Source of the DNA: Raja brachyura
Taxonomy: Eukaryota
Assembly (NCBI GenBank): GCA_963514005.1
Contig: OY740800.1
Coordinates: forward strand, 28,706,001 to 28,770,000
DNA length: 64,000 nucleotides
Reading direction: 5' to 3'
How positions within the stretch are numbered: position 1 is the first letter of the stretch; each line of letters begins with the position of its first letter. A program made the translations under genes and the position numbers. Below are positions 1 through 64,000 of this stretch, one piece after another. The notes below the pieces were generated by a model. The model worked only from the letters and a program-made list of their open reading frames with translations, was not told the origin of the DNA and ran no database searches.

Positions 1-333
1 TTCAGTCTGAAGAAGGGTCTCAAACCGGTAGACACTCCCAACCTTTAGTGTCTACCCATGCAATTTGTGCGCCACTCATGGCTTTTGCAGCATTCCCACA
101 TCCTCGAATTACATCATCCAGCACTTCACACCCGACTCTCCAGCTGATGCCAAACCCAACTGCTAATTGCACCCCTTCCCACCATCACATCCCACCATCA
201 GCAGCTGAATTTTAACAGTGTTAAAAAGAAAATGCCGAAATGTAAATATGAGAATCGTTTATAAATATTGTGAAGGGCAGTGCAGGTAGAAGTGGCAGAA
301 CCGTGTGGAATGTGGTGGCTCTGATGACCTGGG

Positions 334-570
334 GATAGAAACATAGAAAATAGGTGCAGGAGTAGGCCATTCGGCCCTTCGAGCCTGCACCGCCATTCAA
401 TATGATCATGGCTGATCATCCAACTCGGTATCCCTTACCTGCCTTCTCTCCATACCCCCTGATCCCTTTAGCCACAAGTGCCACATCTAACTCCCTCTTA
501 AATATAGCCAATGAACTGGCCTCAACTACCTTCTGTGGCAGAGAATACACAGATTCACCACTCTCTGTGT
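334..570 (-). mobile_element. CR1 (HER1-like) LINE 3' fragment
   Basis: Translates to the CR1 ORF2 C-terminus (SLPQKVVEASSLAIFKRELDVAL), followed by a 3'UTR with a TTCTATGT-type tail. Nearly identical to 25090-25325. Confidence 0.85.
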
Positions 571-1619
571 GAGATTGTGGGATTATAGCCAAATTCAAAG
601 ACCACCCGTGGGCCCATCACATACCCAACACCCCCATCCGCGCTGTGACTTCCATGGCACCATCTTCAAAGATGTAAAGCACAAGGATGCTCTCCCCCTC
701 ACGTTGCATCGATCTGTTTTTAACTTTCTGTCACCAGCTCAGACACAGGTGACTATCTTTCAAAGATCTCTCCTTTGTGATAATAACTGGCTCGTGATGG
801 CTTTAAAACCTGGCATCTTGGAACCCTAAAGAGATAAGTTGCAGTATTTACATATTTCAAGCATATCTCGAGATTACAATATTTTGGCTCCTATGCTTAT
901 TGTGTCTGTGTCTGTGAATCCAGCCAATCCTATTCCCAAGCCTTTTCCCCATTCTCTCCAGTCCCTGCCTGGTGTGTTACATGAGCCTGTCTGTCTTGAG
1001 CATTCCCGTAGGATTGAGGATAGCTTGACCCCATGGGTTATATACGTTCTGATGTGCCCAATATGCCAGTGTGGGACCTGGGGGCAGAGGTCCCTGACAC
1101 AGTGCGGGTGGATAGATTGCGGTTTGAAGGGCTGCTTCTGCCATTTATGCTTGGCTTATTTGTCGCTTTGAACGGGTGTATTTGAGATTCACAATTCTAG
1201 CGCAAAGTCCATAGTCCACTGTTGTGCAATGATCCCTGCATCTAGGATAGGTGCTTCAATTCTCATGTTGGAGGCAGTCATCGCCTGGCAATGTTGTGGT
1301 GCCGATGTTTCCACCAATCCGTCCGTGCATGGATGTTATCTGGATCTTCATGGGCTGTTTCATTAGCTGAGGATCTGTGAAATGTACAATCATCATTGGC
1401 CATCCCCACTTCTAAGCTGTGGGGACCTATTCGTTAGGACCACGGCTTGCGTGATAACATGAAGTGGATACGAGAAGGAGATATTTGATTTGTGGGCAGT
1501 CAAATTGGTGGATTGAGCCAGTGCTAGGATTCGGGGACCAGAATCGCAGTGTGTAAACAACAGCAAGGGATAACTTTCTGTACTTACCGCAGCCAGACTT
1601 GCTTCACACGTTCACACGT

Positions 1620-2335
1620 GATGAATTGGGCCATTTGGCCCATCAAGTCTACTCCACCATTCAATCATGGCTGATCTATCGTTCCATCTTATCCCTATTC
1701 TCCTGCCTTCTCCCCTTAAGCCCTGACACCTGTACTAATCAAGAATCTATCTATCTCTGCCTTAAAAATATCCATTGACTTGGCCTCCACAACCTTCTAA
1801 TTCCACAGATTAACCACCTTCTGGGCATCCCATTCCAGGAAGGATGTTGAGGTTTCGGAAATGGTGCAGAGAAGTTTTGCCAGAACCATGCCTCGATTAG
1901 AGGGTGGTAGTTACAGGCAGAGGTTGGACAGACTTGGTTAGTTTTCTCTGGAATTACAGAGGTTGTGAGGGGACTTGATCGAGGTATATACAACGATGAG
2001 AGGCAAGGATAGGGTAGAGAGGCAGAATCGTTTTCCAAGCATGGAAAAATCAAATACTTTGGGGCACAGCTTTAGGGTGAGAGGGACCAGGTTTTTTTGC
2101 AGGCAGGTGTTTTGCATGGAGGGTGGCAAGTGCCTGGAACATGTTGCTGGAGGTGGTGGTGCGTAAGTTGATGGCATTTTTGAAAACTTCTGGATAGGCA
2201 TATAGATATACAGAGGATAGAATGATATGGGTTATGTGCTGGTAGATAAATGGTGGTCTTCGCATCATGTTCATCACAAACATTGTGAGCTAAAGGGCCT
2301 GTTCTAAAGATGTACTGTTCCATGTCCTATGTTCT
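1620..2335. mobile_element. Two CR1 3' fragments in opposite orientation (- 1620-1810, + 1820-2335)
   Basis: Contains RGDLIEVY, DRVE and GHSFRVRG-like motifs and CR1-type 3'UTRs. Confidence 0.75.
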
Positions 2336-3069
2336 GCTCAAGCTCTAATCACAGACCTGTTTCCATACTGCTCTTCCTAGTTTGATTTGCTGTGCCTTTC
2401 TGCAGATGAAGTTCTTTTCTGACTCCTACATTACCCTTTAAATTGCAAATCTTATTCACTCCAACTCTGTGTTCACTGTACTGGGCCTAGGGACGAGTTT
2501 TTTTTTCCTTTTGCCATTTCTTAGTTTCACCCATGTCAATTCTACATCCTGATTTTCCGAGCCAACTCCCTTTCTCCCTGGAATACTGGAATTTGTGGAA
2601 TCCACTTTTCATGAACAATCTCGTTGATGTGGACACCAATCTCTTGATAATAGGCTGGGTACTTTGTACTGAAATAACAGCGCCATTCTTTAAGATTTGA
2701 TTTACTTTGCATTTAATGATTATAGTCACAATTAGAACCATAGAGTTTTTGCATAATGGTATTTCCCTCCTACTCACGGGTCATTGGGGAATTAAAACAA
2801 TAACAAACAAGGCAGTGATTATTTTGAGAAAATAACTTTAGTTGATGGATTTGGACGGCATTTAGTTCGTGCAGATAGACCACAGGGACCAACGCACCAA
2901 TTTATTTAAACTGGGGCAGTGCAGATAACAACTTTTTAAGACAATGTTGAGGATGATTACTGTGAGAATCACTTAGTGCAGAAGTGAGAGAGAGTAAAGA
3001 GTCGTAAAGGTGATGGTATTTGGCAGGAACGTAATGACGAATGAGGGATATCCTTTTTAAAATGGAGAG

Positions 3070-3385
3070 GAGAGACTGCAAATGATTGGGACCAGAAAAG
3101 TGCTGAAGGAACTCAACGGGTCAGAGAGCATCTGTGAAGGGAAAGGGGGGTTACACAAAAAGCTGGAGAAACTCAGCGGGTGCAGCAGCATCTAAGGAGC
3201 GAAGGAGATAGGCGACGTTTCGGGTCGAGACCCTTCTTCAGACTTTAACAATGTGAAGGGAAAGGGATGGTCAACATTTTGGGTTGAGACTCCAATTTCC
3301 AGACCTGATGCAGGATCTCAACCCAAAACGTCAACCATCCCTTTGCCTCCATATATGCTGCTTGACCTGCTGAGTTCCTTCAGAC
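3070..3385. mobile_element. Old PLE pLTR fold-back containing a younger hammerhead-bearing pLTR insert (3148-3251)
   Basis: Inverted arms. The inner insert is flanked by TGTGAAGGGAAAGGG at 3133-3147 and 3252-3266. Confidence 0.75.
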
Positions 3386-3499
3386 GTGCTTAATCCTCTT
3401 GTCAACATAGCTTCCTGACTGCTGATTGTTGATGCAGATAGTCTATAGATTTCAACAGCCGGTCACTCTATGGCAAATGGGATAAGAAGGATATAATGG

Positions 3500-3710
3500 A
3501 ATTTGAATCTGTCCGGGGAGAGGGGGGACATGGACAAACCCACCCGGGAAGATGGGAGAGATGGGCAAATCTGTCTGGGGAGAGGGGGCAAATGGACAAA
3601 TCCACCCAAGAAGATGGGGCTGATGGACAAATCCACTCAGGAAGAGGGAAGAGATGGGCAAATCCACATAGGGAGAGGGGGTTATGGACAGATCTGCACT
3701 GCTGTAGGGG
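3500..3710 (+). repeat. Minisatellite, about 7 diverged copies of a ~31-bp unit
   Basis: An ATGG(A/G)CAAAT/C...GAGGGG unit recurs every ~30-31 nt. Confidence 0.8.
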
Positions 3711-4088
3711 AAAGAGATCTACCAGGCATTTCTAAGTATGGTGGGAAGCTCAAACTGTTGGGTGTTCCGGCCGTCTGGAATCACCTCTGTTGGTTGTTCG
3801 GGACTTTCTGAGCCGGCTCCCCTTCCCATTTCTTTTATCTTCTCCTCCCCCTACCCCACCCCCCCTCCCTTCCATTTCCCAGCTCGTGTCCTCATTACCT
3901 ACTTCCCCCAAAGAGATGCCAGTGTGTGTGCGCCTGCCTGCTCACTTAGTGATTGATGTTTGGAGCACCACCAGAGAGCAGTGTTCAGTTTGAGTCCACC
4001 ACACCCGCAGCAGAAAGATGGAACTCAACTACCTTGTTGGAATCTGGCAGGACCCAGCTGCAGGTATCACCTCTGTGTGGACCTGGCA

Positions 4089-4550
4089 GGGTGACAATGA
4101 TACAGCTGGTAGAGCCGCTGCCTCACAGCACTAGTGACCTGCTTCAATTCTGACCTTGGCTGCTGTCTGTGTGGAGTTTGCATGTTGTCCCTGTGATCCC
4201 AAATATTTGCGTGCCGGTGGGTTAAATGACCGCTGTAAATTGCCTCTCGCTGGTAGGGGAGAGGTAGAATCCGGGGGAGTTGGAAGGAATCAGGGGAAAG
4301 TAAGACAGACACTAAAAGCTGGAGTAACTCAGCGGGACAGGCAACATCACTGGAGAGAGGGAATTCCTTCTTTACTCCAGCTTTTTGTGTCTATCTTCAG
4401 TTTAAACCAGCATCTGCAGTTCCTTCTTACACAAGGAAAAGTAAAGTGGGTTGGGGTAGGATTAGTGCAAAGTTGTGGCTGATGGTGAATGGGGACTTGG
4501 TGGTTTGAAAAGACTGTTTCCGTGTTGTTTCTCCATGACTCTGACTCTAT
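4089..4550 (+). mobile_element. HE1-type V-SINE interrupted by a PLE pLTR fold-back (~4304-4432)
   Basis: tRNA-derived head, V-domain GCTGTCTGTGTGGAGTTTGCATGTT and CR1-like tail. The inner hairpin is flanked by imperfect (A/G)GAAAGTAA-like direct repeats. Confidence 0.75.
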
Positions 4551-5179
4551 CAGTTTAGTTGTGTGTGGGTGTGGGTGAGGGGGGGGGGGGGGGGGGGGTG
4601 GAGACAGACAGGCAGAGAGTTGATGGTGGGGACAGGGTGCATTGCCAAAATGATATAAATTCTCTGCAGAGCCCAGGCCAAAGTTTTATTTCTGAGCAAA
4701 CCTCTCAACTGATTCCACTCAACACCAGACTTTCTCCTGTTCTGGGATCAGTTAACACAGCACAAATACTCGACTCTGGGAAAGATCCCAAGTTTTTTTT
4801 TTGCATGAAAAAAAAGTGTTTTTCTGAACATGTGGAAAATATTAAATAAGATGCCTATTTAGTAACAGTACTGTGGAGATCCAGAGGGTAAAACGTTGAA
4901 TTTGACAGAACAGTAACGGTGTGTAACAATCAGGTCGGTGAGTACCTGAAATAGCTGCAGGTTAATATTTTGTATTTAAGCTGTTTATCAGTCAGAAGTC
5001 TGCTGTGCACTTCCTGCATGTTTGCGAGATATTTCTGAAGACCACTGTTGTGAAAATAATTCACAGGGATCCTGCGTTGGGAAGATTGAATTTCACTGTG
5101 ATCCGTGGTCTTTGAAGAAACCCCAGGTCCTGCCCAGGAAAGGTTTACGGCTCACATCGAGGCAGATGGTACCCGCGGT

Positions 5180-5770
5180 GTTCAATGGGGAAGCTTTAGA
5201 CTGTGGGAAGATGCAACTGGGGAGTTGCAGCAAGGAAATATACAATAAATGGGAGGATACTGAGAGGAATAGAGGGAGTGCAAGTCCACAGATCCCTGAA
5301 TGTAACAAGACAGATGATTAAAAAGACATGCAGGATGCTCTATTTATTATCTGCAGCAAGTTAACATGAGAGTAAGTGGTTTGTGTTTGAACTGTTCAGC
5401 CTTGTCTAAAGTCCTGCATACACTTCTGATCACCACATCATGGATAAGATCTGATTGCATTGGAGAGGGTGCAGAGGAGACTTGTGAGAAAGTTGCCAGG
5501 ACTGGAAAACTGTAGCTGTGGGGGAAAGGTTAGATCGAGAGCAGTTGTTTTATTAGGAGCACAAAACGGTTGTCGGAGATTTAATTGGGGTGTATAAAAT
5601 TGAGGGATTTTGATCGAATAAATGGCAAGCTTCTATTTCCCTTAACAAGAGGAGTCAAACACCTGACCACAGAGACTTAAAATAATTGGGAGAGAGATTC
5701 ATTGAGAAGATGGTAGATTCAGTAGTTGGTACGGGCACAAACCTTCCCTGCATTGAAAGTGCCCAGGTAT
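5180..5770 (+). mobile_element. Highly decayed CR1 fragment
   Basis: Contains TTGGAGAGGGTGCAGAGGAGA (LERVQRR) and a GDLIGVYKI-like segment. Confidence 0.65.
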
Positions 5771-6589
5771 GGTTGTGAGGAATGTGTAGGAAAGAACTGC
5801 AGAGGCTGGTTTAAATCGAAGATAGATGCTGCCTGTCCTGCTGAGTTACTCCAGCATTTTGTTCAGCAGAGTTAAGGATAGAACTCTGAAAGGTGGGTTT
5901 AGGTGGGGTAGCTTAGTTTGTTCAACCAGCACAGTCATAACAGGCCAAAATGGTTCGGACATCCTTTATTCTTGTTTGGTATCTGGATATCCCCCACATT
6001 TATTGCTCATCCTAGATCCCTCATGCAAAATATTTGATAACTTTTCCTGCGGCCTTGTCAGTTACCAAAGTTGGACTTGATTCAACTTTGAGTTTGGCTC
6101 AACAAGGAGCGACACAATGATCCAGAACCAAAATGAACATCAAATACCTCCCAACAACAAAATAAATGCTACAAACAGGTCGGGCAACATATGTAGAGGG
6201 AGAAATGTGGAGAGTGCATTTGAAGTCAAACTGCAAAATGAGTTTGAAATCAAATGTGTATTAAGTTGCAGGGAAACAGAGGAGTGAAGAAAACGGAGAG
6301 TGTGCGATGCGGTGGAGTCTAAGAGATGAAATGACACATGGTGGTGCTGGCTGTGAGCTTATTAATATCAGTTAATCTGTCAGGAGAAGGTGTGAATGAA
6401 GATAGATAAGAGTGACAAAACATTGGTCATTTATAATGGAATGACTGGAAGTCTTTTTTTTAAAATGGGATGCTTGAAATAACCAACAGGTCAGGCGGCA
6501 ATGTAGAGAGAGAAGAATTTTACATTACAGTATCATGGCCTTTCCTTAGAACTGAGCCATCTGATAAAATGAGGAAAGGCTGATTACAT

Positions 6590-6780
6590 GAAGTTGTTCA
6601 GTCAAGCTTCCTGACCTGCTGGAAAATGTATTGGGTCAGAGATTAGGTCCTGTTCTTTGAGCTTGTGTTGGGTTTCTGTTGAAACCGTGTCGGAGGCCAA
6701 AGAGGGAGAGCAAAGTAGAGGTGGGAAGGTAGAATTAAAGAGACAGGAAACCAGACATTCAGGGTTACCCTGCAAACTGA
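6590..6780 (-). mobile_element. Decayed Penelope GIY-YIG C-terminal fragment
   Basis: NPECLVSCLFNS...TETQHKLKEQDLI resembles the PLE consensus LPVAxHFNS...EAxRKLEEQHLIF. Confidence 0.55.
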
Positions 6781-6809
6781 TCATGCAGTTACACCAGGGT
6801 AAAGGAGAC

Positions 6810-7101
6810 CACTTTGGCGCAAGTGGAAGAAAGCTACCTTGCCGTGCCAGAGACCCAGGTTCAATCCTGACCTCTGGTGTTGTCTGTGTGGAGTTTGTAT
6901 ATTCTCCCTGTGACCAAATGGATTAATTTCTTTCCACATTCTAAAGTAGGTTAATTGGCCTCTGTAAATTACCCCAAATATGTAGGGAGTGGATGTGTAA
7001 GTGGGATAACGTGGAACTAGTAGAAATGGGTGATCGGTGTTAGATGTGGATTCAGTGTGCCAGAGGGCCTGCTTTACATGCTGTATCTCCAAAACTAAAA
7101 C
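6810..7101 (+). mobile_element. HE1-type V-SINE
   Basis: B box GGTTCAATCC, V-domain, and CTGTATCTC...ACTAAAAC tail. Confidence 0.8.
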
Positions 7102-7114
7102 TTCATCACAATAA

Positions 7115-7240
7115 AAGCACAGTAGATGTTGGTTTACAAAAAAAACCACACAAAGTGCTGGAGTAATTCAGCAGGTTAAGCAACATCTCTGGAGAATGTT
7201 GGTAGGTGACGTTTCGAGTTGGAACCCTTCGTCAGAGTAC
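7115..7240 (-). mobile_element. PLE pLTR fragment with an intact hammerhead core (7208-7235)
   Basis: Minus strand reads CTGACGA-A-GGGT-TCCA-ACTC-GAAAC-GTC. Confidence 0.7.
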
Positions 7241-7929
7241 TGAATGTTGAGAAACTTTTCTTGAGAAACTATTCTGTGCATCTGTTTTTAATAAAGTAAG
7301 ATGCTATCAACTGTTTTGTTGACCCGCTGAGTTACTCCAGCTCGTTTATTTCACTGTGCTTTAAGCCATCTTCAGCGAACCGTTCCGATTGACAAACTTT
7401 CACCACTGACTCTTCACCATCTGTGCCTTTGTCACCACCTGATCTCATACACAACCTCTTGTCTCTTTCATGCTCTCCCCTTAATTTCTGCTGTTTAAAA
7501 CACATTTCATTTGTAACTGCTCAGTATTTCTAACACTGTTTTTTGTTTTGGATTTCTAGTTTTCTACTCCATTGAAAACATCTGATAAAGTTACTGTGCA
7601 TCACTGTTTATCTTTTCATCGAATTTCTCAATCCGATTTAGCCCACCTGCCTTTATCACTTACTTGATGTCCACATCAATGATTTTAGTCCTAAAACAAA
7701 ACTTTCATGATATCTACAATTGAGTGAACTTTAGTAGAAATAATTTAATTTTGTTCTATTTGATTACTAGCAGTGAAGAATCACTGTGGCCCGATTATTT
7801 GATGACTTAATTAAAAAGGCAGGCAAGCCATCTGAAGAAGGGTCTCGATGCGATATGTCACCCATTCCTTCTCTCCAGAGATGCTGCCTTTCCCGCTGAG
7901 TTACTCCAGCATTTTGTGTCTATCTTCGG

Positions 7930-8545
7930 ATTACAGAATAATGAAAGGCACAGATAGAGTGGATGTGGAAAGGCTGTTTCCACTGGTGGGAGAGTCTAGG
8001 ACCAGAGGTCATAACCTCAGAATTAAAAGGCCCTCTTTTAGAAAGGAGGTGAGGACTATAACGTCTTTAGTCAGAGGGTAAATCTTTAGTTAATCTGTGG
8101 AACTCATTGCCGCAGAGGGCTGTGGAAGCCAAGTCAGTGGATATTTTTAAGGCAGTGGTAGACAAATTCTTGATTAGAACGGGTGTCAAGAGTTATGGGG
8201 ATAGGACAGGAAAATGGGATTAGGAAGCAGAGATCTGCCATGATTCAAGTCAAGTTTATTCGTCACATACACATACGGGACGTGCAGTGAAATGAAAAGT
8301 GGCAGTGCCTGCGGACTTTGTGCAAAAAACAAACAACCAACCAACAAACTACAAACAGAATCACATGTTCTTTGTCATATTAAATATTGTGGGCGGTATT
8401 GTGGTACAGTAAGTTAGTAGAGTTAGTCCCTGGTGAGATAGGAGTTTACGGGCCGAATGGCCTCTGGGAAGAAACTCCTTCTCATTGAATGGCAAAGAAG
8501 ACTTGATGGGCCGAATGGCCTAATTCTACTCCGATAACTTGTGAA
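7930..8545 (+). mobile_element. CR1 3' fragment with a nested minus-strand Rex1/Babar-like 3' fragment (8246-8483)
   Basis: Encodes IMKGTDRVDVERLFPLVGESRTRGHNLRIK. The CR1 3'UTR CATGATT|GAATGG is split by the insert, with ATT on both sides. Confidence 0.75.
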
Positions 8546-9914
8546 ACCAGCATCTGAAGTTCCTTCCTACACACGCAGGAAAACCTGTTGGGTCCAAAAC
8601 CTTTTAGGTCAGTTGATAATGACTGTACCCTTTGGTACACTTAAACGTACTTGGCCCTGAGTATGAAACTCTGAGAAGCTACGTGATGCATCTGCTTTTA
8701 ATAAAGATGAAGGTAAGGTGATTAATGACTGTTTTGTTGATAATATTAAAGCAGAGGTGAAAAGGCCACTACGTTGCACCAATAAGAAAACAGTCAACAT
8801 AACCAGTAACAGTAGGTTCAACCAGTGATGTTGGTGACACTACCAGGCACGTAAGAAAGCTACGTTACTACTTCCCCTGTGTTGAAGTTAATGGCCGGTC
8901 CTTTTAAAGGCAGCTGTAACTGCAAGAGGGTGGTAGCTAAAGGCAACATTGTAGGTGGAACAGGAGCTGATGCTAAACACTCACAGCTGCCACATGTCTA
9001 CTGCCTCCACAGTTCTCCACTTTTAAAGAGAGCACTAGGATAGCACAATAACCCCCGATCACAATTTTGCCACTGGTCGTTACAAAATAGAATTGCGGCA
9101 TGAAAACCTGCAAGATTAAATGTGATGTGTCGTAGTGTTGACCTATTTGTGGTGTGAGATGCTCTGGTCTAAGGAAGAGCAGCGTAGCAGCTTGTAACTA
9201 GCACCTCCCTTTGGAGGCAAGAAATAATTGGTTGCATTTGTCAATTAAATGTCTATGCGCCGTGCTCATACCAGACAGAAAGTTCTTGAGAATCAAACAG
9301 ATCAAATTACTTTGTGGGATGTTGAAGCCAAGCTTGTGTGGAGTTGATGTTTGTGCTGAGCTGTTGGAGCTGCGCTGTGGAGCAGAAGATGATCTAAACT
9401 GAGGTGGCATCGAGCCACACAAGAGTAAATTTGTCTTGGGCCATGGACAATGCAAGAACAGTTCTCCACCTACTTATGCATGACAACTCCCGGATTAAAT
9501 TACTGCTTGTTATTCCAATTATGTACAATTGGTTCTCAGTCACGGATTAAAGCAGCAGGTATTTTCTGAATACAATTGTTTTGCCTTGTATTGGAAATTG
9601 ACTGTTCCCGCAATTAACGAGGATCCTTGCAACATTCCATCACACAGCAGGCTCCTCTGATACTTAAACCTGCACCCCTGTTTTTGTCCAGCAAGCACCT
9701 ACTTTAAACCCATCACCTTCCCTCGTTTACCAATGCCTATCACTCCTATTTGACAAGTTCACTTTAGTTTGGTTAATATTTTAGAACAACATTCTGTGCA
9801 TAACCACTCACATCCGATATCTCTTGGGGTGTGGTGATGATCATTTTGTGACATGCCCTTTCTCTATTTACCTTGTAATCCTAAAAACCCAGGTCAATAT
9901 TTAATTAGCTCCGT

Positions 9915-10330
9915 CTGACCAAGTTGCCCAAACCGAGTTGGTCCTCCTTGCCTGGCCTATATCCTTCCAAATCTCTCCTATCCATGTACCTGTCCAGGTG
10001 CCTCTTAACTGTCATAATTACACCAGCTTCTATCACTTTCTCTGGCAATTTGTTCTGTACACCCATCACCCACTCTGTGAAGTGGTTGGCCTTCGTGTCC
10101 TTTTTAAATCTTTCCCATCTCACCTAAAATATATGCCCTCTACTTTTGTACTCGCCTACTCTGAGGTTGTGGCTGGATGGTGACTATATATTTAACCCCT
10201 AATGCCCCTAATGATTTTATAAACCTCTATGAGGTCATTCCTCAGAATCCTACAGTCTAGCCTATCCAGCCTCTTCTCTTAATTCTCACCCTCCAACCCC
10301 TATAACAGCTCTGTAAATCTTTTTTGCAAG
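9915..10330 (-). mobile_element. CR1 3' fragment
   Basis: Encodes NKLPEKVIEAGVIMTVKRHLDRYMDR. Confidence 0.75.
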
Positions 10331-10601
10331 AAGTAAATGCAGGATAATTCTCCAGGATAGACTATAAGTGGCCGATAGTTGCATTTAGGTTGCCAAACTT
10401 AATTGGCAGGACAATTGCCTAATCACCTCTACGCCCCGCTGGTTTGAATGTGTGTGTCCTTGTGTCAGTGCCAGTGTGAGTGCCATGCAGTACTAAAATG
10501 AGCTTGCACACTAGCATGCTCCGCTCACTAGTGGGTCAGCTGCCACCATGAGAGGCTGCCCGAGGCCACGAGGAAGATAAACCTAAAGCCTCTTTTTCTA
10601 A

Positions 10602-10822
10602 GAAAGACACAAAACCTGGAGTAACTCAGCGGGTCAGGCCAGACAGCATCTCTGGAGGAACAGAATAGGTGTCGTTTTGGTCTGAGACCCTTCTTGAAGA
10701 AGAAATCTGAAGAAGGATCTCAACCTGAAATGTCACCAATTCCTTGACCTGACCCGCTGAGTTACTCCAGCCTTTTGTGTCTATCTTCGCTTTAAACCAG
10801 CATCTGCAGTTCTTTCCTGCAC
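10602..10822. mobile_element. PLE pLTR fold-back element with a 14-bp TSD
   Basis: Inverted arms GACACAAAA..CTGGAGTAACTCAGCGGGTCAGG and CCTGACCCGCTGAGTTACTCCAG..TTTTGTGTC. GCCTCTTTTTCTAA at 10588-10601 and 10823-10836. Hammerhead-like core at 10707-10734. Confidence 0.8.
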
Positions 10823-12059
10823 GCCTCTTTTTCTAAACCAGCATCTGCAGTTCCTTGTATCTAAGTTAAAAGTCACTTGTGTGCTGTTACCTGTGGGAAG
10901 AATTTTAAATACATGGTTTAAAAATAGCATCTTTTCCTGATTTTGAGCAACTCTGTGAGTTGTTTGGTTACATTTCTGGTAAATCTTTCCAAGAGTATCA
11001 AATGTATTCAATAAAGAATTCTATCCATGTAGCATGTAACTGGCACTTCAGAACATTGCCGCTGACAAACTACTTTCAAAGCATAAGCATTGTTTTACCG
11101 ACAAGCGCTGCGCCTTGTTTGGAAACTGCCAGGTTACAGGTGAACAATTGGATCTTTTAGATCAGCAGGAATGTAGGTGTCACTACCCTGTTACTTGATT
11201 AGATGTTTTGATTGAGGAGGAATAAAAGATCTCAGATGCCAGAAAGCTAAAATATAAACATTGTGAGAAATACTGAACAGTTACAAATGAAACGGGTTTG
11301 AAACCACAGAAAGTAAGGGAAGGGCGTCAGGAAGGCGAGGCCAAGTGCGAGATTGGGTGGAGACAAGGTGGGGTTGAAAGGTAGCCGATGAATGTTGAAT
11401 GTCAGCACCTTAAACATTCTCTCCCTCTCTCTCCACCACCATCACACGATCTGTACCGAATGTCATCTGCAAACAGCTCTACCATGGCAGCATCCCCCCC
11501 CCACACCCCGGCATAGACAGACACCGCCACCCACAGATTCCCTCCAGCTCAAACGCTATCCTATCACGGTGAAAATGGAGGACTGTTCTACACCAGAAAT
11601 GCTGCATAATCCAGCACTGTCTCCAGGCCAGTTTGGGATGGGCAACATGCGCTGGCCTTGCCATCAGCGCTCATGCCATCATGTAAATGAGTTTAAAAGA
11701 AAGAAGAAGACCCATAACATGGCCTACCCAGTTCATCCACAGATGCTGCCTGACCTACTGAGTTATTCCAGCACTTTGTGTTTTGTTTAAAAGAAAGAAC
11801 AGTGGAATGTCCTTAAAGTGAAATTTGCCCTCTGACCCATTTCAAATTGTAGGAGTAAGTGCTGAGTGACTCTCAGAAGCTCAGTGCAGCCACCGTGAAG
11901 GCTCGGGGGAGGTCCACGATCTAGGAGGGGCAGAGTCCAATAGGCACACCCCTCAAACAAGGGAATGGATACAACTTCAGGGAGCCACACAGGTGACAAT
12001 GGTGTGTGTATAGAGAAGTGCGAAACCCACAGGGCTAACACTTGCTAACACTACTGTGG

Positions 12060-12480
12060 TTATCCACTGTAGTAAACACTGCCCAGTCCATCATCGGCTC
12101 TGACCTTCCTTCCATCGAGCGGAATTATCACAGTCACTGCGTCAAAAAGGCTGGCAGCATCATCAAGGACCCACACCACCCTGGCCACACACTCATCTCC
12201 CTGCTACCTTCGGGTAGAAGGTACAGGAGCCTGAAGACTGCAACAACCCGGTTTAGGAATAGCTACTTCCCCACAGCCATCAGGCTATTAAACTTGGCTC
12301 GGAACTCTGAACATTAATATCCCTCCATCTGTTATTTGCACTTTATTAATTTATTAATTCATGTGTGTATTTACGTATATAATTGTAGTCAATGCCTTCT
12401 ATGTTCTGTTGTGCTATGCAAAGAAAGATTTTCATTGTCCTGTCAGGGACACATGACAATAAACTCTTTTGACTTTTTTG
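12060..12480 (+). mobile_element. Rex1/Babar LINE 3' end
   Basis: SIIKDPHHPGHTLISLLPSGRRYRSLKTATTRFRNSYFPTAIRLLN is the typical Rex1/Babar ORF C-terminus. Tail ATGACAATAAAC..TTGACTT. Confidence 0.85.
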
Positions 12481-12920
12481 ACGAACACTAGCAACATTGC
12501 CTGCATAAACATACTGTGTTTTATATTTATATTTTTATATTAGGAATTAATTTTATTTTGAAGTAAAACAAAAGTCTTCCATACCCCACAGTCATCCCGT
12601 AGCATCACTCACCGTTCCCATGCATTGTCGTAACCATTCCCTGACAGCAAGTTACATGGAATGCAGAGCTGAGTCATTGACAGCAGAATGGCCTCGGGTG
12701 CATTTGCGACCCATAGTCAAATAGAATGATACAACACTGCAGCACAGGATAAGCTTTATGGCACCCGGAAAAGCTGTGTGCTTAAAGTTAACTGGAGAGT
12801 GGATTGCTTTTCCTTGACATTCCTGGATTATGCTGTCATTCCGTCACATGATGATGGGGACAAGAAGCCATTGACATATGCAGCTTTCCTGCTCTCCGGG
12901 TAGTCAATTGATGAACAGAG

Positions 12921-13230
12921 GGACACAAAAAGCTGGAGTAGGGTCTCGACCCGAAACCTCACCCATTCCTTCTATCCAGAGATGCTGCATGTTCCGCTGA
13001 GTTTCTCCAGCATTTTGTGTCTTTCTTAGATGTAAACCAGCATCTGCAGCGCCTTCCTGGAAATGGGTGACGTATCGGGTCGAGACCCTTCTTCAGTCCC
13101 TGAAGCAAGGGACTGCAGCTGCTGAAATCTGGAGCAAAGAAATAAACTGCTGGAGGAACTCAGCAGGTTGAGCAGCATTTGTGGGGGGTGCCGGGGTGGA
13201 ATGGTCGATGTTTCAGCTCTAAACAATGCA
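12921..13230. mobile_element. Cluster of PLE pLTR fragments in both orientations
   Basis: GGGTCTCGACCCGAAAC at 12941, the reverse motif at ~13069-13096, and TGCTGGAGGAACTCAGC at ~13148. Confidence 0.7.
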
Positions 13231-15669
13231 TCGGCTCAATGGATGCCATGTCAACTGGTGGTCGCTGTGCAATAAGGCATCGACAACTGATGCAGTTTGG
13301 ACTTTTTGTGTCACAGAGACTGCTGTGACCCGAGACAAAGTGGATGCATCGCCCATCTGAGTAGCTGAGGCCATTTCTTTACCCATTTAAAGCACATCTT
13401 TACCCATGTAAAGTCTCCCTGCATCCTCCTGACATCTTTACTACAGAATTCTGAACTCTTCTGAATATTTTTATTTCCAGTTTTCTAACCTGCAGTATAT
13501 TACAGATTAAGAGAGACCGTCACTTTTAGTAAATCAGATTGCTATTGTGATTACTGGATATCATGTGCCAACGTTTTTAAGCATAGACATTATCTCATTG
13601 CTGCTTGCCACAGTAAATTGGCAGCCAAGTATCCCACATTAAAAATGTGTCGAGAGAAATGGCTCCACTGGGTGTTAGAAGTTTTGGGTCATCTAGAAGT
13701 AGTTAAAGGTGCTGTAAACATGCCACCTGGGCTTTACCATTACTCCTTCCTGCAAATAATAAAATAATGCAAAGTGGTTGGATACTGACTTCTTCACCAA
13801 TCCACAAAGTGGGCTTCTCCAAGAATAAAAGGTGACATTTGTTCTGTGAAACTTTCTTTTGAAATCCTTGTGTGCATTGTATTGATTTTAAAGAGTTGTC
13901 TTGTGAAACAAGTGAAGGGTGAGTGTAACTTCCTCTAGAGTGTGATAAAATAATTGGGTGAAAATTATCTGTCCTATTTTTTTTTAAAGGCAGTGACACC
14001 TAATGCAAAAGTGAGAGTGTGAAAGTGAATGGCAGAGATCTGTCAAGTTGTGATTATTTGTTGGCAAAGAATGGAAAAACAGCCAGAGCGTTTGGTTTAA
14101 ATTCTCCACGTAGTTAATCTTGGGACTTTCTAAATTGAGGCATAAATCCAACTGTGTTTTGGCCGTTTTACAAACAATAAACCAGGCTCAGCTAAAAGTT
14201 ATTCAGCAGTGGAAATTGTTTCAATGTTGCGATTAAACGCATGCCAATTGTTGGTCCCACCTCCCATTCCCTCCCGATACTTTTATTAGGTCCTCCCAGT
14301 GCTCCTTCGAGGGGGTCCTGAGCAGATGTCTGTAGTTACATGTTTTGAGCCTGTATTTTAATGTCGAGCCACATGGATCAGGCATTTTCCTCGACTGTCG
14401 TCATTAAAGCTTTTGCAGTTTCCACTCCAGGATCCCCAAGCCTCGCCATTTACAACTCTTGGGAAGATCATCAGAGACCCCAGAAGTCCAATGCCTATTT
14501 CCTTGAGTTTTGGTTGAGCTTTCTCAAGTTACAGCACATGATGAAGTAGACAATTCTACCCTCCACAGGCTTTGGCTATATCTTTAGTGATGGGCATCTG
14601 ATTTATAGCATTGCATCTTATGCATTAACTGAATATCAACTATCAACAGAATTCAGCACTTGTGCAGAAAATAAACCCCCAAAACACAAAGATGCCTGGT
14701 AGGAGATGGGGTGCCAAGCACCACAGTAAGAAGGATAATGAAGTGGTCCAAATAATTATGCTGTCATTTAAATGTGTTGTTTGTGCGCCGTGTATACTTG
14801 GGTATATGCAGCATCAAATATCACAAACTGATTTCAAGGTGGAATATTTTATTTAAATAATACGTTAAGCAAGTGTTAGCTTGTGTGAGAACTGGGAAAT
14901 GTAAAAACCTGTTTTACTGCGGGGGGGGGGGGGGGGGGGGGGGAGGTTGATGAGTGGTGAGTTTACAGGGTGGGTCAAAGAAGTGTAAGGTTTGAAGTGT
15001 ATCTCGGAGTGTTCCTCTCCGGCAACTCAATTGCACCATAAATCTTGGTCTACAATCTGATTGTTTGATGTTCAAATGAGATAGGCTGCAATCAGGTGAT
15101 AGAGGGAATTTCTGGTGAGGTCTACAAACACTTGACAAATATTTGATTTTTTTTATCTCTTAAGGGTTGCTACTCTGTGTGTCACTGGGTTGCAGCGGGC
15201 CCTGCTTCAAGGAGCTCACCACTGAGATTAAAGCAGATAAAACCAGCATTTTCAGTTGTTTCTGAATTGCCAGAGGTTGGCTGTTTTGAAGTTCTTTGTA
15301 TTATAACACTTGCGAATAATGGCCTGATGGAGTTGTAGTATCTCTCCTGTGTTAATTAACGAGGTATTACTAAACATTTATTATACGTGACACCGTTCAA
15401 GACTTCTGTCATCTTCTCGCAACGCATTTGAGACAAGTTCACAGCTAATTCAGAATAAAAGTGAATTGTTGCAATTCTCAGTCACTTGTTAAGTTTGCCA
15501 CGTCTAGGTGTTGGGCTTCAGTTAACTTCATCCCTTACCCACCAACCACTATCCTTCCCTGACCCACTGAGTTTCTACAAGTGAAATCACCCTAATTGTA
15601 GGAACCTGGAACATTTATGACACCCCAGGAGATCATGTCCGTCAGAAAATGTTTAACGAGTCTTATCCC

Positions 15670-16560
15670 ACTTTTACGGTGAGAAGGGAAAAAATTAAAG
15701 GAGCCTGAGAGGCGATATTTTCTGCACAGAGGGTGGTGGGTATGTGGAACGAGCTGCCAGAGGAGGTGGTAAAACTGGGTTACAATGCTTAAAAGACATT
15801 TGGACAGGTACGTGAATAGGACATGATTTGAAGGATATGGGCCAAATGCAGGCAAATGGGATTAGCTTAGATATGCATCATGGTTGGCAGAGATAGGTTG
15901 GGTCAAATGGCTTGTTTCCATGTTGTACAACTGTATGTACATCTTGTATATCTTATGTACATACATGAGATATAGATCAGTTATAAATAGTGGCAGAGAA
16001 ATGACAGATGGAGTTTAATCCACGGTGTTGCATTTTGAGAAATAGAATGAAAGGGGAAAGTGTACTGTCAATGTAAGACCCTTAACTGCATTGAGGACCA
16101 GAGGGATCTACATCCATAGCTTCCTGAAAGTGGCAACACAGGTAGATAGTGGCAAAGAAGACGCGTGGTGTGTTTGCTTTTAGCAGTCAGGGCATTAAAT
16201 ATAAGAGACGGGATGTCATGTTGCAGCTTTATAAAACTTTTTAGTCCAAATTTGGAGTATTGTGCACAGTTCAGTTCTTGTCGTCCCATTACAGGAAGGA
16301 TGTGGAGGATGCAGAAGTGGTTTACCAGAATGCTACCTGGATTCGAGGGTATTTGCTATAAGCAGGTTGGGTAAACTTGGATTCTTTACCCCAGAACATC
16401 AGAGACTGAGGGGAGACCAGATAGAAGCATATAAAATTATGAGAGGCAAAGTTACGGTAGATGTTCAGAACCTTTTTCAAGGGTGGAAATGTCAAAGAAT
16501 AGATAGCATAGCATGAAGGCATGTCTCTGCTCTGTACTCTGTACTGTTCTACGTTCTATG
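15670..16560 (+). mobile_element. Two consecutive CR1 fragments
   Basis: WNELPEEVV..KRHLDRY segment, then PNLEYCAQF and RLRGDQIEAYKIMRG. Confidence 0.75.
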
Positions 16561-17004
16561 ACAAAGTCTACAACACTGCAGCTCAACAAGTGGGGTTCAC
16601 GTATGGTTTAAACGTGATATGGTTTCTGCATATCCCAACTCGGGGATTACGTTCCAGACTTCCCCAGCCTCTAGGTGAATTTTTTTTTCATTCTCTCCTC
16701 CATCCTTTCAATTACATTAAATCTATGGCCCTGTTTTCTTTTTTAATTCCACTGTTGAGGAAAATAATGTATTCCTATGCCCTCTACCTAGGATTTAAAA
16801 GTCCTCAGTCAAATTTCTCCTCAGCTCCACTGGTCCATTGAAAACGCTCCCAGCCTGTCCTATCTGTCCTGGCAGTTAAACGTTTCCAGACTTGGCAGCT
16901 TGCATGTAAATCGCTCCAATGCCATCACCCCAGTAAGATGACTAGAAATGCAGGCATTACTCAAGCTCTTGTATTGTATGCATTTGAAGAATTCCTTATA
17001 TTTA

Positions 17005-17470
17005 TACCTATATTAAAAACAGGAGGGATAAAGGAGGGCATTTATGCTTGGAGTCTGGGGATGTAGGCGAGGTACTAACTGAGTTGTTTACATTAGTTTT
17101 CACCAAGGAGAACGATATTGAGCACAGGGTTGTCAGTGTGGAGAATACTAATATGCAAGGGCAATTTGAGATTAAGGAGGTGGTGGTGTTGGGGTTCTTG
17201 AAGAGCATGAACGTGGATAAATCCCCAGGACCAGATGAAATCTATCCCAAGATATTGAAAGAGGCAAGAGATGAGATTGTGGGAGCTTTGTTGAGGATCT
17301 TTGCATCTTCCCTAGCCACAGATGAGGTCCTGGAGGACTTGGAGAGTAGCTAATGTAGTTCCCTTATTTAAGAAGAGAAGTCGAGAGAATACAGGGAATT
17401 ACAAAGCCTTACATCAGGGGTAGGGAAGCTATTGGAGAGGATTCTTCGGGATAGGATTTTATCACATTTG
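17005..17470 (+). mobile_element. CR1 ORF2 fragment (endonuclease-RT linker to the start of RT)
   Basis: Encodes VDKSPGPDEIYPKILKEARDEIVGAL, the CR1 KSPGPDGI.P..LKE signature. Frameshifted downstream. Confidence 0.85.
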
Positions 17471-17679
17471 TGGAGTATCTCGTGCTTTCTTAACCATCCT
17501 ATTTCCTTGACCTACAACTGAATGCTCATATGTACCAAGGTCCCTATGTCCCCCACACCAACACCAAGGTGTGTTGGATAGTGCTAGTATACGGGGTGAT
17601 CGCTAGTCGGCATGGACTCGGTGGGCCAAAGGGCCTGTTTCCATGCTGTATCTCTAAACTAAAGTACTAAAGACTAATA

Positions 17680-17900
17680 AGTGATGTTGAACTGATACAC
17701 CATCTGCTAGCTGATGTAAAAGACCCCACTGCATGGTACTGATGTGCAAGGAGTCATCTGCAATGGTCTGGGGTTTAGTCATCAATCAACATCACTACAA
17801 AAAGTTACTGTCTGCCAGAGCTTCCTGTGGGAGTTCCAACATTACCAATTGGTAACATTTCCAAAAGTGCATAAAGCTGTCAGGGCGAAGTAACGAGCAT
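17680..17900 (+). mobile_element. Ancient Deu-domain SINE relic (SacSINE1-like)
   Basis: GATGTAAAAGACCCC and TCAATCAACATCACTA segments resemble the Deu domain as recalled. Related pieces at ~13585-13650 and 19770-19900. Confidence 0.5.
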
Positions 17901-19252
17901 GTGTAAGAGAATAGGTGAGGGAGTGGAAATGTATGGATTATTCTTGAGATGGGATAAGTGGCCTCCTCCAATCTGTTGACCAGCATTGACATGTGGAAAT
18001 TATGTGAACCAGTTATTATGTGAACCTGGATCAACCTATCACTTGGCAATGCTGGCCTACCCCTCCCCCCCCCCCCCCCCCCACCCACCCCATCTCTTTC
18101 TACCAGCTTTCCACCCTCTACTCCACCAGTCTAAAGAAGGGTCCCTACCCAAAAAGTCATCTGGTCATTTCCCTTCAGAGATGCTGCCTTGCCTGCCGAG
18201 TTCCTCCAGCAGTTTGTTTTTTGGTCTAATTTTAAAGTCTGCATGGTTCGCTCATGCAGGCAAAATGAGCAAAGACAATAAAAAATAATGCAATCAAACG
18301 TGCCATCGATGGAACCTTTGCTCTGTAAATGCAGTCTTCGATATGATCCTTGTGCAGGCAATACCAACGTTCTTCTTGGCCAAATTCTTGCATTGAATCG
18401 GTTCCAAGTGACTCGCATGTACGGGGCTCAGGGTAATTTGTGAAACGCTCAGATGTTTGATTAGATGGCCATAGGAGCTGAAGGTAGACAGTGACCAAAC
18501 CTTAAGCAGGTGTGTAGTTACAATTAAGAATTTAGCTGATGGTCCAAAGATGAAAGTTGTGATTTACTTTAATGCCACAATCTGTTGTTGTGCACCTGAT
18601 AATTCATTCTCAGATCCTTCAGAATCAGAGGTCTGGTATTTACCCAGCGAGGAAAAGGAGACCAGGGTTTACTCTCTGATCTGCGTTCCATTGACACCTT
18701 TGACGAGGAAAGCATTGCCTGAACACAGAAAAAGGAAAAATCAGACAGGGATTCTATTCCCATTTGCAGTTCAGTTGAGAAATTACATTAATGGTTAGGG
18801 GTGATGTCTAGTGCAGCCCAATAACCTTTCAACACTAATTGGACCCTCGCTTAAAGAAAAACCATTGAGATAGCTGCTGAAGCTGTTGACCCACATTAAC
18901 CTATAACAGGAAAGAGACAATATCGACGGGAGAGGAAAATAAGAAGAATGAAAAATAAATTTAAAACAGTCTGTTTAACAGAAATGCAAGTCTACCAGCA
19001 CCCAACAGTAACAAAGATCGGTCCAAGGTAAAGAAAGAGGAGACACTTTTACATTGGCGTTTGTTTGATTTGTGTCTTGGGACTTTGCCTGGAAACTGAT
19101 GTAAATTCCATTCATCTGTGATCCAAGCAAAATAAGCTCTAGTGTATGGAGATGTAGTTCACGGCGTCTTGAGCAGTTAGCCTTGGTTAAAGAGTAGCAT
19201 ATTCTCCCTCAGTTAGCAGGTATAGGTCTAAAGGAACCTATGAAAGAAGGTG

Positions 19253-19474
19253 TTTAAGAAGGAAATGCAGATGCTGGAAAATCGAAGGTAGGCAAATATG
19301 CTGGAGAAACTCAGCAGGTGAGGCAGCATCTATGGAGCGAAAGAAATAGGCGATGTTTCGGGTCGAGACCCTTCTTCAGACCTTCTTCGGTCTGAAGAAG
19401 GGTCTCGACCCAAAACATTTCCTTCGCTCCATACATGCTGCCTCACCCGGTGAGTTCCTCCAGCATTTTTGTCT
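19253..19474. mobile_element. PLE pLTR fold-back element with a 17-bp flanking direct repeat
   Basis: About 100-bp inverted arms centred at ~19385, with back-to-back hammerhead motifs. ACCTATGAAAGAAGGTG at 19236-19252 and 19475-19491. Confidence 0.85.
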
Positions 19475-21049
19475 ACCTATGAAAGAAGGTGATGGCTGGA
19501 GACCCGCAGCAGTCTGGGACTTGCCTGGAACAGGCACCACTCATAAGATCTAGCGTGGACTTGGCGCCAAAACATGGCGCCTCTTGCATGCGGGTTCAGT
19601 AGACTATTTCTGTACACTTGCTGATCGGGGATGTGGCAATACTCTATCGGACTGTTTGTAAGAAAAGGAATTACACTGTGTGTGTTAGCACTTCATACAT
19701 GTGACAATCAAAGCACCGTTGACCATTAAAGTCTTGTGAAGAATCAAATGTGAGGTGCAGCAGCGACAGAGGCGCTGCCCTTCAGACAAAGTGTTGAACC
19801 ACGATCAGGTCTGTTCTCTCGCATGAACACACAATGCTATTGAAGGACGGGGGCAGATGCAATATTCATCACTCAATCAACATCATGAATAAATAGATTG
19901 TAAATGCAGCTCAAAAAGCTTTTTGAAGCGTTTGTGTAAATGTCCACCTGTGATAATTGCTGTATGAATATATTCCTGTAACATCTTTGTTCAAAAAGGA
20001 AAACAAATAAATGATGCATCATCAGAGGACTGTTTAACCGGTCACCCACTGGTTAAAAACAGCTAGCTGCAAAACACCATTAACATGACAGCCTAACATG
20101 CTTTGTGATTCAATGAATTGGCTGCCAAGTGTGTTACTATCTGGAATTAGTTAAAATGTAAGCACAATATAGTTCCAAAGTGAGCATCTGTATTGTTTAG
20201 AGACATGTTTGGTGGTAAGGTTTGCCGTAAACCTTTTTAATTACAGCCCAAATAAGACGCTTATGATGTTCAGGTCTCCTGCTGAACATGGTTAATTAAG
20301 TGAAAAAGCCTTCACGTTGAGGTGACACAAAATGTTTGGCCAGTGTTGACAAGGAAATAAGAATGGATCAGATACAGCAGAAAATAACCGGGATTTGGAG
20401 AAAGCAGAAATTCACAGGTGAGAACGAGATTGTCAGAGGTATTAGTGGTAGTTACAGAATATACATACCAAACTCATGTGGTTGATGAAGGAGTTGGCTT
20501 CTTGTTAGGAGGAGAAGTGGTGTTACCATGGTGTAGGAGGTAACATAAAATGACTTATCTTTGTAGCCCCGGTGCCCACACCTTATTGAGTCCAGAGCCT
20601 GCCATGATGTCAAGTTCTTCCTCCCACCTCCATGCTATTTTTTGTTTAGTGAAGTGCCTCCCACTAATAGCCCTTTCTTCCATCTCCAACACTCAGCTTC
20701 CACTTGGACATCCATAGCCAGCCTTTTCCCCTCTCTCAACAATTTCACTTCCAGCAGCTGTCATAATATCGACCATCAGTCTGAAAAAGTGTCCCGACCC
20801 AAAACATTGTCTGTCCATTTCCTTCCGCTGATGGGGTGCTTATATCTCCATTATATCGGACATTGCTGAGACCATGTTTGGAATACCATGCACGGTATTG
20901 ATCACTTTAACTAAGAAACCGTACGAATGCACGAGAAGCAACTCGGAGAAGGTTTACTAGAGCAGGTGGACAAGCTTGACGTATTGACTGAAGTTTAGAA
21001 GAGTGAAAGGGGGACTTGATTGACAGTGAGTGTAAGCTTACCCTCTTGA

Positions 21050-21390
21050 ATGTTTTGATGAACAAATTGAGGATAAGCAGGATACTGCCTCGGAACATAC
21101 ATAAACACAAGCAATGTTTGCAGAGTGGTGAACGAGATTGGAATGGCCGTGGCTCTGAAGCAGAGGTGGCGTCGGTTGAATAGTTTCCCATTTGCCTGAA
21201 GGTTAGTCCACTCCAGTGGAAAGCTTGTGGGAAGTCGCTGCAATGTGGAACATTGAGAAAGGCTTGGGACAATGGTCGAGTCTTGCTGGAGACACTTTGA
21301 GATTGACCCTGTTGTGGATGGTTGGTTGGGATTGCAGTTTGTGGGAGCAGCTATACTTGTAGTGGATGCTGCACTGTCCCTCTCGATTGA
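21050..21390 (-). mobile_element. Decayed RTE-clade LINE RT fragment
   Basis: ANGKLFNRRHL, preceded by a PSLFSMF-like segment across frameshifts, resembles RTE APTLFS...YRTxGKLFNLRRL. Confidence 0.55.
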
Positions 21391-21399
21391 TGCAGTCAA

Positions 21400-22530
21400 A
21401 GCTTGTAGAACATAGAGCAGTTCAGCCAATGGCCATTCAACCCACAATGTCTGTGCCGAACATAATGCCAACTCTCATCTGCCTGCAAATAAGCCATATC
21501 CCTCCATTCCCTGCATATCCTGATGCCTATCCAAAGGCCTCTTAAATACCACCATTGTATCGTTCTTAACCACCAACCCTTATAGCACATTCCAGGCACT
21601 TTCAACCCTCTATGTAAGAAGAAAAGTTGCCCTGCACATCTCCTTTAAACTTTGTCCCCCTCACCTTAAAGCAAACCCACTTTTATTTGATTTTACCCTC
21701 CTGGGAAAAAGGTTCTGACTGTCTACCCTATCTATGCCTCTCCTAATTTTATATACTTCTGTCAGGTTTCCCCACAACCTCCAGCATTCCATAGAAAACA
21801 ATCCAAGTCTGTCCAACCTCTCCCGGTAGCTGATACCCCCTAATCCAGGCATCAATCTGGTAAACATCCTCTGCACCCTTTTCAAAGCCTCCACATCCAT
21901 CCTGTAATGAGGCGACCAGAACTGCACGCAATACTCCAAATATAGCCTAACCAAATTCCTGCTTCATGACTTCCTGACCCTATTGTACTCAATGCCCTGA
22001 CCTATGAAACCAAGCCTACTATATGTTGTCTATACCATTCTATCTACTTGTGTTGAAACTTACGGGGAGTTATGCACTTGGAATTCTCTGTTGTGGAGGC
22101 CAATTCACTGGATGTTTTCAAAAGAGAGTTAGATTTAGCTCTTAGGGCTAAAGGAATCAAGGGATATGGGGAAAATGCAGGACGGGGTACTGATATTAAA
22201 TGATCAGCCATGATCATATTGAATGGCAGTGCTGTATACCTTGACAGTCTTGCTCACAGTCCGTGACCCCTACAATCTTGGTGATGTCTGCACACTTACT
22301 AACCAGTCCATCTACATTTACATCCAAGTCATTTAATACGACTTGCACCAAGGCAAATTCCTTGCATGTATACATACTTGGCTAATAAAATGTATTCAAT
22401 TCAATTCAATTCATATGTCACAAACAGCAGAGGTCCCAGTACAGATCCCTGCAGAACACCATTGGTCACAGATGTCCAGACTGAATATTGTCCTTCCACC
22501 ACAACCCTCTCTTCTATCATTAAGCCCATT
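21400..22530 (-). mobile_element. CR1 3' region (~1.1 kb), with a plus-strand CR1 tail at ~22080-22235 and another LINE tail at ~22340-22412
   Basis: Encodes VRLYLEYCVQFWSPHYRMDVEALKRVQRMFTRLMPGL. A reverse GVLQGSVLGPLLF-like RT motif lies at ~22425-22470. Confidence 0.85.
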
Positions 22531-22903
22531 CTGAATCTATACAACCTTTTGTGCGGGTTTAAAAAGCTGGTGGTTTGTCACACCCTTAGGGTTAGCTACT
22601 AATGGGAGGTATCAATTCAAGGTGGGTGGAGTACTGCAGATCTACTTCATTAATTCAAGTATTCCTTTGTGTTCAGGTAGTCATTGTGTGGCACAATACC
22701 TGAATGAATATACCCTCACTTACCTTAGTGGTTTTCAAAGATTTTGTTCTGACTGTACAGCCGTTCCAACTCAAAAAAGCCACTAATTAATAAAGTAAAT
22801 CCAAGCTTCTGTTACAAACCAAACTTCCTTTCCTGCACTAAAACCATAAATACCAATACCAAACAGGCTCTCAAGCAGTGAGTGAAGAAAAGCGTTCTAT
22901 TTG

Positions 22904-23537
22904 GTTTAGTTTAGAGAAACAGCAATGAAACAGGCCTGTTAGCCCACTGAGTCCACGCCCACCATCAAGTACCCATTCACACTAGTTCTGCTTTACCCCA
23001 CTTTCTGATACTGTCCCCACACACTAGGAGCAATTTACAGAGGCCAATTAGTCCACAAGCCCGCATGTCTTTTGGAAGTGGAGTGCCAGGAGGAATCCAG
23101 TGCAGCCACAGGGGAAAACGTGCAAGCTCCACACAGACAGCACCCGAGGTCAGGATCGAACCAGTGTCTCTGGCACTGAGAAGCAGCGGCTCTACCAGTT
23201 GTGCCACCTCTTAGCACCCTAGCTAATATTTATTCATTAAGTGACATTGCTAAATCATCTGACATAGTTTAGTTTAAAGATACAGCGTGGAAACGGGCCC
23301 TTCGGCCCACTGAGTCAGCGCCGACCAGTGATCCCCGTACACTAACACTATCCTACACACATTAGAGACAATTTGCATTTTTACCAAGCCAATTAACCTA
23401 CAAACCGGCACGTCTTTGGAGTGTGGGAGGAAACCGGAGAAAACCCATGCAGATCCAGGGGAGAATGTAAAAACTCCGTACAGACAAACATTTGTAGTCA
23501 GTGAGGCAGCAACTCCACCGCTGTGCCATCGTGCGGC
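22904..23537 (-). mobile_element. Two tandem HE1-type V-SINEs (22904-23210, 23266-23537)
   Basis: Reverse-complement A/B boxes, V-domain and (TAAAC)n tails. Confidence 0.85.
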
Positions 23538-24889
23538 CCATTGTTTCATTGGTGTTTGTGGGGCGTGGCTGTACATGGGTTGACTGCTGCTTTTTCTACA
23601 TTGAAACTTCTTCAAAGAGCCCTCATTAGCTGTGGAGGGGTGTTGCAGGGTCGTACAAAGAGAAATAATGAATATAGACCATTCAATTCACCCACCCCAT
23701 GCCAACTATCAGCTGCCCGTTACACTAGTCCTACGTTAGTCCCATTTTATTCTCCCCACATTCCCAACTGTCCCAAATTCCATCCCTCCACTTCCCTGGA
23801 GGGGCCACTTAACCAACTAACCTGTATGCCTTTAGGATGTGGGAGAAAACCTACGTGTTCAGAAAGAGAATATGCATATACCCTGTGAAAGTCGTTGCAT
23901 GAATGTAAGTCTTTTTGTTACTACAATGACATACTTGCAGAAAAGCGTCATAATAACCTGCTCCAACAGTACTCATAGCCAGGATGGTTGTTCCAGAGTC
24001 AGGCATCACGGCGACTTAGCTCCAGGAATGAGGTCTTCACCTGAGTCGAAATTCAAATCTCACAATAGCAGAAGTGACTCAAAACTGGACCTCTGTCAGA
24101 GCATGGGCTTTTATTAGTGGACTTAACCTGCTGTACAAGGGTTAACAGGGAGGCCACTGTAGATGAGGGCTTTTATCTTTGTTCATGGGAATGGGTGAAG
24201 GAGGTAGGAAAGAGGTTCTGGCCCTCAGCAAATAGGAGAAACTAATATATATTCATTGCTGGTTACAAGCAACACACCGAGGAAAGCACTTTGTGGAGTT
24301 GGTGTTCTAAACTTGCAGTGAACTAAGCAGAAATGTCAAAGTCAGTACCCATTGACGTGGAAATGAGTCTGTCCCTCTGCATAAAGACTTGTTATTCAGC
24401 AGGAAGTAAAATGTCTTCGCTGACTGGTGTGAGTATAATATATGGGAGAATAATTGTGGTAAAGCAATTGATCTTCTTACAAGGAGGTGGTTTAAAAAGT
24501 GGCAGGTTTTGTGATGCAGCTTAGTAAAAAACCATGATACTGACAGCTCATAAATCTATTGGGCTTTCTACTCAGACCATTAAAAGACAGAGTAGTAAAA
24601 TCAAAGTCCATTTTATATAATATATTTTAATTACTGCCCCATTTCTCATAGTAAAAGGATGCTGTTCTGCGACTTACAAAGCATTTTAATAAAGAATCGA
24701 GGATACCACACTTCCCTTCCTACACCCCTCACAGCAATTGCTGCAGCTGTCTGGGAATGAGTATGTCGTAAAGCTGCAATCTACCTACTGCGCTCGCTCG
24801 TTCCCCCAAAGTACTAGAGGGAGCCTGAGCCCAATATCAATTGAGACTCATCACACTGTGAACCCAAGGTGTTGCCTCTCGGTATCTTC

Positions 24890-25670
24890 GCATACAACCT
24901 AACGGTATGAACATTAAATAATACAACCTAATGATATGAACATTGAATTCTCCAATTTTAGGTAACCTAACTATAAACACCTTTTCCCATTTTATTTACG
25001 TATTTGTTTGTTTTTATGTTTCTCCCCTTCTCCGTCTCTTCCCCGTGCTCCACCTGGAATTGGAACCATTTCACCCCTTCCCCAACTCTGGGTTGGTGGG
25101 TCTCTGGAACTCTCTGCCACAGAGGGTAGTTGAGGCCAGTTCATTGGCTATGTTTAAGAGGGAGTTAGATGTGGCCCTTGTGGCTAAAGGGATCAGGGGG
25201 TATGGAGAGAAGGCAGGTACGGGATACTGAGTTGGATGATCAGCCATGATCATATTGAATGGTGGTGCAGGCTCGAAGGGCTGAATGGCCTACTCCTGCA
25301 CCTATTTTCTATGTTCTATGTTTCTAACTCGTTTCCAACTGTATTTTCTTCTCTGACTTCACAAATTACACCTCTTCTATCCTTATTTCACACCTTTTGT
25401 CTTTTTATCTCTGGCCTGTGTTCAACCTATCAAAAACCTGTATCCACCTATCACTCACCCAGCTTTGTCCTCCAGCTTTCTCCTCCCCCTTCACCAACCA
25501 CAATCAGTCTGACCTGAAACATTGCCTATCCATGTCCACAAAAAAAATGCTGCCTGGCTTGCTGAGTTACTCCAGAACTTTGACTTTTTGTCTTTTCAAT
25601 GTGAAACATAAACTATTCCTTTCCACCTATAGATGCTGCTCGACTCACTGAGTTCCTCCAGCAGATTATT
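24890..25670 (+). mobile_element. Penelope 3' end (ORF terminus plus pLTR), interrupted by a CR1 3' fragment at 25090-25325
   Basis: CAACCTAATGATATGAACATTGAATTCTCCAATTTTAGGTAA translates as QPNDMNIEFSNFR*, the typical vertebrate PLE ORF end. A pyrimidine-rich UTR follows, then a collapsed hammerhead (CAGTCTGA..GAAAC, ~25505) and ATGCTGCCTGGCTTGCTGAGTTACTCCAG. Confidence 0.75.
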
Positions 25671-26637
25671 TGTAAAACATGGTAAATGGTTGTTTTCTGT
25701 CTTCAAGTCAATTTCTTAACCTGCCACTGACCTGCTGCATGGTCCCACCATTTTCTGATTTTATATTAGATTCCCAGCATCTACAAGTTTATTGATTTTC
25801 TCCCCATCCCGTCATTGTTTTGTAACCTCCCAAAATGCGACAACACTCCTGCAGCAGAAATATTGGTCTCTTCTGAGGTCTGGCCTATCTGGCCTGTGGA
25901 GTTCCTTCCTCACCAAAAACAGTTCCCGTTCCACATGCATGAAGCCTCCCCATTGAATCATCTCTCCAGCTTTGGTTGGCTAGTACTGATATGGACCAAG
26001 ACCTCTAACTGCTCGCCCTCAAAGAAAATAGGAGCAGGAATAGCCCATTTAGCTCCTCAAGACTGCCCCACCCTGTAGCATGATCAACTCATCCTTTGTA
26101 CCACATCCCTAAGTACTCAATCTCCCACCCTTTTGAAAATTAAAAATTTCTAATGACAGGAGCAGGAGTAGACCACCTGGTCCTTCAAGCTTGCCCCACC
26201 ATTCAATACGATCACACTTTAAAGATTTACTACCTTCTGCGAGAAGGAATTTCTACCAGAGAACCACTTATACGTTACTTTGGGAATTGCCAAGTAGAAA
26301 AAAAAGTTGTCTACTGGGGAAAAAAATAGTCAAGGAAAAAAAGTTTCCATATAACCTCTGCAGTAATTAGGCAATATTTCCTCTTAAGAACACAGTCTAT
26401 CAGTTTCACCGCTGGTGGTCATTGAAAATTTACAAGCATTCGCTTCTAGTGACACAATGCAACATACAGACCTAAGTATTTATAGCAGTAACAAAAATAA
26501 TCCTATCATTATTGAAAAATCGGTATTTTTGATAGTCCTACAAGAGGTTTTTTTTTTTAAATTGTGTGTCTAAATCTCCCCCCCCCCCCCCCCCCCCAAA
26601 CTGTGCCCCCTCCCTTATTTGACACATTTGTTTTACA

Positions 26638-26850
26638 GCTTGTGGCCTCACTTTGACAGTGGAGGCCCAGGACAGAAAGGTAAGTGTGGGAATGGGAAGG
26701 GGAGGTAAAATGTTTGCCAACCGGGAGATCGTGTAGGCCAAGGCAGACTGCGCATAAGTGTTCAACTAAACGATTGCCCAGTATGCGCTTGGTCTTGCCG
26801 CTATACGGGAGACCACGCCGAGAACAACGGATGCAGTGGACGGGCCACAC
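26638..26850 (-). mobile_element. Penelope-like GIY-YIG endonuclease fragment
   Basis: Encodes VHCIRCSRRGLPYSGKTKRILGNRLVEH...DLPVGKHFTSPSHSHTYLSVLGLHCQSEAT, matching the PLE pattern VYCIxC..C.L.YIGETKR.L..RF.EH...PVA.HF. Confidence 0.85.
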
Positions 26851-27230
26851 GCCGGGAATATCCCACTGTAGACTCGGACCACCCTGTAGAACTCGACCCC
26901 GAGCCGTTGGCATCTACGAGACCCGCGCCGTCTGAGAGCCAGGAGGGACCCGCAAGCAACTGCACAGAGCGATAGCTATCCGGGGGGGGGCATAGAGAAC
27001 ACAAGGACCTGGCGGGGGAGGGGGGGGGGGTTGCTGCTGCCACAAGCAGCTGTGGATAGAACTGTTCTGTGAGCTTTTGTAACTTTTTTGCCGTCAAAAT
27101 TTGGCGACACTCATGTACTCCCTAGGTGAGGTCTGCTATATGATTTTACTGGGTTGTAAGCAAAACAAAGCATTTCACTGTACATGTGCCAACAGAATAC
27201 CTTTGAATCATTAACAACACAAGAATTCAA

Positions 27231-27324
27231 ATCTGAAGGAGGGTCTCGACCCAAAACGTCACCCTTTCCTTCTCTCCAGAGATGATGCCTGTCCCACTGA
27301 GTTACTCCAGCATTTTGTGTCTAC
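27231..27324 (+). mobile_element. Short PLE pLTR insert beginning at the hammerhead core
   Basis: TCTGAAGGAGGGTCTCGACCCAAAACGTC...TTTTGTGTCTAC, flanked by CAAGAATT(C/T)AA at 27220-27230 and 27325-27335. Confidence 0.7.
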
Positions 27325-27732
27325 CAAGAATTTAACTATCAGGCTACTATTAAAATACATGCAATTAAGCCCGTTTAACCTCAATGAAGTAACTCACTCC
27401 ATTTTACCACAAGGTCGCCTTGCTAGCTCTCTACCTCATTCACTGGGGTCCTGATGCGAAGTACATCCTGATCCTCTCTTCCTGGTCTGGCTGCTCCACT
27501 AATGGGCTCGATGGTGACTCTAGAGGTGGACTATTCGTCTCTCACTTACAACTTTGTGGACGTTCACAAGAGTATGAGCTGTGCATGGCTCATAGTTGAC
27601 GGTTCCCTTTGCATAACTGGATAGGGCGGTGTCATCTGTGGGAGATTTGCACTCAAACCGTGTCAGTAGTGAGAAACTTGGTGCTGGTGACAAATTCAAC
27701 GTAAAGAGATGCACGTCAATATGAACATCAGA

Positions 27733-27866
27733 AGTATGTAGGAAGGAACTGCAGATGCTGGTTTAAACTGAAGATAAACACAAAAAAGCTGGTGTAACTC
27801 AGCGGGTTAGACAGAATCTCTGGAGAAAAGGAATAGGTAACGGTTTGGGTTGAGACCCTTCTTCAG
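27733..27866 (-). mobile_element. PLE pLTR insert
   Basis: Full arm plus tail, ending at CTTCTTCAG. Flanked by ACATCAGA at 27725-27732 and 27867-27874. Confidence 0.7.
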
Positions 27867-27909
27867 ACATCAGATGCATCCCAAAATCATTGTCCCAGTG
27901 TACAAATTT

Positions 27910-28207
27910 GGGTGGTCATGGAGGCGCAGCGGTAGAGTTGCTGTCTTACAGCGCCGAAGGCCCGGGTTCAATCCCGACTACGGGTGCTGTCTGTACGGAC
28001 TTTGTACGTTCTCCCCGTGACTGCATGGATTTTCTCTGAGATCTTCGGTTTCCTCCAACACTCCAAAGATATACAGGTATGTAGGTTAATTGACTTGGTG
28101 AATGTGTAAATTGTCCGTAGTGTGTGTAGGATTGTGTTTCGAATGGTCTGTTTCTACGCTGTATCTCTCTAAACTAAACTAAACTAAACTAAACTAAACT
28201 AAACTAA
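27910..28207 (+). mobile_element. HE1-type V-SINE with a long (TAAAC)n tail
   Basis: A box GGCGCAGCGGTAG, B box GGTTCAATCC, V-domain and (TAAAC)7. Confidence 0.9.
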
Positions 28208-29109
28208 TACTAGTTTTAGACCCAAACATTCTTCACTTACAAGTCATCTTCTTCCACAGACGTGAGTAAGGCAACACGGCATCCAATAAATCAATTAGAA
28301 GCAAGTTCAAACCCTGCGTGAGGAAGTTCTCCTCACCCAACTATGAATAATACCTGGAATAATTCCCACATAAACAGCATGAGCAAAATTATTGAATAGT
28401 TATTTGATGTCAGAAATGGTAGGAGGAATTGGAGACTTCAAAGGAGGAATGTTCGAATTTTCATTTTTGTAATCAGACAGGAAAAAAGTGGTTTTAGACT
28501 TTCATTCAAATAATTAATTCTAACATCCATTTAATCTTTGCTCGTTTCCCACATTTTCCTCGCAGAACAGTTCCCATTTAATTATTTATATTATTTTTAT
28601 AAAATAAACTGAGAAAAATAAACGACCTGAAAGACATCCACTGATGTGTGTGTTTGGAATGTGTGAAAAACGTTACTCCAGTGGCACTAAAATGATGTTA
28701 AATCTTGTGTTAATCACAACAGATTTTTAATGAATTGATCCATTAATTTGATTTATTTTTCCTACAAAATGAGTTTTGTAATGAGTACAATTTTCCATGT
28801 TCCGATGCTAATGCTTGAGCCCCATTCCAAGGCCAATGAGAGCTAATGATTATGAATGCATTACTTTATTAAAGGCTGGCAGGACTAGGGGGCACAGAGG
28901 TAGACGTTTGGAGCAGTAAACTGCAAATGGAGAAAAAATAGAAAATACTGGAAACAATTAGGAGGTCAGGCAGTATATGTGGAGGGAGAAACCGAGTTCA
29001 TATTTCAGATCAGAGACCCGTCTTCAGAATTGTGAGCTCCTCTTCAGATTCTTCCCGATCTGCTGAGTGTTTCCAGCATTTTCTGTTTTAATTTCAGATT
29101 TCTAGCATC

Positions 29110-31090
29110 AATAGTTTATTTGATTCTCAATTACTTAAAATTGAAGGTTGTGCAGAGGAATGGAGCAAGGGTAACGACCTGTTGGACCGGGGAATTATGA
29201 CAAAGTGCATTTGGATTATGGAAAGATGGAAATGCAACGGGGTTATCCTAGTGAGAGACAAAGTGCTGGAGTAAATCAGCCGGTCCAAGGCATCTGTGGA
29301 CAAAATGGATAGGTTACGTTTCCAGTTAGGTCTGTCGAAGGGTCCCAACCCAAAATGTCACCTATCCATTTTCTCCAGAGTTGCTGCCAGACCCACTGAG
29401 TTAATTCAGCACTTTGCATCTATCTTTGGTATAAACCAGTATCTGTAGTTCCTTATTATTACATTAGGGTTATCTTAGTGGGTGAATTTAACTTTCCCAA
29501 TACTAACCAGAACTTGCTCAGTGCCAAAGCTTACATGCGGCAGAATTTGTGAGGTGTATCCAAGAGACTTTTGTGAAACAGTATGTGACTAGTCCAACCC
29601 GAGAAGGGAACTTGCTGGACCTAGTGGTCAGAAATGAGCCTGGTCAAGTGACTGGTGTTTCAGTGGAAGAGTATTTTGGGGATAGTGATCACCACTCTAT
29701 AACTTTAAGGTTGCTTTCAATAGGGAGAAGGCTGGACCTTGTGGGGAGGTGATAAATGACATTAAGGCAAACTACAATGTTATCAGGAAGAAGCCGAGGG
29801 GGGAAAGCTGGGAGCAATTGTTATTGGCTGTCCAAATCTGATATGTGGGAGTTGCTTGAAGGGCAAATGGTCGATGTTTAGAGCCAACATGTTCCAGTAA
29901 GGAGGAGGGATAAGGATGGCAAAGGAAGGAAGCACTGATTGACCAAAGAGATCATAAATTTGGTCAAAAACAAAAAGGAAGTGCATGCAAGGTTTAAGAG
30001 GATGGAATCAGATAGGGCCTTAAAGGAATATAAAGAAAGAAGGAAAGAACACAAGCAAGTGACTAGATGGGCCAATAGGGGCCATAAAATGGCTTTGACG
30101 AATGGCTTTAAAGAAAATTCAAATATTTGTGTACTTGTATTAAATACAAGAGGATAACCAGGGAGAAGGTAGGACTGCTCCAGGATAAAGGAGGGAATTT
30201 GTGCCTGGAATCTCGGGAGAAGGTAGGAGAATGGGGTTAAGAGGGAATACTACGGAAAAGGACATGAAGAACAGTGAGATCAGCATAGAGAATACTAACA
30301 TGCGAAGGAGGTTTGAGATTAAGGAGGTGGTGTTGGGGCTCGTGTAGTACATGATAGTGGTTAAATGTGGTCCAACTCCATAATTCCCTGAAAGTGGGAA
30401 TGCAAGTAGATAGAGTGGTAAAGAAGGCATATGGTATGCTTGCTTTCATAGGTAGGGACATTGAGTATAAGAGTCAGGAAGTCGTGATGCAGCTATCTAG
30501 GACTTTGGTAAGTCTGCATTTGGAGTAGTTAGTGCAGTTCTGGTCGCCTCATTACAGGAAGGATGTGGAAACTTTGAAAAGGATGCAGATGAGGTTTACC
30601 AGGATGATGCCTGGATTATGGGGTAATAGCTGCAGGGAGCAGTAAGACAGACTTGGATTGTTTTCTCTGGAACGCCAGATATTGTGGGGAGACCTGATAG
30701 AAGTATATAAAATTATGAGAGACAGCTCATGTCTCATATGAGAATCTTTCTCCCAGGAAAATCAAATACGAGAGTGCAGAGCTTTAAGGTGAGGAGGGGG
30801 AAGTTTAAAGAATGTCCAGGATTGGCAACACTGCCTCAGCCCCCTAGGTCCGCACTGCACTCTGGATTCATTCCTGATCTCACCACCCTTCATCGTCTTT
30901 TTCCTTTCTTCATCAGTCTCATGGTCATCTAGAGTTGTCAAAGAATACATCAGGATATAGATCAGCTACAGAAATGGGCGGGGAAATGGCAGATGGAATT
31001 TAGTCTGAGGAAGTGTGAGGTGTTGCAGTTTGGGAGGTGAAATCTAAGAGGAAAATATACATATAATGGCATGATTCTTAAAAGCATTGA
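29110..31090 (+). mobile_element. Fragmented CR1 ORF2 (APE endonuclease to RT C-terminus) with a pLTR fold-back inserted at 29254-29466
   Basis: QYVTSPTREGNLLDLV...GDSDHHSI (APE SDH motif) followed by later CR1 motifs. The insert is flanked by GGGTTATC(C/T)TAGTG at 29240-29253 and 29467-29480. Confidence 0.85.
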
Positions 31091-31375
31091 AACAGGCCCT
31101 ACGGCTCAACTTGTCCATGTCAACTAGGAAGCCCCTTCTATGCTAGTCCAATCTGCCTGTGTTTTGTCCATATCCCTCTAAACCTTTCCTATCATAAGGT
31201 CATAAGTGATAGGAGTTGAATTAGGCCATTTGGCCCATCAAGTCTTCTCCGCCATTCAATCATGGCTGATCTATCTCTCCCTCCTAACCCCATTCTCCTA
31301 CCTTCTCCCCATAACCTCTGACACCTTTACTAATCAAGAATTTATCTATCTCTGCCTTAAAAATATCCACTGACT
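31085..31375 (-). mobile_element. Two short CR1 3' tails
   Basis: Same 3'UTR as 1620-1810 (GGCCCATCAAGTC..CCATTCAATCATGGCTGATCTATC). Confidence 0.75.
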
Positions 31376-33229
31376 ATCATATCATATACTTGACTGCTTG
31401 ACTTACCTGCCATACCTGAGTCTTTTATCACCTTTAGTTGCTCACTGCCAGGTTGCGTTTAATAATGTTCCTCTGATGTATTGGGTGCATTGCCTTTATC
31501 ACTACAAAAGCATGAATTATGGTTGTTGATCAGGAATGTGATGCCCACTGATCTCTGTCCTTCGGGCTAGGTAGGGAAGTATTGAATGGCCTCGGGCTTG
31601 CTCCTGTGCTCTTGTGTTCAAGTGGGCACAGACCAGTTCTTGGCTTGTGTTCACTTGCAGAAAAGAGGAGAAATTAGGCAACAACTCAACAGCAAATTGT
31701 GACGAAGGTTTTACAACGCACTTGGCAACTGGGCTTCTATGCAATTTATACCTTTTTACTTTTTCCTGTATGAATGGTGTAAGTAGCTTAAATGTAATCA
31801 CAGAAATCTGAGTCAAGCCATTAGCAAATTTACTTGGGCAGATGTTTCTACGGATTATTTAACAACTTTTCAGCACTGCCTTGTAAAGAGCCTGGTTAAA
31901 GTGTTGTGACTTCTTCTTGGTTTATAGCCAACAGTCAGTGGTGTCACCATTCAAGCTTTAAAAAAATCGTCCACAGTGCAATAGTAACTCACCTTTTTAA
32001 AAATGGAATGAAAAATAATCTGAACATTGAGTCAAATTTTGGGCTTTGCAATAATTAAGTGTATATTGACAAGACTCTCAAGTGGATAGATTGTGTGGTT
32101 TTTTTTTAAAGAAACCTGCATTAGTTGGAGTATCTCATTAAAAAAAGTTAACATGCTCTTTTTTAATGACTAACCTCTCTCCCACCAATCAGAATCTAAT
32201 TTATTCTTTCGGCACAGCCTTAAACAATTAATTCAGTTATACTTCCCGTGCCTTTTCAAAAGGGAAATGGTGTGAATGTGAGTTTGAGCCAATGTCTTGG
32301 GCAAGTGAATAAATTCCTCATTAATTATATGACCGCTTAACACTGGGTGTCTCAACAAAAAGCTCTGCAATGTCATTGAAAACAAGGACCTTCTGCATTT
32401 TTCTGCTCTATGGATATTGCACTAATAAATTATCTTTGATAATGACTTCCCTTGGGAAGCAAAATAAGCCAGATAGTTGTAGGAAGAGGAAATGGGAACT
32501 GGGTGTTCACAGATAAATAGTCAATTTCACTGAGGAAGCAGCTTGCTGGCCTTTACATGGTCAACGGAACGAGGCCCAAAAGTCGCAGACAGGCGTTTTT
32601 TGATGCAGGATGGGACACACCTTGAGGTCCCAAGGAAATGAAAACAGTGGCTAACATAATCTTTTTTCCCTTGTGGGAGCTGTCACTATCACTGGCCAGG
32701 AGCCAAATAAGTCAAAATGATTTATACCGACAAGCTGTCTCTTTGAATCTAAGACAACTCACTTCTTCATTCATGGTCCAGCCCCATTGACTCTCCCCAA
32801 TGCTCACACCAACCCTACATCTCTGGTCAGACGCTTGTTTTAACAAAGTACTTATTATGTTTTTTACTCTTCGGTTTGTTGCCCTGGCAACATTTTACCT
32901 CTGATTAAGCTGCAGTACTCATTGTACTATATCTTAAAAAAAGCTTGTAGTACCAAGTATCGTTTGGTACTATAAGCTTTTTAAGATATATCATACATCA
33001 TATTATATATCAAATAGTTATTGTACCAAATATCAATATAAACATATTTGACACTTGGTACTATAAGCTGATACATATTATCGCACTGGCTGTATTGGAG
33101 AGACTGAAGAATAAACCGGTAAAGATGTCCTGCAGCACTGGAAGTGAGAATATAAAAGTGGACCAGTCAAAGGTGGGGAGCACCCTCTCACCCCCTTGGT
33201 ACCCTGGATAAGATAACTCGTTCAGCCCA

Positions 33230-33405
33230 AATCATTGCGACTGATTGTCTGGTCATTATCATGCTGCAGGTTCTGCGACCGTACTGTGCGCAAGTTGCCT
33301 GCCAGTTTCTCAAATTACAAAATTGACTGCACTTCCAAAGTATGTAATTGGCCATAACACACTATGGAACATACAGCGCTTGTGGAAGATGCTATATAAA
33401 TGCAC
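33230..33405 (+). mobile_element. Deu-domain SINE 3' relic
   Basis: GATTGTCTGGTCATTATCA...TGACTGCACTTCCAAAGTA...ATGCTATATAAATGCA matches the SacSINE1/LmeSINE-type 3' half as recalled. A related copy lies at 54020-54150. Confidence 0.6.
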
Positions 33406-33461
33406 CATATATTTTTATTAATTGATATCAGTGAGGGATTACAGTTTTGCCGTGCTCATTA

Positions 33462-33590
33462 NNNNNNNNNNNNNNNNNNNNNNNNNNNNNNNNNNNNNNN
33501 NNNNNNNNNNNNNNNNNNNNNNNNNNNNNNNNNNNNNNNNNNNNNNNNNNNNNNNNNNNNNNNNNNNNNNNNNNNNNNNNNNNNNNNNNN
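33462..33590. other. Assembly gap (N run) followed by a GA/GACA microsatellite (33610-33815)
   Basis: Run of N in the sequence. Confidence 0.99.
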
Positions 33591-33819
33591 TGCACGTGCG
33601 CGTATAGACGCACAGAGACCGAAGGAGGGAGACAAAGACATATATAGCCAGACAGAGACATAGAGAGAGAGAGAGAGAGAGTCAGACTGACAAAACATGG
33701 GGAGAGAGAGAACGAGACACTCAGACACAGATAGACAGAGAGACAGACAGGCAGAGAGATAGAGAAAAGACATAAAGAGAGACGCACACAGACACAGAGA
33801 GACAGACAGACAGACACAT

Positions 33820-33960
33820 GGACGGCACAGTAGCGCAGCAGTAGAGTTGCTGCATTACAGCACCAGAGAGCCGGGTTCGATCCTGACTACGGGTGCTGTC
33901 TGTACAGAGTTTGTACATTCTACCTGTGACCGGGTGGGTTTTCACCGGGTGCTCCACTTC
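33820..33960 (+). mobile_element. HE1-type SINE, 5' half only, ending at a poly-C tract
   Basis: A box, B box GGTTCGATCC and V-domain. Confidence 0.8.
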
Positions 33961-36164
33961 CCCCCCCCCCCCCCCCTTCTGCAAGCTAAGGTGCAGATTT
34001 CAAGAGGCCAAATTGCAGCTTTCAGGTACATAAATGTATGTCCTTAAATGAAATAAGATTGATTCATTGAGTTAGTTAAGTGATTCAGTTCTCCATATTG
34101 TGCCCTTTATCATCACTGCTCTGGAGCATTTTCTGTTAACTTGCAAGTTAATTTACATATCCCTATCTCCTGTGTATTCTAGCAACTGACTGGCACTCAG
34201 CAGTGCAGTTCTCATATCCCCAGTAATGTAGAATGTGTGAGGTTAGCAGTCTCTGCCACTGGTGATCTTCACTGACCTTAGTTAGAGGCTTGTGTTATCT
34301 AAGTACAGCACACCGTGAGAGGTCCTCAAAATGCCTCCTGTTGCTGAAGATTGACATCTGTTGGGTGATGTTTATTCCGATCTTTAAAATTAACACCTTC
34401 ATTTGCAGATTTGTAACAATCTCAGTGAGTTAATGGCCCATTACAGCTTCCTATCACCAAATATAAGCAAAGTGCCACGTTGGCAATTATACAAAGTAGA
34501 TACAGTAAGATATCACACTGTGTTTGATAGTATGTGATAGTGTGTGATTGCCTCAGTAGGTCACTTTTCCAAGGTCTAATTCACAGATTTGTGCACCTAA
34601 TCTGAATTTTTCGGACCGAGGGAGTTTACTACATTCAATATAAGTAAAGCAGCTCCAAGAACAACTGATATAGTTATATATATTCCTTCGCTCCGTAGAT
34701 GCTGCCTCACCTGCTGAGTTTCTCCTACACTTTTGTCTACCAACTGCTATAGAGATGCAGGAGATTGTAGATGTTTGGAATCTTGAGCAAAATAACAAGC
34801 TGCTGAGTGAGGTGCTCAGTGGGCCAGGCAGCATCTGTGGAGTGAAATGGATAATTCCCAATTTATGTACAGCCCATACATACGAACAAGTATTTGGAGG
34901 CCAGCGGGGTGGATTTGTTGGGTGCTGCAGACATCTGCTGCTGGGTAGGAACTATGTTTGTGGCCACATTTCCAACTTGCAAACTATTTGGATTATGAAC
35001 AGGTCTCAGGAGTGGAACCCTGGTAACCAGGCGGAGGATCTGCAAATGGACCAAGGCACATTCAATATAGCTGGGTTGAAGAGATTCGGGAAGAGTTTTG
35101 GGAAGAGTTCTAAGGAGGAGAGAAAAATGGAGAAACAAGTTTCAGTTGTCTACAGCCTTGCACCCTTCTTCATTACTTCTGTATATTGATCCTGCATTAC
35201 AACACCATGCCACCATGCTGTCTCTGATTCTCAATCTGACTGTTGTGAATTAAATGCTGGCACTCAGTATTCGTACCTCATCTCTTGTCCTGAGCGCAGT
35301 CACTGGCTGATCAAGCTCAGCGTGTGGGCTGTGGTTTTCCTCGGGCGAAAAAATGAATTAGGATTGGAATCCAGCTGTCTGCAACTGAACAACTCCAACC
35401 ACTGTAATTCACAGCCAGCTCTTGCTTTGGATATTTCTGAGTTGCAAGCCAAACATTCCTGTATTCTGGATGAATTGTAGGGGTACTTGTGAATAAAAGT
35501 GCTTGTGTAGAACTGATGTAATTTTCATGTTGGCATTTAAATTCAAATATATATATTTTATTATGGCCGTGGGCATTTATAATACCCTGTTGTGCCTGTG
35601 TTTACATGCAGGAATTTATATTTTCATTTACAAGACAGGAATTTTAAAGCTACAATATCTCTTTGAACTGGTACCAAGAGGGGGGTGTTTCATTTTCCCT
35701 GAATTAAAGCCTTTACAAAACAGCTCTGCATTTTTATTATAAATCTGCAAAAAAATTAATGTGTCCAGATTAATGCAAACAGACCGTGTTATTCACATTT
35801 TCCTGCAGTTTTTATTTTATTGGTACATATTTCATGTTAAATCATCTCTTCCACCCAGTATAAGTGGTTATTTGGTCGCAGCTGATTGCAGTTTTATTTT
35901 TTGTATGTATGCAATTTACATTCTTGCATGGGAAACCAAATTTATGAAATAGCGTTACCTGTTGACATACTTTATCAATGATGGGTTTGACTTTCAGAAA
36001 TGAATTGCAAACATACCCAAGAGTCCTTCCGCTTTGCATTTATCCTCGGGGAATTGGTTGCTCTATGAATCAGATGCCTTTCATTCAAATACCCGCGAGC
36101 CAATAGTGAATGTTGTTTCGATATTCTTTGGTGAGGAGTGAATCGTCAGTTTTGTCCACACACA

Positions 36165-36334
36165 NNNNNNNNNNNNNNNNNNNNNNNNNNNNNNNNNNNN
36201 NNNNNNNNNNNNNNNNNNNNNNNNNNNNNNNNNNNNNNNNNNNNNNNNNNNNNNNNNNNNNNNNNNNNNNNNNNNNNNNNNNNNNNNNNNNNNNNNNNNN
36301 NNNNNNNNNNNNNNNNNNNNNNNNNNNNNNNNNN
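36165..36334. other. Assembly gap (N run)
   Basis: Run of N after a CACACA stretch. Confidence 0.99.
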
Positions 36335-36754
36335 AAAAGAAATTACTTCGTTATGATCAAAAAAGGATGCTCAGGCACACTCTCTCACCCAGCCCCAAGG
36401 ATACATCCCAATGTTCCCGATGTTGGGAGAGTCCAGAACCTGGGGTCACAGTTTAAGAATAAGGGGTAGGCCGTTTAGGACTGAGATGAGGATACATTTT
36501 TTCACCCAGAGACTTGTGAATCTGTGCTGGCTCGAAGGGCTGAATGGCCTACTCCTGCACCTTTTTTCTATGTTTCCATACAAGGGTACTTTAGATATGC
36601 AAATCTAGCAGATATGCTCTGTGGTTCTCCCTAAGTGGTTGCAATCAATCAACTGTTGGATGATATCCTTTCCGCCCGATGAAATTTGACATAAAGATGT
36701 GGGTACAGATATGAATTTGCAGCCACAATGAAACATTGAATCTTTTTTTTTAGC

Positions 36755-37153
36755 AAAAACAAACAGCTTGGTGATCTCAGCGGGTCAAACAGCAGCATTT
36801 GTGGAGGAAACGGACAGATTACTTTTTAGAGCAGGATTCTTCTTCAACAGGTGCCAACTCAAAATGCCATTTGTCCATTTCTTTCCATGGCTGATGCCTG
36901 ACCCGCTGAGTTCATCCAGTAGTTAGTTTCCTGCTCAAGATTCCATCATCTGCAGCTTCTTCTATCTCTGTGTGGGAAGGAACTGCAGAAGCTGGTTCAC
37001 ACCGAAGATAGACACAAAAAACTGGAGTAACTCAGCGGGTCAGGCAGCATCTCTGGAGAAAAGGAATAGGTGATGTTTCATGTCACCTAAATGTCACCTA
37101 TTCCTTTTCTCCAGAGATGCTGCCTCACTCGCTGAGTTACTCTTCTACCTCTG
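36755..37153. mobile_element. Two adjacent PLE pLTR fold-backs (old ~36755-36960; younger 36971-37140 with its apex deleted)
   Basis: Inverted arms. The younger copy is flanked by TCTTCTA(T/C)CTCTG at 36958-36970 and 37141-37153. Confidence 0.75.
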
Positions 37154-37389
37154 AATCCTTTACAATTGAGTTGCAGCTAGCAATGCAGGTCAGAAGATCT
37201 AAACTGAGAACTCTGTTAGAATGAACAATGGACAACTGTCCTCACTTCATAAGGTATGTCAGGGCCAGCGGGAGGCATTGGAATTGTAGTTGATGCATTG
37301 ACTGTGTTAAATTTAACAGAATCATTAATTCACTTAGGAATTAGATTGTACATGATTTTTTTGTGAATGATTCAGAAAAGGCTAGTATG

Positions 37390-49900: not shown

Positions 49901-50692
49901 GCATCAGAACTGAGATGAGATAGTGGCCAAAATATTAGTTGGCCCTTGAGAGTTTGGTGGAGATGGGTGGCAGTTAACAAGAAATGTCAGCTGAAGCAGA
50001 TGCATTTGAGTTACCCCATTAACATTTGGGATAAAGCTTAATTACTCAAATGACATTACTGGTGCAGTTTCAAGAGTTGAGTGCCTACTTGTCAGATGCA
50101 TTGGATGTAAACTGGAAATATACAATTCTTTGGAGAAAAAATGACTTGCAAATGCTGGTTTACAAAAAAAAAGAGATGTCCTTTCTGGAAAACATGGATA
50201 GGTCACCTCTCCATGTTTTCCAGAGATGCTGCCTAATCCACTGAGTTACTCCAGCACTTTGTGTCTTCCAATGAAATCCTTATCTGCTTTCATCCAAAGA
50301 ACAATGTTTAGTGCTTGTAGTTATCAGCAAACAGTGCATCCACTTGGCTCAGTGAGTAATGATTAAATGCAGCTATCAATGCAGTGCATGAGGCTGCATT
50401 TGTCCATCCCCTGCACCTTCCAAGACAAACCTACCTTCTAACCTATTTGTACCTTTTAATCTAATAAAATGCTAGGATAGTGCTAGGGATCGCTGGTCGG
50501 CGCAGTCTCGGTGGGCCGAAGGGCCTGTTTCCGAGCTGTATCTCTAAACTAAACTAAGTCTGCACAGACTGAAAATTGTTTATGAAGTTGGAGTTATTGA
50601 AAAATCAGTCACCGCCGACCAGCATATTTAAGACTAAACCTAAAACCGTTTATTATATGGCAAAATCAATTCCAGAGGTGAACACCTAGAAA

Positions 50693-50839
50693 GCTTGTTC
50701 ATTCTCTTTATACCCTTCCATATCTCCAGCTTCTCCCATGACTCTCAGTCTGAAAAAGGGTCTTGACCCGAAATGCCACCCATTCCTTCTCTCCAGTGAT
50801 GCTGCCTGACCCTCTGAGTTACTCCAGCATTTTGTGTCT
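50693..50839 (+). mobile_element. PLE pLTR insert with a decayed hammerhead
   Basis: CAGTCTGAAAAAGGGTCTTGACCCGAAATGCC, flanked by ACCTAGAAA at 50684-50692 and 50840-50848. Confidence 0.7.
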
Positions 50840-51644
50840 ACCTAGAAATCACTGCTGGTTTGTGCAGATCTCTTTAACAATGGTGCAGGCCCTTGGTGCA
50901 ATCTCCCGACAATCCACAGCTAACAAGTCGGTCTTGTGCCTAGAAGCTCAATGTATTGGTCGGCATAAACCAATTTTGAACCCTGAAGGCAGATGTTGCT
51001 GTATTATCTTGAAACGTATCCTGGTTTATAAAAAGTAACAAACGCCCATTTTCTATTATGTACCTTTTTATTTTATCTCCTCCTTCCCTTGGGACAGGTG
51101 ACGAGAAATGTTGGGAATCATTTCTTTCACAAATGTTGCAGTGCCAGAGGCTACTGAGATTAAGCTAATTATATTATCCAGCCAGTGCCAAAACTGAGGC
51201 AATGAGAGGTTTTTTTTCTCTCAGAGAAAACCAATGAGAAATTGGAGGGACAGTCTGATTTGATTGAACACCCCATAGGGTGCAAAGCTCTGTAGTTTTC
51301 AGTTAAATGTCACTGACCATGTGGGTTTGAAGACATGTGATCTGTTTGGTGGATCCGTAACTACAGAATAAACAAGCAGTCATCTGGTATCCATTAAAAG
51401 GAATTTTACTGATTAAGTGAAATGAACATGGTCCCAGACATTTTGTGGCCAATCTCAGCCTTGTACATGAGCTAATGTATGGACAGAACAATTGAAAATA
51501 AACCTCAAAACGAGGAGTGAAAAATGCAACTGTTAAAGATAAACAGAATGCAAACACAATTCTCAGAATCTTGTAATTAACCTCTTTGCAACAAAGTCTC
51601 TGTAAAGCATGTTTGCTTAATCAACGAATCTGTTGTAACTCTAA

Positions 51645-51951
51645 AGGGCCTGTCCCACTGTACGAGGTAATTCAAGAGCTCTCTCGAGTTTAAAAAAAAA
51701 ATCAAACTCGTGGTAAGTACGTAGAATGTATGTAGCGGCTACGTCAGAGCTCGTGGATGTCTCATAGCGGCTCATAATGCCAGCGGCAGGTACTCGGGAA
51801 ACGCGGAAACTCGTGAAGTTTTTTCAGCACTGTGAAAAATGTCCATGCGGACTCGAGTACCTACGAACGGCTATTACCATCATTCTCTTTGTTCGAATCA
51901 GGGGAAACTCGTGAGAACTCTTGAATTACCTCGTACAGTGGGACAGGCCCT
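51645..51951. mobile_element. PIF/Harbinger-type MITE (307 bp)
   Basis: About 47-bp terminal inverted repeats AGGGCCTGTCCCACTGTACGAGGTAATTCAAGAG..CGAGTTT with 2 mismatches. TAA on both sides (51642-51644, 51952-51954). Confidence 0.85.
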
Positions 51952-52061
51952 TAACTCATACCAGGCACCCGGGTGAGTGGCTGGTTTATGGTAGTTTTGG
52001 ACAAAAGGAGTAGTTGGCAGACATTCGCCAACTACCTTTGCCTTATAACTTTGCCTTATAA

Positions 52062-52342
52062 TGGGTGGCACAGAGAGAACTGCTGCCTTACAGCACCAGA
52101 GACCCGGATTAAATCCTGACCGCTGGTGCTTTCTGTACGGAGTTTGTACATTCTCCCCGTGACTGCGTGGGTTTTTTCCGGGTGCTCCGGTTTTCTCCCA
52201 ACTCCAAAGACGTGCAGGTTTGCAGGTTAGTTGGCTTTGGTAAAGATTGTAAATTGTCCCTAGTGTGTGTAGGATAGTGCTAGTGTACGGGTCGGCGAAG
52301 TCTCGGTGGGTCGAAGGGTCTGTTTCTGCGCTGTATCACTTA
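52062..52342 (+). mobile_element. HE1-type V-SINE
   Basis: tRNA head, V-domain and CR1-like tail. Confidence 0.85.
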
Positions 52343-52639
52343 ATTCAGTCTGCTCAGACTGAAAATTGTTTATGAAGTTGAGTTATTGAAAAATCTGTCT
52401 ATGCCTACCAGCATATTTAAGACCAAAACTAAATCCAGTTATAAGATTGAAATGTGAGACCTCTTGGCAGACCTCCTGTACTTGGAGAGGATTTTTGTTG
52501 AGCAGTCAGCTGACTCGCGTGTGTTGAGTTAAATCCTGGAAATAAAGTGATCTTTCGCAACCGTTGACTAATCTTGTTGAGCAAATTTGAAATCCTTTAT
52601 GAGGGGCAAAGGGGTTGGCAATGGAAATAATTGTTTATC

Positions 52640-52880
52640 AGTTCAGTTTAGTTTATCGTCACATGTACAGTGAAAAGCTTTTGTTGCGTGCTAACCAGTC
52701 AGCAGAAAGACAATACATGATTGCAATCGATCCATTTACTGTGTACAGATCCATATACGTGATAAGGAAATAAAGTTTATGCAAAGGTAAAGCCAGCAAA
52801 GTCCAATCAAGGATAGTCCGAGGGTCACCAAAGAGGTGGATAGCAGTTCAGCACTGCTCCCTTGTTGTGGTAGGATGATT
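52640..52880 (-). mobile_element. Rex1/Babar-like LINE 3' tail
   Basis: TTTAGTTTATCGTCACATGTACAGTGAAAAGCTTTT matches the reverse of the tails at ~8250, 44325 and 60405. Confidence 0.55.
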
Positions 52881-53601
52881 CGACCTTGAGCATTGAGCAT
52901 GCTGGAAGGTATAGCCAGTCTCATTCTGTGTCATAAGTCGCCAGCATTGCCCACTGTTTCCAGGACAGATGGAGCTGGACACCACCCTACCAACCTTCCT
53001 CTTAAGCCTATCGAACAGAATGGATTCAGGGAGTTAACATGCATCTTGTACCCGCCAAAGCCATGTTAACGAGAATTCTTACAAAGAGGAATTTGTTAAA
53101 CAATTTCCCCCCGAGCAGGACAAGGGCTGAACAGCAGGAGTTGAGCAAGAAAGAAAGCTATGCGGCAGTAACTAACCTCTTGTTGCAGCAAGCCAGCGCT
53201 GACCACAGGATTCTGAGCTCATCTCAGCTGCAGTCTCTCTATCCTGCTGGATACTTCAGCCACATCGCCGACATGGAAAAAAAACTTGCTCTTAACTTGT
53301 TCTAGGCTCTTTGGGACAAGGTGACTGAGATATCTAGCCAAGAATCACACAGGATGTACAGATCACTAGTCAAGTGAAATCATATAACTGATACCAAAAA
53401 CACAATAAACTCTGATGTTCTCTGGCTTCTTCGGAATTGGCTCCAGAATTCCTAAACCACAGTGCTCCACAAAAATTGTAATAGCTAGATCTGTGCAATA
53501 TTCTCATATGGATATTCTCTCAGTTTCACTGACTTTAACTAGGTTTACAGTACACCTCTGTGTTAATGGAACTGAATGTTGGAAACACAGTTGTATTGGT
53601 T

Positions 53602-53917
53602 GGTTTAGTTTAGAGTTACAGCAAGGAAACAGGCCCTTCGGCCCACCGAGTCCGCACCAATTATCGATCACCCGTACATTGGTTCTATGTTATTTCACTT
53701 CTGCATCCTGCAAGCTAGGGAGAATTTACAGAAGGCCAATTAAAGTACAAACCTGCACGTCTTTTGGAATGTGGAAGGAAAACGGAGCAGCTGGAAAAAA
53801 CTCTTAAGGTCACAGGGAGAATGTACAAACTCCGCACAAAACAGCCCCCCATATCAGCCCCCTGGGTCTCTGGCACTATGAGGCCGCAACGTTACTGCTG
53901 TGCCACTGTGCCGCCCG
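53602..53917 (-). mobile_element. HE1-type V-SINE
   Basis: GTTTAGTTTAGAG tail through to the CCACTGTGCCGCCC head (reverse). Confidence 0.85.
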
Positions 53918-56648
53918 TGGTATATTTACAGTGTGACACAGACGCATTTCAAGAAGCATCCTAGACCACGGTATTCACCAACATCACGACCATGAGCACC
54001 TGGCCGTTACCAGAGCGCTGTTTGGGGGGGCTGGCTGGGTGTAAATTGCTGCTGGGCTCGATGTTACAACTATGACTGCACTTCAGGAAATACTTTGTTG
54101 ACTGTAAAGTGCTATGCTGAGGTTGTGAAAGACACTACATAAACACTCATTTTTTAATCTAAACACCACTTTGTCCTGACTAAGAATCCCAAAGTGAGAG
54201 ACCTTGCGTTCTCTTTTGACAGCCGCTGTTGCATTTTTCCTGAATGGTGCCACCCCTTTGGGAGAAGCAGTTAATTATATCGAAATGGTTAAATGAAACT
54301 TTTTGCAAAGCAATTAGCTGAGAAAAGCTTCATTGACCTGAACAAATAGCTGCCAAATATAGCTGGCACTCCAAAGCTTCTCTGAAAAAAGACTTTTATT
54401 TTTTTTTCATGCATAAACTACCTCACTTTACTCAAACCAAGAGCCTTGTTTTATCAGAGGTCATTTTCTCAGCTGTTTCTGTTGGCTCTTTCATGCCAGT
54501 CACTGACTGATGTGCATGGTTTCGAATATTTATGAACTGTCGAAGTTAATGGACATGATGTTGAGGATGGATATCTGCATTTTTCCTTCAGCTGTGTTAT
54601 TAATGAAGTAAGCAAAGAATACTGAGGATTGTTCTGTCATTTTTGCCCTGACAGAAAGTATGTATAAAATGCAAAGTTAAATATTTATGCTTCGAATATT
54701 TGGAATATAGTAATGCTTCACATGTTCTTTCATTTGACTTTTAACCTTGAGTCACTTGGTCACTTTACACAAGCACGAACGGCAAAGTCTGTGTTTCTGA
54801 CAGTTCTTTACATGTGCCCTTCAACAGTGAAGCTTGCTCACCCTCAGTCTGTAAATGGCATCAGAACCATGCTGAAATACATCTCTCATCTGTGGCTCCC
54901 ACTATCCCCCCTCCCCCTGACACAGAGTAGGTGCAAGCACGAAAATGCTTTGTCCATGGTCTCCTCTCCTCGGCCCTTGGTCGGGCAACAAGCCACCCAG
55001 CCCTGGCACTCACAGACAGCAGTCTAGTGCTTCAGATACTGGATGAAACTCGCATTGACCCTGGGACAGAAATTTGGGGCATTTTAGAAAAGAATCAGAT
55101 GATTTATTTATCTTGGTAAACCATGAGAATTGCAATCCCGATCCATTGAGTGAATCAAAATCTGATGTTAAGCACAAGGTCCCTACCATCATGTGATAGC
55201 TAATTTAATATTATAAATCCAGATGACCTTTTGTCACAGATTCAATGCCGAACACCAGTTAGTTAAGCAACTAATTCATGTTCTATAAACAGTTCTGCTC
55301 GAGATTTCAACTAAATAAGTATGAGGATTGAAGGTGACTGTGAGCAGGCCAGCTAATGGACAAAATACACAGATAGGGCTAGTAGGCATCCTTCATGGAA
55401 AAAATATTTTTATTCGAAAACCTGTCGGCTTTGAAAGGAGAAGAGATGACTGTTTAGAAAGTGGTTGTAATCCCTCCACCGCCTGATCACTCACATGAAA
55501 ACATAAAGGCTGTGCACTGTAGCTGTCAAACTGAGGCACCGCGAAACAGTTTGCCATTGAATGGAACTGTTCCATGGTGACCTGTTGCTCTTCAATGGCA
55601 ACAGTTGCCATGTTGTGTTGACTTGCTGGACTCTGAAATTATCCTGACATTTGCTGCATTTTCTACCTCCATCACGTGCAGTATTGCTAATTACAAAGGT
55701 GATACAGTACAGAGAGATTGTTTGACTAGCATTTTTGCCTGTTTCATTGGGAAGTGCAAGTTCCCAAAGGGCAATGTTTTCCAGGACTGAGCATGGGGAT
55801 AAAGCCTTTATCACAATGAAATACAAACCAGTTGTTTTTTTTCTCCTTGTTTTGCTGTATTAAATGGCTTGTCAACAGGGTACATCTGGAGTGAATTTAC
55901 CAATTACACAAGTCTCATAATGAGAGCCTGCTGCTTTATAAGGACGCAGGACAGCTTGGAATCAAACTGTGCAGTATTAATAAGGAGCATGATAACCCAT
56001 TTGCAGGAACTTTTTGTCCACTGTTTGAGCACAGCCATAACAACATGATAAAGAAAGGGATTTTTGGCTTCATTACACTCAGGTAAAGAAGAGTGACACA
56101 CAAATGCTTTGTATGTCCCTTATTAAAACTGAGCAACATACGTTGACTTATTGGAGCTCAATCATATGATGTATCAAAAGGGCTTGAGGCAGGTTTCTGT
56201 TTGGTTTATGTGCTGCCAATCTGGGTTTCCTGGTGACAATTTCCTAGATTTTAAGCACAACATGAAAAGGTCCCGTGGACGGGTGATGTTGCAGCACACA
56301 TCCGGTTCCAAGGCTGCACTGGGACTCTTATGTTCCAATTTTTTGGGAAAAGTTTCCTACTCTTATTATTACAGCACAAGCATTCAGCTTCAATCTAAAA
56401 TGATCCAGAATATATTTAGTACCACAGATCTTCAGCAGGCTTCAGAGAAGGACAAATTATGTTGAAGAAATTGTTCATAACTGTTGAATGATAACTTGTC
56501 TAGGAATTCCTGACAATGCACTTTGAATGCAAGCTAATTCAGCATGGACTCTCACTGATTTGGTATTAAACTGCCTGCAACTTGTCTCCCCACAGATCCT
56601 TTGTGTACTGAATCACTGCTGTCTGCTGGACTCAATCTTGGTGCCCAC

Positions 56649-56780
56649 ATGGCTTTTGAAATGGAGCAAAAAGTAAGCAAGCTGACCTTTGGATTCCAGC
56701 GCAGTTCAACGTCAGATGACGACTCCGGCTGTGTTTTGGAAGAGTATGCATGGGTTCCACCAGGTCTAAAACCAGAACAG
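56649..56780 (+). CDS. prickle1: Prickle-like protein 1, first coding exon (the exon starts at 56596 with 53 nt of 5'UTR)
   Basis: Encodes [44 protein letters not shown], the Prickle N-terminus/PET start. Acceptor ctccccacag ends at 56595 and donor CAG|gtaggt starts at 56781. 132 coding nt, as recalled for human PRICKLE1. Confidence 0.95.
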
Positions 56781-59029
56781 GTAGGTGGACATGTCCATCT
56801 TGTGGCACAATTTCTACCAAATAATGTCGATGTGAAAGAGAAAACCTTTGGCTAAATGCAGGTTTACAGAAAATCCTCTTCCTCTCTAATTTATTATTGA
56901 TAGTTTAGTCCCCTCGTCTCTGGCTCAGTGCTGTGTTCATTTCAGGAAAGCAGATCTGTTTCTCCCCAAGAGCTTCTCCACCCACTGTTGCCATCCTGTA
57001 TTGTCTAGTGGGAGGTGGTTATTTCCCGTACACCATGGACATTCAGCGCTCAAACAGGAACCTGGCCAAAGCTGTGTCTGCAGAAGGAGCAGCTTTGCAT
57101 ATCAATGGAAGGTGCTAATATTGCATCACACGAGATAACAGGGCCAAACTCAGCAATTTAACTTTTAATCTTTATTGATCAACTATATGGCCTTGTAATC
57201 ATCATTAACATATTAAAAGATGTACTGCAATTTTAAAGCTTGACCAGTTAACAAAATCAACACTAATGTTCAGAATCGTGCTGCCAGCAAATGTGAAAAC
57301 GTTAAGAGAATGATCTTGATACAATCCTGTCCTCATTATAGATAATTCTATACCTACAAATCCCCAAGAAAATAAATTTCCAAATTGACAACATTGATTC
57401 CAATCTATAACTAACTAACCTTTGGTGTGTGTTCTTTGAAAGAGGTTGGCTGTTTTAATGTGCTTTCCTGCAGCCTTAATAAACTACATGAAAATATAAT
57501 GATGAGGGTACTGGATGTTATGGTGAATAAAAGTGTGTGACCAGAGAAATAACATTTCCCATCATGAAAACTAGCTGTACCTCAATCTGTCGGGAACAAG
57601 TGGCTTCTGTTATGGGCAGTGTTTCAAATGGATGTTGCGTGAAGATAGGATGTTGCAAATCACTGGATTGCATAGGTGCAGCTGAACTTTCCAGCAAGTC
57701 ATTTATTGTCCAATAATTGAGCATGAGCTTTGAGGAGTGGGGGGCTGTTCAAGTTTTGATCTGTTGTGCAGGTGCACCTGGATTAATAGACTTTTTTCCC
57801 TTCTGAAAACGGGGATCATTGTTTTAGAAGCACATGCCTTTCCTAATGAGCAGATTCTGAGTAACAACTTGTTGGCACATCCCATCAGTGCAATAAATGT
57901 ATTGTAGCCTTGTCGTTTAGGAGGGCAATATCTGACCATACAATCAGCACTTAATATATATTTTTTAAAGAGATGGAGTTTATGTCACAGAAATGTAATC
58001 CTATAAAATCCTCACACATAAGTGAGATTGATATGTGGCTGGCAGCAAAAGCACTTACTCAATTTAAGTTGGCTCCTTTAAAAATCTTAATCAAACACTG
58101 ATAAGGCCTATTGCTTGGTCGTGCAGGTTCCAAGATTGGGCACGTGCTTGTCGGAGTTTTAATTTTGTGGAGTCAACAATGGAGGTAGCTGTTTCTCAGC
58201 AGCTTTGTTAGTTTTTGGGGTGTTTCAGATTAGCAGGACTTTATAGCTGGCTTAGATCTGAAGACATGAGCCATCAATGTTACTGTAGCGTCACAGGTTA
58301 TCCCAGGGCTGTTTGCTTTGTTGAGTCTCAACCAGCTGTTCAAGGTTTCAGCACCAGTTTAGTTGTGGAATTTATAGCAGTTTTTCAGTCAAGGCTAGCA
58401 TCTAATTTGTCCAATGTACACACTACAGAAATAATTGTTTAATAAGAATGTTTTGTGTGTGTGTGTGTCTCTGTGTCTGTGTGCAATTTAGCATGAAGAA
58501 GATTTAAAAAATCACCGGAAAAAGTTTTTTAAAAAACTGATGCGATGCAGCTTTCACCAGCATGTTATTTGTGGATTGAAACATTATTAATCTATGGCAA
58601 TGCAATGCGATTTATTGCCGCAGCTGATGAAGGTTTTATTTCCTATTGGTCACAGCGGCACAACTGGCAAGGTTTCTGGTACCAAACCCTCCAATGATGC
58701 AGCCGCCCCTTTCCCTGCCCAAAGCAGCACCAGCATCCATCCTGTCGAGTCAGCTTCCCCTTGGCCCAAACATTCGACTGCAGGCTATTTGTTTTTCTTT
58801 CAAGTATTTAAGGAACCAAACTTTGGCAGTATGGCCAATGTTAACATCATAGCCATTATAATGGAATAATTTACTCAACATCAAAAGATTCCACACTTCT
58901 ACCATTCTGCCCTCTTGTTCTTCTGTGTTTTATTTACTCCGTCTTGGTGGGGTGTTGTCAGCCACCCTGGACTGTTTTACAAACTTACTACTCGAGCAAC
59001 TCCCATCTCATCTGCACCAACCACCCCCC

Positions 59030-59460
59030 AAATCACCAGTCGTCCCTTCCTCTCTCCTCCTTCCTTCTCCCATTTAGGGTCCTCCTTCTTCCACTCTAGG
59101 ACTATCCTTGCCTCCCCTTCCCCCACCCTACCACGCATGCTCCACCCCCACACCCCTCACTTGCCCCTTGTACCCATGACCTCTCCCGTCCTACCCCACC
59201 CCTTCTTGCCACAACCCCTCTCCCACCATGCCCACTCCACCCTCACCCCTGCCCCCTCTCCCCTGCCCCCTCCCTCTTTCCTGCCCCTCCCCCCATTTCA
59301 CACCTCCCCCTCCCTCTCCCGCCCTTCCTCTGCCCGCCTAACCCCCCCCCCCCCCGCACTTCTCTCCTGCCCTTCCACCCCCTATCTCTCCCTCTCCCTC
59401 CCCCTCTCTGGTGCCCCTCCCCTCCCTCCCTCTCTCGCCCAGACGCCCATCCTTCCCCGA
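59030..59460 (+). repeat. C/T-rich low-complexity tract in a prickle1 intron
   Basis: About 430 bp dominated by C runs. The Pro-rich ORF 58915-59469 is a by-product of this composition. Confidence 0.85.
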
Positions 59461-60635
59461 GTAATGTAGCCAACTATAGCTTCCCATAGGGGCTGGGCTG
59501 AGAACAGACCTATTTTATCCACAGAGAGAGGAAATAATCGCTGTATTTCCAATCTGTTTAGATTGACTTTCTCCACTGTCTTCCATTCCTACTCCCAGAA
59601 GTGTCCAGCTGACTCCAGATCTATGGAGGAGGGATCTAAATTCCCGGCACCCGGAGACCCATGTTGGGAGGTGTACAACGGTAGAGCCCTATTTTAGGCC
59701 CTGTGTCTGATTTGACGACAAATAATTATTTGCAATTACCAGCCATTACATTTGACTAGAATATCCTCTCGCCAGATGCTGTACTGTAATCAATTAGTGC
59801 CTGTACAGTCAGAAAACCCGCTGTCTGGTAGAATCATGGCGTGATCCCAAGGCTGGAAGGAATTTTCTGCGGCCACATTTCAGAGCACACATGGAAGTGA
59901 TGAAGTCATCCTGCCCGCCTGTGCAAGATCAGGAAAGCCAAGCCTTTTTAAAAGCCTGTTGACTAGTGCAGCCCTGGAGATGATCGAGATGATGGTGGGT
60001 CTGGCTCAGGTGGGTGTGCTGCAAGCAGGCTTGTCACAGCTCTGGTAATTGTTGGCAGATCTGCAGTCGGTTGACTGGACCTCTGCACACTTTAAAGGGG
60101 CCAGGCCGGGTTAAGAGCCACATTTAAGCACGAGTAATCTGCCATGCTTAAATTGTCACTTCAAGTTGCACTCCAGACTCGGCAGCTGCTGGCTGCCGGT
60201 CAATTTGAAGCAGTCCACTGCCGCAGACTTCAATGATCTCTGGGGCTCCGAATGGTCAAAGCATCATAAAACCTGTCAGCCTGCTGTTCAGTGTAACATC
60301 TCACCAAGCTCATAAATTGCAAACCCCTGTTTTTGTTTTAGTTAATTGGAAGTCGCTTGCTGCAAAACCTGGTGTCTGATGTATAGAAAGAGAATGAGTC
60401 AATTTGAGTTTACTGTCATGTGTCTGGTGAGGTACAGGTACAATAAAAATCTTGCTTGCAGCAGTGTCACTGGCACATGGACACACAAAAAACATCAAGT
60501 GTAAGACAAGACAGTGAAAGGAAAAAGATTGCAAAACCAAGACATGGGTACAGAACCCTTGTACAATGTCACTCGGTGACCTACTTTACACGGTAACGTT
60601 TTGTATTTGGGTTGATCTTTTAAAGCTTTGGTTGA

Positions 60636-60830
<195 letters not shown>

Positions 60831-61451
60831 TAGACCATTAGTGAAAGGACATAACCTTCCACTGCCTTTCCTGTCTGTGTGGCTGCCCAGGTTTATAACC
60901 CTGTTATAGGAACTGTGCCCACTGCCTGAAGCTGACAATTAGCACGCCCTGCACAGGCTGCATTGTTTAACGGAGCCAGCGTCCTTGTGCCTTTGTGAGT
61001 GAGTGCCGTTGCCTGGTGCTCAGCCTCTGCCTCTGGACACCTGCTGCCCCCGGCCGTTCGTTTGCTGGCCCTCCTCATGTGGCTGACATTAAAGACCCTG
61101 CTCTGGAGGGAGGGTGGGGGGAGAGGAACAGCGGTCTTTGTGGAAGTGCGTTCCTGCTGCTTGATGGAAACACTGTGCTCCTGTGTACATGTTGCTGGAG
61201 CACAAATAAATAAACCACAGCTCATATTTGCACTCGGTCCGTGTTTCACAAATTACAAAGTGCAGCAGGAGGGAGCTGAGGTGCTGGAGTGCTGCAAACA
61301 CTGTTCCCTCCTATTTCAACTCCCTCTCTGTTCATTTAAGTCTTTTTAAAAACCCGCTCTTGTCTCGCTGCCCGAAGTTCACTCTGAGAAGACAGCAATC
61401 AATTTGTGTGTCCCACTCTTATCTGAAGCTGCAGCTGATATCATTTTGACC

Positions 61452-61577
61452 ACAAGGGTCTCAACCCAAAACGTCACCCATTCCTTCCCTCCAGAGATGC
61501 TGCCTGTCCCGCTGAGTTACTCTAGCTTTTTGTGTCCATCTTCGGTTTAAACCAGCACCTGCAGTGCCTTTCTACAC
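61452..61577 (+). mobile_element. PLE pLTR arm plus tail
   Basis: AAGGGTCTCAACCCAAAACGTCACCC...TTTAAACCAGCACCTGCAG. Confidence 0.7.
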
Positions 61578-62441
61578 TTTCCACACAAGCTGCCGTTGAA
61601 TCTCACAGTAGCTATGTAACCTCATCTATCCCATATGAGCTGTGTCCTGGAAAATTAGCACTATGTATAAAACTGTAAGTACTTACTCGTTGGTGAAAGC
61701 ACACAGGTTATCTGATAGACGAGGTAGCATTTCCCAAGCCTCTTCATATTGGCGCTATAAGGAATTGTGCGAGGGATCCTTCATCCTGGGTCATGAAAGA
61801 ACTGTTTCATCAGAAGTTGTGAATGAAGGGAACGGTTCTACACACACCAGCCAGAGCAAGCAACATTCTCTTGAATTCTAGGAATTAAATACCTATTACG
61901 GTCTCCTCTGCCTATCGCTCTGCTACCTGCGAAGCCACCCCAAATGGTGTTTAATTTGTATTTCTCCTTCCTCTCTGTGCTTCCTCTCTTTGGGATATCT
62001 CCTCCTTGACAGCCTTCTTTGTTGGCAAGGCATGTTGGCACTGAAGTCGGTGGTCCTGAATGTTGTCTATGGATAGAGATCTTTCTGCCCCATCCAAGGT
62101 GCTGAGGTTAAATGTGCACATTTACACGTTAAGGGCAATGTTAGGGGCAATACAGACGGCACCTGAATGAAAGCCGGGTTTCTGGCGCTGTGAGGCAGCA
62201 GCTCCACCCGTTGTGCATCTGATGTTACAAGTTCCCCAGGAACAGTCTCCCCAGGAGCTCTGTCCAGTCTCTTTAAGGGACATCCAGGTGAGGGGTCTTT
62301 ATCGCATGGGTGGGGAACCTGTGGAATTCTCTGTCTCCCTGGGCTGATCTTCCCGTCGCACTATATTGTGTGTTGGAGCTTTGAGGTGCTTCCACGGGTT
62401 GTTGGTAGAAAGTTAATAAAGTGTTCCGTGTATATTTTCAG

Positions 62442-62579
62442 ATGCGTTACTGCCAGTCGCTGAGCGAGGAGGAGAAGAAGGAACTGCAGCTCTTTAGTGC
62501 CCAGAGGAAGAAGGAGGCTCTGGGCCGAGGAACCATCAAGCAGCTGCCCCGAGCGCTGATGCACACCGTCTGTGATCAG
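62442..62579 (+). CDS. prickle1: prickle1 coding exon 3 (end of PET, start of LIM1)
   Basis: Encodes [46 protein letters not shown]. ttttcag acceptor, CAG|gtacac donor, 138 nt. Confidence 0.96.
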
Positions 62580-62763
62580 GTACACAGGAACCGTCAGCAG
62601 ACAAGCAATATATCCAGCTTCACTCGCTCGTGCCTCTCACCCCTCCCTTCCTCTCCCCCCCTCCCCCTCCTCTCTCCCCCCCTCCCCGCCCTTAGTGTGA
62701 GCAAGGATATAGTTCCTAATCACCCTCCACTCTCCCCCTACCCTCTCCAATCATATCTTTCAG

Positions 62764-62967
62764 TGCAAGGAGAAGATAAACGGCGGAGAGGTTGCAATAT
62801 TTGTGTCCAGGGCGAGCTCCTCTGTCTGCTGGCACCCGGCTTGTTTTGTCTGCTCCACCTGCCAGGAGCTGCTCGTCGACCTTATCTACTTCTACCAAGA
62901 CGGCAGAATCCACTGCGGCCGACACCACGCGGAGCTGGTGAAGCCCCGCTGTTCAGCCTGTGACGAG
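62764..62967 (+). CDS. prickle1: prickle1 coding exon 4 (LIM1, start of LIM2); the gene continues beyond the window
   Basis: Encodes [68 protein letters not shown], with LIM Cys/His spacing. tctttcag acceptor, GAG|gtgagt donor, 204 nt. Confidence 0.96.
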
Positions 62968-62992
62968 GTGAGTGCAACTGTATGGAATGGAC

Positions 62993-63291
62993 TGAGTGGC
63001 GCAGCGGTAGAGTTGCTGCCTTACAACGCCAGAGACGCAGGTTCGATCCCGACTACGGGTGCTTGTCTGTACGCAGTTTGTACGTTCTCCCCTGACCTGC
63101 GTGGGTTTTCTCCGAGATCTTCGGTTTTCTCCCACACTCCAAAGACGTACAGGTTTGTATGTTAAGTGGCTTTGTATAAATGTAAATTGTCCCTAGTGTG
63201 TGTAGGATAGTGTTAATGTGTGTGGATCGCTGGACGGTGCGGACCCGATGGGCCGAAGGGTCTGTTTCCGCGCTGTATCTCTTAAACTAAA
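62993..63291 (+). mobile_element. Young HE1-type V-SINE about 25 nt downstream of the coding-exon-4 donor
   Basis: A box TGGCGCAGCGGTAG, B box GGTTCGATCCC, CpGs retained. Confidence 0.9.
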
Positions 63292-63324
63292 GTAAGCTCA
63301 CGTGACTGTCAGTCCAGAGTCAGT

Positions 63325-63403
63325 AGACACAAAATGCTGGAGTAACTCAGCGGGTGAGGCAGCATCTCTGCAGAAAAGGAATGGCCGACCTTTCAGGTCG
63401 AGA
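63325..63403 (-). mobile_element. Short PLE pLTR insert
   Basis: Flanked by CCAGAGTC(A/G)GT at 63314-63324 and 63404-63414. Ends inside hammerhead helix II. Confidence 0.75.
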
Positions 63404-63489
63404 CCAGAGTCGGTGTTTGGTTCTCAAGCACAACTTTTCTTGGAAGTCATCCCGATTCCAAATTGATTGGCCGATGAATGTGTGTAGGA

Positions 63490-63985
63490 AAGAAAAGGAT
63501 CTTTGGTTAGGCAGCGTTTGGAGTGTTGCCTGCAGTCTGGTCACCACATTACAGGAGGGATGTGAAGGCTTTGGATAGGGTACAGAAAAGGTTTGCCAGA
63601 ATGCGGCATGGATTAGAGGGAATAGCTATAAGGAGAGGTTGGAGAAACTTGGATTGCTTTCTCTGGACTGTCACAGGTTGAGGAAAGACCTGATAGAAGT
63701 ATATATAAAGATATGAGAGACATAGATAGACATGGGCAGTCAGAACCTTTTGTCCAGGGTGGAAATGTCAAGGACTGGAGGCCACAGCTTTAACATGAAA
63801 GAAGATGTGTAGGACCCAGCGTGGTGAGTGCTTGGACGCACGGGTAGAGTGGTAGACAGAGATATGACAGTGGTATGAAGATGGTTTCTGATAGGTACAT
63901 GGATCAAAAGGCGTTAGATTAACATGCCGTGTTTGGTGTAGACTTATGGGCTGAAGGGAGTGCTTCCATGCTGTATTTTTCCGTT
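63490..63985 (+). mobile_element. CR1 3' fragment
   Basis: SYKERLEKLGL and DLIEVY motifs plus 3'UTR. Confidence 0.8.
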
Positions 63986-64000
63986 CAATTAAAAATTGTA

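Follow-up and report, generated by a model that had tools for sequence, protein, structure and literature searches.

A dispersed minimal hammerhead motif heads an abundant short repeat, likely derived from a Penelope-like element, in Raja brachyura

The window analysed here, a 64-kb stretch of Raja brachyura DNA, ends on its right side within a gene: two exons at 62409-63165 (+) encode the last part of a PET domain together with a LIM domain, an arrangement that we take to be that of Prickle/testin-type genes. The segment 46001-48000 is G+C-rich (0.53) and possibly a promoter island. Pieces of an abundant LINE-like family, some with reverse transcriptase (RT)-like frames, lie at 333-578, 25091-25325, 39401-39718, 21431-22234, 30371-31375 and 40296-40553, and a SINE-like repeat family of 200-380 nt has about 8 copies in the window:

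6815-7099, 23261-23499, 27923-28138, 42175-42419, 52062-52442, 53600-53919, 62993-63298 and 63496-63792: SINE-like family copies

On the minus strand at 3214-3241, the letters read CUGAAGA-A-GGGU-CUCG-ACCC-GAAAC-GUC, exactly as the initial annotation gave them. Positions are numbered here from C3, which places the predicted cut between +27 and +28. The core boxes CUGANGA, GAAA and NUH are present in type-I order, with majority letters intact across the window copies. The window family also has a single base separating positions 9 and 10.1, the G10.1-C11.1 pair, and a palindromic 15.2-16.2 segment (ACGU) without loop 3; helix I is only 2 bp in most copies. In the available text of Cervera and de la Pena 2014 (PMC4209133), the minimal-hammerhead consensus of Penelope-like elements (PLEs) comprises CUGANGAH, a helix II that begins with G and ends with C, GAAAN, a central palindrome and NUH, and the window motif agrees with it position by position (Fig. 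S3 of the supplement). Two features first taken as deviations from the canonical fold both occur within this class: the extra A after CUGANGA corresponds to the base between A9 and G10.1, which like G10.1-C11.1 is a conserved trait of PLE minimal hammerheads, and a helix I of 2-3 bp falls within the published alignment, with 2-bp cases in Drosophila (PMC4209133). The spaced core pattern with at most one mismatch matched 7 times in the window, against 1.57 ± 1.17 expected, and 7 or more matches arose in 0 of 100 shuffles. An Rfam scan of the 64-kb window found no hammerhead family at E ≤ 5. Its miRNA-like scores at 19313-19451 and 37024-37142 were rejected, as these segments are inverted pairs of the hammerhead element.

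The core is dispersed, as initially described, but the motif is not free-standing: it heads an element of 95-135 nt. A first profile, for which 15 copies served as seeds, matched the window 44 times at E ≤ 0.01 and 47 times at E ≤ 1, while five simulated windows gave 0, 0, 0, 0 and 2 matches (best E 0.71). A longer profile (17 seeds) recovered 47 pieces at E ≤ 0.01, 26 on the plus and 21 on the minus strand. The earlier figure of more than 15 copies was thus too low, and every coordinate then listed is a genuine copy; the one at 12941 is real but begins at helix II, the letters before it belonging to its inverted partner. The element occupies 3,930 bases, or 6.1% of the window. Its self-match count is the highest there (25, versus at most 12 for any other repeat), which bears out, within the window, the view that it is among the commonest repeats. 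The copies named below are as follows.

3097..3384, both strands: older inverted pair, identified by profile, its minus arm split by the young copy 3151-3251
3151..3251, minus strand: young short copy consisting of the core, some 63 nt of tail and 10 extra 5' bases, inserted into an older copy
3214..3241, minus strand: intact minimal hammerhead core with CUGAAGA, an inserted A, a 4-bp helix II, GAAA, palindromic ACGU and predicted cleavage after GUC
4301..4433, both strands: inverted pair folding back just downstream of the predicted cut site; 13-bp repeat with 2 mismatches, its score of 7 lying in the null range
7113..7236, minus strand: long-tail copy, identified by profile, with a second intact core at 7208-7235
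10588..10836, both strands: inverted pair with a short and a long arm; 14-bp target-site duplication
18020..18233, plus strand: copy continuing into the upstream UTR, identified by profile, core broken
19236..19491, both strands: inverted pair from one insertion; 17-bp target-site duplication 19236-19252 / 19475-19491
27231..27324, plus strand: short solo copy from the core 5' edge, A9 and G12 changed; 8-bp abutting repeat, its score of 8 equal to the null maximum
27737..27868, minus strand: long-tail solo copy from the core 5' edge, G12 and A15.1 changed; 8-bp abutting repeat
28935..29115, both strands: old inverted pair; no duplication found
29240..29480, both strands: inverted pair; 14-bp duplication with 1 mismatch
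36755..36963, both strands: old inverted pair; no duplication found
36958..37153, both strands: inverted pair whose arms begin inside helix II; 13-bp duplication with 1 mismatch
40831..40927, minus strand: copy with CUGAUGA and GUU and a broken 10.1-11.1 pair, from the core check
42088..42162, minus strand: young copy truncated inside helix II; 13-bp duplication
50684..50848, plus strand: copy that includes some 57 nt of upstream UTR and has a broken core; 9-bp duplication

Direct repeats scoring 9 or more (9-17 bp) flank 10 of 34 unit definitions, versus 0 of 294 mismatched flank pairs (maximum 8); the 34 include some units defined twice and some boundaries drawn by eye, and 24 of them have no duplication above the null. 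Four of the ten duplications frame a whole inverted pair, indicating that such pairs are single events. Seventeen neighbour pairs lie within 30 nt of each other (9 diverging, 3 converging and 5 tandem), 12 of them on opposite strands, and by profile seven of the nine diverging pairs combine one long with one short arm. The 3' ends of 45 pieces are bimodal: 22 fall at +84..+102 and 19 at +118..+131, with none between. The second cluster is capped by the length of the profile, but contig loose ends at 27737 agree with it. The two ends are about 35 nt apart, matching the optional 30-40 bp PLE tail described in the available text of PMC11167929 and PMC8557442. Frangieh et al. 2024 (PMC11167929) attributed this tail to RT starting at two internal sites, with cleavage and extension of both target strands.

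Individual insertions illustrate these patterns. Both arms of the 19236-19491 pair reach the core 5' edge, the minus arm with a long tail (+130) and the plus arm with a short end (+97). The young copy at 3151-3251 is flanked by a 15-bp target-site duplication (3133-3147 / 3252-3266) and is 98% identical to 42088-42162 over the tail, and the solo copy at 27737-27868 has contig loose ends at both 27737 and 27868. The plus arm at 29332 of the 29240-29480 pair could form a 5-bp helix I, with A6 and G12 changed. Three side observations concern the same structures. Nesting at 3097-3384 and clustering or nesting at 12909-13224 and 36755-37142 hint at self-targeting. At 50150-50273, fold-back arms meet at the predicted cut site, as a ribozyme-cleaved template would give, in a single case with no duplication found. 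The centres of two inverted pairs (19380-19391 and 10696-10706) hold a short re-copied piece of the core purine run, which suggests slippage at the cDNA junction.

The many copies that form long inverted repeats could also reflect a foldback DNA element of MITE-like type, in which the hammerhead look would be a chance feature. Against this, the arms are variably truncated at the centre, their outer ends are unequal, the duplications vary from 9 to 17 bp and are shared by solo copies, and the core is tied to PLE ORFs elsewhere (see below). We consider this reading largely refuted and its chances very slim.

The 5' ends were tabulated for 42 arms, leaving out the window-edge copy, one split piece and three tail-only bits. 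Eight start downstream of the predicted cut site and 17 inside the core, counting one that is a long copy carrying a deletion; the other 17 start at C3 or beyond it, one of these owing its extension to its inverted partner. In old copies generally, the alignment ends are eroded. Thus 34 of the 42 arms extend upstream of the predicted cut site, so that most templates were continuous across it, either uncleaved or cleaved and re-ligated. The stop rate per base is 0.022 in the core versus 0.0036 in the tail (p 9e-6). Beyond the core, the UTR letter is kept among 18 arms at C3 by 15 at -1, 11 at -2, 10 at -3, 8 at -4 and 6 at -5. Contig ends upstream of the 27737-27868 copy agree at only 0.34, and most genomic copies therefore also seem to stop near there. 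Judged by these alignments, copying tends to end at the hammerhead 5' edge. The pile-up is not general: among the matches listed for the largest metagenome family, the upstream match extends 4-79 nt (28 contexts), and among those listed for another family 6 of 11 stop within 3 nt.

In copies with upstream UTR, a pyrimidine tract has CAG at its end, one base ahead of the core (25505-25510, 18125-18130, 50744-50749 and 20775-20780). We take this sequence to resemble both a splice acceptor and the initiator consensus, and TCAGT upstream of the hammerhead 5' edge presumably resembles the latter. Our preferred reading of the 5'-end pile-up is an RNA start at the hammerhead 5' edge. Alternatively, a structural stop at that edge might explain it, as might a splice acceptor placed there such that splicing completes helix I. 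The splice explanation would account for the acceptor-like tract and CAG and for GGT before the core in three arms, which gives a helix I of 4-5 bp, and in the available text of PMC4209133 a D. virilis intron ends at helix I. However, the three GGT arms come from only two insertions, one of them due to fold-back microhomology, and no shared upstream exon was seen.

An RNA start at the hammerhead 5' edge raises the possibility, which we hold to be somewhat doubtful, that the short copies are complete copies of the element's 5' leader rather than 5'-truncated 3' ends. In that case, RT would mostly prime on the 5'-proximal copy of the internal tail sites and reach the end of the RNA after 95-135 nt; the resulting strong-stop-like product would integrate directly, and inverted pairs would arise where both nicked strands are primed. 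If true, one PLE family would seed cores at SINE-like density without a SINE master, and the copies would be genomic evidence for an uncleaved template.

Only two of 17 full-core copies keep all core bases and all pairs, namely 3214-3241 and 7208-7235, both on the minus strand; extrapolated from the window, this is about 30 intact cores per Mb. Among the copies initially described as near-intact, that description holds for 7208-7235, which has one G-U pair in helix II. The other three each have a broken pair: pair 10.1-11.1 in 40899-40926, the ACGU palindrome in 19352-19379, and an A.C mismatch within helix II in 10707-10734. G12, the general base, is part of a CpG, and 19 of 35 copies retain it; retention is 18 of 32 for the non-catalytic loop G and 28 of 38 for the G of a tail CpG. 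In inserted copies the general base is thus lost at the pace of neutral CpG sites. In ACGU, the C is kept in 21 of 34 copies and the G in 23 of 34, the remaining losses being mostly CpG decay. We considered selection against intact copies on the sense strand (0 of 10 plus versus 2 of 7 minus copies intact) and set it aside because the numbers are too small. Nearly all copies in the window show decay or truncation; they are likely products of target-primed reverse transcription that are now inert.

An excess of conservation in the core over flanking repeat sequence, which the initial annotation had made a test of the ribozyme reading, was found outside CpG sites. Non-CpG core bases are kept at 236 of 255 cells (92.5%), versus 1075 of 1236 (87.0%) in the best-kept tail stretch (p 0.011), in a comparison that counts related copies as independent and in which alignment ends are biased toward conserved bases; the whole tail keeps 1827 of 2216 non-CpG cells (82.4%). 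This suggests, with modest support, constraint on the parent elements.

The same core occurs in other animals. An exact scan with 22 constrained core bases, in a pattern taken from the window that left the helix I positions and the fourth helix II pair free, found at least 121 metagenome loci and 0 matches in viral contigs. Among the matches listed, the flanks do not resemble the window element outside the core; the core itself differs by hardly a letter between distant animals with unrelated flanks. In 77 distinct contexts among the matches listed, helix I pairs 1 and 2 show Watson-Crick pairing at rates of 92% and 90%, compared with shuffle means of 63% and 42% and maxima of 81% and 58%. The third pair forms in 52% versus 35% when shuffled (maximum 49%), and further pairs are at chance. 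By these comparisons, helix I covaries across other animals. For helix II, whose covariation had been proposed as a check, the fourth pair forms in 64 of 119 metagenome contexts among the matches listed, and the other three are fixed by the search pattern. A 24-row alignment of 5 window copies and 19 metagenome loci, the latter hand-picked for diversity among the matches listed, has 88.7% paired cells versus 67.1% when shuffled.

Within the at least 121 metagenome loci, a PLE protein match accompanies the core in 25 among the matches listed (L001 and L002 among these 25 being one contig). In 21 of the 25, the core is preceded on its own strand by the ORF, at a distance of 55-576 nt, and in 4 the ORF is inverted. 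L002 holds, at 1005-3663, a near-complete Neptune-type PLE from another animal, with an RT, a GIY-YIG domain and a 3' hammerhead with the same core. The core follows the ORF by 133 nt, an inverted 130-nt copy lies at the 5' end, and the CX2-5CXXC linker is present; L002 is thus usable as a reference element.

Remnants of such an element are also present in the window, where no PLE RT was found in the 64 kb.

24895..24965, plus strand: probable C-terminal end and stop codon of a PLE ORF, with a 29-bp internal duplication; tblastn E 0.05 to PLE protein P0024
24966..25508, plus strand: probable PLE 3' UTR of about 310 nt, pyrimidine-rich, split at about 25091-25325 by another repeat family
25509..25590, plus strand: copy downstream of the probable PLE UTR, identified by profile match, with most of the hammerhead core deleted
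26629..26841, minus strand: degenerate GIY-YIG endonuclease remnant of a PLE, a separate insertion; 79 matches at E ≤ 0.001, best 2e-14

The relatives of the nuclease remnant came from a full HMMER protein search; a word-indexed protein search with the remnant gave no match, and a Pfam scan of 26629-26841 itself gave no GIY-YIG match. Several relatives carry both RT and GIY-YIG domains by Pfam, and of the nine looked up, the five with source names come from stingray, little skate and whale shark, which by itself makes a cartilaginous-fish host probable. The CX2-5CXXC linker, which marks Neptune and Nematis in the available text of Craig et al. 2021 (PMC8557442), is present in 21 of the 31 relatives long enough to test, the window remnant itself starting after the linker region. 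From these relatives of the nuclease alone, the clade is probably of Neptune type, or less likely Nematis.

At 24895-24965, 14 residues match the C terminus of a PLE protein, with the stop at the equivalent place, and a C-terminal profile has its only matches in the window at this ORF end (E 0.13 and 0.3). The last 67 nt of the UTR match 18023-18088 (E 6e-4), and the end of the UTR recurs before the 18020-18233 and 50684-50848 copies. No target-site duplication framing the unit of ORF end, UTR and 25509-25590 copy was found. Contigs aligned to 24780-27900 (run X3) cover the sequence just before the ORF end about 7-fold, as single-copy DNA, then sum to 40,029 over the ORF end, to 3,849 and 8,103 over the UTR, and to about 4 million over the element; these summed depths are no copy numbers and serve only to separate repeat from single-copy DNA. 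The stretch is repeated DNA in all three organisms compared by contigs. The order of ORF end, UTR and copy is as expected for a PLE and plausibly reflects one, the join alone being statistically weak (14 residues, E 0.05-0.3).

The excess of short copies over ORF pieces, both in the window and in contig cover, would also suit a separate non-autonomous element of SINE-like or retrozyme-like type that has an RNA or circle of its own and is mobilised in trans by the PLE protein. The sharp concentration of 5' ends and the existence of young, near-identical short copies point the same way, and a 2026 preprint counts retrozymes in one chondrichthyan species (bioRxiv 10.64898/2026.07.22.740005, available text). 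However, at least 3 copies run on into a shared upstream UTR, and neither a tandem array of the 95-135 nt unit nor a tRNA gene, as would head a tRNA-derived SINE, was found in the element or the 64-kb window. Several subfamilies of the element, moreover, share the same ends, and a property of the parent RNA is a simpler explanation of this than a number of separate masters. We therefore regard an independent unit as unlikely.

Predicted folds bear on whether the core could act as a ribozyme. In its 102-nt context, the 3214-3241 core forms helix II with a probability of 0.01, being sequestered by a downstream pyrimidine stretch; in the 7208-7235 copy helix II forms, but the CUGA box is paired. 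A hammerhead dimer of a 36-nt piece has a predicted energy of -6.7 kcal/mol, versus -19.7 kcal/mol for the best cofold. These models ignore tertiary contacts, and the folds agree with the weak or protein-dependent activity reported for PLE minimal hammerheads in the available text of PMC4209133 and PMC11167929. We predict that the ribozyme is functional only in the parent element RNA, as a dimer through ACGU or with the element protein. The dimer model put forward at the outset would apply to the parent RNA but not to the genomic copies, which are mostly decayed or truncated and whose neighbours are mostly on opposite strands; the few head-to-tail neighbours in the window have broken cores. 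Some same-orientation joints of the element occur in assembled contigs of the organism, and tandem arrays may thus exist outside the window.

It is conceivable that the hammerhead is vestigial here, kept for another job such as promoter, splice acceptor or protein binding, or simply hitchhiking, without cleavage. The continuity of most templates across the predicted cut site would fit this, as would the 2-bp helix I and the folds that sequester the core. For the anole element, moreover, insertion in vitro did not require cleavage, and no reads ended at the cut site (PMC11167929, available text). On the other hand, the anole ribozyme cleaves when protein is added (PMC11167929), the core is near letter-identical in distant animals with unrelated flanks, where helix I covaries, and non-CpG core bases are better kept than the tail. 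On balance, we judge a vestigial hammerhead to be quite improbable.

We conclude that the window family is in all likelihood a minimal type-I hammerhead heading a 95-135 nt repeat, likely the pseudo-LTR end of a Neptune-type PLE, with the window copies likely inert. The original reading of a minimal type-I hammerhead on a highly abundant, PLE-derived repeat is thus supported by sequence, copy structure and the association with PLE ORFs. On the copying process, we infer a plausible series of steps. First, the element RT-endonuclease would nick both target strands about 9-17 bp apart. Reverse transcription would then prime at two internal RNA sites, about 95 and 130 nt downstream of C3, and RT would copy back through the uncleaved (or re-ligated) hammerhead, usually stopping inside the core or at its 5' edge. 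Priming on one strand would leave a solo copy, and priming on both an inverted pair whose arms differ in length, one long and one short. Decay would follow insertion, beginning at G12 because of its CpG. The 5'-end pile-up and the pairs of long and short arms make the PLE copying mechanism testable from the genome alone, and junctions from thousands of insertions could be used to ask what role the PLE hammerhead plays and at which points RT begins and ends in vivo.

Hammerheads in PLE pseudo-LTRs have been known since 2014 from fish, coelacanth, frog and reptiles, and no cartilaginous fish was found among the hosts in the available text (PMC4209133); nor did a literature search, with subscription papers and repeat libraries outside it, find a report of PLE minimal hammerheads from cartilaginous fish. 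The window family shares with the published class CUGANGA followed by one base, G10.1-C11.1, GAAA, a palindromic 15.2-16.2 segment, no loop 3 and NUH, as well as a short helix I and an occurrence mostly as dispersed single truncated copies with some opposite-strand pairs (PMC4209133, available text). Its helix II of 4 bp and its helix I, mostly of 2 bp, lie at the short end of the range given there, and its density (2 intact cores per 64 kb) would, if the window is typical, far exceed the 4,000-9,000 per genome of that study.

The Poseidon element of the green anole, PAc, offers a further comparison (PMC11167929, available text). In both, the hammerhead lies about 100-130 nt upstream of two 3' ends, and in PAc both target strands can be cut and extended, with uncleaved RNA as template. 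In contrast to PAc, the nuclease relatives here carry a linker of Neptune/Nematis type, the usual core is CUGAAGA and lacks the AUG with which the PAc ORF begins, and the family is known from sequence alone. Non-LTR retrozymes are likewise non-coding, PLE-derived and equipped with a type-I hammerhead, but consist of tandem units each with a hammerhead, whereas copies here are solo or inverted (bioRxiv 10.64898/2026.07.22.740005, available text). Like Neptune EN+ PLEs in the available text of PMC8557442, the family has, in its relatives, a C-terminal GIY-YIG with the CX2-5CXXC linker and a hammerhead near the 3' end, and its copies show 5' truncation, an adjacent inverted copy and a tail at one end only; unlike Neptune elements, they are reduced to the last 95-135 nt. 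The hammerhead class itself is already known, and what is new here is the scale and the record of the mechanism.

Follow-up and report, generated by a model that had tools for sequence, protein, structure and literature searches.

The hairpin at positions 19236–19491 of the 64-kb stretch of Raja brachyura DNA analyzed here (the window) consists of two decayed, 5'-truncated copies of a single ~133-nt repeat, arranged head to head and enclosed in a 17-bp duplication, and these stubs likely derive from a Penelope-like element (PLE). We consider it probable that the hairpin arose from a single insertion event of a PLE with an endonuclease, in which both nicked target strands primed reverse transcription. 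The locus itself is mostly ordinary, a dead insertion in a layout already described for PLEs. The inverted copy and the one-sided tail have been published; the noteworthy part is the quantified rule of exactly one tail per pair, together with arms that are not nested in each other. These stubs, which are dense (about 6% of the window), are so short that the two putative priming sites, the presumed stagger of the nicks, and the joint between the arms all fall within about 250 bp. The hairpin consists of the following parts:

19236–19252, plus strand: left copy of the direct repeat (TSD), 17 bp, 17/17 matching, a score reached by 0/802 null pairs
19253–19382, minus strand: tailed arm, model positions 1–132, a pLTR-like unit in minus-strand orientation
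19253–19289, minus strand: 37-nt tail, which the other arm does not have
19352–19379, minus strand: minimal hammerhead core with CUGAAGA, GAAA, and UH retained and the C15.2-G16.2 pair lost via a CpG-type change
19383–19388, no strand: apex insert, a slipped re-copy of the final bases of the left arm
19389–19474, plus strand: tail-less arm, model positions 1–93, its core dead through a changed G12 and a 7-nt deletion across the cleavage site
19475–19491, plus strand: right copy of the TSD, the initial 4 nt of which also match the continuation of the element

The insert of 222 nt between the two copies of the perfect repeat folds at −139.4 kcal/mol (z = −16.08), a value equaled by 0/200 shuffles. 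The hairpin and its 17-bp TSD, which had been proposed from the letters alone, are thus real. The same sequence-only reading described two ~100-bp arms in an element of about 220 bp; the head-to-head arrangement stands, but the arms measure 130 nt (tailed) and 86 nt (tail-less), and the inserts at the four loci that it listed are 222, 221, 213, and 170 nt long. Its extra tail on one arm is likewise present, although the letters quoted for it do not apply at 19236, where the tail is a subfamily variant. It had further supposed that a few nucleotides of the repeat may belong to the element, which agrees with the four bases at the tail-less end.

A profile made from the copies in the window identified 48 pieces of the unit and, in a second round, 49, while the reversed window as a control gave 1 weak match. 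The 49 pieces, curated by hand, occupy 6.1% of the window and comprise 24 pieces in 11 head-to-head pairs, 3 in one complex locus, and 22 solo copies. The resulting model has 133 positions; the unit includes a minimal hammerhead core and, in some copies, a tail of ~37 nt. With arm ends placed by hand and accurate to a few nucleotides, the 5' ends of 16/49 pieces lie at model positions 1–2, immediately before CUGAAGA, and the 3' ends fall at positions 93–99 in 19 pieces and at 120–133 in another 19. The tail-less hairpin arms stop where solo copies stop. Two of the solo copies are referred to below:

3133–3266, minus strand: solo copy with an intact core and a 15-bp TSD
24918–25590, plus strand: longest copy, consisting of a 15-codon frame with its stop (about 24918–24964), ~540 nt of which about 210 are another repeat, and the pLTR unit

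The peptide of 15 residues encoded by the frame at 24918–24964, which we take to resemble the end of PLE reading frames, is the candidate link to a PLE reading frame, and the frame is possibly such an end. Among 148 translated frames (the 145 longest of 424 frames of at least 55 aa, plus 3 chosen ones), no PLE reverse transcriptase or GIY-YIG domain was identified in Pfam. A pyrimidine-rich frame at 58870–59466 had been considered as a PLE remnant and was dropped, as it has no Pfam match. The unit had 0 matches in the viral contigs and 0 in the prokaryote genomes searched, and the single metagenome match (L001) was dismissed as a chance match, sitting in DNA of 64% G+C. Among the sequencing runs listed as carrying the unit, none is of RNA, a result that has no bearing on its expression.

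The window contains 11 head-to-head pairs. Besides 19236–19491, these are the following, none of which was assigned a strand:

10588–10836: sister hairpin, TSD 14/14, insert of 221 nt, tail on the right arm
29240–29480: sister hairpin, TSD 13/14, insert of 213 nt, within a probable LINE fragment
36958–37153: sister hairpin, TSD 12/13, insert of 170 nt, placed at the tail terminus of the older 36753–36962 hairpin
48122–48513: fifth TSD-bounded hairpin, TSD 15/17, apex split by a later insertion of ~175 nt
5784–5862: pair with non-overlapping arms (model positions 89–133 and 50–89) in twin-priming geometry, TSD not found
4302–4433: head-to-head pair with one tail
3066–3384, 28935–29112, 36753–36962, and 50146–50268: other one-tailed head-to-head pairs

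The count leaves out the three-piece locus 12921–13097, which is ambiguous and whose first two pieces would also be one-tailed, the copies at 7113 and 7319 (74 nt apart and taken as two solos), a piece at 4–27 on the window edge, and weak matches at 6176, 15558, and 44936. In 10/11 pairs, the 5' ends of the two arms are at most 15 nt apart; random placement of 44 arms yields a mean of 0.11 such pairs and a maximum of 3 in 20,000 trials, and chance adjacency of the arms is therefore excluded.

TSDs were searched at 29 loci with boundaries set by hand, using 802 mismatched pairs of left and right flanks as the null. Ten of the 29 loci have a TSD at p ≤ 0.004, namely 5/11 hairpins (14, 17, 14, 13, and 17 bp), 5/17 solo loci (15, 15, 12, 13, and 9 bp), and 0/1 complex locus; the remaining 6/11 head-to-head pairs are without a significant TSD in this search. 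The direct repeats reported by the sequence-only reading at 10588, 29240, and 36958 were confirmed, each, like that at 19236, with p ≤ 0.002. For 29240, it had also been claimed that the insertion splits a CR1 coding motif. Rejoining the flanks with one TSD copy indeed gives a stop-free frame of 67 codons, but the CR1/LINE identity is weak: the flank matches the LINE endonuclease family PF14529 at E = 0.11, short of the Pfam cut-off, and two further searches gave no match, one of them a homolog search with flank 29507–29749 among longer proteins.

Short, hairpin-forming, and very abundant units of this kind resemble a DNA-transposon MITE. However, at 5/5 TSD-bounded hairpins, just 4–6 of the 15 terminal nucleotides are symmetric, and TSD lengths vary from 13 to 17 bp. 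A MITE is refuted within the window by these asymmetric termini and variable long TSDs, leaving this explanation a negligible probability, and the earlier argument for retrotransposition, drawn from the same two features, is upheld. Such hairpins are nevertheless open to misannotation as MITEs or as precursors of microRNAs. By contrast, a MITE-like element is found at 51644–51952 in the same window, with arms of 48 nt that are 96% complementary and TAA on either side.

The consensus core of the unit consists of CUGAAGA, one extra A, a helix II of 4–5 bp opened by a G-C pair (G10.1-C11.1), GAAA, and CGUC. The pattern CTGANGA-N(11-15)-GAAACGTH has 3 exact matches in the window and 0 in 100 shuffles, and all of these matches are solo copies; accordingly, the core is intact in 0/22 hairpin arms versus 3/22 solo pieces. 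PLE hammerheads have a helix I of 4–5 bp (2 bp in a D. virilis variant); by eye, we read 2 bp in the four long copies here and 3–4 bp at the 19236 apex, where the upstream letters are possibly insert. The Rfam gathering search gave 0 hammerhead matches, and none is among the 15 E-value matches listed. In the E-value search on the hairpins, only sub-threshold microRNA matches were seen.

Back-to-back hammerhead cores, which had been described for all four hairpins, exist at 19236 and largely at 10588, but not at 29240, where one arm begins at model position 17, or at 36958, where both begin at 25, so that these arms do not include the CUGANGA box. A transcript of either strand of the hairpin contains a single sense core that is fully paired with the other arm, with a helix II pair probability of 0.0. 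Since the core is buried in the duplex and no hairpin arm has retained an intact one, a ribozyme on both strands is not supported, and, judged from these letters, the hairpin product would be dead on arrival as a ribozyme.

This bears directly on the suggestion that the hairpins are a self-propagating, non-autonomous retroelement that encodes a ribozyme in both orientations. In favor of such a unit, hairpins of comparable length and architecture recur at several loci, each within one TSD, and contigs of related organisms point the same way. Contigs of four relatives were compared over 10300–30200 at 85% likeness, a comparison in which repeats attracted about one million contigs per run, and among the 12 insert-bearing joints listed (788 more lie beyond the listing), 4 are apex-type junctions, all different; their summed depth is 1,350–2,919, compared with roughly 10–90 in unique DNA, although this is a contig-mean depth inflated by repeat words and not a copy number. 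Amplified hairpins could produce such values, which are more simply explained by the contig-mean effect. Against self-propagation, all 11 apices in the window differ from each other, the pairs fall (by eye) into several sequence subfamilies, and the same kind of TSD is found on solo copies. Together with the dead cores, this makes a self-propagating hairpin most improbable, and the earlier reading did not hold up in this respect. Its other option, a recurrent two-primer product of PLE integration for which unique apex junctions had been named as the distinguishing mark, is supported in the window, and each hairpin was likely made de novo at its insertion. At 19236, 10588, and 36958, the apices are short slipped re-copies of neighboring bases, while the 7-nt apex piece at 4302–4433 looks like a deletion remnant.

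The assignment to PLEs rests on architecture, i.e., the minimal hammerhead, the optional tail, the inverted truncated partner, and the variable TSD, and is likely on these grounds; the interpretation of the arms as PLE-type pLTRs with a tail (37 nt at 19236), which had been given before, agrees with it. According to passages of PMC8557442 and PMC3846280, PLE insertions typically carry an inverted 5'-truncated copy and a one-sided tail of 30–40 bp, and the former ascribes both to unknown cleavage properties of the endonuclease. Inverted-pLTR insertions such as Pen2a_Av, as presented in sections of the same two papers, share with our hairpins the inverted 5'-truncated copy, the tail at one end, and the single TSD around the unit. 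However, no reading frame lies between the arms here, the rotifer insertions have TSDs of 8–10 bp as opposed to 13–17 bp in our set, slipped re-copies take the place of palindromes at several apices, and 11 pairs occur within 64 kb.

The core is also of a known type. In the excerpts of PMC4209133 available to us, minimal metazoan PLE hammerheads share with it CUGANGA, the extra base before helix II, G10.1-C11.1, GAAA, the self-complementary 15.2-16.2 positions, and the absence of loop III; they are described there as needing a second copy for an active dimer, and motif pairs on opposite strands, 100–700 bp apart, are reported from Schistosoma. Helix II is shorter here (4–5 bp versus 7–8 bp in the Schistosoma families of that paper), and helix I is largely truncated on its 5' strand. 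The non-LTR retrozymes, as portrayed in parts of PMC7229834 and bioRxiv 10.64898/2026.07.22.740005 (the latter sampling one cartilaginous fish), are likewise short, non-coding, PLE-related, and equipped with a type I hammerhead and TSDs of >4 bp. Yet they form head-to-tail tandem arrays, whereas head-to-head pairs with dead cores and solo copies are seen here. A retrozyme array was rejected, as the window has no head-to-tail tandem units of this repeat; none of 20 TRF rows is a tandem array of the unit, and a partial same-strand pair at 25504–25675 is without a core.

One regularity concerns the tail. Exactly one arm is tailed in 11/11 pairs, whereas a tail is present in 7/22 solos; for independent arms, assuming a tail rate of 0.5 or the solo rate of 7/22, this outcome has P = 0.00049 or P = 0.00010, respectively, with all pair statistics coming from one 64-kb window. 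The TSD and the outward-facing 3' ends of the arms form the geometry that would be expected if each nicked strand primes antisense cDNA. In the mechanism that we propose, the GIY-YIG endonuclease of a full-length partner would nick both target strands 13–17 nt apart. One 3' end would be extended from the tail start site (model position ~132–133) and the other from an inner start site (mostly 93–99), the latter probably aided by pairing of 2–4 nt. Most likely, both start sites would belong to a single RNA or a single dimeric RNP, an arrangement that would account for exactly one tail per pair. Both cDNAs would then halt, in most cases at the upstream border of the hammerhead core, and their ends, unable to anneal fully, would be joined by microhomology with short slipped re-copies, before repair fills in the TSD.

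A biochemical precedent exists for parts of this scheme. As reported in sections of PMC11167929, the PLE protein of anole (Poseidon, PAc) introduces nicks in both strands and extends them, is a predicted dimer, inserts without a need for hammerhead cleavage, and initiates at two internal positions that delimit the tail; in vitro, it starts at a site without homology, and the start site is equal between the strands. As for PAc, most 5' ends in our set lie upstream of the cleavage site (the 16/49 pieces at model positions 1–2). Unlike the in vitro products described there, each of our pairs has one of each end, and the inner ends show tentative signs of microhomology. The TSD bases at the inner end that match the continuation of the element, as judged from the partner arm, number 4, 2, 0, 2, and 3 nt in the five TSD-bounded hairpins (sum 11; null mean 1.8; P = 0.0004); when the all-family consensus is used instead, they number 1, 2, 0, 2, and 0 nt (sum 5). 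The three supplementary files of PMC11167929 gave no matches.

The published reading of head-to-head PLE junctions, put forward in a portion of PMC3846280 on the basis of palindromes at inverted junctions, is self-priming on the antisense template. In such a copy-back, the end of the template folds back and is copied into a mirror arm. This would fit the 6/11 pairs, including 19236, in which the tail-less arm lies within the tailed one or equals it, and a copy-back that stops early would likewise yield one tail per pair. However, in 5 pairs, the tail-less arm extends upstream of the 5' start of the tailed one; the two starts are no more than 1 nt apart in 4 pairs, and in the other 2, the tail-less arm begins later. 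At 5784–5862, the arms meet at model position 89 without any overlap. The tail-less arm thus has sequence absent from its partner in 5/11 pairs, which, like the non-overlapping pair, copying from the tailed arm cannot give. Moreover, the apices that are slipped re-copies are not palindromes, and the short arm stops at the ends used by solo insertions. Non-nested arms could also reflect later deletions in old palindromes; overall, we regard copy-back as unlikely.

Priming from both break ends on one RNA is known from LINE-1, where it gives rise to an inverted part (twin priming; Ostertag and Kazazian 2001, as cited in a passage of PMC2246262). In L1, as outlined in that passage, the copies come from two distinct stretches of the RNA, whereas the arms overlap in 10/11 pairs here; also unlike L1, the second start site is recurrent and is used by solo insertions as well. 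The L1-type outcome, with non-overlapping arms that meet at the inner priming site, is represented by 1/11 pairs (5784–5862). Our data favor a two-primer process with two separate start sites, for which a single RNA is the simplest template; it would be L1-like except for the overlap of the arms, which would require strand displacement. An application of twin priming to PLEs, or a description of this repeat family, was not found in the literature covered, which mostly excludes subscription journals and Repbase/Dfam.

Alternatively, the two primers could use two RNAs from different source copies, one per dimer subunit, which would allow overlapping arms without the need for strand displacement. 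In line with this, the arms of a pair differ from each other at 54/318 non-CpG sites, compared with 4/75 between TSD copies (Fisher p = 0.01), and the partner arm is the nearest neighbor in both directions in just 3/11 comparisons (19236, 28938, and 36958). The excess of arm–arm differences may indicate two RNA templates, or it may be due to the TSDs having been chosen for conservation. On the other hand, the two arms within each pair have subfamily-type letters in common (by eye), the point of contact between the arms at 5784–5862 is the inner start site, which is what priming twice on a single RNA predicts, and the two-RNA model itself leaves the one-tail bias in 11/11 pairs unexplained. Two separate RNAs are, in our judgment, quite unlikely.

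A stricter version of the one-RNA mechanism is conceivable, although we hold it at somewhat below even chances: twin priming may be obligatory, so that a dimeric PLE enzyme would always copy a single RNA from both nicked strands, beginning at the tail site on one strand and at the inner site on the other. The tail would then correspond to the spacing of the two active sites and the TSD of 13–17 bp to the spacing of the two nicks. If true, PLE inverted pLTRs would have to be attributed to obligatory twin priming instead of self-priming, and the one-sided tail would be accounted for.

The contigs of related organisms also provide information about ends and ages. Joints and loose ends in the contigs of the four relatives cluster at model positions 91–94 and at the tail end (27737), with 1,161–1,563 loose ends at 27737 per sequencing run, and in one relative (D), a joint halts the tail arm at model position 94. 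Among the listed pieces of the relatives, and amid the repeat pile-up, no contig bridging 19236 and no empty orthologous site was found. The left junction of the 10588 hairpin is bridged by two listed contigs, from relatives C and F, and this insertion therefore predates their split from Raja brachyura. Within the window, insertions into older copies can be undone: deleting the solo copy at 3133–3251 leaves one TSD copy and an unbroken arm of an older hairpin, and an older tail end is recovered once the 36958 hairpin is taken out.

At its upstream edge, the ~133-nt pLTR-like repeat unit, likely that of a Penelope-like element (PLE), shows a CAG directly before the main 5'-end point, where the cDNAs would stop, in all four copies that extend upstream (18130, 20780, 25507 and 50749), and a pyrimidine-rich tract lies before the CAG in 3 of these 4 copies in the window. 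Judged from the sequence, the CAG at this point looks like a splice acceptor. For Penelope of D. virilis, the intron is reported to end at helix I (PMC4209133).

The following copies and pieces of the unit were also noted.

3150-3246 and 42088-42161: solo copies, nearly identical to each other, with a common 3' end
8542-8572, 10834-10862, 5784-5828 and 50146-50178: tail-side pieces, 5' edge at model positions 87-104
12921-13097: three-piece locus, in the order minus, plus with tail, minus

Both solo copies are flanked by perfect TSDs (15 bp at 3150-3246, 13 bp at 42088-42161), and they are the youngest subfamily in the window. The 5' edges of the four tail-side pieces adjoin the inner start site, as if cDNA copying begun at the tail often halted at it.

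Insertions were found in or next to older copies of the same family at 36958, 10588, 13097 and 3133, the target being an older tail in three cases and mid-arm in one. It is possible that the PLE-like family favours its own tail as a target. A clear TSD was sought at the three-piece locus and none was found; the locus is a nested insertion or else a hairpin that has been rearranged.

Among the joints listed from contigs of related organisms, four of hairpin-centre (apex) type showed high summed depth (runs X7, X13 and X14), which could reflect either amplified hairpins or an effect of contig means.

The window also holds an AT-rich inverted repeat of 34 nt at 32923-32997, unrelated to the PLE-like family, and, on the minus strand at 40266-40700, a broken LINE reverse transcriptase fragment (Pfam RVT_1, E = 2.4e-07). 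A MITE-like element at 51644-51952, which we take to be of PIF/Harbinger type, has terminal arms of 48 nt that are 96% complementary, with TAA flanking both ends. Furthermore, a CpG-rich stretch spans 46001-48000, and exons encoding PET and LIM domains, presumably prickle-like, lie on the plus strand within 56559-63162.
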